Source: Dehalococcoidia bacterium (GTDB lineage Bacteria; Chloroflexota; Dehalococcoidia; Lucifugimonadales; UBA1123). Taken from it: DNA of 64,000 nt. The DNA lies in NCBI GenBank assembly GCA_034420955.1, contig DAOUKV010000024.1, forward strand, positions 83,443 to 147,442, read 5' to 3'. A program made the translations under genes and the position numbers. The notes beneath the pieces are model-generated. The model was not told the origin of the DNA. It did no database searches and saw only the letters and a program-made list of their open reading frames with translations. Position 1 is the first letter of the stretch; every line of letters begins with the position of its first letter. Shown piece by piece: positions 1-64,000 of this stretch.

Positions 1-700
1 GGCCGATCGCTCTTAGCCGTAAGTCTCCCAAGAAGTAGGTAGAACCAGGTCCTAAGTACTTTGCCCGTATGGTTACGATGTAGAACTGGTTGCCCTCTTT
101 AGGTAGATCACCAAATAATGGGCCCTCCTCTAGTACCATTTCTGTAGCATCGGGAATTGTGTTTAAGACCGTTATCTCCCAATGGTCGGTGACATCATAC
201 TTGACCTCCATCGCGGTACCGAATGGCACGGGGTTCTGTCTGCTGCCCAGTGGAGGGATAGGCGTGGACGTCGATGTAGCCGTCGGAGTTGTCGTGTAGG
301 TCGCTGTCGGCATGGGTGTAACCGTTGGCGTCGATGTAACCGTCGGCGTCGAGGTTGCCGTATAGGTAGCGGTGGGGGTTAGGGTCGGAGTTGCCGTGTA
401 GGTCGCTGTCGGCGTCACCGTAGCGGTTGGCGTCGCGGTTGCCGTCGGCACCGAGGTTGCCGTATAGGCAGCGGTGGGGGTTGGGGTCGGAGTTGCCGTG
501 TAGGTCGCTGTCGGCGTCACCGTAGCGGTTGGCGTCGCGGTGACTATCGGTGTAGCTGTCAGTGTAACTGTGGCTATCGGTGGGAGTATAATCGCTTGCG
601 CCGGTTCAGTTGGGGGCATTTCATCAGGAAGTTGGTTGCTACATGCCACTAGACAGATGGCAGCAATCGCCACTAATAGACCGACCGCCTGACCGGGCAA
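1..700 (-). CDS. Lipoprotein, partial (C-terminus runs off the window): signal peptide, Thr/Pro-rich tandem-repeat linker, DUF4352-like beta-sandwich domain
   Basis: My own reverse-strand translation; the ORF is absent from the track because it leaves the window. TTG at 700-698 gives [21 protein letters not shown] (lipobox LVAC), then repeated [22 protein letters not shown] units, then [29 protein letters not shown]...[15 protein letters not shown]. The start codon is uncertain. Confidence 0.6.
282..545. repeat. About 2.6 tandem copies of a 102-bp (34-codon) unit inside the lipoprotein gene
   Basis: GTCGGAGTTG(T/C)CGTGTAGGTCGCTGTCGGC recurs at 282, 384 and 486. Copies 2 and 3 are identical over about 56 nt, and the period is a multiple of 3. 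Confidence 0.8.
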
Positions 701-810
701 ATACTCTTCCCATAAGCTATACAATGATTCATCCTTGTATCTAGCGGATGACTACTAGCGAGCGTTCGCTCCCGCAGTCTCAGAAATAGACATGGTGCGC
801 GCTCATCCCC

Positions 811-2184
811 CTACCCCGCCAGCCCCCGCTCCACCCTTCCAAACGCGCGGTCTAGCTTGACTAGGAGCTCGTCGGCCTCGGAGGGGGTGATGCAGAGGGG
901 CGGGCCTATGGACAGGCGGTCGCCTCCGGGGTTGAGGATTAGAGACTCGGCCTCGAACGCGGCGGCTAGTCTCTCGCGCAGCCGGGCGTCGCTTGGATAG
1001 CGGGCCTTGGTGTCGCGGTCGGCCACGAGCTCGACGCCCAGTAGCAGTCCCCTGCCCCGCGCGTTGCCGATGATGGGGTGCTCGTCCATGAGCGAGCGTA
1101 GGCCGTCTAGGATCTGCGCGCCGACCTGGGCGGAGTTGTCCACCATGCCCTCGCTCTCGATTATCTCGATGTTGCGGAGGGCTACGGCGGCGGTTACGGG
1201 GTGGCCGCCGAACGTGAGCGCCTGCCGGAAGATGTTGTCCTCGCCTGCGAATACGTCCGCCACTTCGGGGGTTACGACGGCGTTCGCCAGCGGCACGTAG
1301 CTGGACGTGATTCCCTTCGCCATCGTCAGTATGTCGGGCGTTACGCCCCAATGCTCCATGGCGAACATGGTCCCGGTGCGCCCGAAGCCGTTGATCACCT
1401 CGTCGGCTATCAGGATGACGCCATGGCGATCGCATATCTGGCGCAGCATGGGCCAGTACTCGTCGCCCGGCACGGCGCCGGGGGTGGACGATGAGATCGG
1501 CTCGGCGATGACGGCGGCGACGCTGGACGCGCCGTGGAACTTGATCAGATCCTCTATCGCCTGCGCGCAGCGGACGGCGGCCTCGGAGTCGGTCTCGCCC
1601 TCGATTGGGGAATTGTAGGCGTCGGGGTGCGGGGCATAGACCATGCCCGGGAAGGCGGGTTCGTAGTCCTCGCGTCCGCCGTCGCCTCCGAGCCACATGG
1701 TGGCGCCCAGCGCGCCGTGGTACGAGCCGCGCCTGCTGATTATCTTGTAGCGCCCGGACTCGCCGCGCCGCCGGTGGTAGGCGCGGGCTATCTTGATGGC
1801 GGTCTCGTTCGCCTCGGAGCCGCCGGTTACGGGCCAGGAGCGCTCGAGGCTGCCGGGCGCAATCTCGGCTATCTTCTCGGCAAGCTCTACGAGCGGCTCT
1901 GTGGTGGAACCCTGCGGGAAATAGACGAGCTTGTTCATCTGCTCGCGCATGGCGTCGGCGAGCTCGGAGCGTCCGTAGCCGATGTTGACGCACATGTAGC
2001 CGCCGTTGACGTCTATCCACTCGCGTCCGTCGGAGTCGGTTACTCGGATGCCGCTGCCGTTCGTGATGACGGTGGGGCCGCCCGTCTCGGCGGACGACGT
2101 CCAGCTGCGGTTGTGCATCCACAGGTGATCGAGCGCGGCCTGCCGCGCGTCTTGCGTTCCGGTTGCGGTCGTGGCGTTAGGCAT
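811..2184 (-). CDS. Class-III (omega) aminotransferase, PLP-dependent
   Basis: ORF 811..2211. Typical class-III features are [23 protein letters not shown] and TMAKG (Lys). I place the start at ATG 2184 (MPNATT...), which overlaps the upstream paralog stop as ATGCCTAA. Confidence 0.85.
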   Translation of the reverse strand: MPNATTATGTQDARQAALDHLWMHNRSWTSSAETGGPTVITNGSGIRVTDSDGREWIDVNGGYMCVNIGYGRSELADAMREQMNKLVYFPQGSTTEPLVELAEKIAEIAPGSLERSWPVTGGSEANETAIKIARAYHRRRGESGRYKIISRRGSYHGALGATMWLGGDGGREDYEPAFPGMVYAPHPDAYNSPIEGETDSEAAVRCAQAIEDLIKFHGASSVAAVIAEPISSSTPGAVPGDEYWPMLRQICDRHGVILIADEVINGFGRTGTMFAMEHWGVTPDILTMAKGITSSYVPLANAVVTPEVADVFAGEDNIFRQALTFGGHPVTAAVALRNIEIIESEGMVDNSAQVGAQILDGLRSLMDEHPIIGNARGRGLLLGVELVADRDTKARYPSDARLRERLAAAFEAESLILNPGGDRLSIGPPLCITPSEADELLVKLDRAFGRVERGLAG

Positions 2185-3547
2185 AGCGGGCCATCCCCAG
2201 GTCTCCCTCAAGCTCCCAAAGGCTGAGGTCTAGCGCGTGGATAATCTCGTCAACTTCGGATTTGGTTATGCACAGCGGCGGGCCTATGTGTATGACCGGC
2301 CCGGCGACGCGCAGGATGAGGCCGTTGCGCTTGAAGCTCTCGTTGAGCCTGTCCACGATGCGGTCTTCGGGGTCGAACGGCGTCTTAGTCTCGCGGTCCT
2401 TGACCAACTCGACGGCCATCAGCAGCCCTATGCCGCGCACATCGCCGATGGACGGGTGGTCGCCCATCATCCCTTCCAGCAACTCCTTGCAGTAGGCGCC
2501 CATGGCGGCGGAGTTTTCGACGAGGCCCTCGCTCTCGATTATCTCTATGTTCGCCAGCGACGCGGCGGCCGATACGGGGTGTCCGCTCGACGTGAGGACG
2601 TGGCGCAGGTAGTCTTCCTCGCCCGCGAACACGCCAGCCACTTCTTCGGTGGCTATGGCGGCGGCCATCGGCAGATAGGAGCTTACGATCCCCTTGGCGA
2701 TGGTCATGATGTCCGGCACGATGCCCCAGTGCTCGACGGCGAACATTCGCCCGGTGCGACCAAAGCCGTTGATGACCTCGTCGGCTATCAGCAGCACGCC
2801 GTAGCGGTCGCAGATTTCGCGCAGCATCGGCCAGTACTCGTCGCCTGGAACCACCGCGCCCAGAGGAATGGCGACCGGCTCGCCAATGACGGCGGCTACG
2901 GTCTCAGGCCCCTCGAATTTGATCAGATCCTCGACGGCCTGGGCGCATCGGACGGCGGCTTCGGAGTCGGTCTCGCCCGGAATCGGCGAATGGTACGCCG
3001 ACGGCGGCGGGGCATAGACCATGCCCGGAGGCGCGGGTTCGAAGTCTTCGCGCTGCGTGTCGGCATAGCCGCCGAGGAACAGCACGCCGGCGGTGGTGCC
3101 GTGGTAGGAACCCATCCGGCTGATGATCTTGTATCTCCGCGTATCTCCGCGCCGCCGGTGGTAGGCGAGCGCAATCTTGATGGCAGTCTCGTTAGCCTCG
3201 GAGCCGCCGGATACGGGGAACGCTCTGCTGAGCGATCCGGGCGTCATCTGCGCGAGCTTTTGCGCCAGCATCGCAGTAGGCTCGGTCGTCGTGCCGAACG
3301 GGAAGTAAGATATACGGTTCATCTGCTCGAACGCGGCGTCGGCGATTTCGGTTCGCCCGTAGCCGACGTTGACGGAGTTGTAGCCGCCGTTGACGTCTAT
3401 GTAGCTGCGCCCGTCGGCGTCGGTGATGCGGACGCCCTCCCCTTCGACGGCGATCATCGGCTCGCCGTGCTCTGCCATCGAAATCCAGTCGCGGTTGTGC
3501 ATCCACAGATATTTGGTGGACTTGTCTCTGAGCGCGTCGGCGTTCAT
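2177..3547 (-). CDS. Class-III (omega) aminotransferase, paralog of the downstream gene
   Basis: 456-aa ORF colinear with 811..2184. It shares the motifs [25 protein letters not shown] and TIAKG. Confidence 0.85.
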
Positions 3548-3734
3548 ATCGGAACTCCCTGACCCTTGTGTATGGGGATAGTGTATATCGGATTGGGTTG
3601 GATGACTAGGGGCGAGTTACAATGCGGGGCGGTTCTAGCCTTGAACACTTTGCGGCCTGCCAATAGGTTAAACAGGGACAGGACGATGAGAGGATCGTAC
3701 CTTCATCGAGGAGGAAGGGAACCGGAGGTTAGGC

Positions 3735-4142
3735 ATGGTTGACACGGTAACTCCGGAAGTTCGCAGCGCGATAATGGCGCGCGTCAAGGCTAAGGGCATG
3801 AAGCCCGAGATGCGGGTGCGTCGGCTGCTGCATGGGCTGGGATATCGGTACCGGCTGCACCGCTCGGATCTGCCCGGCAAGCCCGACCTGGTGTTCGTGT
3901 CGCGGCGTAAGGTGGTGTTCGTCAACGGCTGCTTCTGGCACTATCACCCGGACTGCTCCCGCGTCCGGATCCCGGCGTCCAATCGAGAATATTGGATAGG
4001 CAAGCTGGAAGGGAACCGGTCCCGCGACGTTCGGAATACCGCGCTGCTGGAGGCGGGAGGATGGGGTGTGATGACGGTGTGGGAGTGTGAACTGCGCGAC
4101 ATCGAGGATGCGGAGCGGCGGCTGGTGGCATTTCTGGGGTAG
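3735..4142 (+). CDS. vsr: Very-short-patch repair endonuclease (T:G mismatch endonuclease)
   Basis: 135 aa with the Vsr hallmarks RSAIMARVK, KPDLVF and FVNGCFWHYH. GGAGG lies upstream of the ATG. Confidence 0.9.
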   Translation: MVDTVTPEVRSAIMARVKAKGMKPEMRVRRLLHGLGYRYRLHRSDLPGKPDLVFVSRRKVVFVNGCFWHYHPDCSRVRIPASNREYWIGKLEGNRSRDVRNTALLEAGGWGVMTVWECELRDIEDAERRLVAFLG

Positions 4143-4299
4143 GACAGATTCTGACGCAGAGACGCGAAGGAACCAATCAGACCTCATGCGCTCACGAGAC
4201 CGCAGTTTTGAATGGGATCGCAAGACTCTAGGAACATCCAAATTTCTTTGCGCCTTTGCGCCTTTGCGTTTAGAATGGAGGCGTTCAGGGAGGGCCTCT

Positions 4300-5334
4300 A
4301 TGAAGTTCGGTTCGTTTGTGTTTCCGGTCAGCCACAGCGCGGAGCGGGATGGGACGATTATTGACAGTACGCTGGCGGAGATCGAGCTTCAGGACGCGAT
4401 CGGTTTCGAGGCGGCGTGGCTGACGGAGCATCACTTCGACGGCGCGTGCGCATACGCGGATCCGTTGGTGTTCGGGGCGGCGGTGGCGGCGCGGACGCGG
4501 CGCATCAAGATCGGCTTCGCCGTCGTGGAGATGGCGTTCCACCACCCGGTGCGACTGGCGGCGCAAACCGCGCTGCTCGACAACCTGAGCCATGGACGCC
4601 TGATCGTCGGAATCGGGCGCGGCTCAGCGTACAACACATACGAGTATCTGGGCTTCGGGGTGCCGATGGATGAGGGCGTGGAGCGGCTGGCGGAAGCGGA
4701 AGATCTGGTGATGTCGGCGTGGACGGGCGAGGCGGTTCGGCACGACGGGCGGTTCTGGGACGTATCGTTCCCGGCGCTGCGTCCAATGCCTTACCAGAAG
4801 CCGCACCCGCCGCTGGTGCGCGCGTGCATCAGCGAGCGTTCGACGCGCGAGATGGCGCGCATCGGTCGTCCGGTGCTGATCGGCGTGCAGGAAGACGACG
4901 AGATTCGCGCCCGCATCGAGGCGTACACGACCGAGATGCGCGACGCCGGCTTCTCAGAGCCTGAGGTGCAAACCGCGCTGGATCTGTGCTGGTTCTCGAA
5001 GAACGTGTTCGTGGCCGAGAGCTACGACGAGGCGCGCGAGCTTTGCGAGCCGGGTTTCCGACGCGAGCGCAAGCACTTCCGCGAGGCGAGGGAGCTGTAC
5101 AACCCCGAGGGCTTCCCACCGCTGGACCCGACCAAGCCGCTTCCGGCGGGCGAGGACTTCGAGAAGGCGTGCATCGTCGGAACGCCGGAACAGGTTGCGG
5201 AGCAGATCGCCAATCTGCGCGATCTGGGCGTCCGCAACCTGATGATGAAGCTGAACATCGGCGAGATGGATAGCGAGGAGGTTCTGCGCTCCATCCGGCT
5301 GTTCGGCGACGAGGTGATGCCGAGGTTTGAGTAG
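4300..5334 (+). CDS. LLM-class flavin-dependent oxidoreductase (luciferase-like monooxygenase)
   Basis: In ORF 4087..5334 the homology begins at MKFGSFVFP (ATG 4300, preceded by GGAG/AGGGAGGG). The motif AWLTEHHF is typical of the LLM fold. Confidence 0.8.
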   Translation: MKFGSFVFPVSHSAERDGTIIDSTLAEIELQDAIGFEAAWLTEHHFDGACAYADPLVFGAAVAARTRRIKIGFAVVEMAFHHPVRLAAQTALLDNLSHGRLIVGIGRGSAYNTYEYLGFGVPMDEGVERLAEAEDLVMSAWTGEAVRHDGRFWDVSFPALRPMPYQKPHPPLVRACISERSTREMARIGRPVLIGVQEDDEIRARIEAYTTEMRDAGFSEPEVQTALDLCWFSKNVFVAESYDEARELCEPGFRRERKHFREARELYNPEGFPPLDPTKPLPAGEDFEKACIVGTPEQVAEQIANLRDLGVRNLMMKLNIGEMDSEEVLRSIRLFGDEVMPRFE

Positions 5335-5337
5335 GGC

Positions 5338-5448
5338 GGCTCACCCTCACCCCATCCCTCTCCCTGAGGGAGAGGGGGCTTTTCACCCCCTGCCCCGTAT
5401 CGAGTATGGAGCAGGCTCTAACCTTCCCCCATCAAGGGGGAAGGGACT
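5338..5448. repeat. Composite intergenic palindromic (REP-like) element: type-A hairpin plus type-B hairpin
   Basis: Type-A hairpin is CCCTCTCCC-TGA-GGGAGAGGG (5356-5376) and type-B hairpin is CCTTCCCCC-ATCAA-GGGGGAAGG (5422-5444). The element lies between two convergent LLM genes. Related copies occur at 6361-6410, 53694-53745 and 55329-55369. Confidence 0.8.
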
Positions 5449-5455
5449 TGGGCGC

Positions 5456-6304
5456 TTAGGACAGGACGGCTTCCGCTATCTCGTCGAGCTGGGCGTTGGT
5501 GGCGTCTTCGTCGGCGGTCTCCACGCGGATCATAACGCGGTCGGCGCCCGCGGAGATCAGTTCTTCGACCAGAGCCCTGTCCGCAGGCTGCCCGAACACG
5601 GAGATCGAGATAGACGCCGGATCGCGTCCCGCCTCTTCCGCCAGTTCGTTCAGCGTCCGGCGGCCCGCGCTGATGTCGTCCGGAGTAACGCGGTTGGGCA
5701 TCCAGCCGTCTCCCCATCTCACGACGCGGCGGAAGACGTTTCGCGCCATGCCGCCGAGCAGAACGGGCGGATGCGGACGCTGCGCCGAGCGCGGGAACGA
5801 ATACACCGGCGGGAAATCGTAGTAGTTGCCGTGGTACTCGCTCTTCACCTCCGTCCACAGAGACTTCATCGCCAGGATCGCTTCGCGCGTCTGAGTCCAG
5901 CGGTGGGCGAAATCGCCGCCCATGATCTCCGTCTCCTCCTTCAGCCAGCCCGCGCCGATTCCGAACAGGAAGCGTCCGCCAGAGTACATGTCGAGCGTAG
6001 CTACCTCTTTGGCGAGCAGCAACGGGTTGCGCTCCGGCACGAGACAGATGCCGGTGCCGAGCTTTAGCGTGTTCGTTACCGCGGACGCCCTGCCGAGCGC
6101 GACGAACGGGTCCACGATGTCAGCGTACACCTTCGGGATGATCCCGTCAGGCGAGCCGGGCCACGGGCTGGACGTTTCGACGGGAATGATCGGGTGCTCG
6201 GGAACCCAGAGCGACTCGAAGCCCATCTCCTCGGCGCGGCGCGCTAGGATGGCGATGTCAACCGAGTAGTCGGTGGGAAACGTGGATATGCCGATGTTAT
6301 TCAT
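5456..6304 (-). CDS. LLM-class F420-dependent oxidoreductase
   Basis: In ORF 5456..6394 I place the start at ATG 6304 (MNNIGISTFP...), with AGGAG 8 nt upstream. The motifs ESLWVPEHP and FGIGAGW are typical of the family. Confidence 0.8.
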   Translation of the reverse strand: MNNIGISTFPTDYSVDIAILARRAEEMGFESLWVPEHPIIPVETSSPWPGSPDGIIPKVYADIVDPFVALGRASAVTNTLKLGTGICLVPERNPLLLAKEVATLDMYSGGRFLFGIGAGWLKEETEIMGGDFAHRWTQTREAILAMKSLWTEVKSEYHGNYYDFPPVYSFPRSAQRPHPPVLLGGMARNVFRRVVRWGDGWMPNRVTPDDISAGRRTLNELAEEAGRDPASISISVFGQPADRALVEELISAGADRVMIRVETADEDATNAQLDEIAEAVLS

Positions 6305-6360
6305 GGAAGGGACTCCTAGCTGTATCAGTATCTTGGCTTGGATGCGATTGCTTTGGGCTT

Positions 6361-6410
6361 GGGTTTCACCCCCATACCAACCTTCCCGAACCAAGGGGAA
6401 GGAAGTTCTG
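6361..6410. repeat. Type-B REP-like element, shortened copy
   Basis: TTTCACCCCCATACCAACCTTCCCGAACCAAGGGGAAGG shares the TTTCACCCCC head and the CCTTCCC..GGGGAAGG hairpin with 5380-5444 and 53694-53745. Confidence 0.6.
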
Positions 6411-6481
6411 CGGGCATTATACAGTTTGACATCCGTTCTTGGGATACTCTATCATTTTTCCCGTCGGCGCAGACCTGAAGT

Positions 6482-6557
6482 GGCAACGTAGCTCAGTGGT
6501 TAGAGCGGGCGCTTCATAAGCGCTAGGTCGCTGGTTCGAACCCAGCCGTTGCCACCA
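6482..6557 (+). tRNA. tRNA with CAU anticodon, elongator type (tRNA-Met or lysidine-modified tRNA-Ile2)
   Basis: Hand-folded cloverleaf: acceptor GGCAACG/CGTTGCC, anticodon loop TTCATAA, T-loop TTCGAAC, encoded CCA. A G1-C72 pair argues against an initiator tRNA. Confidence 0.85.
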
Positions 6558-6623
6558 ATGGTCACGGCGCGGGGCTTGGTTCCCGGCTGGGCGCGCGTCG
6601 CAGACGAGCGCGCTGGCGGACCG

Positions 6624-6699
6624 GGGCGATTAGCTCAGTGGTTAGAGCGCTCGCCTCACACGCGAGAGGTCCGAGGTTCAAATCCTCGATCGCCCACCA
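6624..6699 (+). tRNA. tRNA-Val (CAC)
   Basis: Acceptor GGGCGAT/ATCGCCC, anticodon loop CTCACAC, T-loop TTCAAAT, encoded CCA. Confidence 0.85.
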
Positions 6700-6762
6700 G
6701 CGGCGCGCTTGGCGTTGAACGCGGCGTCGGCGTCGGGTATAATCGTAGAGCATTCGAATAGC

Positions 6763-6848
6763 GCCGAAGTGGCGGAACGGTAGACGCGCTACGTTCAGGA
6801 CGTAGTATCCTTACGGGTGTGTGGGTTCGACTCCCTCCTTCGGCACCA
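6763..6848 (+). tRNA. tRNA-Leu (CAG), class II with a long variable arm
   Basis: Acceptor GCCGAAG/CTTCGGC, anticodon loop TTCAGGA, long variable arm, T-loop TTCGACT, encoded CCA. Length is 86 nt. Confidence 0.85.
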
Positions 6849-6901
6849 TTCCAGTTCAACCCTCCGGCGATCGGCGTATGAGCGCCGAACGCCGTTAGCG
6901 C

Positions 6902-6977
6902 GCGCTTGTAGCTCAGCGGATAGAGCGCAGCCCTGCGGAGGCTGAGGCCGTGGGTTCGAGTCCCACCAAGCGCGCCA
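6902..6977 (+). tRNA. tRNA-Arg with GCG anticodon
   Basis: Acceptor GCGCTTG/CAAGCGC, D-arm GCTCAGCGGATAGAGC (Arg-like), anticodon stem CAGCC/GGCTG with loop CTGCGGA, encoded CCA. Confidence 0.8.
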
Positions 6978-7033
6978 CCTCTCCCCTGCCAGTCGAGTCG
7001 GTTGCCAAACAGGGTCGGCTAGGCTTGATACGT

Positions 7034-7110
7034 GGGCGGTTAGCTCAGCTGGTTAGAGCGTCTGTCTTACACACAGAAGGTCACAGGTTCGAGTCCTGTA
7101 TCGCCCACCA
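7034..7110 (+). tRNA. tRNA-Val (TAC)
   Basis: Acceptor GGGCGGT/ATCGCCC, anticodon stem TCTGT/ACAGA with loop CTTACAC, encoded CCA. Confidence 0.85.
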
Positions 7111-7142
7111 TCACTTGGCAAAGCCAGACCTCTCCTAACAGC

Positions 7143-7181
7143 GTCAAAGTGGCAAAACGATCGAAGCGATACGTTCAGGAC
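7143..7181 (+). pseudogene. Decayed 5' fragment of a tRNA-Leu(CAG) gene
   Basis: GTCAAAGTGGCAAAACGATCGAAGCGATACGTTCAGGAC matches the first 39 nt of the tRNA-Leu at 6763 at about 30/39 positions, including the whole anticodon loop. No 3' half follows it. Confidence 0.55.
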
Positions 7182-7354
7182 TTCGTCCTGAAAGCGCAGA
7201 AACACCGTTTGTCCTACCTCTCAGGAGCAGCAGCCCGCATCGGATACGGCAAGCTGGTCGTCGTCCAAGATTTTCGCATTCACAAGCCCACTGCACACCT
7301 AGAATAGGCCATTAGCCTGTACAGACAATACTCCAACATGGGCGCAAATGATTT

Positions 7355-10300
7355 ATGGGCGCCAATCGTTTGCGCGAACCCTGGCGAGGAGTAAAGTCCA
7401 CTGTGAATTCCAAAAGTATACGCCGTGGCATTGTTCTTTTGGTAGCCCTCTCGGTGGCTATTCCCGGGATAGTGGTGGGAACGACGCTGTCGCAGCGTTC
7501 CGAATCACCCGACGAGCCCAACCCCGAGCTAACGTTGGAACAGACACAGGACTCGATCTCAAGTTCCGTCCCCCTCAAGCCCGACGCTCCGACGCTCACG
7601 CCGGGACACTTGAAGCTGGACGTATCGTGGAGCGCGCCCGGCAGTGGCGATACTGCGATTACAGGCTACAAGCTGCAGTACAAAGAAACCTCCGCAGCCG
7701 ACCAGATCGGGACCGGCAGCGCCCCTTCCACCGGCTGGGTGACGAGCGTCCAAAGCGGCGAGGCGACTAGAGCAACTATCGCAGGGCTGACTAGAGACAC
7801 GAGCTACGACGTGCGGGTACTAGCCACCAACATCGATGGCGACGGCCCCTGGTCCGACGAGGCGAGCGGCGCGCCCACCGAGTTGCGTATCGGGTTCACA
7901 TCCGCCTCCGCCACCTACGCTGAGACCGACAGCGCAGGCGCGCAGGCGGTCCGGTTCCATACGGTGAGCGGGACGATTCCACAGTCGGGAATCGACATTG
8001 ACTGGCAGATAGGCAGCGGCTCCACCGCGACAGGAACCGACGGAACAACTTGCTCGGCGGGGGATGACTTCCGGGCGCCCACGTCAGGCTCCGTCCGTCT
8101 CACTCAGTCGAGCGGCGCCCTACAACTGACGATCTGCGGCGATAACGTCGTCGAACCAAGCGAGACCATCGAGATAGAAATCGTGCCGAGGGCAGGGCGC
8201 TATAGCGGCGACGCCACCATGACGATCACCATCGAGGACGACGACGCTCCAGAGGGAGTGACGGTGACGCCCGGCGACGAGTCGTTGGAGGTCACGTGGA
8301 GCGAGCCAATAGTCCAGGGGTCGCTGGCGTTCTACGAGGTGCAGTACAAGGAGACTGGCGCCGAAGACTGGCCGACCGACCATACCGACGAAACCGACAC
8401 ATCCATCACCATAGACGACCTTGCCAACGACGTTAGCTACGACGTGCGGGTGCGCGCCGTGGCCACCGGCGTTACCGGGGCATGGTCGTCGCCGCAGACC
8501 GGTACTCCGCGGCAGGGCCTGAACCTGTCTTCGAACGCCAACCTGAGCGGCCTGACGGCGAGCGGCGGCTCCAGCGCGGACGGCGAGTTCACGGAGCTGA
8601 CGCTGACACCGGCCGCCTTCGACAAGGCGACGACGAGCTATACGGCGTCGGTAGATAACTCCATCACTCACGTGAAGCTGACGCCTACGGTGGAGGACAC
8701 CGGCAACGCCACGGTGAAGGTCGGCAAGGGGACAAGCCTGACGTCGGTGACCAGCGGTTCGTCCAGTTCCGCGATCGCGCTCGACGTGGCCGTCAACGCC
8801 ATCAAGGTCGAGGTGACAGCGCAGGATGCCACCAAGAAGACCTACACTGTGACCGTGACGCGGGCCCAGCAGGAGATCCAGACCCCCACAGCGCTGAACC
8901 TGGGTGTGGACTACGCTAAGCTCGACGAGGGCATGACCGCGACCGTCATCGCCATACTGAACCACCTGGCGGTCGAGGGCGGCTTCGAGGCGTCCCTTAC
9001 GTTCGCAGGCAGCGCCGACTTGAAAGGCGAGGTCAACGAGGGCGAAGAAGATTACACGGCGAGTAGTTCTACCATCGTCATTGCCGAGGGCAATGCAACG
9101 GCCACTGTGGCTCTCACCATCGCCGACGACATGGTGGACGAGGACGACGAGACCATCATCCTCAACGCCAATCCCCCAAGCGGTGTCTCCGTAAACGGCG
9201 TTACCATCACCATTAGCGACAACGACACGGCGGGAGCGACCTTGAACACGGGAAGCCTCAGCGTGGCCGAGAACGCGACCAACAACTATACCGTGGTCCT
9301 AGACACCAAGCCTGTCCACGACGTGATAGTTACACCGTCCAGCTCGTCCCCGGCGACGGCGACGGTGAGCGACGCGCTAACGTTCACGCCGGACAACTGG
9401 AGCGTGCCGCAGCCGGTAACGGTGACGGGGGTGGCCGCAGGCGCCACGTCCGTAACTCACTCTGCCGCAAGCTCGGACGCGAAGTACAACGGCAGTTCCG
9501 TCAGCATCGACTCCGTGGCGGTGACGACGGTTTCGAAACCGACCAACCTGAAGGTGACGCCCCAGGCATACAACGGCGGCCCCCTGTTGTTGATCGGGTT
9601 CGACGCGACCGCAGACGGGCACTCGGTTTTGACACAGGTGAAACAGGACACCGGCAGTTGGCCGGCGCCCTCGCTGGATCCTTCCCTGCCCTCCGACGCG
9701 AGCATAGACACCACCGGACTCAGCCGGGCGACAGCGCGGCGAGTAGTCGGCCTGGTGAAAGGGACCACCTACGACGTGCGAGCGCACGTAATAGGCGGAA
9801 ATCCAATCGCCGTCATCAGCGGCTCTTCATCCGACGCCGCGCAGGCCACCACCTGGACCGTGCCGGACGCGCCCACGGGAGTGAGCGCCGCGGCCGGCAA
9901 CACACAGATCGCGTTGACGTGGACCGAGCCTGCCAACAAGGGCGGCGCGGGCGCGTCCATCACCGGCTACGACGTGCAGTACAAGGCGAGTACCGACACC
10001 GAATGGACCGACTTCACCCACACCGACACTGCGACTAGCGCGATCATCGGCAGCCTGAACAACGGCACGACCTACGATTTGAGGGTGCGCGCCAGGAACG
10101 GCATCGACCCCGGAAGCGCATGGGCCACGCCCGAGGACGACGATCCCGCCTTGAGAACGCCGAGGTTGTCCGGCGACGCCACCCTCAGCTCTCTGGAGCT
10201 GACCGACGATGACGACAACGTCATATCCCTCGACGAGAGCTTCGCCTCCGACGTCTATGCCTACACAGTTACAGTTCCGGGTACGGTGGACTCGGTGAAA

Positions 10301-11269
10301 GTAACGTTCGTTCCCAATCACAGCGGCGCGACCGTAGAAGTGAACGGCACAGCCGTCGCCAGCGGCGCGACCAGCGACGCCATTGCCCTAGACTACGGCA
10401 ACAACGACATCACCGTGGTGGTAACGGCGGAGGACAGCGAAACGCAGACTTACACAATCACGGTGGCGCGGGTCATCGAGGCGAACTTCGAGCAGTCACG
10501 GTACGACGTAACTGAGGGCGTGTACAGCCACGCCATCGTAACCATCACCCTATCTACCGGGGCTACAGCGACCATCGCGGACCTTGCGGCGAGCGAGGGC
10601 CTGACGGTGACCGTGAGCTCCGGCAGCGCAAAACATAAGGAAGACTGGACGGGCGAAAAGAGCATATCGGTCTACTTCGATCAGGGGGACACGAGCGCCA
10701 GAATTTCCGTACGCATTGTCGACGACGATACGGCGGAGGGATCGGAGTTCTTCACCCTATCCCTGTCGGTCGGAGCGGGGGCGGCGACGGCCGGACTGGC
10801 CATCGGCCAAACCGGAACCGCGGATGTTTACATTGAGGACGACGAGGCGTACAGGCCACAGCTACAACGGTCTTTGGGCAGAAGCGACAGCGGAACGGAA
10901 TCCGACTCCAACCCGAACAACGGCGGGAACAGCGGGAATAACAACGGGAACGGCGGGAACGGCGGGAACGGCGGAACCTGCGCCACGTACACGGTCACTG
11001 TGCTCGGAGGGTATGAAGCTTCCTATACTAGCGAGTTCGTCTACCGCGCCTCGGGCGGCACCGCGCAGCGTCTCGGCATAGTGAACACTGACGTTGGCCA
11101 AAGCCGCACGGTCCCAAACAGTGGGTCAATCCAGTTCGGCATCTACGTGTGGGCCCGAGACTATCATCGATGGAACCCGCGCATCAGCGGCAACGATTAC
11201 TGGTTCGAAGACGAAATGGACAACGACTTCAACGACGCCGGATTGCGAGTTACCGGAACTGGTTGCTGA
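7355..11269 (+). CDS. Large secreted/surface protein with FN3, Calx-beta and cadherin-like beta-sandwich repeats, an Asn/Gly run and a DUF4114-like C-terminal domain
   Basis: 1304-aa ORF with an N-terminal hydrophobic anchor (IVLLVALSVAIPGIVVG). There are 4 FN3-like units (e.g. ITGYKLQYKE...YDVRVLA), 2 cadherin-like units (ANLSGLTASGG...TYTVTVTR) and Calx-beta-like units (IADDMVDEDDETIIL, IVDDDTAEGSEFFTLSL). The tail reads ...WFEDEMDNDFNDAGLRV. An alternative start is the in-frame GTG at 7403, after AGGAG. Confidence 0.8.
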   Translation: MGANRLREPWRGVKSTVNSKSIRRGIVLLVALSVAIPGIVVGTTLSQRSESPDEPNPELTLEQTQDSISSSVPLKPDAPTLTPGHLKLDVSWSAPGSGDTAITGYKLQYKETSAADQIGTGSAPSTGWVTSVQSGEATRATIAGLTRDTSYDVRVLATNIDGDGPWSDEASGAPTELRIGFTSASATYAETDSAGAQAVRFHTVSGTIPQSGIDIDWQIGSGSTATGTDGTTCSAGDDFRAPTSGSVRLTQSSGALQLTICGDNVVEPSETIEIEIVPRAGRYSGDATMTITIEDDDAPEGVTVTPGDESLEVTWSEPIVQGSLAFYEVQYKETGAEDWPTDHTDETDTSITIDDLANDVSYDVRVRAVATGVTGAWSSPQTGTPRQGLNLSSNANLSGLTASGGSSADGEFTELTLTPAAFDKATTSYTASVDNSITHVKLTPTVEDTGNATVKVGKGTSLTSVTSGSSSSAIALDVAVNAIKVEVTAQDATKKTYTVTVTRAQQEIQTPTALNLGVDYAKLDEGMTATVIAILNHLAVEGGFEASLTFAGSADLKGEVNEGEEDYTASSSTIVIAEGNATATVALTIADDMVDEDDETIILNANPPSGVSVNGVTITISDNDTAGATLNTGSLSVAENATNNYTVVLDTKPVHDVIVTPSSSSPATATVSDALTFTPDNWSVPQPVTVTGVAAGATSVTHSAASSDAKYNGSSVSIDSVAVTTVSKPTNLKVTPQAYNGGPLLLIGFDATADGHSVLTQVKQDTGSWPAPSLDPSLPSDASIDTTGLSRATARRVVGLVKGTTYDVRAHVIGGNPIAVISGSSSDAAQATTWTVPDAPTGVSAAAGNTQIALTWTEPANKGGAGASITGYDVQYKASTDTEWTDFTHTDTATSAIIGSLNNGTTYDLRVRARNGIDPGSAWATPEDDDPALRTPRLSGDATLSSLELTDDDDNVISLDESFASDVYAYTVTVPGTVDSVKVTFVPNHSGATVEVNGTAVASGATSDAIALDYGNNDITVVVTAEDSETQTYTITVARVIEANFEQSRYDVTEGVYSHAIVTITLSTGATATIADLAASEGLTVTVSSGSAKHKEDWTGEKSISVYFDQGDTSARISVRIVDDDTAEGSEFFTLSLSVGAGAATAGLAIGQTGTADVYIEDDEAYRPQLQRSLGRSDSGTESDSNPNNGGNSGNNNGNGGNGGNGGTCATYTVTVLGGYEASYTSEFVYRASGGTAQRLGIVNTDVGQSRTVPNSGSIQFGIYVWARDYHRWNPRISGNDYWFEDEMDNDFNDAGLRVTGTGC

Positions 11270-11301
11270 CGGTTGCCCAGCGGCCTTAGCTCACCAGTCC
11301 C

Positions 11302-11895
11302 CTACCCCGCCGCCTGTCGCCGCGCCCTCGTCTGTTCGCGGTGGCGGATGTAGAGGGTCGCCTCGTCCACAGCCATGCGGCCTATAGGGCCGGAGGCGTA
11401 CAGGGAGTTGAAGACGACGCCCCCGCGTATGATGATGAACTCCATCGGCTGTAGGTAGCGTCCGTGAGCCGCGTCTTCCGTCCACCAGGCGCCGAGCGCG
11501 GCGACGTCTTCCTCTGTTACGCCGTATGCTACGGGGAAGGATATGCCGGCCTTGCTCGCCATCTCAGCGGCGTCTTCCTTGCTCTCGGTGGTGGCGGCGA
11601 TCGCCGTAATCCCCATCTTGTCCAAACGTTCCATTCTGTCTTCGTAGCTGGCTAACTGCCGCACGCAGTACGGTCACCACTTGCCCCGGTAGAAGAGGAG
11701 CGCGACGTAGCGGTTCGGAATCTCGCGCGGCAGCTCTAACGAGCCTCCGTCTATGAGGTTGAGGTTGAGCTTTGGAAAGCGGTCTCCCTGTTGGAGTTTG
11801 TCGGACATGAGGACTCTCCGAGTGGTCTGCTCTGTCGGTCTGGCATCGTTGCGTTCAGGATACTGCAACGCTAGGGCAATTTCCACCGCACCCAT
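11302..11895 (-). CDS. Peroxiredoxin-like (AhpC/TSA, redoxin-fold) protein with an in-frame TGA at the first Cys of CxxC; candidate selenoprotein (UxxC)
   Basis: ORFs 11674..11895 and 11302..11664 are in the same frame and contiguous. Read through, the junction is ...ALLFYRGKW-TGA-PYCVRQLASYE..., the conserved FYRGxWCPxC redox motif with TGA (11674-11676) replacing the Cys codon. Confidence 0.6.
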
Positions 11896-11972
11896 ATAAA
11901 CTACTGTTTACACAAACAGGGGTATATGGGTAAACTGATTCGTTGACTTCATAGCTCCCGAGGAGGTTTACC

Positions 11973-14546
11973 TTGTCGCTGAAGTTGTTGAGCGCCCTAA
12001 TCGTTGCGCTGGCGGTCGCCGTAGGCGTTGTCGCGCAGGCATATGTGAATAATGTTGAAGCTCAGGGGGCGGGCGGCATGACGCTCACCGTCCGCAACGT
12101 TACGGGCGGCAACCCTTTGACGCCGCCCATCGCCATAGTCCACGACGGCAGCGTCATCACCGGCGCGTCCTCGCTGGACGGCCTGGCGGGCTTGGAAGAG
12201 CTGGCTGAGGCCGGGGCGCAGGAGCCACTGGCAACCACGCTTGCCGGACTGGCCGGCGTATCCGAAGTCGTCAAGATCGAGACGGCTCCCATTCCGGGAG
12301 GCGAGGAGGCGACCGGCACGGTGACAGCGATGCCGGGCGACTACGTTACCGTTGTCGCCATGCTCGCCTGCACCAACGACGCGATTGCCGTCGGAACGGC
12401 AATCATGTCTGAAAGTGGAGCAATGTCTTCTGGCCGAGTGTACGACGCCGGCACTGAAGTGAATTCCGAGACCGCCGCCTCCGTGCCGTGCCTGGGAGGC
12501 GCGGGCGTGTCGGACGCTAGCGGAGAAGGTTCACTAATGCTGCACGACGGCATCATGGGCGGCGCCGACCTGGACGCGACGACCCACGGCTGGGACGTGG
12601 CTGCGATGCAGTTGTTCGTCCACGCTGCAGGGACAGACGCTCCTGCGGCCGCCAACCCGACGCTGACGCTGGAAAACCTAACGGCCGGGCAGCCAATCAC
12701 CCCGCCCGTCGTCGTGGTGCACGATCCGAATGTGGCCCCGCTGACGTACGAATCTCCGGACGATCTCGACGGCATTGACGACCTCTCAGAAGGCGGCGTG
12801 ACAGGCGACCTGATAGCGACGCTGGGCGGCAGGCCCGGCGTGTTGTCCGCATTCGTTCTTAACACGGGCGGACCCATCCTGCCCGGGCAAGAGTACAACA
12901 CCGTCATTGCCGGAGTGGACGGCGCGGCGGTGTCCGTCGCCGGAATGTTCGCCTGCACAAACGATGCCTACATCCTGGCTACGGCGATGATCGAGCTGGA
13001 CGATGACGGCAAGCCAACCACTTTGGAAGCTATGGCGTCCGTCATAGACTCCGGCTCAGAATCGAACGATGAGACTGCGGATACGGTGCCCTGTCTGGGT
13101 GGCGAGGCCCTCTCCAGCGGGCTGGGCGAAGGCAGTCGGTCCGAGCACCCAGGAATCCAAGGAGGCGCTGACCTAGACTCGGAGACACACGGCTGGACCG
13201 CTGAAACCACCGCCAAGCTGACGCTGTGCAACCTCCGAGCCGACCAGCCGGAGTGGACCAAGACGCTGGTTCAGCAAGCGGTGGACCGCTACAAAAAGAC
13301 CGGTCTCGAGGAAACCACGGCCTACTACAACACCGATGAGAGCCGCGACGGTCAGTGGTACGTGTTCATCGCCGACCGGAGCTCCATCCTGCGCTCGCAT
13401 GTAACGCACGTAGGATGGCTCCTGGACCGCGTGCTGGGTCCGGACGGATATCCGGCCGGCAAGATGGTCAATGCCGTGGCCAATGAAGACGGCAGCTGGG
13501 TTAGCTACACTTACGTGAACCCGGCGTCCGGCGAAGTCGAGAGGAAGCATTCTTGGGCCATCCGGCATAGCGGGATTCTGTTCGGTTCGGGTTGGTACGA
13601 GGCGGGAGCTCCGAAGTCGGATCCCGCTGCCTACACCAAAGAGTTAGTCCAGCGGGCCACGGACCTGTACGACGTTTTGGGAATAGAAGATACGGTCGAA
13701 TACTACAACATGCGGAAGAGCGTGGACGGGCAGTGGTACGTCGCTATCGCCGATGAGAACAACGTTACCATAGCTTATCCGACCCACCCACACCGGATCG
13801 GAATGTCCTTGGAAGACAGCGTCACCTTCAATAGCTATCCGGTCGGCGCGGCCATAGTCGCCGTGGCTGATGAGGACGGAGGCTGGACCAGCTACACTCA
13901 CACGAATCCGGCGACCGGCGTGGCCGAGCTCAAGCATGCTTGGGCCATAAGGCATGACGGGCTGCTCTTCGGTTCGGGCTGGTACGAGCCAAGCCCTTCG
14001 AAGGACTCCCCCGAGGCTTACACCAAGGCGTTCGTGGAGCAGGCCGTCGAGCTGCACAAGGCCGTTGGCGACGAGAGGACCATCGCGTACTACAACACTC
14101 CCGAGAGCGTGGACGGCGAGTGGTACGTGTTCGTTGTTCAGGGGGATGCTATCGTCGCTCATGCAACCGTTCCCGAGAACATAGGCCAGAGCCTCCTGGG
14201 TCCGCTTGGGACCGACTCGACCGGCGAGGAGTTCGGCTCGGCCATCATAGACGCGCCGGAAGGCGGAGCGTGGGTAGATTACACCTACCTCAACCCGGCC
14301 TTAGGCGGGGAAGAGATAAAGCACACCTGGGTGGTGAGGAGCGGCGATCTGGTCTTCGGGTCCGGTTGGTACGAGCCGGTTCCGGCGCCCACGCCGACTC
14401 CGGAGCCTGCACCGGAGCCAGTGGATGAGATGCCTGAGACGGGCGACTTCTCGCTGACGGCGGGCTGGGCGCTTGCGCTTGCCCTGGCGGGCGCGCTCAT
14501 CGCCCTGGGCGGCGCGGTCACGATCGCTCGCCAGCGCGGACGCTAG
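11973..14546 (+). CDS. Cell-surface protein: signal peptide, 2 spondin_N-like domains, 3 single-Cache-like repeats, C-terminal sortase-type sorting signal
   Basis: 857 aa with a TTG start after GAGGAGG. Two units are of the type LT(V/L)xN(V/L)TxGxP(L/I)TPP(I/V)xxVHD...ACTNDA. Three repeats of about 125 aa are of the type YTKxxVxxAVxLY...YYN...DGQWYV...W(V/T)SYT(Y/H)xNPAxG...KHxWAIRHxG(I/L)LFGSGWYE. The C-terminus is MPETG plus a hydrophobic helix plus RQRGR. Confidence 0.75.
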   Translation: MSLKLLSALIVALAVAVGVVAQAYVNNVEAQGAGGMTLTVRNVTGGNPLTPPIAIVHDGSVITGASSLDGLAGLEELAEAGAQEPLATTLAGLAGVSEVVKIETAPIPGGEEATGTVTAMPGDYVTVVAMLACTNDAIAVGTAIMSESGAMSSGRVYDAGTEVNSETAASVPCLGGAGVSDASGEGSLMLHDGIMGGADLDATTHGWDVAAMQLFVHAAGTDAPAAANPTLTLENLTAGQPITPPVVVVHDPNVAPLTYESPDDLDGIDDLSEGGVTGDLIATLGGRPGVLSAFVLNTGGPILPGQEYNTVIAGVDGAAVSVAGMFACTNDAYILATAMIELDDDGKPTTLEAMASVIDSGSESNDETADTVPCLGGEALSSGLGEGSRSEHPGIQGGADLDSETHGWTAETTAKLTLCNLRADQPEWTKTLVQQAVDRYKKTGLEETTAYYNTDESRDGQWYVFIADRSSILRSHVTHVGWLLDRVLGPDGYPAGKMVNAVANEDGSWVSYTYVNPASGEVERKHSWAIRHSGILFGSGWYEAGAPKSDPAAYTKELVQRATDLYDVLGIEDTVEYYNMRKSVDGQWYVAIADENNVTIAYPTHPHRIGMSLEDSVTFNSYPVGAAIVAVADEDGGWTSYTHTNPATGVAELKHAWAIRHDGLLFGSGWYEPSPSKDSPEAYTKAFVEQAVELHKAVGDERTIAYYNTPESVDGEWYVFVVQGDAIVAHATVPENIGQSLLGPLGTDSTGEEFGSAIIDAPEGGAWVDYTYLNPALGGEEIKHTWVVRSGDLVFGSGWYEPVPAPTPTPEPAPEPVDEMPETGDFSLTAGWALALALAGALIALGGAVTIARQRGR

Positions 14547-14580
14547 ACCGCGTAGCGAACGGACATAGAGCTTAGCGCAG

Positions 14581-14642
14581 CCGCCCCGTTTGGGCGCTCC
14601 CTTTCGAGGGATGCGGCCCAAACGGGGCGGTTCTTTGCTTTT
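14581..14642 (+). terminator. Rho-independent terminator
   Basis: 15-bp stem CCGCCCCGTTTGGGC (14581-14595) pairs with GCCCAAACGGGGCGG (14616-14630), followed by TTCTTTGCTTTT. Confidence 0.75.
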
Positions 14643-14742
14643 AGGTGTTGGCAACTTGGGCGCGTTGCATTATTATTTGTCGGAATCATGGGCGCCAGTC
14701 TGTGGGACGCGCCGACAAGTTCCACCATTAGGAGATGGACAG

Positions 14743-15156
14743 ATGGTAAAACAGGGTGTTGAACCCGATGAGTTGACCGGGCCGTTTTGGGCAGCGGCGA
14801 ACGAGGGGCGGCTGGTGATACAGAACTGCTCCGCGTGCGACCGGCTGCAAAATCCGCCGCTGGGAGTGTGCGGCGCGTGCGGCTCCGGCGACAGCTTGGG
14901 CTGGAAGGAGATGAGCGGACGCGGCAAGATATACAACTACTGTGTGGTGTACGACTGCCCCATCGCGTCTTTGCAGGAAGACCAACCGTTCAACTTGGCG
15001 GTGGTCACGCTGGACGAAGATCCCGGAATCCAGATGTACTCTTGGCTGCCGGGCACTCCCGTTGACGATGTCCCGATTGGCGCGGCAGTCGAAGTGATGT
15101 TCGAGGCAACGGCGAACGGCCAAATGGCGCCGGAGTGGAGGGTGGTGGAGGGTTGA
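14743..15156 (+). CDS. Zn-ribbon/OB-fold protein (DUF35 family), partner of the adjacent thiolase-like protein
   Basis: ATG 14743 after AGGAG. The protein has a CSACDRLQNPPLGVCGACG zinc ribbon followed by an OB-fold-like C-terminus. A DUF35 plus thiolase-like gene pair is a well-known arrangement. Confidence 0.75.
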   Translation: MVKQGVEPDELTGPFWAAANEGRLVIQNCSACDRLQNPPLGVCGACGSGDSLGWKEMSGRGKIYNYCVVYDCPIASLQEDQPFNLAVVTLDEDPGIQMYSWLPGTPVDDVPIGAAVEVMFEATANGQMAPEWRVVEG

Positions 15157-15226
15157 CGACGGATGAGATCGGTTACTCTGTGTCATTCTGGGCGATGATG
15201 AATTCCAAGCTAGGGGGAGTAAGACT

Positions 15227-16561
15227 ATGGTAACTGCGATAGACGCACCGGAATCTATGTACAGAAGCGTCGAGGGACTAGGCGTTTGGGAACACCGCGG
15301 CAAGGTGGCGGCGGTCGGCATCGGCCACTCGCCAACCTCGCGTCGCTGGGACGGCAGGCCCGAGACTACGGTTGGCGCGGACGGGATTCTGTGTTTGCGC
15401 AATGCGATGGCGGACGCTGGCGTAGAGCCGCACGAGGTGGATGGCATCGTAGTAGTGCCTGTTACTACTACGGGCGCGCACTGGCCGGCGGAAACGCCGA
15501 TTCCGTGGGACGTGGTGAACAGCTTCGAGCGCACCGACGATCCGCTTGACGGGCTGGCGCAGTTCAGCGTCGAGTGGCTGCTGAAGAATACGCCGGAGCT
15601 TACGAACGTGAAGTTCGCGATGAACGCGCCCGGCTGCATGTCGGCGGCTATCGTAGTGGCGGCGCAGGCGATCGGCGACGGGCTTGCGAACACCTGCCTG
15701 GTGCTGAAGGGATGGCACAACCTGGAGGGACGCTACAACCATTCTGGAATCAGCGCGGCAGGCGCTGTGCCGGGCAACTACGCGCTCGGCCAGGGACGCT
15801 CCCTGTGGGGGCCGCCGGGCTGCTACGGCACCGCGCTCCAGTTCGCTCAGTACTGCACCAAGTACGGCAAGAATCACGACATGATGGCGCCGTTCATGGA
15901 AAATTCGCGTCGCAACGGGCTGATGTTCCCAGAAGGATATTGGGCGCAGCATCGTCCGGAGGAGCTGCCCGCTGAGGACTATCTGTCGGCGCGTTGGATA
16001 GCCAAGCCCGCGAACCTGTTCGACAACGACATACCGATTATGGCGTCGGCTGCGTACCTGTTCACCACCGCGGAACGCGCGCAGGACATGAAGCAGAAGC
16101 CGGTGTACATCATGGGACACGCTTCCAGCCGTGGGACGCCGCGCAGCCTCACGCCGACTCTCGACGAGGTGGAGGCGGAGACCGCCAGCACCGGTCGCAA
16201 GATCTTCGAGAGCGCGGGCATTACGGTGGATGACCTGTCGTTCGAGAATATGTACGACGGTTTCGCGCAGTTCCACCAGTTCCACGTAGAGGGCCTGGGC
16301 TACCGCGGCATGGGCTTCGGGGACGCGCTGGACTTCTACCAGACGGACATTTCGATTGAGGGTCCGAATCCGATTCAGCCCAGCGGCGGCAACGTCGGCA
16401 GCGGTCGCAGCCGCTTCTGGATGCATACGGACAGCATACAGCAGATTCAGGGACGCGCCGGCCCGCGGGCGGTAACGGGCGTGAAGCCAGAGATCGCCGT
16501 GTCGGGCGGACCTATGCCGCTTGGGGGCAACTTCACAGTCTGGAGCGCGACTCCGGACTAG
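15227..16561 (+). CDS. Thiolase-like protein (SCP-x / lipid-transfer-type thiolase family)
   Basis: 444-aa ORF directly downstream of the DUF35 gene. Length and sequence character are thiolase-like. The family assignment comes from context and overall similarity, not from checked active-site residues. Confidence 0.65.
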   Translation: MVTAIDAPESMYRSVEGLGVWEHRGKVAAVGIGHSPTSRRWDGRPETTVGADGILCLRNAMADAGVEPHEVDGIVVVPVTTTGAHWPAETPIPWDVVNSFERTDDPLDGLAQFSVEWLLKNTPELTNVKFAMNAPGCMSAAIVVAAQAIGDGLANTCLVLKGWHNLEGRYNHSGISAAGAVPGNYALGQGRSLWGPPGCYGTALQFAQYCTKYGKNHDMMAPFMENSRRNGLMFPEGYWAQHRPEELPAEDYLSARWIAKPANLFDNDIPIMASAAYLFTTAERAQDMKQKPVYIMGHASSRGTPRSLTPTLDEVEAETASTGRKIFESAGITVDDLSFENMYDGFAQFHQFHVEGLGYRGMGFGDALDFYQTDISIEGPNPIQPSGGNVGSGRSRFWMHTDSIQQIQGRAGPRAVTGVKPEIAVSGGPMPLGGNFTVWSATPD

Positions 16562-16703
16562 CGGCTAGAAGACGGGGGGCGAGGCCGGGCGCTCCGGCCC
16601 CGCCCGCGCGGTCGGCCCAAGCGATCGGTATAGGCGAACGCGCCGCGCTCTTGCCCGGCGTTCAGGTCGCTCCCCGCGCGGGAGTGATGGGAAAGGAACA
16701 GTT

Positions 16704-17054
16704 TTGACGATACTAATCAGCTTCGATATCGACGGCACGATGGAGGTGGGCGATCCGCCCGGCCCGCTCACGATGGAGATGGCTCGGATAGCTCAGCAGA
16801 AGGGGCACATCATCGGAAGTTGCTCGGATAGGCCGCCCAGCTCTCAGCGACGAATCTGGGAGGCGGCGGGCATCAAGCAGGACTTCGTCAGCGCAAAACA
16901 CCTGCTAGCGGACGTGAAAACCAAGTTCCGCGCCGACGCCTACTGGCACATCGGCGATCGCGACGACTTGGACAGGCAGATGGCGTTGCGAGTAGGCTTC
17001 GACTTCCTATGGCCGGACGAGGCGGCTGAGAAGGATTGGTTCGTAGCGGAATAG
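16704..17054 (+). CDS. Small HAD-superfamily hydrolase-like protein
   Basis: TTG start. The sequence has ISFDIDGT (HAD motif I) and IGDRDD (motif IV-like). Confidence 0.55.
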   Translation: MTILISFDIDGTMEVGDPPGPLTMEMARIAQQKGHIIGSCSDRPPSSQRRIWEAAGIKQDFVSAKHLLADVKTKFRADAYWHIGDRDDLDRQMALRVGFDFLWPDEAAEKDWFVAE

Positions 17055-17108
17055 CGATCGAGATCCTACTGCCAAGCGAGGCGCTATGCGCCGCCGGGAG
17101 CGGTAACT

Positions 17109-17894
17109 ATGGCTGACGACAACAGAGCCCAGGTGAATCGGCCCTCAGACCAAGAGATCGAACCAAACGTATTCCAGAAAACAGGCAACCACCTGCGGGG
17201 AAAGACGGTGGGCGGCCTGATGGAACTGCTGCCGCTGTTGATTACGATAATAGTCGTCGTCGTCATGGTGAATTACGTTGACTCCGCCGTCGTACCAATC
17301 TTGAAACTGATCACCCAGAACGATGAACTTCCTACCTTTCCTGGGCTAGGGCTGCTGGTGGCTATCTGCGTGTTCTACATAGTGGGCCTCGTGGTATCCA
17401 CCTCGGTAGGCAAGAAATCGTTAGAGTGGCTGATAGAGCTGGTAACGCACATCCCGGTAGTCAAAGGGATATTCAACGTAACTCGCCAGGCTACGACCGC
17501 GGTTACGTCCGAATTCGGGTTTAGCCGCGTGGTGTTCATCGAGTGGCCCCGAGACGGCATGGTCGCCATGGGGTTCGTTACGGCAGAGGTTCAGGCGGTT
17601 GGGCGCGAGTTGAACGATACGTTTGTGCTGGTGTACATCCCCACGATTCCGAATCCGACCTCCGGCAACATGGCGCTGGTGCCTCAGGACGATATTCTGG
17701 AGACCGACTTATCGGTGGACGACGCGATGAGGCTGGTGTTCTCGGGAGGGATAGTGCCGCCGGACACCTTCGCTCTTGCCAGGCTGCCCGAGATGTTCCG
17801 AGAGAGTTCGGGTTTCGAAGGCGCATTCGTAACCACCATTTCGCCAAGCATGAAGGACGCATCCGAATCCGACGAAGAAGTCGGGAAGGAGTAG
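17109..17894 (+). CDS. DUF502 family membrane protein
   Basis: 261 aa with two TM helices followed by the motifs HIPVVKGIF and YIPTIPNPTSG, which are typical of DUF502. Confidence 0.7.
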   Translation: MADDNRAQVNRPSDQEIEPNVFQKTGNHLRGKTVGGLMELLPLLITIIVVVVMVNYVDSAVVPILKLITQNDELPTFPGLGLLVAICVFYIVGLVVSTSVGKKSLEWLIELVTHIPVVKGIFNVTRQATTAVTSEFGFSRVVFIEWPRDGMVAMGFVTAEVQAVGRELNDTFVLVYIPTIPNPTSGNMALVPQDDILETDLSVDDAMRLVFSGGIVPPDTFALARLPEMFRESSGFEGAFVTTISPSMKDASESDEEVGKE

Positions 17895-17916
17895 GCAGGG
17901 GCTCGGTCGCGCGCGC

Positions 17917-20331
17917 CTAGTCCGCCGGGGCGGTTGAGAGTTGCGAGGCGTCGCCGGCGATGGCGTCGGCTCTGCTGACCGGGATGCGAATCGTCATCTC
18001 GGTGCCTTCGCCGCTCTCGGTTTCGACCAAGATGGAGCCGCCGTGACCACGCACGATGTCGGTGCACATGGCAAGGCCCAGACCGGTACCCTCGTTGGTG
18101 GGTTTGGTGGTGAAGAACGGGTTGAATATCTTGTCCACCACATCATCGGGGATGCCGCCGCCGTTGTCCCGTATGAGTATCTCGGCGTGTTCGTCTCCGA
18201 ACCGCGTACTGAGCCAAAGAGTTGGCATGTAGGCTCCAGGACTTATGGTGGAGCCGCCTTCGGCAAGACGCCGCTCGTTTGTGGCGTAGCATGAGTTGCT
18301 AACTATGTTCACTATCACCCGGCTAAGGTCCTGCGGGATGACGGGTATTTCGACCATGTTGTCATCGAGGTCGAACTGCATATCCAGTTGGAAGTCGGGG
18401 TCGGTCGCCCTCGCGCTATGGAAGGCTAGGCGAGCGTATTCGTCCAGAAGGTTGTTTATGTTGGTCGGATGGAATTCGGTCGAACCGCGCCCCATCGCCA
18501 ACATCCCGGTTACGATGCTGTCGGCGCGGTTGCTGTGGGATATAATGAACTCGAAGTTGCTTATCAGGTCGTCCGCCAGTTCAGCGATCAGCTCCAGGTC
18601 CGCATCTTCGCCGTCCTCCTCGGCCTCCTCCAGCACCTCCCTCAACTCATCGATCAGTTCTACTCCGCCTTCAGAGAAGTTCTTGACGAAGTTGAGTGGG
18701 TTTCTGATCTCGTGCGCTACGCCCGCCGTCAGTTCGCCGAGGGCGGCCAACTTGTCGCGCGCGACTATCTGATCTTGCGCCCGGTTCAATTCGGTCAGCG
18801 CGGTTTCGCGCTGCCGGACCACTTCCGCCAGTTCCACGTTCGTCGCTTCGAGCTGCTCGTTGAGGCGTCTGACCTGGTCTAGTTCGAGGGCGTCGAGCGA
18901 GTTCTGGCGGAAGATTTCCAGAGCGTACGCCATTGCCGCCACTTCGTCACGCCCGTCGGTGTCTATGGCTATTTCCTCCAGATCCTCGATATCGCCATAC
19001 GCCATGCGGCGCATGGAACCAAGCAGGGCTTCCAGGCGCACCAGCAGGAAACGTTGTATGAATATCCACGCCATGGACGCCGCGCCGATGACGGAGACGA
19101 CAGAAACCAAGACGATCCAGAATTTCGCGCTAAATACACTCTGGCTCGATGCGAGGGTCGCGGACTCTACGTTGTCGTTGGTCAAACCGACAAACACGTC
19201 CACGTCGCTCAGCAGATCAACAGCGATGGCGCTGTTGGCGGCGAGCAGTTCTCTACGCTCCCCGAACACCCGAAAGTCCGTGTTGAGCAAGCCCAACGCG
19301 CCCTCGTCTCCACTGCCCAGTATTCTGAGTTTTTCTATGAGCGGCGCCAAATCTTCTATGGCAAGCGTGATGTACTCGGAATCTTCATCGCCTACCTGTT
19401 CGAGTATTCCCATATTGTGCTCGATTCGCCTCATGACCGACACATAACGCTCTCGCAGAGGTTCCAACGCGCTCGGGGTAGATACGCCGAAGGCGCTTTC
19501 AAGTATATGCAATGCCGAGTTAGCGTCCGATGCGAGCGTGGACAAGAGGCGGTAACGGTTCAGTTGGGATGGCGTCAGGGACTCCTCTGCGGCGTCCGGC
19601 GGCTCCTCTGTACTGTAATAACCCGTCGTCATATAGAAGAACTGGTCGTCGGCGGCGGGTCTGAGCAACCCGTTCAAATCGAAGCTAAGGTCGTCTATCT
19701 CCTGACGCATCTCGCCCAAGCGGCGCGTTCGCGGGAACGATTGCACCATTCCCTCCTGTATGGCGTGGGTGTTGGAGATTAACTCGTCCACGTAGCCTCG
19801 CATACGATCGAAGCGCTCATTCCCAACGTTCTGGCCCTGGAGCAACGCAAGCTGGCTGACGAGCGCCTGGTGAGCTTGAGACGCCTCGTTAGAGACTGCC
19901 TGATAGTCCTCCGGGTTGGTGGTAGCCACCAGCCTGGGACCCGCGGCCACCAGTGTGTTGGCGTGCTGCGCTATTCCGAACGCGGCGGTCATCGCCGGAA
20001 TCGCCCTGTTATTGACGCCGTCCTGGATGCCCTCAACGTTGTTCAGAGCCAACCAACCCACAATACTTGCCATTATTGTGGCGATGACGAGTATGACGAA
20101 CCCGCCGTAGATGCGGAACGCGATGCGCGACGCGCGGATAGCGATGTAGCTCCATAGGCGACCAAACGTCGGCATCGGCAGGCGTCCAAGCGGTTCGCGC
20201 AGCGTATTCCGTCGCTCGGACTGGACCGGCGGCGCCGAAGGGGCTGCGTCCTCCGGTTGGGCAATATCTTGACCTGCCTCGCCTTGCCCAGCCTTTTCAT
20301 CATCGTTGTTGGCGCTTGGGTTCTCGTTCAT
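17917..20331 (-). CDS. Sensor histidine kinase (large periplasmic/extracellular region, HAMP, HisKA, HATPase_c)
   Basis: H-box [13 protein letters not shown]-box/G-boxes IRDNGGGIP and GTGLGLAM, and two TM segments. I place the start at ATG 20331, which overlaps the upstream stop as ATGA. Confidence 0.85.
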
Positions 20332-21707
20332 GGCATCGCGTCCTGTAGGGATTCGATGGCGTAGTAGTGGCCGTACTCGTCTATTGCCGCTATGAAAATC
20401 GCATTCGATCCCTGATTGTCGCCGTCGCCGTACTCCAGGCGAAAGCCTCCTATGTCTATCGGATCGCGGTTTATGATGGCGTCCATGAAACACTGCCGGG
20501 TTACGTCATCGCCGCAGCGCCGCAGCGCCTCGATCGCGAGACGCCCCGCCAGGTAGCCTTCCAGCGAAACGGGGTCGGGTTCGGGACGGGCCACGTTAGG
20601 GGCCATGGGTAGGCTATCGAGAGCCTGCCGGTACTCTGCAACGACGGGAATGGATGAGTGAGTGGGCACCGGCACTACTTGCGTAACGAACACGCCCGAT
20701 CCTTGAGATCCGAGTTGCTCAGGCAGGGCGTTGCTTCCGGCGAACGAGGTAGTCATGACCAGCGCCTTTTCGTCGCCAGTCTCGATGAGTCTAGTCCACT
20801 TTACCAGTGTGGCTACGGGGGCAGGAGTGCCGATGACGATGATCGCCTGCGGGTTGGACTCGCGAATGTCGAGGAGAGCGGCTTTGACCGCAGTGGTGTT
20901 GCGGGCGTAGATGCCGGTTCCCACGACTTTCATATCCCTTCTCGCCAGCGCCGCTACGACTCCATCCAGTCCAGCGCGCCCGAACGAGTCGTCTTGGTAC
21001 AATACGGCGATGCGACTGATGTCAAAGTCTTTGGTGAGCCGCTCGATCATCTCCTCAGTTTCGTCGTTGTAGCTGGCGCGGAGGTTGATCACGTTGGAAT
21101 AGGCTCCGTCGCGCAGGAAACCGTAAGCTCCGGTGAACGGGGCTATGAACGGTACGTCCGCCGCGGCGGCAATTGGAATGGCGGCGCGCGACGTCGGGGT
21201 GCCGACTTCGCCTATGAGCGCGAAGACCTTATCATCTTCAATGAGCGCCGTGGTGTTGGTAAGAGTGAGTTCCGGCTCATATCTGTCGTCTCGGAAGATC
21301 AGTTCCAACTTGCGCCCGTTCACGCCGCCCTGCCGGTTGACCTCCTCGAACGCAGCCTGGATACCGGCCCGCATATTCCATCCAAGGCTCTGAGTAGGTC
21401 CGGTAAACGCCGCCGACTGACCGAACACGATCTTGTCGGAGGTTACACCCGGCTCAACCTTCGGCTCGGGGGTGGGCTCCGGCGTCGGTACCGCTTCGAC
21501 TAATACCTCGTCTTCTGAGAAAGCGTTCAAGAGTACGAACAAGACGCCGACGATGAGCAGCAGCGAGACTACCCCTACGACGCCCAGGACGATCATCTTC
21601 TGACGATCGGCAAGGCCTCGATAGATGCCGGCGAGTTCACTCGCTCTACCGGTCAGATTCTCGTAAACGTTGGCTAGCTTGCTCATAATGCCGACGAGCT
21701 TGTTCAT
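20328..21707 (-). CDS. Membrane-anchored periplasmic substrate-binding protein (Leu/Ile/Val-binding, Peripla_BP_6-like)
   Basis: 459 aa with one N-terminal TM helix and a Pro/Glu linker, followed by IVFGQSAAFTGP...GEVGTPT as in type-I SBPs. It is translationally coupled to the kinase gene. Confidence 0.75.
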   Translation of the reverse strand: MNKLVGIMSKLANVYENLTGRASELAGIYRGLADRQKMIVLGVVGVVSLLLIVGVLFVLLNAFSEDEVLVEAVPTPEPTPEPKVEPGVTSDKIVFGQSAAFTGPTQSLGWNMRAGIQAAFEEVNRQGGVNGRKLELIFRDDRYEPELTLTNTTALIEDDKVFALIGEVGTPTSRAAIPIAAAADVPFIAPFTGAYGFLRDGAYSNVINLRASYNDETEEMIERLTKDFDISRIAVLYQDDSFGRAGLDGVVAALARRDMKVVGTGIYARNTTAVKAALLDIRESNPQAIIVIGTPAPVATLVKWTRLIETGDEKALVMTTSFAGSNALPEQLGSQGSGVFVTQVVPVPTHSSIPVVAEYRQALDSLPMAPNVARPEPDPVSLEGYLAGRLAIEALRRCGDDVTRQCFMDAIINRDPIDIGGFRLEYGDGDNQGSNAIFIAAIDEYGHYYAIESLQDAMP

Positions 21708-21718
21708 GGGGAGTCTTG

Positions 21719-22147
21719 CTAGGGGTCGGACCTGAACTTGACCAGTGTTAGCTGGTTCACACCGTCGGTTCGCTGATAGCTGGCTTCGTCCATGAGGGTT
21801 TCGACGAGATGCAAGCCAAGCCCGCCTACCTGACGCTCGCCCATCACCGAATCCACATCCGCGTCCGGGGCTTCGGTGAGTGGGTCGAATGGCTTGCCGC
21901 GGTCGCTAATCACGATGGTAACGGCGTCGGCGTCGGAGGTTAAGTCAATCTTGCACTCTTTCGAGTCGTCATCATCGTCGAACCCGTGCTCCAAGACGTT
22001 CAACACAAGCTCTTCGAGCGCGAGGTTTACCTTGAAGACCAGATCAAATGGCCAGTCTTCCCGGTCGGCGACGGCCTCCACCTCTTCGGCGATTGCGGTC
22101 AATTCGTCGCGCGCGGTTGTGATCGTAAGAGATAGCGCCTCAGCCAA
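21719..22147 (-). CDS. RsbW/SpoIIAB-like anti-sigma-type serine kinase (HATPase_c_2)
   Basis: 142 aa with LALEELVLNVLEHG (N-box) and GGLGLHLV (G-box). TTG start. Confidence 0.75.
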   Translation of the reverse strand: MAEALSLTITTARDELTAIAEEVEAVADREDWPFDLVFKVNLALEELVLNVLEHGFDDDDDSKECKIDLTSDADAVTIVISDRGKPFDPLTEAPDADVDSVMGERQVGGLGLHLVETLMDEASYQRTDGVNQLTLVKFRSDP

Positions 22148-22150
22148 CGT

Positions 22151-23311
22151 TCAGCCTCGGCAGATTGTCAAGCATGTAATGTCGTCGGATTGCGGGGCGT
22201 CGCCCGCGAACTCATGAACGGCGTTGAAGATGGCTTCGGTCGCCGCCTGTGGGTCTGTGGCGTGGGATGGGTCGGACTCAAACACTTCAACCAGGCGTTC
22301 TACGCCAAATTCCTCGGCGTCTTCATTCATCGCCTCGGTTACGCCATCGGTGTAGAGAACCAGCGTCTCCCCACGCTCGAGCGTGTAGGCGCTTTGCTCG
22401 AAGGCAAAGCCGTCCATAACGCCGAGCATTATCCCGCCGGTCTGCGGCAACAGGGTGGAGCTGCCGTCGGCGTGGATGACCAACGGCGGGTTGTGTCCAC
22501 CGTTCGCGTAGGTCAGTCTGCCGGTCTGCGGATCGAAGACGGCATAGACCAGAGTAACGAACATGGCGGTTTCGTTGTTTTCGACCAGGAGATCGTTCAC
22601 CGTGGTCAGCACTTCACCCGGATCCGGCAGGCCGATGGCGGTGCCTTTCAGCAACGTGCGAGACGACATCATAAACAGCGCGGCCGGAACGCCTTTGTCG
22701 GAGACATCGGCGATCGCCAAGCCGAGATGACCGTCTTCAAGCGTTATCACGTCGAAGAAGTCGCCCCCGACGTTGCGCGCGCTCTCCATGGAGCCATAGA
22801 TGCTGTATTGGTCGGTGGAAGGAAACTCGGTGGGCAGTATGGACTGCTGGATGGTGCTGGCGACATTCAGTTCGTTCTGGATGGCGACCAGTTGGTCGCG
22901 CGACTGCAAAGCGGCTTTCCACTCTTCGATGTGGCTCAGGGTGCGATCTATCGTAACCCGGAGGTCTCTGAAGTCTATCGGCTTGGTCACGAAATCAAAC
23001 GCGCCGCGATTCATCGCCGTTCGGATGTTGTCCATGTCGCCATACGCCGAAACGATGACGCACCTGATATCGGGGTCAACCTTCGGAATTTGTTCGAGGA
23101 GGGTGAGCCCGTCCATCTGCGGCATATTGATATCCGAGAGCACCATGTCGATGTCCTCGTGCTGGTTAAGCTTGTCCAGCGCGTCAAGGCCGTTGTTGGC
23201 GAAGACGAATTCGTAGCGTCCGGAACGGATGGCGCGGCGCATCCGCTGAAGCAATAGAGGTTCCAGATCAGGCTCGTCGTCAACAACCAAGACCTTGTAT
23301 GTGTTGTTCAA
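22151..23311 (-). CDS. Response-regulator receiver domain fused to PP2C (SpoIIE/RsbU-type) phosphatase
   Basis: The REC domain shows VLVVDDEP...DMVLSDINMPQMDG...SAYGD. The PP2C part shows GGDFFD...IADVSDKG...YANGGHNPP...LYTDGVTE. Confidence 0.85.
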   Translation of the reverse strand: MNNTYKVLVVDDEPDLEPLLLQRMRRAIRSGRYEFVFANNGLDALDKLNQHEDIDMVLSDINMPQMDGLTLLEQIPKVDPDIRCVIVSAYGDMDNIRTAMNRGAFDFVTKPIDFRDLRVTIDRTLSHIEEWKAALQSRDQLVAIQNELNVASTIQQSILPTEFPSTDQYSIYGSMESARNVGGDFFDVITLEDGHLGLAIADVSDKGVPAALFMMSSRTLLKGTAIGLPDPGEVLTTVNDLLVENNETAMFVTLVYAVFDPQTGRLTYANGGHNPPLVIHADGSSTLLPQTGGIMLGVMDGFAFEQSAYTLERGETLVLYTDGVTEAMNEDAEEFGVERLVEVFESDPSHATDPQAATEAIFNAVHEFAGDAPQSDDITCLTICRG

Positions 23312-23405
23312 GGGCGCAGCCCTCCTGCGCGTCGTGAATCACAAATTCACGCGCGGCGACAATCAAAGGGTTTTGCTGTACGATGAAGCCGTCAGGCCCA
23401 TACAG

Positions 23406-23744
23406 TCAATTTTTGAAGGAGGCGATAGCGTCTGGCTGTGAAGCCCGGACCGGAATGATCTTGTCGAAGCCGCTGATCTCGAACACCTCTCGCACAGAGT
23501 CTGTGAGCGAGCAGACCGCCAACTCAGCATTCTGCCTATTCAGCGCCTTGGCGGTGAGTAGGATGACGCGGAGGCCCGCGCTGCTGATATACGTGGTCTG
23601 CGCTAAGTCCAGAACCAAACCGCGGTCATCGGAATTGATCGCGTCGGTCAGCGTGTTCTGAAACTCTTGTGCGTTAGCTCCATCCACTCGGCCGTCTGCT
23701 ACGGCTATGAGAATGTCGTCTTGGCGGCTGAAGTTGAGCCCCAT
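23406..23744 (-). CDS. STAS-domain anti-sigma-factor antagonist (RsbV/SpoIIAA-like)
   Basis: 112 aa. The motif YISSAGLRVIL contains the conserved phosphorylatable Ser context of STAS antagonists. Confidence 0.8.
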   Translation of the reverse strand: MGLNFSRQDDILIAVADGRVDGANAQEFQNTLTDAINSDDRGLVLDLAQTTYISSAGLRVILLTAKALNRQNAELAVCSLTDSVREVFEISGFDKIIPVRASQPDAIASFKN

Positions 23745-23947
23745 CTCTCAATCTCCATCGGCTTTCACCTACGCGGGATTTATGCACAGGTGGTCGATAC
23801 TTAGAAGTGAAATGATGATACCATTGGGTTGCGGGGTAGTCAATACTTTTGGCCCTCATAGATTCTGTACAGCGCGCGGCGCGATTTGCTGTATAATTCA
23901 TCCAGACCCGCCGCTGATCGGGAGAACGGTAGAACTAGGAGAGTGAG

Positions 23948-24925
23948 TTGCAGGATCAGGAATTCGACGCAGCCAGGCACTTGGCGCAAAGGATCATAGA
24001 CAACGTAGAGAGAGTGATGGTGGGCAAGAGCGACGCGGTGGAGCTCGGCGTCATCGCGCTGATGTGCCAGGGACACGCTCTGATCGAGGATGTGCCCGGC
24101 GTTGGCAAAACGATGCTGGCGCGTTCCATCTCGCGCTCGGTCGGCTGTACATTCAAGCGCATACAGTTTACGCCGGACCTGCTGCCGACAGACGTTACCG
24201 GCGTATCTATATACAACCAGCAGAGCGGGGAGTTCGAGTTCCGGGCCGGGCCAATCATCTCACAGCTAGTGCTGGCCGACGAGGTGAACCGCGCTACTCC
24301 CAAGACGCAGTCGGCGATGCTGGAGGCTATGGACGAGCGGCAGGTTACCGTCGAGGGCGTATCCCACCGTCTGCCAAGCCCGTTCATGGTGATGGCGACT
24401 CAGAACCCGGTGGAGTACGAGGGCACCTTCCCGCTTCCCGAGGCGCAGCTCGACAGGTTTCTACTCATCATAAGGCTCGGCTACCCTACGGTAGAGGAGG
24501 AACTTGAGATAGTGGATCGACAGCAGATGGCGCACCCGATAGACACTCTCAGGTCGGTCGCCGACTCGGAGGAAGTGGTGAGCCTTCAGCGCAAGATACG
24601 GGACATCTACGTCGATGACCTGGTGAAGCGGTACATCGTCAACCTGGTGGAGGCGACGCGGACGAACGAGGACGTGGCGCTAGGCGCGTCGCCGAGGGCG
24701 TCGCTGGCGTTGTTCAGGGGGGGACAGGCCGTCGCGCTGATCCGCGGACGCGACTACGTGCTTCCCGACGATATAAAGGCGCTTGCATCGCCTATGCTGA
24801 GCCACCGAATGATCGTCTCAGCCGGCGCGCGTATGCGGGGCGTTGGCAGCGAGGAGATCGTCGAACGCATCCTCGAGCAAACCGCCGTGCCGGGCGGCCA
24901 GGCTCGCGGCGCGGCGGCGGGTTAG
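23948..24925 (+). CDS. MoxR-family AAA+ ATPase
   Basis: Walker A is EDVPGVGKT and Walker B is [31 protein letters not shown] is the MoxR signature. Confidence 0.9.
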
Positions 24926-24936
24926 GGCGATCCGAC

Positions 24937-26211
24937 GTGAAGCTGTCCATCAATACGCGGCTGTACCTGGTCATCGCCCTGGCGGCGATCGCGCTGTTCA
25001 CTGGGATGGCGACCGGGTTCGCGCTGTTCTACCGGCTCATATACATTCTTGGCATCGTCGCCGCGCTGTCGTTCGCATGGAACTGGTGGAGCGTTCGCGG
25101 CCTGGAAGTCGAGATAGACCGGCGAACGAGGCGGGCGCGCGTGGGAGACGAGATCGAAGAGAGACTCACCGTCCGCAATCGCAGCCCCTTGCCAAAATCT
25201 ACGCTCATCGTCGAGGACGTAACGGATATGCCGGGCTACTCGAACGGACGCGTGCTGAGCCTTCCGACCAGAGGATTCCGATCGTGGCGAACGATGTCGC
25301 CCGCCCGCAAGCGCGGCGTGTATAAACTGGGGCCGGTGCGAGTCTCGAATACGGACGCCTTCGGGCTGTTCAGGCGCGACAGGGAATTCGGGGAACAGGA
25401 AGACATTGTGATCTATCCGAGAACCTACGACCTCTCGGACTTCGAGCTGCCGCCCGGATACCTGACGGGCGAGAGTTCCGCGCGGCGCAGATCCCACGAC
25501 CTTACCCCACACGCCGCGAGCGTCCGCGAGTACGTCTTCGGCGACAGTCTGAGCCGCATCCACTGGCAGACGACGGCGCGCTCCGGGCGGCTGATGTCCA
25601 AAGAGTTCGAGCTTGGAATGGCGAGCGACGTCTGGGTGCTGGCAGACCTTCATCAAGAGGTACAGGCGGGCGAACTGGATGAGAGCACTGACGAGTATGC
25701 CGTGTCTATCGCCGCGTCGCTGGCGCAGAAGTACATACAGGCGCAGCTGCCGGTCGGTCTGCTGGCATATGGCGACGAGCGGTACTTGCTTCCCGCAGAT
25801 ACGGGAGCGGGACAGTACGAGCGCATCATGGAATACCTCGCCATGAGCAAGGCTGAGGGCGCCGTATCACTTGCTGAGGTTCTATCGAGAGAGGAACAGC
25901 TTTGGGGCACGCATAGCTCGCTGCTAATCGTTACGTCTTCTCACCGCGAGGATTGGACGGTCGCGGTCAGGGAGTTGATCAGGCGCAGAGTGCGGGTCGC
26001 GGTCGCGTTGGTGGACGGCCGGTCGTTCGGCGGCATGTTCGACACGCTGGGCGTAGTTCCGGCGCTCTATGATGCCGGAGTCGCTCCGTTCGTCGTTAGA
26101 ATGGGCGACGACGTGCCCATCGCTCTCTCCCGACCTTACACCGTGGAAGTGGCCGGAGATTTCGAGTCTGCCGCACAAGACGGGCGGGATGGCGAAGGGG
26201 CAAGCGCATGA
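24937..26211 (+). CDS. DUF58 (vWA-like) protein, MoxR partner
   Basis: Two N-terminal TM helices. The motif REYVFGDSLSRIHWQTTARSGRLMSKEFE is typical of DUF58. Confidence 0.8.
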   Translation: MKLSINTRLYLVIALAAIALFTGMATGFALFYRLIYILGIVAALSFAWNWWSVRGLEVEIDRRTRRARVGDEIEERLTVRNRSPLPKSTLIVEDVTDMPGYSNGRVLSLPTRGFRSWRTMSPARKRGVYKLGPVRVSNTDAFGLFRRDREFGEQEDIVIYPRTYDLSDFELPPGYLTGESSARRRSHDLTPHAASVREYVFGDSLSRIHWQTTARSGRLMSKEFELGMASDVWVLADLHQEVQAGELDESTDEYAVSIAASLAQKYIQAQLPVGLLAYGDERYLLPADTGAGQYERIMEYLAMSKAEGAVSLAEVLSREEQLWGTHSSLLIVTSSHREDWTVAVRELIRRRVRVAVALVDGRSFGGMFDTLGVVPALYDAGVAPFVVRMGDDVPIALSRPYTVEVAGDFESAAQDGRDGEGASA

Positions 26212-28748
26212 GTACGGCAACGCCAAGCATAGGCGCTCTGCTGGGCAGACGCGGCGATCCGAACAGGCGCGACGTCCACCCTGTCCTAGCGTGGCTCATA
26301 CGTTACTCGCCGAGCCAAGGTTGGGCAACGCTCATCATCCTGTTAATAACTGTGATAATGGTGGCGGACTCGATCAACGCGGCGGATTGGGTAGATTCGG
26401 AGGGTCTGACGGCGGCGATCGTCTGGTCGGCGATCGTCGGACTCGCGCTGGCCAAGATCCGGGCGCCGTGGTACGCGATGATACCCGCGGGGCTGGCGAT
26501 CGGCGCGGTCGTAGTTGTGTGGCAGGCGGCGCAGACCGTGGAAGCCGAGTCCCTATCCGCCCGATTCATCGAGGGCTACGAGCGTTTGGCAGTGTGGTGG
26601 GAGGCGGCGACTACGGATGGAATAAGCACCGATCTGCTGCCCTTCTACATCGCGCTGTTGACGACCGCCTGGATAGCGGGCTTTTTGGGTTCGTGGTTCA
26701 TCTTTAGGAACAACAACGTCTGGGTGGCGGTGGTTCTGCTAGGCATGGCCGTACTCACCAACTTGAGCTTCTTGCCGGACAGATTCGCTTCGCGGTTCTT
26801 CCTGTTCGTATTCCTGGCGATGCTGCTGGTGGTGAGAGTGAGCGTCATCCAGAATCATGAACGGTGGCGACGGCTGGGGATACGGTTCGAGACGAGCGCG
26901 GGCTGGCTGACTCTTCACGCGACGATGTGGTTCAGCATACTGGTTCTGATAATCGCGGTAATATTGCCGCTAAACGTCTATACCAACAAGAGGGCCGCGG
27001 AGCTTTGGAACATCGGAAGGGCGCCCGTAGCCACCGCGGAGGACTTCTTTTCCAGGATGTTCGCCGCGCTGCCTTCCAAGAAAGACCAGCCCGGCAGGCT
27101 ATTCGGCAGGTGGCTGCCGTTCATCGGCAAGATTTCGTTTGGCGGCGAGGCCGTCGGATGGGCAAGCACCGACTATCCTTCGTACTGGGTTTCCCAAACC
27201 TATAACAATTACACGTCCAAAGGCTGGGTAGCTACTGACACGGAGCCGGTCCAGATAGGGCCGGAGACTCTGCCGCCGCCGCGCGGCGATACGCTCAAGC
27301 GAATCCCCAAGAACCAGGTGATGCAGCTTTCGTTCGAGTCCGACGAATTCCTGGTCGGTGGGAGCTACGACTGGGTAAGCCGCGAAGGTGAAGTAGATAC
27401 GCTCGCTCCAAGGAAGTTCTACATACACCTGGAAGACGATTCGCTGGACGCGGAGATGCCACCGGACATAAGAGAGCTTGCCGAAAGTCTGCGCGTCGAA
27501 GCGATTGGCATGACGACGCCCGGCGTGGAGACGCTGGCGGGGCAGATGACGCCTGAGGACCTGCTGTTCGTCGAGACGCTGACGGACGACTCGGGCTCGC
27601 CGGAGTGGGTGGTATTCCAACGCAAGGCGCCGACGGTTCCCGACATCGTGGGTTGGCGGTTCTCCGAACGCACCGAGGAAAACGTGGCGTACAGCATGAG
27701 TTCATATGTCTCGATCGCGACCGACGACAACCTGCGAGAGGCGGGAACCGAGTACGAGAAATTCCTTACGGATCACTACTTGCAGCTGCCGTCGTCGCTG
27801 CCGGACAGGGTGCCCGAGTTGGCTGGGCGAGTAACGGAGGACGCGGACAACCCGCTCGACAAGACTCTCGCCTTACAGGAGTATCTGCGCGGGCCGGAGT
27901 TTACCTTCTCTCTGGACATAGAGCCTCCGCCTACAGACGCCGACGGGGTGGACTGGTTCCTGTTCGATTCCAAGACCGGATACTCGGACTACTACGCATC
28001 GAGCATGACCGTGATGCTCAGGTCGGTCGGCGTACCGGCGCGAATGGCGGCCGGCTACGCGCCCGGACTGTTGAATGAAGCCGGTCAACGGGTGATACGC
28101 GACCACGACAGCCATGTTTGGACGCAGGTGTATTTCCCGGATTATGGATGGATAGACTTCGAGCCGTCTCCAAACTGGCCGGAGCACGACCGCAGCCCGT
28201 TCGTTCGGAGCTTCGGCGGCGAGTTCGGGGAGCTTGCGGAAGAGGACCCCGACGACCTGTTGGGAGACATCGAATCCGACCCGTTCATCGAGGGGCTGTT
28301 CGACGAGCCGGGCGACAATGAAGGCGGGGGCGACTGGCTTGTGCCTACGCAGTACCTGGATTATGCGCGGTGGCTGATCCTGGCGGTCGCAGCGGTAGCG
28401 GCGGTGTGGCTGGTCGGCTACCTGTTGTGGAACATGGGACTGCGGTCGCTGAAACCGGAGGCGAAGTTGTACGCGAAGATGACTCGACTCGGCTGGCTCG
28501 CGGGGGCCGGACGCCGACCGCACCAGACGCCGCTGGAGTACGGCGAGCGCATAGGCCGACTGATACCAAGCGCGAGCGAAGGCGCGATGACGATAGCGTT
28601 CGCGTTCGCAGCCGCGCGATACGGCTCAGCCGAATCCAACGAGGATGATCAGGAGGAGCTGTCGGAGGCGTGGCGATCGATAAGGTTCGGCTTGGCGCGG
28701 CGCATATTCGGGCGGTTCGTCCCAAGCTCGCAGGAGGCGACAGGGTGA
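26208..28748 (+). CDS. Transglutaminase-like TgpA-family membrane protein
   Basis: The N-terminal half is polytopic. The transglutaminase-core region is GYSDYYASSMTVMLRSVGVPARMAAGY...HVWTQVYF...GWIDFEPS. ATGA overlap with the DUF58 gene. Confidence 0.75.
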   Translation: MSTATPSIGALLGRRGDPNRRDVHPVLAWLIRYSPSQGWATLIILLITVIMVADSINAADWVDSEGLTAAIVWSAIVGLALAKIRAPWYAMIPAGLAIGAVVVVWQAAQTVEAESLSARFIEGYERLAVWWEAATTDGISTDLLPFYIALLTTAWIAGFLGSWFIFRNNNVWVAVVLLGMAVLTNLSFLPDRFASRFFLFVFLAMLLVVRVSVIQNHERWRRLGIRFETSAGWLTLHATMWFSILVLIIAVILPLNVYTNKRAAELWNIGRAPVATAEDFFSRMFAALPSKKDQPGRLFGRWLPFIGKISFGGEAVGWASTDYPSYWVSQTYNNYTSKGWVATDTEPVQIGPETLPPPRGDTLKRIPKNQVMQLSFESDEFLVGGSYDWVSREGEVDTLAPRKFYIHLEDDSLDAEMPPDIRELAESLRVEAIGMTTPGVETLAGQMTPEDLLFVETLTDDSGSPEWVVFQRKAPTVPDIVGWRFSERTEENVAYSMSSYVSIATDDNLREAGTEYEKFLTDHYLQLPSSLPDRVPELAGRVTEDADNPLDKTLALQEYLRGPEFTFSLDIEPPPTDADGVDWFLFDSKTGYSDYYASSMTVMLRSVGVPARMAAGYAPGLLNEAGQRVIRDHDSHVWTQVYFPDYGWIDFEPSPNWPEHDRSPFVRSFGGEFGELAEEDPDDLLGDIESDPFIEGLFDEPGDNEGGGDWLVPTQYLDYARWLILAVAAVAAVWLVGYLLWNMGLRSLKPEAKLYAKMTRLGWLAGAGRRPHQTPLEYGERIGRLIPSASEGAMTIAFAFAAARYGSAESNEDDQEELSEAWRSIRFGLARRIFGRFVPSSQEATG

Positions 28749-29278
28749 GCGCGAGGTTCTACGACGTATTCCAGACTACGCGCGGCTGGGTAGCGCTGCT
28801 CGCGTCCGAGCGTGGCATACGACGCTCGACGCTGCCGAGCGCGACGCCTGACGACGCGTTTAACCAACTAGGTCAACTTGAGCCAGAGTTGAAGGGCGCG
28901 GAGCGCGACCCGGCGAGGCTTGGCGAGATCGGGGAGCGGCTGGTGGCGTATTTCGACGGCGAGATGGTGGAATTTGGGGACGTGGAGCTGGACGTGTCGG
29001 ACGCGACGGACTTTTCGCGCAGAGCGTGGAGCGCGTGCCGCTCGATTCCAAGGGGTGAGACGCGCACCTACGGATGGCTCGCGCGGCGGGCGGGCAGTCC
29101 GAACGCGCCGCGCGCGGCAGGCCAGACGATGGCGAGAAACCCGGCTCCGATAATCGTGCCGTGCCACAGGGTAGTGGGCAGCGACGGCAGCTTGCGCGGC
29201 TTCGGCAGCGGCGACAAGCTCATCGGCCTCAAGCGTCTGCTGCTCGAGATGGAGGGCGGAGTCGCGAGGCTGGTCTAG
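28745..29278 (+). CDS. ogt: Methylated-DNA--protein-cysteine methyltransferase (MGMT/Ogt family)
   Basis: PCHRVV active-site motif and RTYGWLA. The likely start is GTG 28745, overlapping the tgpA stop as GTGA. Confidence 0.8.
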   Translation: MSARFYDVFQTTRGWVALLASERGIRRSTLPSATPDDAFNQLGQLEPELKGAERDPARLGEIGERLVAYFDGEMVEFGDVELDVSDATDFSRRAWSACRSIPRGETRTYGWLARRAGSPNAPRAAGQTMARNPAPIIVPCHRVVGSDGSLRGFGSGDKLIGLKRLLLEMEGGVARLV

Positions 29279-29280
29279 GC

Positions 29281-32200
29281 CTAGGCGGTTATCGCCTGCA
29301 AGCTGGCGGAGCCGGATTCACCCAGCGCTTCCTGGACGCGGTCTGCCAGTTCGTCGCAAGCGTTCACCTGGATCGTGGACCACTCGAGGCGGTACAGCGT
29401 TCCACCCGCCGCTATTTCCAACATAACGGGGTCGCCACCGGAGTAGTCCAGCAGAAGACGCTTGACGTCGTCCAGAAGCACCTGGTCGTCCACCGGGCTG
29501 TCGGACTCCCGGATCCTGAGGTTCAGCATCTGCGGAGCTTTCGGCCTGGAGCGCGCCAAGCCCGTTGCGGCGGCCCCGTTGCCGTTGGTCGCGCTGCCGT
29601 TGGCGACGGGCGGGTTGACAGCCGCGCCATTGGCCGCGCCGTTGGCTGTGTATGCCTCGTCTCTACGTTCCGCGACTTTGGGACGTTCCTCCGCTTTTGG
29701 TTGCTCCGCCTGAGTCGGCGCAGGGGCCGGCTCTGGCGACAACGCGCCGGCGGTTGGCATCGGCGCCGCGTCGGCGGGGACGTCGGGAGTGAACAGGGTG
29801 GCGTCGGTACAGCTAATGCTGATCTCGTCGCCCCGCGCCCGGACGGTTCCCGTAACGGCCACTGTCTTGCCCATCTCCCAGACGCCGTCCGTAGCCTGCA
29901 ACTGCTCCTCCCAGACAAAGACCTCTATCTGTCCGTCCATAAGAGCCAGGGCTGCTATGGCGAACGGCTTGTTCTGGCGCGTGTAGCGTTGGGTTATGGA
30001 CGCCACCTGCCCAACCAAGGACACTTTCTGATTCGCGGGTGTCTGCTCTACGTCGCTCCTGAACACGGCGTGATTCGAGTCTGCAGCGCCAAGAACGGCG
30101 GCGAGCACTCCAATGCTGGACAACGATACCCCAAGCAGTTCACGCTCCCACTCGTCCTTGTCGAGTTCGGAGGCGCGGACGTCCGGCAGGGCGATAGTCG
30201 TTAGCGGCGCGGCGTCGGATTCCCCAAACAGATCGAACATCGAAGCCTGGTTCGAGTCGCGCAGCCGCGCCTCGCTCTGCGCGAGCGAGATGATGCGATC
30301 CATTGAATCGATCAGCGCGGCGCGGTCTCCAAAGTCGTCGAACGCGCCAACCTTTATCAGGCACTCGAGGGTCTTGCGATTTACGCCTCCCATCTCGGAC
30401 TCCCGACACATCTGCTCGACAGACTCGAACCCGCCGAGCTTGGCGCGCGTGGCGACGACGGCATCTACCGAAGCCGTGCCGACGTTCTTGACCGCGCCCA
30501 TACCGAACCGGACCGCTGTGGAGCCGTCCGGCTGCGTCTCGATAGTGAAGTCGGTGTACCCCTTGGTGACGCTTGGCGGCAGCACGGGTATCTTGAGGCG
30601 CTGGCATTCGGCGATAGCCGAGGTGATCCGGTCATTGTGTCCCACGTATGAGTTGAGCAGCGCAACCATATATTCGGCGGTGTAGTTCGCCTTCAAGTAT
30701 GCCGTCCAGTACGAGATAAGGCCGTAGCTGACCGAGTGCGCCTTGTTGAAGGCGTAGCCGGCGAACGGCTCCACCAGCGCAAACACCTCCTCCGACAGCG
30801 CGGCGTCGAATCCCTGCCGACTGGCGCCTGCGAGGAACTTGTCCTTCTCCTCGGCCATGATCTCAGGTATCTTCTTGCCCATCGCCTTGCGAACGATGTC
30901 CGCCTCGCCGAGCGTGTAACCGGCGAAGGTGCGGGCAATGTGAAGCACTTGGTCCTGATAGACTATGACGCCGTATGTTTCTTCGAGTATCTCTTCCAGC
31001 GCGGGGTGCATGTAGGTGACGGCGCGACGCCCGTGCTTGGCGTCGATAAACGTGGAGATATGCTCCATTGGGCCGGGACGGTACAGCGCGATCATGGCGG
31101 CGACGTCGCCGAGCGTACTCGGCTTCAGTTCCTTGATGTAGCGGGTCATACCGCCGCCTTCCAGCTGGAACACGCCCACCGTCTCGCCACGCGACAGCAG
31201 ATCGAACGCCTTGGCGTCGTCCAGCGGGATTTCGGTCAAGTCGAACGTAAAGCCATGTCGCTCCGCGATCAAGTCTCGCGCGCGCGCCAGCACCGTCAGG
31301 TTGACCAGGCCAAGGAAGTCGAGCTTGAGAAGGCCGAGCGCGGCAACAGGATCCATAGCGTACTGCGTGACGGTGGCGACAGAGCCGCCTTCGGACGAGG
31401 ATTTCTGAGGGCGCTGAAGCGGCACGACGTCATCCAGCGGCTCTTGCGAGATGACGACGCCGGCGGCGTGCGTACTGGAGTGCCGCGTAACGCCTTCCAG
31501 CCCCTGGGCGGTCTCGACCAAGGTTCGGATGCCGGGGTCAGCTTCTATCGCCTCGCCAAGCTCCGATCCCTCTTCGGTCTTGGCGGCTTCGAGGGTCATG
31601 CCGAGCCGAGTCGGAATCATGCGCGCGACGCGATCCACATCGGCGTAGGTCATGGCGAGAGCGCGTCCTACGTCGCGCACCGCCGCCTTCGCGCCCAGCG
31701 TTCCAAACGTGATGATGTGCGCCACGTGCTCATGGCCGTACTTGGCTACGACGTAGTTGATGACCTCCTCGCGGCGGTCGTCCTGGAAGTCCATATCAAT
31801 ATCCGGCATCTCTTTGCGCTCCAGGTTCAGGAAGCGCTCGAAGACGAGGCGATAGGGCATCGGATTCACGTTTGTAATGCCGAGGCAGTACAGCACTAGA
31901 CTGGCAGCCGCGCTGCCGCGCACCGCGAAGAATATGTCGTTTTCCCGCACGAAGCGGGCGATGTCCCACACTACGAGGAAGTAGTTGTCGAAGTTCGTCT
32001 GGCGGATGACTTCCAGTTCGTAGCGCAGCCGCTCTCGGTCGTCCTCCGTAGCGTCCGGCAGGAGCTTGGCGAAACCTTCCCAGCAAATCTTGGATAGGTA
32101 CTCGAACGGGGTAACGCCCTCCGGCACCGGGTAGAGCGGCAGGCGCAACTGGCTGAAGTCTATGTTCAGGTCGCACTTGTCGGCGATCGCTTGCGTGTTC

Positions 32201-32976
32201 GCGACCGCATCGGGCAGATCGTGGAAGAGCGTGGCCATCTCCTCAGGGCTCTTGAGATAGTAGGACGGCTCCTCCATGCGGAGTCGTCTGCCATCTTCCA
32301 CATTCGTGTTGGTGTGAATGCAGATCAGGATATCCTGGAGGCGCGCGTGCTCTTCGAGTATGTAGTGCGAGTCGTTGGTGGCGACGATGGGGATGCCAAG
32401 GTCCTGGTGGATGGTGTACAGCCCCTCGTTGATCTGCGGCAGTTCAGGCACGTCGCCGTGCCGCATGAACTCCAGGTAGTAGTCGCCGAACACCTCGCGG
32501 TACCAGCCGGCGGTGGCGCGGGCGTCGTCAAGCCGTCCCTGCGTGATCAGAGACGGCACTTCCCCACTGGGGCAGCCGGACATGACTACAAGCCCTTCGC
32601 TGAACCGCTCCAGAATCTCGCGATCCACCCGGGGCTTGTAGTAGAACCCTTCCAAGTGCGAACGCGTAACCAGCTTGACCAAGTTCTGGTAGCCGGTATA
32701 GTCCTTGGCCAGGACAGTCATGTGGTACGGGCTGCGCTCGTCCGGGTTGCGGTCGTGCCGACTGCCGGGCGCGACGTACATCTCGCATCCGATGATGGGC
32801 TTGACGCCCTCGGACTTCGCGAGTTGGTAGAAGTCTATCGCGCCGTACATCCCGCCGTGATCGGTAATGGCGAGGCTGTCCATGCCCAGCTCGCTCGCTC
32901 GCTGGACAAGCGGTTCGAGCCTGCTGAGGCCGTCCAGCATCGAGTATTCGGTATGCGTGTGAAGGTGGGTGAACAT
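29281..32976 (-). CDS. dnaE: DNA polymerase III alpha subunit
   Basis: PHP-domain start MFTHLHTHTEYSMLDG and typical DnaE blocks throughout. The start is ATG 32976 within ORF 29281..33030. Confidence 0.95.
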   Translation of the reverse strand: MFTHLHTHTEYSMLDGLSRLEPLVQRASELGMDSLAITDHGGMYGAIDFYQLAKSEGVKPIIGCEMYVAPGSRHDRNPDERSPYHMTVLAKDYTGYQNLVKLVTRSHLEGFYYKPRVDREILERFSEGLVVMSGCPSGEVPSLITQGRLDDARATAGWYREVFGDYYLEFMRHGDVPELPQINEGLYTIHQDLGIPIVATNDSHYILEEHARLQDILICIHTNTNVEDGRRLRMEEPSYYLKSPEEMATLFHDLPDAVANTQAIADKCDLNIDFSQLRLPLYPVPEGVTPFEYLSKICWEGFAKLLPDATEDDRERLRYELEVIRQTNFDNYFLVVWDIARFVRENDIFFAVRGSAAASLVLYCLGITNVNPMPYRLVFERFLNLERKEMPDIDMDFQDDRREEVINYVVAKYGHEHVAHIITFGTLGAKAAVRDVGRALAMTYADVDRVARMIPTRLGMTLEAAKTEEGSELGEAIEADPGIRTLVETAQGLEGVTRHSSTHAAGVVISQEPLDDVVPLQRPQKSSSEGGSVATVTQYAMDPVAALGLLKLDFLGLVNLTVLARARDLIAERHGFTFDLTEIPLDDAKAFDLLSRGETVGVFQLEGGGMTRYIKELKPSTLGDVAAMIALYRPGPMEHISTFIDAKHGRRAVTYMHPALEEILEETYGVIVYQDQVLHIARTFAGYTLGEADIVRKAMGKKIPEIMAEEKDKFLAGASRQGFDAALSEEVFALVEPFAGYAFNKAHSVSYGLISYWTAYLKANYTAEYMVALLNSYVGHNDRITSAIAECQRLKIPVLPPSVTKGYTDFTIETQPDGSTAVRFGMGAVKNVGTASVDAVVATRAKLGGFESVEQMCRESEMGGVNRKTLECLIKVGAFDDFGDRAALIDSMDRIISLAQSEARLRDSNQASMFDLFGESDAAPLTTIALPDVRASELDKDEWERELLGVSLSSIGVLAAVLGAADSNHAVFRSDVEQTPANQKVSLVGQVASITQRYTRQNKPFAIAALALMDGQIEVFVWEEQLQATDGVWEMGKTVAVTGTVRARGDEISISCTDATLFTPDVPADAAPMPTAGALSPEPAPAPTQAEQPKAEERPKVAERRDEAYTANGAANGAAVNPPVANGSATNGNGAAATGLARSRPKAPQMLNLRIRESDSPVDDQVLLDDVKRLLLDYSGGDPVMLEIAAGGTLYRLEWSTIQVNACDELADRVQEALGESGSASLQAITA

Positions 32977-33120
32977 GGGAAAGCCGCCTGTCCGCGCTCT
33001 AGGAGTGTACCGGCGTAGGCATAGAGCCACACTCGGATTATACCACCGGGCGTGAGTTATCCAGAAAGGCGTGGGAGCACCGTTTCGGGTTCACTTTCAG
33101 CGGCTAAGGGGGTTGACAGG

Positions 33121-33369
33121 TCAGGCGTCGGCTAAAGCGTGAATCCTTTTAGGCTTAGGCGCGCCTAGCTTAGAGACCCGCGCTTTAAACAGGTCTTCGT
33201 CCGACACATTGTCTCTCACATAGGCCATCTCGATAGCGATTTGGTCTATGATGTCTCTGCCGTCGCAATCGGCGTTCCACGCGAGGGGGATGATGCGGTC
33301 TTCGAGGGTGACCAAGTCTATCTGGCCATCCAAGTAGAGTTTGAGGGTCTCAAGGACGAAATCAGTCAT
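33121..33369 (-). CDS. Small acidic hypothetical protein (82 aa)
   Basis: ATG 33369 is preceded by GGGAGG at 5-nt spacing. I recognise no family. The longer ORF reaching 33519 has no RBS. Confidence 0.35.
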   Translation of the reverse strand: MTDFVLETLKLYLDGQIDLVTLEDRIIPLAWNADCDGRDIIDQIAIEMAYVRDNVSDEDLFKARVSKLGAPKPKRIHALADA

Positions 33370-33688
33370 GTCAACCTCCCGATACGAATTTGTCTCCGTA
33401 CTCACCACAGACACCGAACGACGTGAATTATACCGTATTCTCGACATCCGCGCGAAACTCGCAACCGGACGCGCGTATCTTGTTGTCGGGAGAGTAATGT
33501 CGACACCTCCCAGAGGCAACTTCCCTCCCGGAACCCGGAGCCGGATGGTAGAGATCAGGCTATCGGTGAACGATTGGTTCTTATGCTATGCCCACCATTA
33601 CATCGGTCCATTCGATGATGAGCTGACCGAACCCGACCCGAAGGCAATTCGCATTGATGACGTGATGTTCAAACAGGGCGCCTGAGGG

Positions 33689-34288
33689 CTACTGCGCCAT
33701 CTCCAGCGGCGCGACGCTAAAGATTACCTTGAACGGATAGCAGTAGATTATGACGGAGTTGACGGATTCGACGTCTATATCGGCCGGGATTTCGTAGTTC
33801 TGGTCTCCCTTGTTGCCTTTGAGCTTCGCCAGAAGCTCGAAGCCCGCGTCGTTGAGCTCGGTCTTGCTCATGGGATCGGCGTGGGGAGACAGCAGCACCC
33901 GCAGATCCGGCCCGTTCGTAACGTCCAGATTCTCGAATCTCAGCACGTGGTCGCCGCCCGCCAGCTTGTACAACGCGACGTCGCCGCTTCCCTTGTGGAA
34001 GCTATCGCCATCTCTGAACTTCCCGGATGCCAAGACAGCCGCCTCGTCCATCGCGCCCATCATGTCTTCCTGCTGGGTCATGTTTATCTTCGCCATGCCC
34101 TGCATGATGTCCTCGGCCTCGCTCTGGGTCATGCCGACCGGCATCTCCGCGGTTGCCGACATGGGGAAGTCTTCGGAAACTACGTCGTCTCTGAACAGCG
34201 GTTCCAGCAGCCACCACGCGACGGCGATGATCGGTATGGCGATGATTGCGAGGACGATGAATGCGTTTCTTGTTGTGAGCAGGTTCAT
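33689..34288 (-). CDS. DM13-domain protein with an N-terminal membrane anchor
   Basis: The motifs GKFRDGDSFHKGSGDV...LRFENLDVTNGPDLRVLL...SVIIYCYPFKVIF match the DM13 pattern. Confidence 0.7.
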   Translation of the reverse strand: MNLLTTRNAFIVLAIIAIPIIAVAWWLLEPLFRDDVVSEDFPMSATAEMPVGMTQSEAEDIMQGMAKINMTQQEDMMGAMDEAAVLASGKFRDGDSFHKGSGDVALYKLAGGDHVLRFENLDVTNGPDLRVLLSPHADPMSKTELNDAGFELLAKLKGNKGDQNYEIPADIDVESVNSVIIYCYPFKVIFSVAPLEMAQ

Positions 34289-34313
34289 GGCGACGACTCC
34301 CGTTCATGACGAT

Positions 34314-35504
34314 TCACGCTATCCTGACCAACTCCGGCAGCGGCCCAACCAGCGGCTCGACGTACTCGATGAACTCCGGCGTTACGAAAGCCTCATCCGG
34401 CATCAGGAACGACTCGGGCATGGTTCTCACCTTGCCCCCTACCCGTTCCAGAGGCGCTGAGGCTGTATAACAATTGTAGCCGTGATCGTCGTCCCGCGCC
34501 AGAGTTATCATAATGTCTCGTTTATCCTGACACGCTGCGGCGACGGCGGCGCGTCCGACCATCTCCGCCTCTCGCAAGTCGGTATCGGACGCGGCGGGTA
34601 TGAAGGAGCGCTGTATCGAGCCGGGCTTATCCACGCGAACGCGAACGCCGAGCGACGCGCTGAGACGAGCCGCGAGATAACGCGCCGGACCGTCGTAATA
34701 TGCGTGGCCGAAGTCATCTACGAACGCGGGGGACGCCGGCGCGTCCTGGCTGCCAAGAACGGCGCCGTCGAGCCCGCGCGCGTTCTCCGATATGACAGCG
34801 ACGGCGAATCCGTATGCCGCGTATGCCGCATCCATACGCGCTACGAAGTCATCGGCCAGGATGGGGACTTCCGGGACGCAGATGACGTGCGGAGCATCGC
34901 GCTCGTCCCGCCGCGCCAGCGCGGACGCGGCGGCGAGCCAGCCGGCGTCGCGTCCCATCACCTCGATTATGGTAATGGGCGACGCGCCCCGCATCGCCTC
35001 GGCGTCGCGTCCCGCCCCCATGGTCGCCAGAGCGACGAACCTCGCCGCGCTGCCGTATCCCGGGCAGTGGTCGGTGAGAACGAGGTCGTTGTCTATGGTC
35101 TTGGGCGCGTTGACTACGGCCAAGTCGTAGCCCAGCGAATCGGCGGTATCCTGGAGGATGTGACCCGTCTCGGCCGAATCGTTTCCGCCGATGATGAACC
35201 AGTAACCGATGTCGTGGCGATCCAGGTACTCGAAGATGGGGCCTACGTCGCCGTCGCGCAGCTTGCGGCGCGTCGAGCCGATGACGGCGCCGGGGGCGTC
35301 GGCGATGGCTTGCCATTGCGTCTCGGACACGGCGGACAGGTCTATGCGCCCGCCTTCGAGCATTCCTTCGAAGCCGTGCGGCGCTCCGTACAGGACGGCT
35401 TCCGGCATGGCGCGCGCGAACTCGGATGCGACGCCGTATAAGCTGCGGTTCAGGACGTTCGTGCAGCCGCCGGACTGCATCACCAGAGCGTTGGGGCGGG
35501 TCAT
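34314..35504 (-). CDS. pfk: 6-phosphofructokinase family protein (ATP- or PPi-dependent)
   Basis: Motifs IIGGNDS, PKTIDNDL and MGRDAGW. ATGA overlap with the upstream HAD gene. Confidence 0.7.
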   Translation of the reverse strand: MTRPNALVMQSGGCTNVLNRSLYGVASEFARAMPEAVLYGAPHGFEGMLEGGRIDLSAVSETQWQAIADAPGAVIGSTRRKLRDGDVGPIFEYLDRHDIGYWFIIGGNDSAETGHILQDTADSLGYDLAVVNAPKTIDNDLVLTDHCPGYGSAARFVALATMGAGRDAEAMRGASPITIIEVMGRDAGWLAAASALARRDERDAPHVICVPEVPILADDFVARMDAAYAAYGFAVAVISENARGLDGAVLGSQDAPASPAFVDDFGHAYYDGPARYLAARLSASLGVRVRVDKPGSIQRSFIPAASDTDLREAEMVGRAAVAAACQDKRDIMITLARDDDHGYNCYTASAPLERVGGKVRTMPESFLMPDEAFVTPEFIEYVEPLVGPLPELVRIA

Positions 35505-36229
35505 GTCCCCATTTGAGCGGCCAGGTCGTTGAAGTCGGTCGCCACCACGTCTATCCAGTCTTCGGGCGTGGCGTCAATCTCGACGCCTGGGCCGCGTTCG
35601 CCGGGACGGGGTATGAACGCCGTCTTCAATCCCAGGGCGCCAGCCGCCTTCAGGTCGTTCTTGTGGGCGGCGGACATCATCACTTGCGACGGTTCCAGGC
35701 AGAGCAGGTCAACAGCCGTGAGGTACGATTCCGGGTCGGGCTTGTAGTGGCGGGCAAGCTCTGCGCCCAAGATGCAGTCCCACGGCAGCCCCGCCCACTT
35801 CGCCATGTTGGTCATCAACGCGACGTTTCCGTTCGACATTGTGGCGATGATGTACTTCGTCTTCAGCCGGGTCAGGCCGGAGGAGGAGTCGGGCCAGCCA
35901 TCGAGCCGGTGCCACGCCTTGTTGAAGTCCACCTTCTCCGCCTCGCTCAACCCGTCGATGCCGTACTTTTCGAGCATGAGCTCTAGCGACATCCGGTGCA
36001 GGTCGTCCAGCCGTGTCCAGGGAAGCTCGCCGGTGCGGACCTTGTTCATGAAGGGTCCATACTGCCCGCGCCAGTCGTCGGCGAACTGCGCCCAGTCCAC
36101 GCCGGTTATGCCCTTGCGCTCGCCGAGCGCCCGTCCCTCGCGGGTTATGCTGGATCGCCAGTCAACTACGGTGCCGAATACATCGAAGATTAGGGCTTTG
36201 ACTTCATCCTGAATCGTATCTTGGGTCAT
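35501..36229 (-). CDS. HAD-superfamily hydrolase, haloacid dehalogenase type II-like
   Basis: ALIFDVFGTVVDW (motif I) and later HAD motifs. The start is ATG 36229 within ORF 35501..36253. Confidence 0.7.
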   Translation of the reverse strand: MTQDTIQDEVKALIFDVFGTVVDWRSSITREGRALGERKGITGVDWAQFADDWRGQYGPFMNKVRTGELPWTRLDDLHRMSLELMLEKYGIDGLSEAEKVDFNKAWHRLDGWPDSSSGLTRLKTKYIIATMSNGNVALMTNMAKWAGLPWDCILGAELARHYKPDPESYLTAVDLLCLEPSQVMMSAAHKNDLKAAGALGLKTAFIPRPGERGPGVEIDATPEDWIDVVATDFNDLAAQMGT

Positions 36230-36417
36230 CTTGGGCCTCTGTTCCGCTCTCATCCAAATTAGTTGAGCGAATGTTACGTTTGGCGCTTATGGGTGTCAAC
36301 CGTCGAGGGCAGTTGAACGCGACGGCGCGGGTATGAGATTATCGTATCATCCAATGACAGAGAACTTCGGGAAACATAGATCGGCAAGCGAATCAGCGCC
36401 AAGAATGGGGGGCGAAA

Positions 36418-37914
36418 GTGTCCACACTCGCAGACATACTCGACGGACATCCGGCAGACAGCGACGCGGTATTGGTTCCGGGCGGTCCGCGCGCCGGATA
36501 CGGCGATCTCAAAGACGAAGTGGAGCGGGTGGCGGAACTGCTCGCAGGGGCGGGCGTGGAGCGCGGGCGGGCGGTGTCCGTAGTGCTGGCGAACGGGTTG
36601 GATTTCCTGACAACGTTCCTGGCTGTAACGCGCGCCGGCGCGATAGCCGCGCCGCTGAACTCGGCCTACACCGCGGACGAGTTCCGCTTCTACATGGAGG
36701 ACGCGGAGGCGCAACTTGCGATACTGCCCCTCGGCGACCACGCGGGGCGCGAAGCGGCAGAGGGGCTGGGCATACCGACGCTCGACGCATCGCTCGACGC
36801 CGACGGCAAGACGCGGCTCTCGCGCGACGGCAAGACTCTCACGCGGCGCGTGGACGTCGCCGGACCGTCGCCAGACGACGTGGCGCTGTTCCTGCACACG
36901 TCCGGCACAACGAGCAGGCCAAAGGGCGTACCGCTTACGCACACGAACTTGGTAACCTCGCTCAAGAACATCGGCGACACATACGGGCTGACGCCGGACG
37001 ACGTGGCGCTTGTGGTCATGCCGCTGTTCCACGTTCACGGGCTGATAGGAGTCGCGCTCTCCACGCTTCGGACTGGCGGCAGCATAGTTGTGCCGGACCG
37101 GTTCAGCGCGAGCCGCTTCTGGGACCAGCAGCGCGCGACGGGGGCGACGTGGTACTCCGCTGTTCCGACCATCCACCAGATTCTGTTGATGCGGGCGGAC
37201 GATGAGGAAGCGCCACGCGAGAGCTTCCGGTTCATCCGGTCGTGCTCCGCCGCGCTCGCGCCAGCAGTGTTCCACGACTTGGAATCGCGGTTCGGCGCGC
37301 CGGTTCTCGAGGCATACGGCATGACCGAGGCGGCGCACCAGATGGCCTCGAATCCGCTGCCGCCCGGCTCGCGCGCGCCCGGCACCGTAGGGAGCGGCAC
37401 GGGCGTTGACATAGGCATCATGGACGACGACGGCGGTCTGATGGCGACGGGCGATACCGGGGAGGTAGTGATCCGGGGCGCGAACGTTACGCTCGGTTAT
37501 CACAACAACCCGACGGCGAACGCCGAGGCGTTCACCAATGGCTGGTTCCGCACGGGCGACCAAGGCATACTGGACGGCAGCGGGGTTCTGACGCTGACGG
37601 GCAGGATAAAGGAACTAATCAACAGGGGCGGCGAGAAGATCTCTCCGCTGGAGGTTGACGCGGCGCTGTTGGAACATCCGGCGGTCGCCGAGGCGGTGTG
37701 CTTCGGGGTGCCGGACGCGCATTACGGCGAAGCGGTGCAGGCGGCGGTGGTGCTGTCGGGAACGGTGTCCGAGGCCGACATCCGGGCGTTCTGCGGCGAA
37801 CGGCTGGCAGACTTCAAGGTGCCGGACAGGGTGCGAGTCGTAGAGTCGCTGCCGCGCGGCGCGACGGGGAAGATACAGCGCCGGAGCATGGCTGGGCTGT
37901 TCGGGGAGGAGTAG
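36418..37914 (+). CDS. AMP-dependent acyl-CoA synthetase/ligase (AAE3 / oxalate-CoA-ligase-like)
   Basis: AMP-binding motifs LHTSGTTSRPKGV, YGMTE and TGD...GRIKELINRGGEKI. GTG start. Confidence 0.8.
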   Translation: MSTLADILDGHPADSDAVLVPGGPRAGYGDLKDEVERVAELLAGAGVERGRAVSVVLANGLDFLTTFLAVTRAGAIAAPLNSAYTADEFRFYMEDAEAQLAILPLGDHAGREAAEGLGIPTLDASLDADGKTRLSRDGKTLTRRVDVAGPSPDDVALFLHTSGTTSRPKGVPLTHTNLVTSLKNIGDTYGLTPDDVALVVMPLFHVHGLIGVALSTLRTGGSIVVPDRFSASRFWDQQRATGATWYSAVPTIHQILLMRADDEEAPRESFRFIRSCSAALAPAVFHDLESRFGAPVLEAYGMTEAAHQMASNPLPPGSRAPGTVGSGTGVDIGIMDDDGGLMATGDTGEVVIRGANVTLGYHNNPTANAEAFTNGWFRTGDQGILDGSGVLTLTGRIKELINRGGEKISPLEVDAALLEHPAVAEAVCFGVPDAHYGEAVQAAVVLSGTVSEADIRAFCGERLADFKVPDRVRVVESLPRGATGKIQRRSMAGLFGEE

Positions 37915-37942
37915 GAGGAGGGCTCGTCGGAAGCGGCGTCCG

Positions 37943-38494
37943 CTAATCTAGCGAGAATATGTCCGCGACGGGCATCGACCAGCCTGGGATCAGTTCGGGG
38001 ATCTCCAGAACGTCGGATTCGGTGAGGGATACCACGTCAGCTGACGAGCGGTGTATTCGTACGGAATGGTCTCGCGTGTCGACTATGACGACAGCGATGG
38101 ATCCCGCTTCCAGCAGGTCTGAGATTTTCTCCGCGACATCTTCGGGTCTGTCGCCGGACTCAAGTATCTCGATGGCAATATCCGGCGGGCCGGGGAAATA
38201 GTAGGAATCACCGACGAGCGCATCTAAGCGTTCCTGAATGATGTAACTCACATCCGGGGCGCGAACGTGGTCGTTTGCGAGTTGGAAGCCTACTTTGGCG
38301 ACTGTCTGACCACCGAGGTCGTGGGCGCGGATGTGCAAACCTATGCTGTATATGATTCTGCTTCCTACAATCCCGTGGAAGAATCCGGAAAACGGATAGT
38401 GCCTCAGTTCGCCGCGCACCAGTTCGTGAGAGAAGCCGTCGTCCCGCAGCATCATGAACTCGTCAGCCGTCATGGCGCGCTTCGCCGTTTTCAT
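37943..38494 (-). CDS. Uma2-family (DUF820) PD-(D/E)xK endonuclease
   Basis: 183 aa with PDVSY...PDIAIEILE, the typical Uma2 catalytic motifs. Confidence 0.75.
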   Translation of the reverse strand: MKTAKRAMTADEFMMLRDDGFSHELVRGELRHYPFSGFFHGIVGSRIIYSIGLHIRAHDLGGQTVAKVGFQLANDHVRAPDVSYIIQERLDALVGDSYYFPGPPDIAIEILESGDRPEDVAEKISDLLEAGSIAVVIVDTRDHSVRIHRSSADVVSLTESDVLEIPELIPGWSMPVADIFSLD

Positions 38495-38617
38495 GCTGTA
38501 TCCTCCTGCGGGTGGTGCCGGGCATTATATCATGGAAGGACGGTGGGGTCGTGTCGCGCTTGCGGTGGGCGGTGGGAAATAGATATCGGATCCGGACGCA
38601 ATCGAGAGAGGAAGGCT

Positions 38618-40363
38618 ATGGGCAGCAGATTGACAGGAAACGGCGTTGAGAAAGTTTACGCGGCTGCCAGCGCGTGGGTGGACCGGGCGTTAAGAGCCGA
38701 TGACTCGCTGTTCACACCGGGCAAGGCTATATGGACAATTGAGAACATCCGGGAGGCGCGAAAGCGCTTCGTGGACAACCCTGATGAGTCTCGTGATCCC
38801 TTCTCCGTAAAGTTGGAGAGGCAACTCAGAGATAGCCCGCCGGAAGTCTACCAGGTCGTTGCTGAGGCACTGTACTTCTATTTCTTGATCGTAGCCACTA
38901 AGGATAGCGGCGACGAAGTACAAGCGATTGACACTATCCTAGGATGGTCATCGTCGCCCGTAGCAATCGGTCAACAATTTGTTGACGGTCTCACCCCAGG
39001 CATTGCCAACCCCGGAGTGTTCTTCCACACAGGCCGCCCGTACCAAGTAGGCTTCCTTATCGAGTTCATCGAGTACTGGAAAGAACAGACTCAGAGTGAA
39101 CGCGAACCCCTGCTCACTAATCCGTGGGCGTTCAAGAATTTTGTATTTGACATTGATTTCCGTAGCGAGTTGATGAAAGGCCGTCCTAGAGCACCACGCA
39201 CGCAACGAGAGGCGCTCCTTCACCTCGTCTTCCCAGACACGTTTGAGGCTATCGTCAACTCAGATCATAAGAGCCTCATTGCCAACGCTCAATCATTCGC
39301 GCAATTTCTAACAGAAGACACCGAGGACATTGACCACAAACTCCGACAGATTCGTCGCGGCTTGGAGGCTGAGGGCAAGGGCGGCAATCATTTATTCTAT
39401 GCGGGTTCGATTAGATCTCAATGGGATCAGGACTTCACGTGGAATGGGCCCGTTCTGGTTCCTTGTGAGAACAATTGCGGAACACCCCTAACCCCCCTCG
39501 CCGACGACCTATCCCTGCCCGTAGAGTTCCTAGAAGAGATTGAAACGCTTCTAAACGACAAGCGCAAGCGCCAAGTCATCTTCCAAGGCCCGCCTGGTAC
39601 GGGGAAGACGTTTGTGGCGCGGGCATTGGCGCGGCATCTGGCGGGGGCGGATGAGCGGGTTACGCTGGTGCAGTTCCACCCGTCCTACGCCTATGAGGAT
39701 TTCGTGCAGGGGTTCCGTCCGACTTTGAAAGACGGACAAGCGGGGTTCGAGCTGCGCGACGGGCCGCTTGTCCGGGCGGCGGAGCGGGCGCGGAATGATC
39801 CGAACCCAGACGCTAAGCACTTCCTGATCATCGACGAGATCAATCGGGGGAATCTGGCTAAGGTGTTCGGGGAGTTGTACTTTCTGCTGGAGTACCGCGA
39901 TGAGTCGGTTGAGTTGCAGTACCAATCGGAAGGCGACGCGGGCTTTTCGCTGCCGGATAATCTGTACATCATCGGGACGATGAATACGGCCGATAGGTCC
40001 ATCGCGCTGGTCGACCTTGCGTTGCGCCGTAGGTTCTACTTTGTGGAGTTTCATCCGAGCAAGTGGCCGATTGACGGGCTGCTGCGTCGCTGGCTAAGCG
40101 CGAAGGCGCCGGGTATGGAGTGGATCGCTGACGTGGTTGACACGGCGAACGAGCGTCTGAGCGATAGCCACGCGGCTATTGGTCCCAGCTACTTCATGCG
40201 GGAAGGGCTGGACGATTCAGCCGTCGAACGCATCTGGAAGCACGCGGTTCTGCCTTACGTAGAGGAGCAGTTGTTCGGCGAACCCGATAGACTGGCGGAG
40301 TTCTATCTCGACAGGCTGCGCGGTTCGGATACGGATGCCGCCTCAGAATCCGCGTCAGAATGA
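38618..40363 (+). CDS. mcrB: McrB-like AAA+ GTPase subunit of a type IV (modification-dependent) restriction system, with a roughly 330-aa N-terminal domain of unclear specificity
   Basis: Walker A is FQGPPGTGKTF, followed by VQFHPSYAYEDFVQGFRP, IIDEINRGN and GTMNTADRS, all McrB/AAA_5 signatures. The start is ATG 38618, because the longer ORF from 38267 overlaps Uma2 on the opposite strand. Confidence 0.85.
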   Translation: MGSRLTGNGVEKVYAAASAWVDRALRADDSLFTPGKAIWTIENIREARKRFVDNPDESRDPFSVKLERQLRDSPPEVYQVVAEALYFYFLIVATKDSGDEVQAIDTILGWSSSPVAIGQQFVDGLTPGIANPGVFFHTGRPYQVGFLIEFIEYWKEQTQSEREPLLTNPWAFKNFVFDIDFRSELMKGRPRAPRTQREALLHLVFPDTFEAIVNSDHKSLIANAQSFAQFLTEDTEDIDHKLRQIRRGLEAEGKGGNHLFYAGSIRSQWDQDFTWNGPVLVPCENNCGTPLTPLADDLSLPVEFLEEIETLLNDKRKRQVIFQGPPGTGKTFVARALARHLAGADERVTLVQFHPSYAYEDFVQGFRPTLKDGQAGFELRDGPLVRAAERARNDPNPDAKHFLIIDEINRGNLAKVFGELYFLLEYRDESVELQYQSEGDAGFSLPDNLYIIGTMNTADRSIALVDLALRRRFYFVEFHPSKWPIDGLLRRWLSAKAPGMEWIADVVDTANERLSDSHAAIGPSYFMREGLDDSAVERIWKHAVLPYVEEQLFGEPDRLAEFYLDRLRGSDTDAASESASE

Positions 40364-41595
40364 CGGGCGGGCGGGTGATGCGCGAGATAGACCTGCAAGA
40401 GTATCAGCCCAGCAAACCGATGCGGCTCTCAGTGGCGGAGCGCGATGCACTTGGAGATTCGGGGCTGTCGCTCGGAGTTAGTCCGGTTATGGGCGCTGAG
40501 AGCGAGTACGTCGTTACGCCCGGTTCGGTTGTGGGGGCGGTTGAGGTTGGCGGGCTCTCGGTACTTGTACGTCCCAAGTTCGGGATTCCGAAACTGCTTT
40601 CGATGGCGTGCTACGCTATGGGCGCGTTCAGACGGCGGGATCGTCAGTTCTTCGACTTCCGTGAAGATGTCTCGCTGCCGGATACGCTGGCGCTCGCGCT
40701 ATCGGCGGCGGCGCGCCGGGCGTTCGCGCGAGGGTTGCTATACGGCTACCAGACTGAGGAGGACGCGCTGTACACGGTGCGCGGGCGCATCCGGTTCGAT
40801 GAGCAGATACGGCGGCGGTTCGGCGTTCCCCTACCCGTCGAGGTCGTCCGGGACGAGTTCACGGACGACATCTTGGAAAACCGGTTGGTGAAGGCGGCGG
40901 CGCTGCGCCTGCGCGGGATGCGGTTGCGCTCGACCGAGGCGCGGCGCGGGCTGGCATGGGTGGCGGGGATGCTGGGGAACATCTCGGCGGTCGAGTATCC
41001 GGCGGCGAACGTGCCGAGCGTTACGTTCGACAGGCTGAACGAACGTTATCGCGGAGTCGTCGGGCTGGCGCGGCTGATTCTGCGGTATAGCGCGTTCGAG
41101 TCCGGGCGCGGCGGGGTGAGGGCGAGCGGCTTCTCTATGGATATGAATGTGGTGTTCCAGGAGTTTGTTGCCGTGGCGCTCAGGGAGGCGCTTGGCGTTT
41201 CGGATCGCGTTCTGTGTTCAGAGAAGAGCGTCGCGCTGGACAAGGGTGGTCAAGTATCCATGAAACCGGACCTTTCTTGGTGTGAGGGTGGTCGCTGCGT
41301 ATTCGTGGGCGACGCGAAGTACAAGAGGACGGATATTAGGAGTGCGCCGAACGCCGACCTGTATCAGTTGCTCGCCTACACTACCGCGCTAGACCTGCCG
41401 AGCGGCCTTCTGATCTATGCCAAGGGCGAAGCAGACCCAATAACGCACACGGTAGCGCGCTCCTGCAAGCGTCTGAGAGTCGCCGCGTTGGACTTGGACG
41501 GCGAGCTCGAGGAAGTTCTGAACCACGTCCGCCGGATTGCCAAGATGGCGATGGCGCAGCGCAACGAGGCGCGGGCGATTATGAGGGCGGCGTGA
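40360..41595 (+). CDS. mcrC: McrC-like nuclease subunit (PD-(D/E)xK)
   Basis: ATGA overlap with mcrB. The McrC-like N-terminus is GSVVGAVEVGGLSVLVRPK, and the C-terminal nuclease motif is PDLSW...VGDAKYK...YQLLAY. Confidence 0.8.
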   Translation: MTGGRVMREIDLQEYQPSKPMRLSVAERDALGDSGLSLGVSPVMGAESEYVVTPGSVVGAVEVGGLSVLVRPKFGIPKLLSMACYAMGAFRRRDRQFFDFREDVSLPDTLALALSAAARRAFARGLLYGYQTEEDALYTVRGRIRFDEQIRRRFGVPLPVEVVRDEFTDDILENRLVKAAALRLRGMRLRSTEARRGLAWVAGMLGNISAVEYPAANVPSVTFDRLNERYRGVVGLARLILRYSAFESGRGGVRASGFSMDMNVVFQEFVAVALREALGVSDRVLCSEKSVALDKGGQVSMKPDLSWCEGGRCVFVGDAKYKRTDIRSAPNADLYQLLAYTTALDLPSGLLIYAKGEADPITHTVARSCKRLRVAALDLDGELEEVLNHVRRIAKMAMAQRNEARAIMRAA

Positions 41596-41656
41596 GCGCC
41601 AACACTCTTGCCAGCCGTCTGGCGGTTCGTGCTATAATGTGGTTGCAATTTCTCGT

Positions 41657-41732
41657 GGGGATATAGCTCAATTGGGAGAGCGCGGCGTTCGCAATGCCGA
41701 GGTTGGGGGTTCGAGCCCCCCTATCTCCACCA
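41657..41732 (+). tRNA. tRNA-Ala (CGC)
   Basis: Acceptor GGGGATA/TATCTCC contains the G3:U70 alanine identity pair. Anticodon loop TTCGCAA, T-loop TTCGAGC, encoded CCA. Confidence 0.85.
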
Positions 41733-41789
41733 CCCTTCGCGTTCGCTCCGCTGTTGGTCGCCGCCTCATATTCGACGCGGAGTTCCGCT

Positions 41790-42521
41790 ATGTCCGATAA
41801 GTTTGGCGTGGAGTTGATACTCGGTTCGGGTCTGACGACGCTGGTCCACCTTGCGCGGCAAGCGACCTGCGCCCAGTTCGGCGCCGAAGACACTCTCCGA
41901 CTGCCTCTTCGGGTGACCCTTGTCCCATTCTTCGATATGCCCGAGCGGGGTCTGAGACGATTGGAAGACGACATTGCCGAGGTTATATCAGGGATGCCCG
42001 ACAAGGCGCTATCATTCTGGGTGTCCCAATCGGATATGGTAGTCAACTCGGCTACCGGCAGCGTCTTGATGAAGCTGGGACTGCATGGCGAGAGTGTTTT
42101 TTCGGTATTGGAGAAATCGCCGCCGAAACGGAAGAAGCGATCCCTGTTCGGCTTTGGACGCATCCGTGAAGATGACGCGGACGCCGAGCCGCCGGTCCAT
42201 CCTATGATGTCGCTCCAGCGCGAGATTTGGGAAACCGTGTCGCGCGCGCCGGGATCGCGAATCTTCAACCGGGACTTCGAGTTTCTGCCCCACCTTCCCA
42301 TCATTCATCGCAGCGGTCTGTCCAAGTCGGACCTTGCCGACGCAGCCGAATACGCGGCGCGCTCGATCAGCAACCTGGAAGCTACGAACGTTACAAGCCC
42401 GTGGCGTATATGGCTTGTACGCTACTCGTCTGAATCGGCGGGGGACGACTGGCGCGAAGGCAAGTGGTTGTCGGACGTTACGTGGCGTATCGAGCGGAGC
42501 TTTCGGCTGACCACCGACTAG
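41790..42521 (+). CDS. Hypothetical protein (243 aa)
   Basis: ATG 41790 lies within ORF 41694..42521, whose 5' end would overlap the tRNA. A weak two-lobed resemblance to 2H phosphoesterases (LRVTLVP, PHLPIIH) lacks the canonical HxT motifs, so I assign no function. Confidence 0.45.
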   Translation: MSDKFGVELILGSGLTTLVHLARQATCAQFGAEDTLRLPLRVTLVPFFDMPERGLRRLEDDIAEVISGMPDKALSFWVSQSDMVVNSATGSVLMKLGLHGESVFSVLEKSPPKRKKRSLFGFGRIREDDADAEPPVHPMMSLQREIWETVSRAPGSRIFNRDFEFLPHLPIIHRSGLSKSDLADAAEYAARSISNLEATNVTSPWRIWLVRYSSESAGDDWREGKWLSDVTWRIERSFRLTTD

Positions 42522-42635
42522 GACTCAGCGCAACTGCGCAAAGGGGAATTTTAGGATTCTCTCTGTTCTGCCCCACTTGTGCCCCTCTGCGCTGCCTGAC
42601 GTGTTACAATCGGCGGCGTTGAGGTGGAAGGGCTT

Positions 42636-43919
42636 ATGATTCAGAGAGCCATGAACATTCCGCATATCGCCGCGCTGCGACATCGGGACTACCTGCTGAC
42701 GTGGTCGTCGAATATGTGCTCAGGCGCGGGGATGTGGACGTTCATCGTCGCGGTGTCTTGGCTGATCCTCGAAAAGTCGGACAGCTCCGGCGACGTGGGC
42801 ATCGTAACATTCGCGTCCATGCTGCCGTTCCTCGTAGCATCGCCGTTCGCCGGGCTGATCGCGGACGCGATGGACCGGCGCGGCATCGCGCGGGTTACGT
42901 TCATCTCCAACGCTCTACTGACGGCCATAGTTACCGTTCTGGCGACTACCGGCGCCCTCACGCTGTGGCATCTGTCGGTTCTGACGTTCATCTCGGGCGT
43001 GATGCGCTCGACGCAGGAGCCGGCGATGTCGGCGCTCATCCCCAACCAAGTGCCGCGCAAGGACTTGCTAAACGCGGTAACGCTCAACGCCGCCACGCGG
43101 CACGGCGCGCGGTTCTTCGGACTGCTGGTCGCGGCGCCGATGCTGGCCATACCGGCGATCGGCGTTACGGGGGTGCTGATACTCAGCGCGCTATTCCAGG
43201 TTGCCGGAACCGTATTCATATCAGCCGTGCGCACCCGTTCCACCGGAGAGGTAATACTGGGGCGCAACATTCTGTCTGACGTGTTCGTTGGTCTGTGGAA
43301 TGGGGTCAGGTATATCTATACGAACAAGATGATCTCGATCTTCATCCTGCTGGTAGCGTTCCATTGCGCGCTGGTAATGTCTTACGACTCGGTGCTGCCG
43401 GTATTCTCGCGGGACACGCTGGGAGCGGTGGACGGCTCGCTACTGGGGTATATCGTGATGTCGTTCGGCGTCGGTTCGCTGATAGTAACGGTGCTGTTGG
43501 CAGGCGTGCGGGAGGAGCGCAACAAGGGGCGTTGGCTACTGTGGACGGGCGCGCTTGGCGGGCTTACGCCGGTGGCGCTCGCGTTCAGCCCGGACCCTTA
43601 TACGGCGCTGGTGGCGGCGGCGATCATGGGCGGGTCGCAGTCGGCGTTCATGGCGCTTACGACGACCTACGTGCAAACGATAGCCCCGGACAGACTGCGA
43701 GGACGCATATCCAGCCTGTACATACTGCACGCGGGCGGGATTATGGCGTTTGCCAACTTGGGGTACGGCTTCATGGCGGACGCGCTAACGGCGCCGCCGA
43801 TACTGTACGCGACGGCGGCGGCGTTCTTGGCGTTCCTGTTCAGCGCCAATCTGAGCGTGCCGGACCTGCGACGGATCTACCGGACGGGACAGGCGACACC
43901 GGCTGAAGCGGCGACTTAG
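42636..43919 (+). CDS. MFS transporter (EntS/MFS_3-like)
   Basis: About 12 predicted hydrophobic helices. The N-terminus LRHRDYLLTWSSN is typical of the family. A GTG at 42624 is an alternative start. Confidence 0.75.
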   Translation: MIQRAMNIPHIAALRHRDYLLTWSSNMCSGAGMWTFIVAVSWLILEKSDSSGDVGIVTFASMLPFLVASPFAGLIADAMDRRGIARVTFISNALLTAIVTVLATTGALTLWHLSVLTFISGVMRSTQEPAMSALIPNQVPRKDLLNAVTLNAATRHGARFFGLLVAAPMLAIPAIGVTGVLILSALFQVAGTVFISAVRTRSTGEVILGRNILSDVFVGLWNGVRYIYTNKMISIFILLVAFHCALVMSYDSVLPVFSRDTLGAVDGSLLGYIVMSFGVGSLIVTVLLAGVREERNKGRWLLWTGALGGLTPVALAFSPDPYTALVAAAIMGGSQSAFMALTTTYVQTIAPDRLRGRISSLYILHAGGIMAFANLGYGFMADALTAPPILYATAAAFLAFLFSANLSVPDLRRIYRTGQATPAEAAT

Positions 43920-43955
43920 CGTCGGAGAAGCGGGACTGGGAAAGGAATCGGACGA

Positions 43956-44822
43956 TTGGTCAAGAAAGCTGTGATTCCGGTGGCGGGCTTCGGCACGCGA
44001 TTCCTCCCGGTTACGCGCTCGGTTCCCAAGAATATGCTGCCGATCTATGATCGCCCTTCGGTGCACTACTGCGTGGAAGAGGCCGCGGCGGCGGGCATCG
44101 AGGAGGTGGTATTCGTCGTATCGCGCGACCAGGAGGCTATTCCGCGCTACTTCGAGAAGCAGATAGAGCTGGAAGCGGCGCTGGCGGCGCGCGGAAACGC
44201 GTCGGCCCTCGACGAGGCTCGATATATCTCGTCGCTCGCAACGATTAGCTGCGTGACACAGACTGAGCAGCTGGGGTTGGGGCACGCGGTACTAATGGCG
44301 CGAGAGGCGATTGGGGACGAGCCTTTCGCCGTGCTGCTGCCGGACGAGGTAATCTGGGCGGAGCGCCCGACCATCGGCAAGATGATCGAGGCGCGAGGGC
44401 GCGAGGGCGCCTTCGTCATAGCCATACAGCGCGTGCCGGATGAGGCGGTGCCGAACCTCGGCATCGTCGAGCCGGCGCCAGGTTCGGATGATACGCAGAC
44501 GCCGAGACTGGTCGGCATGGTGGAAAAGCCTCCGCTGGAGGAGGCGCCGTCGAACCTGGCGATCATCGGTCGGTATATTCTAGGGCATGAGATATTCGAC
44601 ACTCTGGAACGGGTGCAGCCCGGCGCGTTGGGGGAGATTCAGCTTACGGACGCGATAGCGGCGCATCTGGAAGAGCCGGGAGTGTACGGCTACGAGGTAG
44701 ATGGGGAGCGCTTCGACGTCGGTACTCCGCTGGGGATGCTGAAGGCGTCGGTAACCGCCGCGCTGCGGCGCGAGGACGTGGGCGCGGAACTGCGGGAGTG
44801 GCTGACAAAGTTAGCTGGGTGA
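43956..44822 (+). CDS. galU: UTP--glucose-1-phosphate uridylyltransferase
   Basis: KAVIPVAGFGTRFLPVT...K(N)MLPI and LGLGHAV motifs. TTG start. Confidence 0.9.
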   Translation: MVKKAVIPVAGFGTRFLPVTRSVPKNMLPIYDRPSVHYCVEEAAAAGIEEVVFVVSRDQEAIPRYFEKQIELEAALAARGNASALDEARYISSLATISCVTQTEQLGLGHAVLMAREAIGDEPFAVLLPDEVIWAERPTIGKMIEARGREGAFVIAIQRVPDEAVPNLGIVEPAPGSDDTQTPRLVGMVEKPPLEEAPSNLAIIGRYILGHEIFDTLERVQPGALGEIQLTDAIAAHLEEPGVYGYEVDGERFDVGTPLGMLKASVTAALRREDVGAELREWLTKLAG

Positions 44823-46859
44823 ACCTAGGCTCTCGTCCAGCACTTCGAGCAGGTCTTTGGCTTGTTTGCGGCCTTCTTGGCCCAGCGAGCCTATGCCTTC
44901 CTCGAACATCTGCAGGCAGAAGGGGCAGGATACGCCCACGGTATCGGCGTCCGTTTCGAAGAATTGCTCGGTTCGGGCGTGGTTGATGCGGGGACCGCGC
45001 GACTCCTCGATCCACATATGCCCGCCTCCGGCGCCGCAGCAGAAGCCGCGCTCGCGGCAGCGCGACATCTCGACGAGCTCTACGCCCGGTATCGCCTTGG
45101 CTATGTTGCGAGGCGCTTCGTAGATGCCGTTGTGTCGTCCGAGGTAGCACGAGTCGTGGTACGAGATGGTGGCGTCTATTCGCGCTATGGGGCGGATGTC
45201 GCCTCGGTCTATCAGGCCGTTGACGAACTCGGTATAGTGGACGACTTCGAAGTCGCCGCCGAGGTGAGGGTACTCGTTCTTGATGGCGTTGAAGCAGTGG
45301 GGGCATATGGTAACGACGGTCTTCACGTCGTAGGTCTTCATCGTCTCGATGTTCTGCTGGGCGAGAATCTGGTAGAGGTACTCGTTGCCCATGCGCCGCG
45401 CCGGGTCTCCGGTGCACATCTCCTCGTCTCCGAGGATGGCGAAGTCCACGCCGGCGCGCTTGAGCACAGACGCCATCGAGCGGGCTACACTCTGACTGCG
45501 CTGTTCGAGAGCGGCGGTGCAGCCCACCCAGAACAGTATCTCGGCATCTGGTTTCTCAGCGAGGGTCGGCACGTCCAAGCCCTCCGCCCAGTCGGTGCGC
45601 GAGTAGGTGGTGCCGCGCCACGGGTGTCCGCGCTGCTCCATGCTCAGAAGCGCGCCCATAGCGGTTTCCGGCATTTCGGCCTGTTCCATCACCAGGAAGC
45701 GGCGCATATCCACTATCGAGTCTATATGCTCCACGCCTACGGGGCACTCCTGCACGCACGCGCCGCAGGTGAGGCAGTCCCACAGCGCCTCCTCCTGTAT
45801 CCAGTTGCCGATCATGGGCTTGGAGTCCTGCTCGTCGTTGCCCGCGGCTACGCCGTCGCCGAACTCGATGACGTGCTCCTTCATATTCTCGACGATGTGC
45901 ATGGGGGAGAGTATCTTGCCGGTGATGTTCGCCGGGCAACTGTCGGTGCAGCGTCCGCAGACGGCGCAGGCGTAGCCGTCCAGCAGTTCCTTCCAGGTGA
46001 AGTCCTGTATCTTGCTGGCGCCGAGCGCCTCTTCGTTGTCGAGCGCGGCTTCGAGGTCGGGCGTCGTTAGCGTTCCGCGCGGTTCGAGCTTGCGAGTTAC
46101 GAAGCTGATGGGCGCGCCGACGAGGTGCATGTGCTTGGACAAGGGTATGTACACTGAGAAGCCGAGGATGATGGCGAGGTGCAGCCACCAGAAGACGCCG
46201 TGCAGCAGGTTGGCGGCGTCGCCCTCGATGCCGGCGGACGCAAACGCCTCTCCGATCGGACGCCCGATGAGAGCATCGGCGTGTGGACCGGCCCCACCGG
46301 CGGCCACGAAGAACGCCTCTGTCAGCAGCGTGAACAGCATCAGCGAGGCTATGAGCAGCAGGATGATCGCCGATTCTAGCTTCTGGGTGAGGTCGAAGCT
46401 GAGCCGGTTGGGCTTGACGCCCCAGCGCCGGATGGCCGCCCATATCAGGACGACGAAGAAAACGACCGCGAGGATATCGAGATACGCGGTGAAGATGCGG
46501 ACGCCGGTTGGGGTGAGTATAGTTTCTGAGAACGGATGCCAGATGACGTCTCCGAATATGTAGAGGACATAGCTGAGAGTGAAAGACAGGAAACCCCAGA
46601 AGATGACGAGGTGGGCGAGTCCGGCGCGGTCGCGCAGCGACACGCTCTGAAGCACCTTGCGCTGCCCCAATATGTACGGCAGAGCGCCTATGACGCGGTG
46701 AACGGGCCTATCGAAGCGCTGCGGATTCTTGCCGAGAAGTATCAGCCGGAAGACGCGGCGATAGAGGGTGAATCCGGCGAGTCCGAAGGCGCAGAGGGCG
46801 AGCAGATACACTGCAAGCCACGTTGGTATGACGCCGAATACGCTGTCTGGGGGGACCAT
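44811..46859 (-). CDS. Membrane-anchored Fe-S oxidoreductase (NarI/DsrM-like TM domain fused to an HdrD/GlpC-like 2x[4Fe-4S] and CCG-domain module)
   Basis: About 6 N-terminal TM helices, then CAVCGRCTDSCP and CLTCGACVQECP ferredoxin motifs, and CCG-type motifs (CPHC..., GFCCGAGGG). The gene converges on galU and overlaps it by 12 bp. Confidence 0.75.
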   Translation of the reverse strand: MVPPDSVFGVIPTWLAVYLLALCAFGLAGFTLYRRVFRLILLGKNPQRFDRPVHRVIGALPYILGQRKVLQSVSLRDRAGLAHLVIFWGFLSFTLSYVLYIFGDVIWHPFSETILTPTGVRIFTAYLDILAVVFFVVLIWAAIRRWGVKPNRLSFDLTQKLESAIILLLIASLMLFTLLTEAFFVAAGGAGPHADALIGRPIGEAFASAGIEGDAANLLHGVFWWLHLAIILGFSVYIPLSKHMHLVGAPISFVTRKLEPRGTLTTPDLEAALDNEEALGASKIQDFTWKELLDGYACAVCGRCTDSCPANITGKILSPMHIVENMKEHVIEFGDGVAAGNDEQDSKPMIGNWIQEEALWDCLTCGACVQECPVGVEHIDSIVDMRRFLVMEQAEMPETAMGALLSMEQRGHPWRGTTYSRTDWAEGLDVPTLAEKPDAEILFWVGCTAALEQRSQSVARSMASVLKRAGVDFAILGDEEMCTGDPARRMGNEYLYQILAQQNIETMKTYDVKTVVTICPHCFNAIKNEYPHLGGDFEVVHYTEFVNGLIDRGDIRPIARIDATISYHDSCYLGRHNGIYEAPRNIAKAIPGVELVEMSRCRERGFCCGAGGGHMWIEESRGPRINHARTEQFFETDADTVGVSCPFCLQMFEEGIGSLGQEGRKQAKDLLEVLDESLGSPS

Positions 46860-46919
46860 TCGCAGACTCCTATGGGTTGGTGGGCGGAGTGTAGCATATT
46901 TGAAGAGTGAGCAGAACGG

Positions 46920-47834
46920 TCATCGCCCCAGATACAGAATCGCCGCAGAGGTCGCCAGCCAGAGCGCGATCGCAGCTATCATCGGCAGATCGGTCATCAC
47001 TATGGTCTCGGGGTCCTCCCCGGCGTCTCGCAAATGGACTAGCTGGATGTATCTGAACATACCGTAGGCTACGAACGGGATGGTCAGCATCATGGAATGG
47101 TTGTCGGGCAGATTGGGGGCGGTGAAGGTATATAGGGCGTAGCTGACGAGGGCGGAGGTGGCGACGAGAGCGGTTAGCTGGTCGAGCATGGGCAGGGTGT
47201 AGGACGCCAAGGCGTCACGCTGTTCGGAGGCGGTCTCCCCTGCCCTGGCAAGCTCGCTTCTGCGCTTGGAGACGGCTATGAACAGCGCCGCCAGTCCGGT
47301 GCAGAGATACAGCCAGGGAGATATAGGCAGCTCGACGACCGCCGCTCCGGCTAGGACGCGCAACACGAACCCGGAAGCTACCGAGAACACGTCCAGCAAC
47401 GGCGCTCGCTTGAGTCCCAGCGAGTAGGCTATCTGTATGATGACGTATGCGAGGGCGACCGCTCCGAACGGGACGGCTACGAGGAAGGCCGGGTAGAGAC
47501 ATGCGAGGGGCAGCGCCAACCCTAAGACAAGGGCGAAGCGCGGCGGTATCGCGCCGGAGGCTACGGGACGGCGGCGCTTGACTGGATGCGCGCGGTCTCT
47601 TTCGATATCGAGGGCGTCGTTGAACAGGTAGAGTCCGCCGCTGAGCGCGCAGAACAGCAGCAGGGCGAGCGCGGTGGACGCAAGCATATCAAGCGCGCCA
47701 GATAGGTCGTCCAAGCTCCACGCCTCGTTGAGGGTGAAGAACAGGGGCAGGAAGACGAGCAGGTTCTTGACCCACTGGAGGGGGCGCATCGCGCGGACGA
47801 CGGCTAACGGCAGGCGAGCGGCGTTTCGTGGCAT
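46920..47834 (-). CDS. UbiA-family prenyltransferase, decaprenyl-phosphate phosphoribosyltransferase-like
   Basis: The N-terminus is MRPLQWVKNLLVFLPLFF, with NDALDIERDR (Asp-rich motif) and multiple TM helices. The start is ATG 47834. Confidence 0.75.
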   Translation of the reverse strand: MPRNAARLPLAVVRAMRPLQWVKNLLVFLPLFFTLNEAWSLDDLSGALDMLASTALALLLFCALSGGLYLFNDALDIERDRAHPVKRRRPVASGAIPPRFALVLGLALPLACLYPAFLVAVPFGAVALAYVIIQIAYSLGLKRAPLLDVFSVASGFVLRVLAGAAVVELPISPWLYLCTGLAALFIAVSKRRSELARAGETASEQRDALASYTLPMLDQLTALVATSALVSYALYTFTAPNLPDNHSMMLTIPFVAYGMFRYIQLVHLRDAGEDPETIVMTDLPMIAAIALWLATSAAILYLGR

Positions 47835-47867
47835 GGCGCAGCCATTATACGCGCCGAGCCATTGCTG

Positions 47868-47897
47868 TTGACACCCCCAAAATTCGTTCGCTATCAT
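47868..47897 (+). promoter_or_regulatory. Sigma-70-type promoter of groES-groEL
   Basis: TTGACA (47868-47873), an 18-nt spacer, then TATCAT (47892-47897), immediately upstream of the CIRCE element. Confidence 0.6.
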
Positions 47898-47901
47898 GCT
47901 A

Positions 47902-47928
47902 TTAGCAGTCTCCCTTTTAGACTGCTAA
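47902..47928 (+). promoter_or_regulatory. CIRCE operator (HrcA binding site)
   Basis: TTAGCAGTC-N9-GACTGCTAA is a perfect inverted repeat. It matches the consensus TTAGCACTC-N9-GAGTGCTAA with one compensated change and lies 55 bp upstream of groES. Confidence 0.85.
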
Positions 47929-47982
47929 TCGAGATACTGGAAATTACGGACGTAGGATATACAGGCAGGAGGTATAGTCGAA

Positions 47983-48273
47983 ATGGCAGATTTCAAGCCG
48001 CTGGGGAACCGCGTCGTTGTGGAGCCCCAGGAGGGCGAGGAGCAGATGAGCGCGGGCGGCATCTACATTCCCGACACGGCCAAGGAAAAGCCGCAAGAGG
48101 GTATGGTAGTGGCCGTCGGCCCGGGCCGGCTGTCCGACGACGGCTCGCGCGTGCCAATGGAAGTGGAAGTAGGCGACACTGTGGTCTATTCCAAGTACGC
48201 CGGCACTGAGTACCGCGAAGGCGACACCGAGTACCTGGTGCTGCGCGAGGACGACATACTCTTCAAGCGATAG
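47983..48273 (+). CDS. groES: Co-chaperonin GroES
   Basis: 96 aa: [12 protein letters not shown]...[16 protein letters not shown]. Confidence 0.95.
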
Positions 48274-48343
48274 CGGCCCAAGATTCGAGAATGCCTCCGC
48301 CAAGAGCGGGGGCGCGAAATTAGAGAAGGAGGACTGAACGGCT

Positions 48344-49960
48344 ATGCCCAAGCAGCTACAGTTCAGCGAGGAAGCAAGGGCCGCGATGAAGCGCGGCATA
48401 GACATTATGGCGGACACGGTAGGCGTAACGCTCGGCCCGCGCGGTCGCAACGTAGTGCTGGACAAGAAGTTCGGCCCGCCCCAGGTCTGCTCGGACGGCG
48501 TAACCATCGCCAAGGAGATCGAGCTCGAAGACCCGTTCGAGAACATGGGCGCGCAGCTCCTGAAGGAAGCGGCGAGCAAGACCAATGACGTGGCTGGCGA
48601 CGGCACCACGACCGCGACGGTTCTGGCGCAGGCGATCATCCACGAGGGATTCAAGAACATCGCCGCCGGCGCGAACCCTATGGCGCTCAAGCGAGGCATC
48701 GAGAAGGGCGTCGTCGCCATGCGAGACGCCATCGAGGACATGTCCACGCCGGTCGAGGGCCGTATGCAGATAGCGCAGGTCGCCTCCCTTTCGGCGCACG
48801 ACGACGAGATGGGCGAGCTCATCGCCGACGTGATGGAGAAGGTCGGCAAGGACGGCGTGATAACGGTCGAAGAGTCGAAGGGCCTCTCCTACGAGCAGGA
48901 GTTCGTGGAAGGGATGCAGATCGACCGCGGCTACATTTCGCCTTACTTCATCACCGACCAGGAGCGGATGGAAGCGGCGATTGACGACCCCTACATCCTG
49001 ATCACCGACAAGAAGATCTCCGCCGTCTCCGACGTGCTGCCCGCGCTGGAGAAGATCCTGCAGGTCGGGAAGAACGTGGTAGTGGTGGCTGAGGACATCG
49101 AGGGCGAGGCGCTCGCTACGCTCGTAGTCAACAAGCTGCGCGGCACGCTGAACTGCGTCGCCGTCAAGGCTCCCGGATTCGGCGCCCGCCGCAAGGCGAT
49201 GCTCGAAGACATGGCGGTCCTGACGGGCGGCCAGGTCATCAGCGAGGAAGTCGGACGCAAGCTGGACTCGGTGGAAGTATCCGACCTGGGCCGCGCGCGC
49301 CGCATCGTCGCTTCCAAGGAAGAGACGACGTTCGTTGACGGCGCCGGCACCGAGGGCGAAATCTCGGGCCGCATCAACCAGATCAAGGCGCAGGTCGAAG
49401 AGACGACTTCGGACTTCGACCGCGAGAAGCTGCAGGAGCGGCTGGCGAAGCTGTCCGGCGGCGTGGCGATCATCAAGGTCGGCGCGGCGACGGAGGTCGA
49501 GCTCAAAGAGAAGAAGAACCGCGTCGAGGACGCTCTGTCGGCGACGCGCGCAGCTGTCGAAGAGGGCATCGTTCCCGGCGGCGGCCTCGCGGTGCTGCGA
49601 GCCTCCACCGCGATGGACAGCCTGGCGCTAGGCGGCGACGAAGCCACCGGCGCGAGCATCCTCAACACCGCGCTGCAGCGGCCCATCAAGCTCATCTCCG
49701 AGAACACCGGAGTTTCCGGCGAGGTCATCCTGGCCGACAGCCTGGAGAGCGAAGGCGACTGGGGCTACGACGCCGAGGCGGGCGAGTTCTGCCACCTGCT
49801 CGAGAAGGGCATCATGGACCCGGCGAAGGTAACGCGCGCGGCCATCGAGAACGCCGCGTCCGTAGCCGCGATGGTGCTGACGACCGAGTCGCTCATCACC
49901 GACGTGCCTGATCCCGTTCCCGCGGGCGGCGCTCCGGCGATGCCTCCGATGGACTACTAG
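48344..49960 (+). CDS. groEL: Chaperonin GroEL
   Basis: 538 aa with [22 protein letters not shown] and a C-terminal ...[11 protein letters not shown] tail. Confidence 0.97.
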
Positions 49961-49983
49961 GCGACAGTGACAGACGGATAGCT

Positions 49984-50030
49984 GATTAGCTAGACATGAA
50001 GGGGCGGGTTCTGAGAGGGGCCCGCCTCTT
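49984..50030 (+). repeat. Direct repeat copy 1 (47 bp, contains the groEL terminator hairpin)
   Basis: GATTAGCTAGACATGAAGGGGCGGGTTCTGAGAGGGGCCCGCCTCTT is identical to 52290-52336. It contains the hairpin GAAGGGGCGGG...CCCGCCTCTTC. Confidence 0.9.
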
Positions 50031-50087
50031 CTTCGCGTGTCCCTCAATGCGGCTCAGCAAGCTTTCCAGATTCATTTTCGATTTCCC

Positions 50088-50140
50088 TTGACATTGCTAC
50101 AATCTTTCTCTATGCTTGCTACAACATTGCTAAGGAGGTG
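50088..50140 (+). promoter_or_regulatory. Promoter, phased TTGCTA direct repeats (possible operator) and a strong SD for the cassette gene
   Basis: TTGACA (50088-50093), a 17-nt spacer, then TATGCT (50111-50116). TTGCTA(C/A)A occurs at 50094, 50116 and 50127, spaced 22 and 11 bp. AAGGAGGTG (50132-50140) lies 5 nt before the ATG. Confidence 0.55.
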
Positions 50141-50145
50141 CTGGC

Positions 50146-52287
50146 ATGACACTGAAGCCAGATACCGGAAGATATCTAGCCCGGCTGAGAGATGAGGCTG
50201 GACTGAAGCAGAACGAGTTGGCAAAGCGAGTCGAGTGGAGCCCTGCCGTGCTTTCCCGCATAGAGTCCGGGGAGCGTCCCGTGTCGACCGACGAGATCGA
50301 GTCCATCCTAGACGCCATCGGGTCGGACAAGGCAAAGGAATTCAAGATGACACATGACAGGGAGTGGCGCGAGATTGAGCGGCCGGTTCTAGGGCATCCC
50401 GATGAAGGGCTGCTCTGGGAAGCGGATACAGCGATCCATGATGTCAAGTTGCTTCTTCTTCACCCCGACACCAAAGTCCCATTTGGAAAACGCTTGGAGG
50501 AAATAGAAGGCGGGTTGCGCGATGCCGCTAACCTAGTCCGTAGCACGGAACATGCAATCGCGTTCGTGGGCGACATCGGAGTAGGCAAGACCACCAGCAT
50601 ATGCCGAACGTTGGGCTTGGAGATCAGGGACGACGAGATGTCGAAATCCGACGCCGTCCTCGAAGTCGGTGCTGGTGGCGTGACCGTGTGTGAGGTTCAC
50701 ATCACGCATGGTCCCGACTATGGCATTTTCATAGAACCTATGAGTGATGCGGAAGTCAGACGAGAAGTCGGTGAATTTGCGAACCTGATCAAGAGTCCTC
50801 CACAGACAGACCAAGACAGCGAGGAACCAATCGGAACTTCAAAGGAAATCGAGCGCGCCATCCGCAACATGAGCGAGCTTATCAAGATAAGGCATATGTT
50901 CAAGGAAAAGGATGGAAAAACCAGACGTGAGACAGAAGACCCCGTTGAACAACTAGCCGATGTGGCAACGAATGCGGACGCCCTCGCGGTAGAGATACTA
51001 GCTCGGATGAATCTAGCGGATAGGAACAAGCGTGAGCTATGGTACTCGCCAACCGAGAACGCGAGCGATCCGCTCGATTGGCTGAAGCAGAATTTCCGGT
51101 CGTTAAACAACGGAAGGCATCCGGAGTTCTCGATACCCAGACGGATGGAGATTATCACGCCTGATCCAATCCTCAACGAGAAATCCCTGTCAATACGGAT
51201 AATTGACACGAAGGGAATAGATGGGAATGCTCGGCGCGGGGATATCGAGAATCTCTTCGGTGAGAGAAACACAGTCTCCATCCTGTGCTCGGATTTCAAT
51301 TCAGTCCCTTCTCCATCAGTGCAGCAGCTACTCAAGCGCGCATCCGACGTTGGATACGGAAACATCAAGAACAAGGCTGCGATCCTCGGACTGCCGAAGC
51401 ATAACGAAGCTTTGGCAGTCAAGGACGACGACGGAACTCCCGCCGAAGACGCCGAAGATGGCTACTACATGAAGGGTGAGCAGGCTGCGAATAGGTTAGC
51501 TTCCCTTGGAACGCCCAGTGTTCCCGTCGAGTTCTTCAACGCATTTGATGACGATCCGGAAAGGCTACGTTCATTCATGCTAGAACGGGTCCGGAAGCTC
51601 AGGAATAGGAATGCCGATGAACTGAAGCAGATCATCGAAGACGCTAGAGAACTAGTAGATAACTACGAACGGGAGCAGAATCTGGAAACACAGCGAGTGG
51701 TGGCGCGTCAGCTAAACACCTGGTTGATCAACAACCGCACCGTCGATCTGTCTATGGCGCCAGGCTTTGAGCAGAGTCTGATGGACTCTATCTCCGTTGT
51801 ACACGCTAGTACGCTAAGGGCGAGCGTTCGCAGAGAAGGAGACTGGCACAACTTGGACTACTCCCATGAGTTGAGCTTTGGCGCCAGGCTTGCCGCGGTA
51901 CGTGTGGTAAGTTCCAAGAGAGATGAACTCACCGCCATCACTAACTACCTCCTACAAGATTCCGAGTCGGATGGGACATCTGGGCTGGTTCGTCAAGTGC
52001 AGCGTGTCGTTGATACCGGCGTTGCTGAGTTGTACGGCAAGTGTGCTCTGGCCGGAGAAGTTCATTATGGATACCTGAAACAGGACTCAAACATATGGCA
52101 TAAATCGGATCGCGAGTGGGGACGCGGCCCCGGGTACAAGGGCCGCGTGTCAAAGCACCACACAGTTTGGTTCAACGATTGGCTTAGCGAGCATAGCAGG
52201 TCTCGCATCGCGGATTTAATCGAGGAGGAGTGGACATCGAGCCTCGATCGTGCGTCAGCCATACTCGATGACGCGCTGTCCGACTGA
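50146..52287 (+). CDS. XRE-type HTH fused to a P-loop GTPase-like NTPase and a long helical C-terminal region; no family I can name
   Basis: 713 aa. The N-terminus LRDEAGLKQNELAKRVEWSPAVLSRIESGERPVS is an XRE HTH. Walker A is FVGDIGVGKTT (50569-50592) and a G3-like motif IIDTKGIDG lies at 51205-51216. GC is visibly lower than in the flanking genes. Confidence 0.85.
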   Translation: MTLKPDTGRYLARLRDEAGLKQNELAKRVEWSPAVLSRIESGERPVSTDEIESILDAIGSDKAKEFKMTHDREWREIERPVLGHPDEGLLWEADTAIHDVKLLLLHPDTKVPFGKRLEEIEGGLRDAANLVRSTEHAIAFVGDIGVGKTTSICRTLGLEIRDDEMSKSDAVLEVGAGGVTVCEVHITHGPDYGIFIEPMSDAEVRREVGEFANLIKSPPQTDQDSEEPIGTSKEIERAIRNMSELIKIRHMFKEKDGKTRRETEDPVEQLADVATNADALAVEILARMNLADRNKRELWYSPTENASDPLDWLKQNFRSLNNGRHPEFSIPRRMEIITPDPILNEKSLSIRIIDTKGIDGNARRGDIENLFGERNTVSILCSDFNSVPSPSVQQLLKRASDVGYGNIKNKAAILGLPKHNEALAVKDDDGTPAEDAEDGYYMKGEQAANRLASLGTPSVPVEFFNAFDDDPERLRSFMLERVRKLRNRNADELKQIIEDARELVDNYEREQNLETQRVVARQLNTWLINNRTVDLSMAPGFEQSLMDSISVVHASTLRASVRREGDWHNLDYSHELSFGARLAAVRVVSSKRDELTAITNYLLQDSESDGTSGLVRQVQRVVDTGVAELYGKCALAGEVHYGYLKQDSNIWHKSDREWGRGPGYKGRVSKHHTVWFNDWLSEHSRSRIADLIEEEWTSSLDRASAILDDALSD

Positions 52288-52289
52288 CA

Positions 52290-52336
52290 GATTAGCTAGA
52301 CATGAAGGGGCGGGTTCTGAGAGGGGCCCGCCTCTT
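52290..52336 (+). repeat. Direct repeat copy 2 (47 bp), functioning as the terminator of the cassette gene
   Basis: Identical to 49984-50030. It starts 3 nt after the cassette stop codon and is followed by TTTTGAG. Confidence 0.9.
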
Positions 52337-52458
52337 TTGAGTTGGACGAGTGCGCGACCAGCCCGTACTCCATACACAGGGCCTGCGCCACCACGCCATA
52401 CATGGCGGTATGGTAGAATTTAGATGAACCAACCGGAAACGCGACAGGCGGTGAGTGA

Positions 52459-53625
52459 GTGACTGAAGAGACGAAATCCACCGAGGCGCGCCTGGGCGAT
52501 CTGATGCGCGAGTTCGAGGCGACCAGGGATGGGCAGGTGGGCTATCCGGTCAACCAGAATTTCGACTACTCGGAGCTCATGCCGTTCATGCGGTACTGCA
52601 TGAACAACGTGGGCGACCCGTTTCACGACAGCAACTTCCGAACCAACACTCACGAGTTCGAGCGCGAGGTGGTCGGCGCCTTCGCTGATATGATGCGCCT
52701 GCCGCGCGAGGACGCCTGGGGCTACGTTACTTCGGGCGGCACCGAGGGGAACATGTACGGCCTGTACATCGGGCGCGAGCTGTTCCCGGATGGGGTATTC
52801 TACTTCTCCCAGGATACGCATTACAGCGCGGTCAAGATTCTGCGTCTGCTGAACGCGCGCAACATCATGATCAAGAGCCAGGACAACGGCGAGATAGACT
52901 ACGACGACCTGTACGAGACCATACGCATCAACCGCGACTTGCCCGCCGTTGTCATGGCGAACATCGGGACGACGATGAAGGGCGCGGTGGACGACGTCCT
53001 CAAGGTGCGCGACATACTGGACGATCTGGCGATTACGAAACGCTACATCCATGCGGACGCCGCGCTGGGTGGCATGATTCTGCCGTTCGTGGACGAGCCG
53101 CAGCCATACGGGTTCGACATGGGCTTCGACAGTGTGGCGATCAGCGGACACAAGATGATCGGTTCTCCACTCCCCTGCGGGGTGGCGCTAACCCGGAAGG
53201 ATTACGTGTCGCGCATCGCCCGCTCGATAGAGTACGTGGGCGTGCTGGATACGACGCTCGCCGGCTCGCGCAGTGCGATGACTCCGCTGTTCCTGTGGTA
53301 CGCCTTCGAGAAGTACGGGATGGACGGGTTCCGCGAGATGGTGCAGGGCTGCCTGGAGATGGCGGAGTACGCCGTCCAGCGCTTCAACGACAGCGGCATA
53401 CCGGCGTGGCGCAACCCGAACTCGGTCATCGTCGTCTTTCCGCAGCCTCCGCGCTCGGTTACCGACAAGTGGCAGATAGCGCAGTACGAGGGCGTCTGCC
53501 ACATCATCACCATGCCGCACGTTACGCGCGAGATTGTGGATGAGGTCGTGGACGACTGCCTGCGAGCCGAGCGCGAGACGACCGACAGGATCTTCTTTGA
53601 TCCGCGCTGGCGTGGGCAGGTGTGA
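52459..53625 (+). CDS. hdc: Pyridoxal-dependent histidine decarboxylase (group II decarboxylase)
   Basis: 388 aa with the typical N-terminus GYPVNQNFDYSEL...NNVGDPF and the PLP-lysine motif SGHKMIGSPLPCG. GTG start. Confidence 0.8.
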   Translation: MTEETKSTEARLGDLMREFEATRDGQVGYPVNQNFDYSELMPFMRYCMNNVGDPFHDSNFRTNTHEFEREVVGAFADMMRLPREDAWGYVTSGGTEGNMYGLYIGRELFPDGVFYFSQDTHYSAVKILRLLNARNIMIKSQDNGEIDYDDLYETIRINRDLPAVVMANIGTTMKGAVDDVLKVRDILDDLAITKRYIHADAALGGMILPFVDEPQPYGFDMGFDSVAISGHKMIGSPLPCGVALTRKDYVSRIARSIEYVGVLDTTLAGSRSAMTPLFLWYAFEKYGMDGFREMVQGCLEMAEYAVQRFNDSGIPAWRNPNSVIVVFPQPPRSVTDKWQIAQYEGVCHIITMPHVTREIVDEVVDDCLRAERETTDRIFFDPRWRGQV

Positions 53626-53693
53626 CAAGCCAAGCGCTTGACCGAAGTTTGGATGGCGGGACCGGTTGCTGGGACATCGGTATTGAGGGCGAG

Positions 53694-53745
53694 GTTTTCG
53701 CCCCCATCCTAGCCTTCTCCCATCAAGGGGGAAGGGATTTGTAGA
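53694..53745. repeat. Type-B REP-like element
   Basis: TTTTCGCCCCCATCCTAGCCTTCTCCCATCAAGGGGGAAGGGATTTG has the same loop ATCAA and 3' arm GGGGGAAGGGA as 5422-5446. Confidence 0.75.
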
Positions 53746-53763
53746 GAATCGGGCAGGAGGCCG

Positions 53764-54159
53764 TTGTTGGAACGAATCATCATCATGACACGCAACGAGG
53801 TCGGCGTAATCGCGGATATAACCCGGGCGCTCGCCGACGCGGAGATAAACATCACCACAATCAACACGGAAACCGAAGGACGAGGGGGCTGCGTGATCGT
53901 TACGACGGAGGACAACGACCGCGCGTTGGACGCGCTGACGAACGCGGGCTTCAAAGCGGTGGTGGACGACGCGCTGGTGATTCGTCTCCGAGACGAGCCG
54001 GGCGCTCTGGCGAAGGTGGCTGAGCGGTTCAAGAACGCGGACGTGAACATCCAAAGCCTGCACATCCTGGACAGGCACGAGGGCTACACGATGGTCGCGC
54101 TTTCTGCGGACGACCGCGAGAAAGCGGAGGCGCTGCTGGACGGGGTGGCGATGGTATAG
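53764..54159 (+). CDS. ACT-domain protein
   Basis: 131 aa made of two beta-alpha-beta-beta-alpha-beta ACT-like halves (GVIADITRALADAEINI..., GALAKVAERFKNADVNI...). TTG start. Confidence 0.65.
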   Translation: MLERIIIMTRNEVGVIADITRALADAEINITTINTETEGRGGCVIVTTEDNDRALDALTNAGFKAVVDDALVIRLRDEPGALAKVAERFKNADVNIQSLHILDRHEGYTMVALSADDREKAEALLDGVAMV

Positions 54160-54318
54160 GGAGCGGAGCTAGTCTAGCGTGGTCGTGTTCCGCCATCGAT
54201 TCAAGCGATCAATTGGCGGCGACGGACGGAGCCTGAGATTGCTGTTGCGCTCTTCCCAATTGTGCGGTAGGGTGAGGGCGTGGGATTCCCAAGCTACACC
54301 CAAGTGAGTTGCGCCGAA

Positions 54319-55035
54319 ATGACTATCATCGAAAGAAGAGTCGCGGGCATACTGTTGATCGTCGGCCTCCCGCTGCACATAATCGCGGAGGTTACACGGC
54401 CCCTCACCGACGTATCCCTCCCGGGCATAGTCAGCCCGCTTGTCCTGTTTATACTCGAAAATCTGGGAGCGATTGTCCTAGTCGCTTTCGCAGTCGCGCT
54501 CATCTATGGCTTTTGGCGTTTGATGGGAACCGGGACTCGACTGGATTTGGCGGGGCGCATTGGGCTGATATTGGTAGCTTTCGGAGCGTCGACATTTCTC
54601 GTTGGCAACCTGGCCAATACCATAGTCATGACTCTGGCCGAATACACCGTCGATCGAGCGCCACTTTCTGAACTTCTGGAAGAAGGTGTAGACGCCGCTC
54701 TCCAGCTCATCATTTTTCTTGTCCACGTTGCTTCGACCCAGGGTCTGTTGATCGGAACGCTTGGGCTGTCGGTATTCCTCGCAAAGAGAATGGCAACGCC
54801 GTTTCAGATTTGGTTTGCGCGTGTCGTATTCGCATCCGCCACTGTAACGATAGTCCTTGCATTCCTAGCCCCAGTCGATGAATACTACGCCTACGTGGCG
54901 ATGGCAACATTAGTCCCTATCTGGATCTGGTATATGAACCTTGGGGTCGGGGTGTACCGGCATGGCGACGGCATTATCGCAACGCTGGACGAAGGCAGCG
55001 ACGCGATGGCGGGCGGCGACTTGCAGGTGGCGTAA
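54319..55035 (+). CDS. Hypothetical polytopic membrane protein (DUF4386-like)
   Basis: About 6 hydrophobic helices. ATG 54319 lies within ORF 54280..55035. I recognise no catalytic motif. Confidence 0.5.
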   Translation: MTIIERRVAGILLIVGLPLHIIAEVTRPLTDVSLPGIVSPLVLFILENLGAIVLVAFAVALIYGFWRLMGTGTRLDLAGRIGLILVAFGASTFLVGNLANTIVMTLAEYTVDRAPLSELLEEGVDAALQLIIFLVHVASTQGLLIGTLGLSVFLAKRMATPFQIWFARVVFASATVTIVLAFLAPVDEYYAYVAMATLVPIWIWYMNLGVGVYRHGDGIIATLDEGSDAMAGGDLQVA

Positions 55036-55126
55036 GCGGGCGGCCAATCAGCGCTGGCCTGTCGGTAGCCTTGACAGCGGGGACGGCGGTTGGGTAGCAT
55101 TCTCACAGTAAACAGTTGAATAATCG

Positions 55127-55246
55127 TGGCTCTTATCCAGAGTGGCGGAGGGACCGGCCCCTTGATGCCCGGCAACCGGTCGAGCGCGCGGCGCGCGGCA
55201 AAGGTGCCAATTCCGGCGAGCGCTTGGACGTTCGAGAGATGAGAGT
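55127..55246 (+). promoter_or_regulatory. SAM-I (S-box) riboswitch aptamer
   Basis: CTCTTATCCAGAGTGGCGGAGGGACCGGCCCCTTGATGCCCGGCAACC...GGTGCCAATTCC...AGAGATGAGAG matches the conserved SAM-I core blocks in order. A candidate promoter is TTGACA (55071-55076), 18-nt spacer, TAGCAT (55095-55100). Confidence 0.9.
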
Positions 55247-55280
55247 GGTAGGCCGACTTACGCGCCTACCATCTGAACAA

Positions 55281-55310
55281 GGCTTCTCTCGCGCGGAGAA
55301 GTCTTTTTTT
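55281..55310 (+). terminator. Riboswitch expression-platform terminator
   Basis: GGCTTCTC-TCGCGCG-GAGAAGTC hairpin followed by T8 (55303-55310). Confidence 0.75.
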
Positions 55311-55328
55311 GTTGGGGGTCTCCGGGGT

Positions 55329-55369
55329 TTACCCTCACCCCAACCCTCTCCCCGAGGGAGAGGGGGTTA
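55329..55369. repeat. Type-A REP-like element
   Basis: TTACCCTCACCCCAACCCTCTCCCCGAGGGAGAGGGGGTTA is nearly identical to 5341-5378, with hairpin CCCTCTCCC-CGA-GGGAGAGGG. Confidence 0.8.
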
Positions 55370-55415
55370 TGTTGCCCTATCAACGATGGTAGGGGCTATT
55401 GGGCGGTTGTGAGCA

Positions 55416-56462
55416 TTGAGTACGACAGCGACAGAGATAACCCCAGTAATCTGGGGCGGCGATTCGGTTCGCATCCTCGACCAGCGGCGTCTGCCGAGCG
55501 AGGAGACGTGGCTGGATACGTCGGACTACCGAGACGTGATAGAGGCTATTCGCAACATGTCCGTTCGCGGGGCGCCGGCTATCGGCATAGCGGGCGCTTA
55601 TGGGCTGGCCCTGGCGGCGATGGAACTGGCGCAGACCGCAAACGGCAATTTTACGGACAGGCTGCACGCGGCGGCCCGCGAGATTCGCAGCGCGAGGCCT
55701 ACGGGCGCGAACCTGGGATGGGCCATAGACCGGCTCCTGTCGGCGTGCGTCTCGGCGCAGTCGGTCGAGGATGTGGTATCGGACATCGCGTCCGAGGCGG
55801 CGAGTATCCATGCGGAGGACGTGGAAAGCTGCCGCGCGATCGGGCGCGCCGGAGCGGCGCTTATTCCGTGGGGCAGCAGCGTTCTCACTCACTGCAATAC
55901 AGGCGCGCTGGCGACGGGCGGCTACGGCACCGCTCTCGGCGTCGTCCGAGCCGCATGGGCGGACGGGCGGCTCGAAGGGGTTTACGCCAGCGAGACGCGC
56001 CCGCTGCTGCAAGGCGCGCGGCTGACGGCGTGGGAGCTCGAACGCGAGGGCATCAGCGCGAGGCTGGTGGTTGACTCGGCTACGGGCGCGCTGATGCGAC
56101 AGGGCATGGTGCAGGCGGTCATCGTAGGCGCCGACCGCATCGCCCGCAACGGCGACGTGGCGAACAAGATTGGCACGTACAACCTGGCGGTCTTGGCGAA
56201 GGAGAACGGCATACCGTTCTACGTGGCCGCGCCGACGTCCACCTTCGATCCGGCGACGGCTACGGGAGACGAGATCGAGATCGAGGAGCGGGCCAGTTCT
56301 GAGACGCTCGGCTTTGGCGGCGTCAGGACGGCGCCGGAAGGAATCGAGGCATACAACCCGGCGTTCGACGTTACCCCAAACCGGTACGTTACGGGCATCG
56401 TGAGCGAGATGGGCGTCGCGCGGGCGCCATACCGCAGGAGCTTGAGGGAGCATCTTGGCTGA
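55416..56462 (+). CDS. mtnA: S-methyl-5-thioribose-1-phosphate isomerase
   Basis: 348 aa with ILDQRRLP, VRGAPAIG and GADRIARNGDVANKIGTY. TTG start. Confidence 0.85.
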   Translation: MSTTATEITPVIWGGDSVRILDQRRLPSEETWLDTSDYRDVIEAIRNMSVRGAPAIGIAGAYGLALAAMELAQTANGNFTDRLHAAAREIRSARPTGANLGWAIDRLLSACVSAQSVEDVVSDIASEAASIHAEDVESCRAIGRAGAALIPWGSSVLTHCNTGALATGGYGTALGVVRAAWADGRLEGVYASETRPLLQGARLTAWELEREGISARLVVDSATGALMRQGMVQAVIVGADRIARNGDVANKIGTYNLAVLAKENGIPFYVAAPTSTFDPATATGDEIEIEERASSETLGFGGVRTAPEGIEAYNPAFDVTPNRYVTGIVSEMGVARAPYRRSLREHLG

Positions 56463-57366
56463 AGCATCCATAGCCTTCATCGGCGGGTCGGGACTCTACG
56501 ATATGGAAGGCCTGACCGGGGCGCGTGAAGTCGAGCTCGACACGCCGTTCGGCAAGCCGTCGGACGCGATCACCATCGGACGGCTGGAAGGTGCTCCGGT
56601 CGCGTTTCTGCCAAGACACGGGCGAGGGCATCGCATCATGCCCACCGAGATTCCGGCACGGGCGAACATCTACGCGCTGAAGACGCTGGGCGTGGAGCGC
56701 GTCGTCTCTATCAGCGCGGTGGGCAGCCTGAAGGAAGAGATGAAGCCGCTGGACCTGGTCGTGCCGGACCAGATCATCGACAGGACGCGCGAGCGTCCGG
56801 CGACGTTCTTTGGAGAAGGGCTGGTGGCGCACGTCGGGTTCGCGGACCCGTTCTGCCCTACCCTGCGCCGGGTTGCCGTCGAAAACGCGGCGAGCCTGAC
56901 CGACGTTCATGACGGCGGCGCTTACGTGGTGATGGAAGGTCCGCAGTTTTCGACGCGCGCCGAGTCGGAGATGCACAGGGGTTGGGACGCGAGCGTGATC
57001 GGCATGACGGCGCTGCCGGAGGCGAAGCTGGCGCGCGAAGCGGAGATGTGCTACGCGACGCTCGCGTTCGTTACCGACTACGACGTTTGGCACGTATCAG
57101 AGGACGATGTTTCGGTTGAGCTGGTCGTCCGCAACCTGATGCGAAACGTCAGCGTCGGGCAGACAATCGCGCGTCGGATGGCGGCGTGGGCCGCCAGCGC
57201 GCGCGCTGACGATTTCGGCGATAGGGGCGATTGCGGTTGCGGCAGGGCGTTGGAAAACGCGATAATTACGAGTCCGGATTCGATTCCGGCGGCGACGCGG
57301 GAACGGCTCGCGCCGCTGGTGGACAAGTACTTGGGAGCAAACAATGCCAACACAGGTACCGGGTGA
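56455..57366 (+). CDS. mtnP: S-methyl-5'-thioadenosine phosphorylase
   Basis: IAFIGGSGLY...FLPRHG..H and MEGPQFST...GMT motifs. It overlaps the mtnA stop by 8 nt. Confidence 0.85.
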   Translation: MAEASIAFIGGSGLYDMEGLTGAREVELDTPFGKPSDAITIGRLEGAPVAFLPRHGRGHRIMPTEIPARANIYALKTLGVERVVSISAVGSLKEEMKPLDLVVPDQIIDRTRERPATFFGEGLVAHVGFADPFCPTLRRVAVENAASLTDVHDGGAYVVMEGPQFSTRAESEMHRGWDASVIGMTALPEAKLAREAEMCYATLAFVTDYDVWHVSEDDVSVELVVRNLMRNVSVGQTIARRMAAWAASARADDFGDRGDCGCGRALENAIITSPDSIPAATRERLAPLVDKYLGANNANTGTG

Positions 57367-57696
57367 GCCATATACCAGACTTAGCATCGAAGAGGCGGCT
57401 GATCGTCACGGCGACGACGAAGCGGTGTTCGTGGACGTCCGCCGCATGGACGAGTACGTTGACGGGCACGTGTCCGGCGCGCTGTTCATTACGGTTGACG
57501 ACCTGCTGGGGCGCATGGACGAGCTGCCTGAAGACAAGGATCTGCTGTTCATCTGCGCGGCGGGCGTCCGCAGCGGGCTGGCGGCGGAGATGGCGGCGGC
57601 GATGGGCATGGACCAGGATCGGCTGTTCAACGTGGAAGACGGCACCCAGCCGTGGATAGACGCGGGTCACCCAACCAGCTACGGGGCGGATGAGTA

Positions 57697-57697
<1 letters not shown>
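57344..57697 (+). CDS. Rhodanese-domain sulfurtransferase-like protein
   Basis: 117 aa. VDVRRMDEYVDGHVSGA and the active-site loop ICAAGVRS (CxxGxR). Confidence 0.75.
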
Positions 57698-59917
<2,220 letters not shown>

Positions 59918-60004
59918 CGGATAGACGGGAGACAAGAGATAGAGTATAGCGGACAGTATCCGAACTGCTTCGGATGTGGCTACGAGAACGAGTCGGGGCT
60001 ACGC

Positions 60005-60358
60005 TTGGATATGCGCTTGGATGGCGAGCGAGTGGTTGCGGAGTTCGCAGCCGAGAAGCGGCACGAAGGTTGGCCGGGCATAGTGCACGGCGGCATCATC
60101 CACTCGCTGCTGTACGAGGTGTCGGAGAACTGGGCGTACCTGAACGGCATTGTAACGATGATGAGGGGGATGAGCAGCAGACTAGTATCGCCCGCAAAGG
60201 TGGGGGAGACGATTCTGGCGACTTCGTGGCTCGACCAACGCGACGGGCGGGAGATGACGGTTCGTAGCCGGCTGGAAGTTGACGGCAGAGCCGTGGCCGA
60301 GGGGAACGCATCGCTTGTCGAGTTGAGCGAAGGTCAACGCCAAAGACTGGGGATGTGA
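60005..60358 (+). CDS. PaaI/hotdog-fold thioesterase; 5' end unresolved
   Basis: GIVHGGIIHSLLYE hotdog core. The family-typical N-terminal CFGCG...NESGLRL block lies upstream (59951-60004), in frame, where no ATG, GTG or TTG exists. Confidence 0.6.
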   Translation: MDMRLDGERVVAEFAAEKRHEGWPGIVHGGIIHSLLYEVSENWAYLNGIVTMMRGMSSRLVSPAKVGETILATSWLDQRDGREMTVRSRLEVDGRAVAEGNASLVELSEGQRQRLGM

Positions 60359-60401
60359 GGATGTGGGAACGTAAATCAGCGACCTATTCAGGAGGCAATT
60401 G

Positions 60402-61613
60402 ATGGCAACCAGCTTCATGGAAAGCCCTTCGTACCTGTTCACGTCCGAATCCGTTACCGAGGGGCACCCCGATAAGCTGTGCGACCAGATTTCGGACGCG
60501 GTGCTGGACGCGATTCTCGCCGACGACCCCACCGCGCGCGTCGCCTGCGAGACGTCCACTACGACTGGGTTGGTTATGGTGATGGGCGAGATTACCACGA
60601 ATACCTACGTGGACATCCCCAAGATAGTACGAGATACGATCTACGGCGCGGGCTATGAGGATTCGTCTTTCGGCTTCGATTACCAGTCTTGCGGCATCGC
60701 GGTGTCAGTGGACGAGCAGTCGTCCGACATATCGGCGGGCGTGAGCAACGCGCTGGAAACGCGCGACGCGGCAGACGCCGAGGCGCGGGAGGTCGAGACG
60801 CTGGGCGCTGGAGACCAGGGCATGATGGTCGGCTACGCCTGCAACGAGACTCCGGAGCTGATGCCGCTGCCTATCGCGCTCTCTCACCGGCTGTGCCAGC
60901 GCATGGCGAAGGCAAGACGCGAGGGCGAGTTCGCCTGGATTCGACCGGACGGCAAGTCGCAAGTAACCGTCGAGTACGAGTACGGCAAGCCCAAGCGCGT
61001 CCACACCGTGCTGATGAGCAGCCAGCACAGCCCGGACGCGAGCCAGAAAGTCATCGCCAGAGACCTTGAGGCGATTGCGCGCGAGGTCATCCCGTCCGAA
61101 CTGGTGGACGACGACACGCTGTGGTGGATCAACCCGTCTGGCCGCTTCGTCATCGGCGGACCGGTGGGCGATACGGGGCTGACCGGCCGCAAGATCATCG
61201 TGGATACCTACGGCGGCATGGCCCGGCACGGCGGCGGCGCGTTCTCCGGCAAAGACCCGACGAAGGTGGACCGCTCGGCGTCATACGCCGCGCGCTGGGT
61301 GGCGAAGAACGTCGTGGCCGCGGGGTTGGCGGAGCGCGTCGAGGTACTGTTGTCCTACGCAATCGCCATGGCGCAGCCGACTTCGATTTCGGCTGAAACA
61401 TTCGGAACCAACAAGATACCCGACGAGAAGATAAACGCGCTCATAGCCAAGCATTTCGATCTGCGTCCAGGCGCCATAATCCGGGATTTGAAGCTGCGCC
61501 GTCCGATCTACAAGCGCACCGCCGCCTACGGTCACTTCGGACGCCCGGAAGAAGACTTCCCCTGGGAGCGGACAGACCGGGCGGACGCGCTGCGGGCCGA
61601 CGCCTTCGGCTAG
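60402..61613 (+). CDS. metK: S-adenosylmethionine synthetase
   Basis: [20 protein letters not shown] and [12 protein letters not shown] motifs. AGGAGG lies 7 nt upstream of ATG 60402. Confidence 0.97.
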
Positions 61614-61624
61614 GAGAGACGCTC

Positions 61625-63049
61625 ATGTCCGCAATCAGATTCGGCACCGACGGCTGGCGGGCGCTAATCGCGGAAGACTTCACGTTCGAGAACGTTCGCA
61701 TCTGCGCGCAGGGGGTGGCGGACTACCTGAACGCCTCCGGCCTCGCGGCGCGCGGCTTCGTCATCGGCTACGACACGCGCTTCGGCTCGCGCCGGTTCGC
61801 CGAAGCCGTAGCCGAGGTGATGGCCGCGAACGGAACGCCGACGCTCCTGTGCGACCGTTCGGCGCCGACGCCGGTGGTCAGCCACTCGATAGTAACGATG
61901 GACGCGGGGGCGGGAGCGGTAATCACCGCGAGCCACAATCCGGCGTCGTACAACGGCTTCAAGTTCAAGCCCGACTACGGCGGCAGCGCGTCTGAGGAGA
62001 TCGTATCCGAACTCGAACGACATATCGCCAACGCCGAGCGTTCGGGCAGGGTTCGGCGCATGGACGCGCGCGAAGCGGAGCGCCGGGGGTTGTTGGAACG
62101 GTTCGATCCACGTCCCGACTATCTCAACCACATAGCGCGGTTCGTTGATCTGGACTCGATCCGAAACGCAGGACTGAACGTGGCGGTAGATTCGATGCAC
62201 GGCGCGGGCGCGGGGTATTTCGACGCTCTGATTTCGGGCGGCAGTACGCGAGTGGTGGAGATCAGGTCAGAGGTCAACCCGTCGTTCCCGGGCATGGCTC
62301 AGCCGGAGCCGATAGCGCCCAATCTCGGCCCGCTGGTTGACGCGCTCGAAGACACCACGGCGGACATCGGCCTTGCCACGGACGGGGACGCGGACCGCCT
62401 GGGCGTGGTTGACGACGACGGCGAATTCATGACGACAACGGAGACGTTCAGCCTTCTGGTGATGCACCTACTGGAAGGGCTAGGGCAGACAGGCGCGGTG
62501 GTCAAATCGATCACCATGAGCGGGATGATAGACAAGCTGGCCGAGCTGCACGGCGCGGACGTGATCGAGACTCCTGTCGGCTTCAAGCACCTGGGTCCGC
62601 AGATGATGGCGACAGACGCGCTTGCGGCGGGCGAGGAGAGCGGCGGCTACGCCTTTCGCGGCAACATCCCGGAGCGCGACGGCATCCTGAGCGGCCTGCT
62701 GATGCTGGATATGGTGGTCAAGACCGGTGAGAATCCGGCCGACCTGCGAGCGCAGCTGTTCGAGAAGGTTGGCGTCCACGTGTACGAGCGCTGGGACATA
62801 GAGTTCGACCCCCGGCTGCGCGACGGCATTACCCGCCGGGTTGCCACATCCCGCCCGTTCGACCTCGGCGGTCGCTCGGTGGTCGGCATAGACAGCCGCG
62901 ACGGGGTGAAGTATCTGTTGGAAGACGGCTACTGGGCGCTGATACGGTTCTCGGGCACCGAGCCGCTGCTGCGAATCTACGCGGAGGGGCCATCCACCGC
63001 GGACGTGGCGGCGATGCTGGGCGAGGCGCGAGCGCTAGCGGGGGTGTAG
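61625..63049 (+). CDS. Alpha-D-phosphohexomutase (phosphoglucomutase/phosphomannomutase family)
   Basis: TASHNPASYNGFK (phosphoserine loop), DGDADR (Mg site) and GEESGG (sugar loop). Confidence 0.9.
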   Translation: MSAIRFGTDGWRALIAEDFTFENVRICAQGVADYLNASGLAARGFVIGYDTRFGSRRFAEAVAEVMAANGTPTLLCDRSAPTPVVSHSIVTMDAGAGAVITASHNPASYNGFKFKPDYGGSASEEIVSELERHIANAERSGRVRRMDAREAERRGLLERFDPRPDYLNHIARFVDLDSIRNAGLNVAVDSMHGAGAGYFDALISGGSTRVVEIRSEVNPSFPGMAQPEPIAPNLGPLVDALEDTTADIGLATDGDADRLGVVDDDGEFMTTTETFSLLVMHLLEGLGQTGAVVKSITMSGMIDKLAELHGADVIETPVGFKHLGPQMMATDALAAGEESGGYAFRGNIPERDGILSGLLMLDMVVKTGENPADLRAQLFEKVGVHVYERWDIEFDPRLRDGITRRVATSRPFDLGGRSVVGIDSRDGVKYLLEDGYWALIRFSGTEPLLRIYAEGPSTADVAAMLGEARALAGV

Positions 63050-63097
63050 GGGTGGTGTACACTATGATTGTGAAGCTCAACGGGGAGGGGCGAGGAC

Positions 63098-63322
63098 ATG
63101 AAGAAAATCACCCTGATGGCGGACGATGATCTGATAGAGGCCGCCCACGCCCGCGCGTTTGCCATGAACACTACACTCGACGCCGAGTTCCAAGTCTGGC
63201 TCGCGGACTACGTTGACCGCGAACGCCGGGCGGAGAAAGCCAAGCGTACGATTCGAGAACTCCAATCGAGAATTTCCACCGGCGGACGCAAGTTCACGCG
63301 AGACGAGATGAATGAGCACTGA
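63098..63322 (+). CDS. vapB: Type II antitoxin (VapB-like)
   Basis: 74 aa. It overlaps the following PIN-domain gene by 11 nt. Confidence 0.6.
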   Translation: MKKITLMADDDLIEAAHARAFAMNTTLDAEFQVWLADYVDRERRAEKAKRTIRELQSRISTGGRKFTRDEMNEH

Positions 63323-63731
63323 GGATTTTCTGGACTCGAACGTGTTGGTCTATCTGTTCGATCAGGTGGAACCTGCGAAGCGTGAGCGCGCCGAGCAACT
63401 GGTATCCCAATGTCTCTCAAACGGCTCCGGCTGCATCAGCTACCAAGTCGTCCAGGAAACACTAAATGTGTTGGTCGGGCGGCTGGGAGTGAGTCATGCG
63501 GACGTATCTCAGTTCATGGACGATGTATTGATCCCGCTATGGCAAGTGTATCCTAGTCCGTCCCTGTACAGAACCACGCTCAGCATACACAGCCGCTACG
63601 GGTTCAGCTTCTATGACTCATTGATCGTAGCCGCCGCGTTGGAGACGGGATGCACTCGTCTATACACTGAGGATTTACAAGACGAACAGCGGATTGGGCC
63701 GTTGACTGTCGTAAACCCGTTCAGGAATTGA
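63312..63731 (+). CDS. vapC: PIN-domain toxin (VapC family)
   Basis: 139 aa with FLDSNVLVY (first acidic residue), YDSLIVAAA and LYTED motifs. Confidence 0.8.
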   Translation: MSTEDFLDSNVLVYLFDQVEPAKRERAEQLVSQCLSNGSGCISYQVVQETLNVLVGRLGVSHADVSQFMDDVLIPLWQVYPSPSLYRTTLSIHSRYGFSFYDSLIVAAALETGCTRLYTEDLQDEQRIGPLTVVNPFRN

Positions 63732-63874
63732 CGTTCGGATTGCGAGTCGAATCCCACCAAATCCTCAGAACACCCTACCCCGCCTACAATGATGCTCGCG
63801 CGTCTGTGGTATGATGGCTTCCGAGAGGATTCTGGAGAATATGCCGGGGTGCGCGGCGCAAGCGGGAGGGCGCG

Positions 63875-64000
63875 ATGCAGAACGACGCGACGATGCCGAT
63901 GTTGGAGCGCGAGCCGCTGCTGCTGCTCATGGATGGGCACGCGCTCATCTTCCGCGCGTTTCACGCGATACGCGACCCCATGACGTCCCCACGCACAGGC
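63875..64000 (+). CDS. polA: DNA polymerase I, N-terminal 5'-3' exonuclease start (partial; continues beyond the window)
   Basis: My own translation is MQNDATMPMLEREPLLLLMDGHALIFRAFHAIRDPMTSPRTG. The LLL(I/M)DGxxxxFRAF(Y/H)A pattern is typical of PolA. GGGAGGG lies upstream. Confidence 0.6.
   Translation, partial: MQNDATMPMLEREPLLLLMDGHALIFRAFHAIRDPMTSPRTG

Follow-up and report, generated by a model that had tools for sequence, protein, structure and literature searches.

In the window, as we term the whole stretch of 64,000 nucleotides of Dehalococcoidia DNA analysed here, two open reading frames (11674..11895 and 11302..11664) share a single frame on the minus strand. Direct reading and translation bear out the original prediction that the two are contiguous and that their sole interruption is a TGA at 11676..11674 (-), which lies within ...RYVALLFYRGKW*PYCVRQLASYEDR.... 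The frame and the stop codon stand as first described, whereas the start moves: alignment with homologs places it at the ATG 11808..11806 (MSDKLQQGD...) rather than at the ATG of the 73-aa ORF (11895). The coding sequence so delimited spans 11302..11808 (-) and comprises 168 codons, including a predicted selenocysteine (Sec) at position 45, with a TAG stop at 11304..11302; this extent is based on the translation, the Pfam match and an N-terminus of the form M-x-x-K-L-x-Q-G-D as in homologs. A Shine-Dalgarno-like GGAGAG, read from the sequence, is located at 11814..11819 (-), 5 nt upstream of the ATG. When the TGA is translated as a sense codon, the protein matches, over residues 6-133, the Pfam AhpC-TSA domain (PF00578) with 60.1 bits (E = 2.6e-16; cut-off 26) and Redoxin with 50.8 bits. 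The UGA codon (11674..11676, -) would occupy the first position of a U-P-Y-C redox motif; its equivalence to the first cysteine of W-C-P-Y-C, as claimed earlier, is upheld by the alignment of homologs, by a profile alignment with PDB sequences and by an AlphaFold2 model. Three codons further on, the TGC at 11665..11667 (-) encodes Cys48, the putative resolving partner of Sec45, which is invariant across the family.

On either side of the gene, which stands by itself, is a very large plus-strand gene. The product of one of these (7355-11269, +) has 1304 aa and contains fn3, cadherin-like and Calx-beta repeats; that of the other (11973-14546, +) has 857 aa, in which faint dCache-like modules are repeated and a hydrophobic anchor lies at the C-terminus. 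Both are probably surface proteins. Neighbours vary among the relatives, in none of which was either flank found conserved beside the gene, and the genomic context thus offers no further functional clue. Elsewhere in the window, a SAM riboswitch (RF00162, 84.6 bits) at 55130-55245 (+) lies upstream of the ORFs 55416-56462 and 56455-57366 (+), which, from inspection by eye, we take to encode an MtnA-like protein (methylthioribose-1-phosphate isomerase) and an MTA phosphorylase-like protein, respectively; the riboswitch and the two ORFs resemble an ordinary operon for methionine salvage that is controlled by SAM. The window also contains a cluster of five tRNA genes at 6482-7110 (+), namely Met-CAT, Val-CAC, Leu-CAG, Arg-GCG and Val-TAC, and a lone tRNA-Ala (CGC) at 41657-41732 (+).

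Examination of the predicted protein reveals a hydrophilic N-terminus (MSDKLQQGDRFPK), and MSDKLQQGDRFPKLNLNLIDGG is devoid of a hydrophobic segment, signal peptide or membrane anchor; given this hydrophilic N-terminus the product is predicted to be cytoplasmic. A profile of the family compared with the PDB recovered BCP peroxiredoxins, with 2cx3 at E = 2e-8, as well as ResA at 3e-7. In the alignment with 2cx3, C-P-Y-C falls over S-P-V-C, which would equate Cys48 with the peroxidatic cysteine and Sec45 with the Thr/Ser of the peroxiredoxin T/S-x-x-C. When compared with ResA, the same motif corresponds to the redox pair of W-C-x-x-C, and Sec takes the place of the N-terminal nucleophile. The AlphaFold2 model of a Cys homolog assumes a thioredoxin fold (pLDDT 85.6, pTM 0.81) in which residue 45 directly precedes the helix formed by residues 46-57, and Foldseek searches initiated with this model ranked BCP (3hjp, TM 0.73/0.81) and ResA (4nmu, 2f9s) about equally. 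The protein does not display the P-x-x-x-T/S-x-x-C signature of peroxiredoxins, the equivalent stretch being R41-G-K-W-U45-P-Y-C48, with Arg41 for Pro and Sec for Thr/Ser; an invariant arginine (R128) is placed like the catalytic Arg of peroxiredoxins. All NCBIfam equivalog models score far under their cut-offs (BCP PRK09437, 29.5 vs 140; PrxQ, 19.4 vs 260), and so do the ResA subfamily model (22.7 vs 170) and the SelL-related NF040769 (18.4 bits vs 120), the motif here being UxxC rather than UxxU. The subfamily bears a signature of its own, consisting of FYRGxW-U-PYC, HGxYxQP and YASGPIGR, and no NCBIfam model specific to the FYRGxW-U-PYC subfamily was found. The chemistry suggested by these sequence and fold comparisons is most likely that of a selenol/thiol redox couple.

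Protein sequence searches recovered 15 full-length homologs with 49-58% identity, 14 of which display W-C-P-Y-C and one W-S-P-Y-C. About 50 public protein matches are only 92-120 aa long, restart past the TGA and cover two thirds of the query on its C-terminal side, and one public protein call stops at ...FYRGVW; such a pattern arises when a gene caller takes a Sec codon for a stop and resumes beyond it. A public call of 206 aa with a PF05942 domain annotation (P0065) contains at its C-terminal end the N-terminal 44 residues of a Prx-like homolog, up to ...FYRGVW, and probably reflects a gene call extended into the region upstream of a Sec gene. On a 3.99-Mb metagenomic contig, a homolog reads FYRGEW-TGA-PYCRRQL in one frame. 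In a scan of a collection with one genome per prokaryotic species, close orthologs (45-57% identity) were found in Dehalococcoidia/Chloroflexota MAGs only, with 22 copies at 21 Dehalococcoidia loci that have TGA at the position in question in 20 cases, TGT in one and TCA in one, the last being a tandem second copy. Metagenomes were scanned with patterns independent of the Sec/Cys position, and among the 103 family members assembled from genomes and metagenomes the codon is TGA in 97, Cys in four (TGT or TGC, in L008, L085, L088 and L119) and Ser in two. The original prediction had pointed to orthologs with Cys and with TGA as a check on the reading, and to random frameshifts or stops in orthologs as a sign against it: both codon types are present, and none of the 103 members contains a frameshift or an additional stop. 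More distant homologs from other phyla (26-39% identity), which were retrieved with a pattern that requires the Cys, all have CPYC.

Just downstream of the UGA lies a SECIS-like hairpin formed by nt 12-34 as counted from the U of UGA (11643..11665, -), with an apical loop AGUUA at nt 20-24 (11653..11657, -) in which G21 and U22 are the presumed contact of SelB. The stem drawn in the original prediction (C12-G34, G13-C33, G15-C30, C16-G29, G17-C27, G18-C26 and C19-G25, with the loop A20-A24) coincides with the minimum-free-energy (MFE) fold of both the 37- and the 60-nt segments, with A28 and U31 bulged in the window copy. When set against dinucleotide shuffles, the window hairpin folds no better than chance (z = -0.8 and +0.15); single-sequence thermodynamics was hence dropped as evidence for the hairpin and comparative data were used instead.

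Codon usage in 85 distinct Sec-form genes reveals that the codons +5 to +8 after the UGA (Arg-Gln-Leu-Ala), which spell CGGC-AGUUR-GCCG, are nearly frozen at synonymous sites, with CGG in 73/83, CAG in 84/84, UUR (UUA/UUG) in 82/83 and GCC in 74/83, whereas other equally conserved Arg, Leu and Ala codons of the gene use four to six synonyms, the Leu there being mostly CUN. Across 71 distinct sequences, 77% of the cells of the helix 12-19/25-32 are paired, as against 66% in column shuffles (none of 500 reaching the observed value) and a maximum of 41.5% on sliding the 3' partners; likewise, its covariation score of 0.27 compares with 0.11 in shuffles and is reached by none of 500. The changes include compensatory ones: the pair 15-29 is seen as G-C, C-G, U-A and U-G, the pair 14-30 assumes six pair types, and the apical pairs 17-27 and 18-26 each change from G-C to U-A, in separate sequences. 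The hairpin appears in the MFE fold (40 nt) of 48 of the 67 distinct Sec forms, three of these 48 being shifted by one base with an AGUU tetraloop, and 64 of the 67 segments have AGUUG or AGUUA as their loop. All four Cys forms lack the CGG-CAG-UUR-GCC codons, and the motif of the hairpin differs at one to three bases in the two Ser forms. Thus, frozen synonymous sites and compensatory changes substantiate the conserved stem-loop that had been anticipated past the TGA. Bacterial SECIS elements have, by consensus, an apical loop 16-37 nt after the UGA with a conserved G. The loop described here starts 16 nt after the UGA and contains the conserved G21-U22; as judged by this consensus and by the fdhF element of Escherichia coli, the hairpin is predicted to be a compact but regular bacterial SECIS, in keeping with the geometry originally proposed.

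The RNAalifold consensus for the same region is a different hairpin, formed by nt 8-12 with nt 18-22, whose formation excludes the hairpin 12-34. It has 96% of its cells paired, is the MFE fold in 15 of the 67 Sec forms and may compete with the SECIS fold. It displays no compensatory change, is not above shuffles and starts only 4 nt past the UGA, a position taken to be inside the ribosome during UGA decoding, so that it was rejected as a candidate and is unlikely to be the SECIS itself. A search of Rfam yielded no match at the gathering threshold in the window other than the tRNAs and the SAM riboswitch, and nothing meaningful around the TGA at E <= 10. L092 and L095 (TGA AGC TAC TGC CGT AGG CAG CTA GGT AGC), which represent a divergent clade, have U-S-Y-C and are without the CGGC-AGUUR-GCCG hairpin. 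Inspection by eye suggests that another one (A20-U31 ... U23-A28, loop AGGU) could take over its role, and the clade may be a case of SECIS turnover within the family. Tandem duplication of the Prx-like gene is frequent in relatives (L010, L144, L093, L094, L097, L123 and L126). In L010 (TGA copy at ~9572-9590, TCA copy at ~10109-10127) and L144, a Sec (TGA) copy adjoins a Ser (TCA) copy with altered hairpin codons, CAA in one and CUA-UCC in the other, and the other duplicated loci have two Sec copies each.

Neither the window nor ~1.6 Mb of related loci yielded a tblastn match to E. coli SelA, SelB or SelD at E <= 1e-3, and with ARAGORN both the window and 23 related loci proved devoid of tRNA-Sec, in agreement with the earlier statement that selA, selB, selC and selD are not among the genes of this window. 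In a database search with E. coli SelA, the best 120 matches listed were all enterobacterial. The ten bacteria richest in selenoprotein genes in BSepDB, which was built only from species with a Sec pathway, include two Dehalococcoidia MAGs that have 49 and 46 such genes (PMC13326102). The Prx-like gene is the only TGA-interrupted coding region found in the window, and in the flanks of the 21 Dehalococcoidia loci only the Prx-like family was found to be so interrupted. A scan for a TGA with an AGUUR-type hairpin through 1.57 Mb (both strands counted) returned 58 matches in the Prx-like family and three that are likely to be chance.

A break of this kind might be a nonsense mutation or an assembly error at the codon for the active-site Cys (TGC/TGT to TGA), which would leave a dead gene; a single base change suffices to convert TGC to TGA, gene callers do split the gene in two, and no Sec machinery is found within the window. 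However, the same codon is TGA in nearly all of the relatives, the Dehalococcoidia copies included, with frames that are otherwise intact. Further, Nei-Gojobori estimates over 293 Sec-form pairs gave a median dN/dS of 0.24 in the 42 codons that precede the TGA and of 0.30 in the part that follows, which means that purifying selection keeps both halves of the gene as protein in the same frame. In addition, an independent assembly (Logan SRR13587050) contains an identical downstream ORF and the same neighbouring genes. Taken together with the use of TGA as an ordinary stop by 16 of the 37 long non-overlapping ORFs in the window, these observations exclude a pseudogene or a sequencing error, and we consider a dead gene scarcely conceivable. 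Bacterial read-through of UGA as Trp or Cys is known to occur when selenium is scarce, and this precedent, along with the fact that Sec machinery has so far not been seen in the window or the related loci, would favor a living gene whose UGA is read as something other than Sec, be it by a near-cognate or suppressor tRNA inserting Trp or Cys or by a lineage-wide reassignment of UGA. The 16 ordinary TGA stops imply that UGA is not generally reassigned, and neither form of non-Sec reading sits well with a position-specific, covarying hairpin that has a GU loop at the distance of a SECIS and is lost in the Cys forms. Moreover, the UGA occupies the place of the redox nucleophile, at which Sec/Cys pairs are the norm (PMC2398784), and decoding of this UGA as an amino acid other than Sec is accordingly very improbable in our assessment.

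The in-frame conservation of the UGA, the presence of Cys orthologs, the coding constraint on both sides, the covarying hairpin and the fold are all observed, and together with the position of the UGA in the motif they lend support to the original proposal of a UxxC selenoprotein with a Cys-to-Sec replacement. We are hence highly confident that the UGA 11676..11674 encodes selenocysteine in the active site of a Prx-like redox enzyme. We infer that Sec insertion is SelB-dependent and that the host genome encodes the Sec machinery. In this mechanism the UGA 11676..11674 would be decoded rather than read as a stop: the hairpin of nt 12-34 within the coding sequence (loop AGUUA with G21-U22; codons Arg-Gln-Leu-Ala) would bind SelB with GTP and Sec-tRNA(Sec), and SelB would deliver Sec to the ribosome. 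The product, 168 residues long, would be a cytoplasmic peroxiredoxin-like thiol:disulfide oxidoreductase with a thioredoxin fold and with U45 of U45-P-Y-C48 as the nucleophile. From its place at the N-terminus of helix 1, Sec45 would attack the oxidised substrate, presumably a disulfide or sulfenic acid or possibly a peroxide, following which Cys48 would resolve the adduct to form a selenenylsulfide with Sec45, and a thioredoxin-type reductant would recycle the enzyme.

An alternative that is compatible with Sec decoding is that the enzyme is a true Sec peroxidase with a peroxiredoxin function instead of a thiol:disulfide oxidoreductase. The inclusion of BCP/PrxQ peroxiredoxins among the best matches, the alignment of Cys48 with the peroxidatic Cys and the placement of the invariant R128 would all agree with such an activity. 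Nevertheless, the departure from the peroxiredoxin signature at Arg41 and Sec45 and the low scores against the BCP/PrxQ equivalogs argue against it, and the W-C/U-x-x-C motif is that of ResA/TlpA-type oxidoreductases, with the ResA structures matching about as well. We therefore regard a peroxidase as possible but doubtful, and favor the thiol:disulfide oxidoreductase described above.

The selenoprotein type is already known, and the present gene is an unannotated or mis-annotated addition to it, which does not change what is known of Sec decoding or of Prx-like proteins. In public gene calls, this gene and its relatives are split into a stub of 44-73 aa and a fragment of 92-120 aa, and the complete redox enzyme is hidden; a corrected annotation would add one selenoprotein to the organism of the window and ~100 to its relatives. 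It also supports published reports of a heavy reliance on selenium in Dehalococcoidia, and provides for this lineage an example of a covariation-supported SECIS that could improve SECIS and selenoprotein predictors. Two minor peculiarities can be read from the alignments, namely the apparent near fixation of Sec in a Dehalococcoidia-centred subfamily and the compact, covariation-supported putative SECIS. More tentatively, these genes might constitute an uncurated Dehalococcoidia-centred Prx-like subfamily, in which Sec has almost fully replaced Cys (~94% of copies), the unusually compact, minimum-spacing SECIS is spelled entirely by Arg-Gln-Leu-Ala with an AGUUR loop, and a Sec copy is repeatedly paired in tandem with a Ser (TCA) copy whose hairpin is decaying; this idea draws on the lack of a specific NCBIfam model and on every public Sec-form protein call seen being a fragment that lacks the remainder.

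The SECIS of E. coli fdhF is the archetypal bacterial Sec insertion element, with the loop G23-U24. The hairpin described here shares with it the location within the coding sequence directly 3' of the UGA, the conserved loop G-U and a GC-rich upper stem of 4-5 bp. It differs from the fdhF element in that the loop is 2 nt nearer to the UGA and consists of 5 nt (AGUUR as against GGUC), and in that the 5' arm does not have a conserved bulged U; the contact with SelB is presumed here.

At the protein level, the similarity to BCP/PrxQ (PDB 2cx3, 3hjp) extends from the fold (Foldseek TM 0.73/0.81) and the correspondence of Cys48 to the peroxidatic Cys to a similar size and the lack of a signal peptide, but R-G-x-W-U-P-Y-C replaces P-x-x-x-T/S-x-x-C and the equivalog scores are, as noted, far under the cut-offs. 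With ResA/TlpA/CcmG (PDB 1st9, 4nmu), the protein has in common a W-C-x-x-C-type motif at the N-terminus of helix 1 and a comparable fold, with TM scores of 0.64-0.67 by query length and 0.79-0.81 by target length. Unlike these proteins, the gene product has neither a membrane anchor nor a signal sequence and is hence predicted to be cytoplasmic rather than extracytoplasmic. SelL and the NCBIfam 'SelL-related redox protein' family likewise have Sec in the redox motif of a Prx-like thioredoxin fold, but the motif is UxxU in SelL as against UxxC here, and the score to NF040769 is low.

The closest correspondence is to a long-known class, named 'Prx-like 1, pfam00578, UxxC' in the Sargasso/GOS selenoproteomes, with 225 selenoprotein sequences and 2,740 Cys homologs in the GOS data (PMC2398784). 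The family was recorded in 28 organisms in a 2016 survey (PMC5029168), and in a 2026 review 'Prx-like thiol:disulfide oxidoreductase, PF00578, UxxC/UxxU' figures among the selenoproteins 'predicted with high confidence' (PMC13188914). Based on its domain, the UxxC motif, the Sec/Cys pairs among homologs and the SECIS, the gene appears to fit this known class of Prx-like thiol:disulfide oxidoreductases (PF00578, UxxC), whose reference sequences include WP_010940744.1. It shares with the class the AhpC/TSA domain, a Sec that opens UxxC and is matched by Cys in homologs, a SECIS hairpin of bacterial type within the ORF just past the UGA and relatives from metagenome contigs. What sets it apart is that its subfamily has its own signature, is concentrated in Dehalococcoidia in the retrieved data and has Sec in ~94% of its copies.

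Follow-up and report, generated by a model that had tools for sequence, protein, structure and literature searches.

A predicted XRE-HTH dynamin-like NTPase gene between two copies of the groEL terminator in a variable groEL-hdc slot of a Dehalococcoidia species

The groEL-hdc interval and its duplicated terminator

The window analysed is a 64,000-nucleotide stretch from a Dehalococcoidia bacterium (GCA_034420955.1, DAOUKV010000024.1:83443-147442). In it, a compact unit with a single gene lies between groEL and a gene for a PLP-dependent decarboxylase, termed hdc (Table 1). The unit is bracketed by perfect 47-bp direct repeats, as had been described from the sequence alone; a repeat search of the window located the 47-mer GATTAGCTAGACATGAAGGGGCGGGTTCTGAGAGGGGCCCGCCTCTT in exactly two copies with no mismatches, and the chance expectation for such a match was 0 (100 shuffles). 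The 47-mer was also said to contain the groEL terminator, and it does fold as a near-perfect hairpin with a 15-bp stem (dG −25.5 kcal/mol, z −4.15), which starts approximately 40 nts past the groEL stop codon (49958-49960).

Terminal inverted repeats were not found at the ends of the insert in the repeat analysis of the window. The earlier observation that no integrase or transposase is present holds for the 2.3-kb insert, based on its ORFs and Pfam matches, and no recombinase, integrase or transposase was detected up to ~7 kb away on each side, judging by the syntenic, Pfam-annotated sister locus L127, where all of the Pfam families found near the slot are housekeeping ones.

Table 1. Features of the groEL-hdc interval (positions counted from the first nucleotide of the window).
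Feature	Position	Strand	Basis or remark
groEL (Cpn60), conserved left flank, hotspot anchor	48344..49960	+	99.6-99.8% aa identity to Pfam-annotated sister Cpn60 genes
Direct repeat copy 1, resident groEL terminator region (17 nt + 30-nt hairpin)	49984..50030	+	repeat search, folding
Inserted unit, 2306 bp relative to the empty site (promoter, gene, second 47-mer)	50031..52336	+	blastn against L127, junction alignment
Sigma-70-like promoter, TTGACA-17 nt-TATGCT	50088..50116	+	10/12 matches
Operator-like half-sites TTGCTACAA (50094-50102, 50116-50124) and AACATTGC (50123-50130)	50094..50130	+	overlap −35/−10
Shine-Dalgarno AAGGAGGTG	50132..50140	+	read from sequence; 5 nt 5′ of ATG
CDS, 713 aa, predicted XRE-HTH fused to dynamin-like NTPase	50146..52287	+	one long ORF between the repeats
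XRE/Cro-C1 HTH, aa 8-62	50167..50331	+	Pfam HTH_31 E 5.5e-15, HTH_3 E 2e-10
N-terminal helices, aa 87-132	50404-50541	+	AF2 secondary structure
Enlarged P-loop G domain, aa ~133-470	50542..51555	+	AF2 secondary structure, conservation, Foldseek
G1 / Walker A GDIGVGKTT, aa 142-150	50569-50595	+	sequence
G3 DTKG, aa 354-357	51205-51216	+	sequence
C-terminal helical bundle/stalk, aa 471-713	51556..52284	+	AF2 helices 471-505, 572-604, 606-645, 679-711
Direct repeat copy 2, second terminator copy	52290..52336	+	starts 2 nt past the stop codon
PLP-dependent decarboxylase hdc (Pyridoxal_deC), conserved right flank	52459..53625	+	97-98% aa identity in sister loci

One gene with its own promoter and Shine-Dalgarno sequence lies between the repeat copies, as the sequence-only reading had stated, and TTGACA or TTGATA boxes are also present 5′ of its alleles in L001, L004, L005 and L137. 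The half-sites that overlap the promoter belong to a wider pattern, as AGCAAYRTTGCT and TTGCWGCA-type motifs are 20-140 times denser between −160 and +10 of the family genes than in the rest of their loci, and in the promoter-motif analysis a perfect 22-bp palindrome, CTGCTAACAACGTTGTTAGCAG, was found in L011.

The 713-aa gene is compositionally foreign. Its GC content had been estimated by eye at about 50% against more than 60% in its neighbours, which was roughly right, the computed figures being 54% against 62-65% (gene, GC 0.539 and GC3 0.615; groEL, 0.653 and 0.879; hdc, 0.616 and 0.859). The GC3 of 0.62 compares with a range of 0.78-0.88 for the flanks, a gap of at least 0.2.

Predicted architecture of the 713-aa protein

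Both domains that had been recognised by eye, an XRE HTH and a P-loop NTPase, were recovered. The two HTH profiles score above their curated Pfam thresholds (HTH_31, 55.9 bits with a cut-off of 27; HTH_3, 40.9 bits with a cut-off of 23), and HTH profile matches in the PDB include C.BclI, ClgR and lambda-repressor-like proteins. Pfam finds nothing in the protein beyond the XRE HTH; in particular, Dynamin_N (PF00350) has no match at E<=1, and it is matched by 2 of 37 relatives (E 0.024). A profile search against PDB sequences returned only the HTH and generic P-loop fragments.

The suggestion that the NTPase is dynamin- or GTPase-like was borne out by structure comparison. The AlphaFold (AF2) model (pLDDT 87, pTM 0.84) was used as the Foldseek query, and the best 30 PDB matches all belong to the dynamin superfamily, with a best E of 4.6e-08 and a probability of 1.0 for ranks 1-12 (0.44-1.00 over the 30). 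They include Campylobacter DLP1/DLP2 (5owv/5oxf, E 5e-8), mycobacterial IniA (6j72, 2e-7) and Nostoc BDLP (2j68, 1e-6), and also mitofusin, EHD4 and Drp1; the best viral match is a giant-virus dynamin protein. Alignments to BDLP, DLP1/2, IniA and mitofusin are full-length, and the low TM-scores (0.24-0.34) can be attributed to domain arrangement, as expected of a flexible multi-domain protein. In the model, the N-terminal helices and the C-terminal stalk resemble the neck and trunk of BDLP and mitofusin. The helical C-terminus that had been put at about 350 aa was overestimated, as its helical part covers ~240 aa (471-711) and residues 133-470 belong to the enlarged G domain.

Among relatives down to 25% identity, residues G142, K148, G177, T180, D354 and T355 are invariant, G147 is nearly so, and G357 is at least 90% conserved. 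From its position between G1 and G3, T180 (in GGVTVCEV) is the predicted switch-I threonine of G2. The spacing from G1 to G3 is ~200 aa, roughly twice the dynamin norm. No conserved G4 motif of the (N/T)KxD type (NKxD or TKxD) was found past G3; the strand at 376-383 is followed instead by an LCSxF element, in which C381 and F384 are at least 90% conserved. No membrane paddle or TM segment was found (maximum 19-aa Kyte-Doolittle mean, 1.02), and the net charge is −32. As modelled, the soluble, acidic protein consists of an XRE HTH joined to a P-loop NTPase of dynamin-like type that bears a helical stalk.

An empty site and alternative cargos in sister genomes

The sister contigs L127, L128, L129 and L131 share an identical GroES, and a further one, L001, was found by allele look-up rather than GroES look-up. 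Where a contig includes them, the flank proteins are 96-99.8% identical to those of the window. The sequence-only reading had predicted that a related genome would carry an empty site with a single 47-mer, and this is what was found in the conspecific contig L127, with colinear flanks. In blastn alignments, L127 7938-11044 corresponds to window 46920-50026, and L127 11002-12332 to window 52290-53623. The two segments overlap by 43 nts, as the single copy in L127 maps to both of the window repeats, and the window sequence past the second copy (TTGAG-TTGGACGAGTGCGCGACCAGCCCG...) is colinear with that past the single copy.

The 47-mer is present once behind groEL in each of L001, L127, L128, L129, L131 and L132, and what follows it differs. 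In L128 and L131 the cargo is a PDDEXK_4 nuclease that matches the PADLOC candidate PDC-S26 (E 7.5e-81), in L129 it is a 683-aa gene and an HSP70-like gene, and in L001 it is a 67%-identical allele of the 713-aa gene; three different cargos begin immediately 3′ of the same groEL terminator. In L137, a 72%-identical allele lies directly behind groEL, and the DNA from groEL to this gene is ~79% identical to the window. Among the contigs with 96-99.8% identical flank proteins, five states of the slot between groEL and hdc were observed: empty, the PDC-S26 nuclease, the 683-aa and HSP70-like pair, and two alleles of the dynamin-like protein (DLP).

The varied cargo behind one terminator indicates that the groEL-hdc spacer is an integrase-free gene-exchange hotspot, and conserved core flanks, alternative cargos and an empty state do occur together in one species without mobility genes. 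As judged from these loci, the insertion is one state of a recurrent hotspot rather than a one-off event, with divergent alleles behind groEL in several related Dehalococcoidia. The horizontal acquisition proposed earlier is in keeping with the foreign composition of the gene and its absence or replacement in conspecific genomes.

The junctions are not uniform. L128, L129 and L001 carry the left 47-mer copy only, and their right junctions are heterogeneous, with Uma2 remnants and partial hdc duplicates. Partial duplicates of the hdc 5′ end are present in L129 and L137, and in L004 a remnant of the groEL 3′-tail and terminator lies 5′ of the allele, which is at a different position; these remnants and duplicates indicate that flanking DNA travels with the cargo. 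In a second genome (L005/L006), a 59%-identical allele is bracketed by a duplicated stretch of 24-27 nts from that genome's groEL terminator. L001, L004 and L011 showed no significant second copy of the terminator, and flanking repeats are absent at almost all other family loci; the repeat is thus not an obligatory part of the unit.

Several related Dehalococcoidia likewise have homologues behind groEL, L011 among them (51% identity; its groEL, 93%), which would also be compatible with a long residence in the lineage.

Distribution and gene neighbourhoods of the family

At 50% identity, the family comprises 845 clusters at E<=1e-3, 588 at <=1e-10 and 254 at <=1e-30, and spans Chloroflexota, Latescibacterota, Proteobacteria, Actinobacteria, Cyanobacteria, Myxococcota and others. 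The HTH fusion is mostly kept across these clusters (an HTH is present in 32 of 37 relatives). Members were found on 19 plasmids, conjugative and small ones among them, and none were found on phages. Most Dehalococcoidia homologues are not adjacent to groEL, and no conserved partner gene was found among ~70 family loci.

Genes that neighbour relatives encode GajA, BrxA, PD-Lambda-2_B, HipA, methyltransferases, a resolvase and a relaxase, as well as PtuA (E 3.7e-165), DUF262, RelE/HigA and MazF. Relatives often adjoin Septu, DUF262, RM, TA or Gabija genes, and several sit amid ordinary metabolic genes. The association with defence is one of guilt by association, as suggested by these neighbours.

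One relative, P0258, has a SAVED sensor in place of the HTH, followed by the same NTPase module. The SAVED domain matches the PADLOC CBASS-effector model (E 1.1e-22) and scores above the Pfam gathering threshold, and the gene shares an overlapping operon with mad3/AriA-like and mad4-like genes; no CD-NTase was seen beside it within the 6-7 kb contigs. This fusion implies that a sensor domain can use the NTPase module as its output. In public records, the 713-aa protein is annotated only as a transcriptional regulator. The sequence-only reading had been unable to match the gene to a named system, and no known defence system was matched by the 713-aa protein here either, nor did PADLOC return a match for aa 80-713.

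Comparison with known systems

The closest structural likeness is to BDLP, DLP1/DLP2, IniA and the mitofusins, the best Foldseek matches (E 5e-8 to 1e-6). With these the model shares helices, a P-loop G domain and long helical bundles, and G1, the predicted switch-I Thr and the G3 DxxG are kept. Unlike the bacterial DLPs, the predicted protein has an XRE HTH, lacks G4 and the hydrophobic paddle, is acidic and soluble, and falls outside Pfam Dynamin_N; it is also the product of one gene, not of a DLP pair.

Roles in bacterial defence are known for dynamin-like proteins (10.1101/2022.05.11.491447; PMC8844932). Eleos, or 'Dynamins', is a LeoA-LeoBC-like two-gene anti-phage operon in which P-loop mutations abolish defence (10.1101/2022.05.11.491447). 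Both Eleos and the window protein are, the latter by prediction, dynamin-fold NTPases in defence-island contexts, but the window carries one HTH-bearing gene with no conserved neighbour in ~70 loci and no PADLOC match in the NTPase part. DynA of Bacillus subtilis, a dynamin-superfamily protein, contributes to phage resistance (PMC8844932); it is a housekeeping, membrane-binding and internally duplicated DLP, whereas the window protein is accessory, with a predicted DNA-binding domain and without membrane-binding segments. The likeness to CBASS SAVED-effector fusions runs through P0258, as the window protein has an HTH and not a SAVED domain.

The slot itself resembles cDHS1/2 of Pseudomonas aeruginosa, which are core-gene-flanked, integrase-free defence hotspots for which transfer via flanking homology has been proposed (PMC10250203), and other hotspots of horizontal gene transfer (PMC5635113), in that it is variable, lies between core genes, holds candidate defence cargo of lower GC and has no obvious MGE machinery. 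Unlike cDHS1/2, it is tiny (0 to ~5 kb, with one or two genes), comes from an uncultured marine member of the Chloroflexota and has the groEL terminator as its anchor; the explicit 47-bp duplication of this terminator in the genome studied here and the matching single-copy empty site are also distinctive. Islands that target tRNA or tmRNA genes likewise have repeats of tens of bp, an insert-borne copy that restores the 3′ end of the target (here the terminator) and a one-copy empty site, but the unit described here lacks an integrase, leaves no space for arm sites and consists of a single gene in 2.3 kb.

Three other classes were considered and rejected. A site-specific integrative element with its own integrase would share the repeats and the single-copy empty site, but the integrase is absent from the unit and its surroundings. 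For a transposon or IS, there is no transposase ORF, no inverted repeats pair the ends, and the duplication is 47 bp compared with the usual 2-15 bp. For an integron cassette, the gene has its own promoter, a GTTRRRY core and an attC-like imperfect palindrome are lacking, and the flanks are housekeeping genes and not an array.

Proposed origin and function

The explanation favoured here, with moderate confidence, is that the gene encodes an autoregulated single-gene dynamin-like defence protein, situated in the integrase-free groEL-hdc hotspot and moved by recombination at the duplicated terminator. The host would be a marine, SAR202-like Dehalococcoidia species, with the slot in this genome occupied by a compact unit of 2.3 kb. 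The 47-bp copies, identical to each other, probably mark a junction generated by recombination, the likeliest route being Campbell-type or unequal homologous recombination, or gene conversion, via a terminator copy that travels as the cassette's 3′ end. The conserved groEL and decarboxylase genes could act as homology arms for allele swaps between strains, and the same repeats would permit clean loss, leaving a single-copy empty site as in the sister genome. At 47 bp, the repeat is short for RecA-dependent recombination, which counts against this route.

The HTH is proposed to bind the palindromic operators over its own promoter, resulting in autorepression and possibly in DNA tethering, and the G domain, with intact G1, G2 and G3, may drive nucleotide-dependent dimerisation or oligomerisation as in bacterial DLPs. 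The protein would then act as a stand-alone conflict or anti-phage effector, and the gene is probably an uncharacterised anti-phage or conflict gene. This defence reading is strengthened by PDC-S26 at the same site, the defence and MGE neighbours of relatives and the SAVED-fused relative.

A bolder and rather doubtful extension is that the locus presents two linked novelties, an XRE-HTH-dynamin-like single-protein immune system and a recombinase-free, 'homology-addressed' class of cassette. If the former is true, dynamin mechanochemistry would be coupled not to membranes but to DNA recognition via the HTH, or to cyclic-nucleotide sensing in the SAVED relative, in effect an Mx-like bacterial effector with nucleic acid or nucleoprotein as its target. 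If the latter is true, cassettes would carry a copy of the host groEL terminator as an address tag, with Campbell-type entry and exit at the tag.

A function outside defence is unlikely for a horizontally acquired protein of this kind, which could be a DNA-bound DLP that maintains plasmids or chromosomes or acts in membrane-stress repair, or simply a transcription factor whose NTPase domain is a sensor. Annotated bacterial DLPs do serve in membrane repair or fusion (DynA, IniA; PMC8844932, PDB entries), relatives are found near Rep/Par genes on small plasmids and near umuDC, and the public annotation is that of a transcriptional regulator only. However, the protein has no hydrophobic paddle or TM segment, its gene stands alone and is variably present within the species, the family recurs beside Septu, DUF262, RM, TA and Gabija genes, one relative bears a SAVED sensor where the HTH would be, and the slot is shared with PDC-S26. 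It is improbable that the gene is instead a long-resident, vertically inherited regulator or GTPase linked to groESL, the absences being deletions and the repeat a local duplication kept by gene conversion. Homologues directly behind groEL in L005/L006 (59%), L011 (51%), L137 (72%) and L001 (67%) would fit such a history, as would the groEL-tail remnant that L004 keeps beside its copy, and recombination between the repeats would give exactly the empty site of L127. Yet conspecifics whose flank proteins are 96-99.8% identical carry a 67% allele, unrelated cargo or nothing, the GC3 is at least 0.2 below that of the flanks, and a strong terminator precedes the gene's own promoter; the family is patchy over many phyla, occurs on conjugative and small plasmids and, in Dehalococcoidia, mostly lies away from groEL.

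The mode of movement could also differ from the homologous recombination favoured above. Satellites and integron cassettes are moved in trans, and the 47-mer could similarly be the att core (attL/attR) of a site-specific cassette served by a tyrosine or serine recombinase from the genome or a helper element. The perfect flanking repeats, the empty site with exactly one copy, the three cargos that start right after the same terminator, and the restoration of the target terminator by the duplicated segment, as integrative elements do with tRNA 3′ ends, are all consistent with this. It is nevertheless quite unlikely, as no recombinase is present in the insert or within ~7 kb, and the margins, only 57 nts from the first repeat to the −35 box and 2 nts from the stop codon to the second repeat, leave almost no room for arm sites; L128, L129 and L001 have the left copy only and heterogeneous right junctions, neither a GTTRRRY core nor an attC-like palindrome is present, and the family at large lacks flanking repeats. 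Very improbable is an assembly artefact, in which the assembler threaded into empty-site chromosomes a separate circular or tandem element of 2306 bp that also carries the 47-mer. A Logan unitig, L138 (SRR13587050, 2319 bp), matches window 50001-52319 exactly and stops within a repeat on each side, a k=31 graph cannot separate integrated from circular forms, and contig L132 stops at precisely the final base of the 47-mer, which suggests, but does not prove, strain heterogeneity. Against this, reads of 100-150 nts and assemblers with k>=55 span a 47-bp repeat, and in independent assemblies, some of them chromosome-scale, divergent alleles adjoin groEL without a break on their left side (L001, L005/L006, L137, L011), while on the right some also run into a hairpin resembling a terminator and then chromosomal DNA. 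The inner junctions of the unit are independently confirmed by L138 itself.

A repeat-bracketed cassette behind groEL

The 47-mer occurs exactly twice in the window with no mismatches between the copies, where none would be expected by chance. It is made up of 17 nt followed by a hairpin with a 15-bp stem (dG -25.5 kcal/mol, z -4.15), and the stop codon of the ORF enclosed by the two copies lies 2 nt ahead of the second. GC content of this gene is 0.539 (GC3 0.615), compared to 0.653 (0.879) for groEL and 0.616 (0.859) for hdc, the PLP-decarboxylase gene on the right flank. The claim of the sequence-only reading that a perfect 47-bp repeat brackets one low-GC gene is thus confirmed by the repeat search, the ORF and the composition; the feature is real, and the overall interpretation of a horizontally acquired HTH-GTPase cassette, plausibly a defence module, is supported.

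An exact look-up with the window protein returned a 2.3-kb unitig only. The independent k=31 Logan unitig L138 corresponds to window positions 50001-52319, with both ends inside the two repeats; it confirms the inner junctions, and k=31 cannot separate an integrated from a circular form. A further contig, L132, terminates at exactly the last base of its 47-mer, and these assembly breaks at the 47-mer boundary may reflect co-occurring strain variants.

Features of the groEL-hdc locus and of related loci
Feature	Sequence	Positions	Strand	Details
47-mer, first copy	window	49984-50030		just 3' of groEL stop codon
Promoter-like TTGACA-17-TATGCT	window	50088-50116		upstream of 713-aa ORF
TTGCTACAA	window	50094 and 50116		overlaps promoter spacer/-10 box
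AACATTGC	window	50123		overlaps promoter spacer/-10 box region
Shine-Dalgarno AAGGAGGTG	window	50132-50140		5' of 713-aa ORF
ORF, 713 aa	window	50146-52287		single real ORF between 47-mer copies
47-mer, second copy	window	52290-52336
Second single-gene indel	window	54168-55069		between ACT-domain and mtnA-like genes
ORF, 251 aa	window	54280-55035	+	within second indel
SAM riboswitch RF00162	window	55130-55245	+	84.6 bits, E 3.7e-19
47-mer	L132	5032-5078
Left block of empty site	L127	7938-11044		aligns to window 46920-50026
Right block of empty site	L127	11002-12332		aligns to window 52290-53623
PDDEXK_4 nuclease gene	L128	10123-11538
Truncated hdc 5'-end duplicate	L129	12585-12795		with Uma2
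Truncated hdc 5'-end duplicate	L137	3290-3526		with Uma2
Uma2	L001	8413-8781
Uma2	L127	4917-5456
Uma2	L129	12824-13630
Uma2	L137	~3540-4341
Uma2 remnant	L128	~11540-11700
groEL 3' remnant and terminator	L004	5793-5890		ahead of dynamin-like gene
~680-aa and HSP70/MreB-like gene pair	L129	8609-12459		same groEL hotspot
~680-aa and HSP70/MreB-like gene pair	L004	1-2958		nearby
~680-aa and HSP70/MreB-like gene pair	L005	9893-13533		nearby
177-aa protein and methyltransferase genes	L005	8250-9647		downstream of allele
McrB-like and McrC genes	L130	1-1954		~7 kb upstream of groES
Hairpin element	L004	4880-4932, 8253-8306		flanks two-gene segment
Hairpin element, similar	L129	~13755-13790
P0258 gene	L145	161-4841		921 aa
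WP_211136444.1 gene	L139 (NZ_CP056324.1)	33838-36048

Empty and alternative states of the groEL-hdc spacer

Conspecific contigs were found by exact-protein look-up with the GroES of the window; the same look-up with GroEL gave no match. In their flank proteins these contigs match the window at 96-99.8% identity. In contig L127, hdc directly follows groEL with no gene between them, and the alignment blocks show that its single 47-mer maps onto both window copies. The L127 sequence 3' of this 47-mer (TTGCG-TTGGACGAGTGCGC...) continues what comes after the second window repeat, and the empty site with one 47-mer, which the earlier reading had proposed to look for in related genomes, is therefore present. 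Scanning metagenomes with the hdc protein gave only distant relatives (<=74% identity), which lack groEL synteny, and no empty site.

Other contigs carry different cargo. L128 and L131 encode a 471-aa PDDEXK_4 nuclease behind the identical terminator, which matches the PADLOC candidate single-gene system PDC-S26 (E 7.5e-81), and L129 encodes a 683-aa protein, unrelated to the window protein when the two were compared, and an HSP70-like protein. L001 carries an allele of the window gene and then a Uma2 gene; here the allele is 67% identical to that of the window and the flanks 98%, a disparity for which mutation in place cannot account and which, judged from these sequences, implies allele replacement. 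Each of these five contigs (L127, L128, L131, L129 and L001) has one copy of the 47-mer, as located by blastn-short, and the right junctions of those with alternative cargo vary, with Uma2 genes or remnants and partial hdc 5' duplicates. The genes within ~7 kb are housekeeping only (CCG/Fer4, UbiA, groES, hdc, ACT, mtnA-like IF-2B, MTAP and others), and no recombinase was found within ~7 kb of the hotspot. As same-species contigs differ in cargo and no recombinase is present, the groEL-hdc spacer is a small hotspot without an integrase, and no fewer than five states of it are seen within one species.

More divergent alleles lie directly behind groEL in L137 (72%), in L005/L006, a chromosome-scale Dehalococcoidia MAG (59%), and in L011 (51%, with groEL at 93%). 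The L004 allele (66%) is found elsewhere in the region and is not adjacent to groEL, and is preceded by ~35 nt of groEL 3' coding sequence and the terminator. This indicates that flanking DNA moved with the gene, and the groEL-tail remnant is a fossil of that relocation.

The L005/L006 allele is bracketed by a 24-27-nt duplicate of its own groEL terminator. The suggestion that all alleles keep a decayed terminator copy lacks statistical support: no significant second copy was detected in L001, L004 or L011, and the downstream hairpin of L137 has only marginal likeness to the window-type terminator. When ~75 loci of the family, drawn from many phyla, were compared, repeats at the flanks exceeded the control distribution in two cases only, the 47-bp pair of the window and the 24-27-bp pair of L005/L006; L035 (17 bp) and L050 (16 bp) were marginal. 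The family is therefore not a generally repeat-flanked mobile element, and the repeat belongs to this locus and not to the gene family.

Predicted structure and regulation of the window protein

In sequence searches of Pfam, NCBIfam, PADLOC and the PDB, the XRE HTH (aa 8-62) was the only part identified. No model in Pfam, NCBIfam or PADLOC covers the 630 aa of the NTPase part, and when it was searched as a single sequence and as a profile against these databases and PDB sequences, only generic P-loop fragments and HTH matches were returned. In a confident AlphaFold2 model built with 39 homologues (pLDDT 87, pTM 0.84), the HTH comes first and leads into a pair of long helices; a large alpha/beta domain with the P-loop (aa ~133-470) follows, and the helical bundle spans 471-711. 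The top 30 Foldseek matches in the PDB all belong to the dynamin superfamily, with global TM-scores that are low and a predicted model as the query: Campylobacter DLP1/DLP2 (E 5e-8), IniA (E 2e-7), Nostoc BDLP (E 1e-6) and, more weakly, mitofusins, EHD4, Drp1 and MxA. The best viral structural match is a giant-virus dynamin protein. G142 and K148 (G1), T180 (G2-like) and D354-T355 (G3) are invariant in an alignment down to 25% identity, from which an NKxD-type G4 is absent. The protein is acidic and has no hydrophobic segment. On the basis of the model, the best description is a bacterial dynamin-like NTPase that lacks a paddle and is fused to an XRE HTH. A literature search on HTH-dynamin fusions found nothing relevant.

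The regions upstream of family genes have in common the palindromic motifs AGCAAYRTTGCT and TTGCWGCA, at 20-140 times the density seen elsewhere in the loci, and that of L011 contains a perfect 22-bp palindrome. From these motifs we infer autoregulation of the window gene by its HTH.

Distribution and neighbourhoods of the family

A search of 1.84 billion representatives with the NTPase part alone matched 845 clusters (50% identity) at E<=1e-3, 588 at <=1e-10 and 254 at <=1e-30. Most members are 700-730 aa long with the match starting near residue 80, indicating that the HTH fusion is conserved. Genomic matches were found in Dehalococcoidia/SAR202, Latescibacterota, Alpha-, Beta- and Gammaproteobacteria, Mycobacterium, Streptomyces, cyanobacteria and Archangium, and on 19 PLSDB plasmids, nine of them conjugative; no homologue was found in phage genomes. 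One plasmid, the 37.7-kb conjugative IncU plasmid of Citrobacter (L139), encodes a homologue with 43.6% identity (WP_211136444.1) whose gene adjoins a resolvase; this homologue offers a direct way to test the hypothesis in E. coli.

The loci share no conserved neighbour, and an obligatory partner was rejected, the largest neighbour cluster covering six loci of one alphaproteobacterial subclade. Neighbours of relatives include GajA, BrxA, PD-Lambda-2_B, HipA, methyltransferases, resolvases, relaxases and transposases, and on plasmids DUF262 (GmrSD-like), RelE/HigA, RM methylases with a helicase, MazF, HNH nucleases and PtuA of Septu (E 3.7e-165). Some relatives sit amid metabolic genes, and the defence-gene neighbourhoods are associations. 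Downstream of the L005 allele are genes for an unknown protein of 177 aa and for a class I methyltransferase matching PADLOC mad2 (E 3.2e-25); mad3 and mad8-like genes also neighbour other relatives.

In one relative, P0258, a SAVED domain takes the place of the HTH and is fused to the dynamin-like module. This domain passes the Pfam gathering threshold, and its match to the PADLOC CBASS-effector SAVED model has an E of 1.1e-22. The P0258 gene occupies the third position of an overlapping operon that also encodes an AAA_21 ATPase (HEC-01A/AriA/mad3-like, E 1e-30) and a protein resembling mad4 (E 8e-12), and no CD-NTase was found within the short contigs.

Proposed route of exchange and role

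We infer a defence role, DNA binding and a recombination route for the window cassette. At the genome level, the sequences lead us to favour recombination through the duplicated terminator and conserved flanks, which could proceed as Campbell-type or unequal homologous recombination or as gene conversion, any of which would allow the cassette to be gained, swapped or cleanly lost. Both 47-mer copies are perfectly identical to the resident-type 47-mer, the empty site has a single copy, flank fragments have travelled with the cargo, the locus lacks a recombinase and there is no space for att arm sites, all of which fit this route. A less likely alternative is that a site-specific recombinase acting in trans moves the cassette. 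Similar core defence hotspots free of MGEs are described in P. aeruginosa, and homology of the flanks has been proposed as the means of their transfer (PMC10250203).

At the protein level, the product would be a putative autorepressed dynamin-like NTPase that oligomerises once nucleotide is bound and serves on its own as a conflict effector. Dynamin-like precedents in prokaryotic immunity are the two-gene Leo/Eleos defence system (10.1101/2022.05.11.491447) and DynA, a membrane-associated housekeeping protein (PMC8844932). The present family, if confirmed, would be a compact, self-regulated, DNA-binding, single-gene form. The locus is a variant within known kinds, namely dynamin-like conflict proteins and core-gene-anchored hotspots. 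If confirmed, the family, which spans hundreds of 50%-identity clusters, many phyla and conjugative plasmids, would widen the part that dynamin-like proteins play in prokaryotic immunity and would come closer in function to eukaryotic Mx proteins than DynA or Leo/Eleos.

The locus itself is an unusually clean natural example of accessory-gene turnover at a core-gene-anchored hotspot without a mobility enzyme, with filled, alternative and empty states in one species and a filled state marked by perfect terminator duplication. The lineage that carries it is an uncultured one of marine Chloroflexota, whose defence biology is, to our knowledge, essentially unexplored.

Other variable genes and elements nearby

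The second single-gene indel in the window encodes a 251-aa protein of low GC (0.552, GC3 0.627), which has no Pfam or PADLOC match and no evident flanking direct repeat. The gene is absent in L127; L001 and L128 have it at 97% identity, and L004 at no more than 65%. The SAM riboswitch precedes the IF-2B/MtnA-like gene, a member of a methionine-salvage/SAM-cycle cluster.

A gene pair in the hotspot of L129, and near it in L004 and L005, encodes a ~680-aa protein with a weak precomputed Pfam HTH_GRAD match and a ~590-aa HSP70/MreB-like protein. There was no meaningful PADLOC match to the pair, and nothing relevant was found in the literature on HTH_GRAD; the two genes may together form a conflict system not yet characterised. 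A hairpin element of the type GGATTCCCGC-N4-GCGGGAATGAC, absent from the 64-kb window, bounds a two-gene segment of L004 at positions 4880-4932 and 8253-8306 (85-88% identity). The presence of a similar element in L129 means that the apparent 53-bp repeats of L004 may be dispersed-repeat copies, possibly of a REP-like element.

The L130 contig carries a McrB-like AAA_5 ATPase gene and an McrC gene, both absent from the matching window region as far as aligned. Uma2 genes (PF05685, putative restriction-endonuclease-like) are variably present in intergenic spots of sister genomes, and those adjacent to the hotspot are accompanied by truncated hdc 5'-end duplicates in L129 and L137. One possibility is that the Uma2 genes encode selfish nucleases and stimulate recombination in their surroundings.
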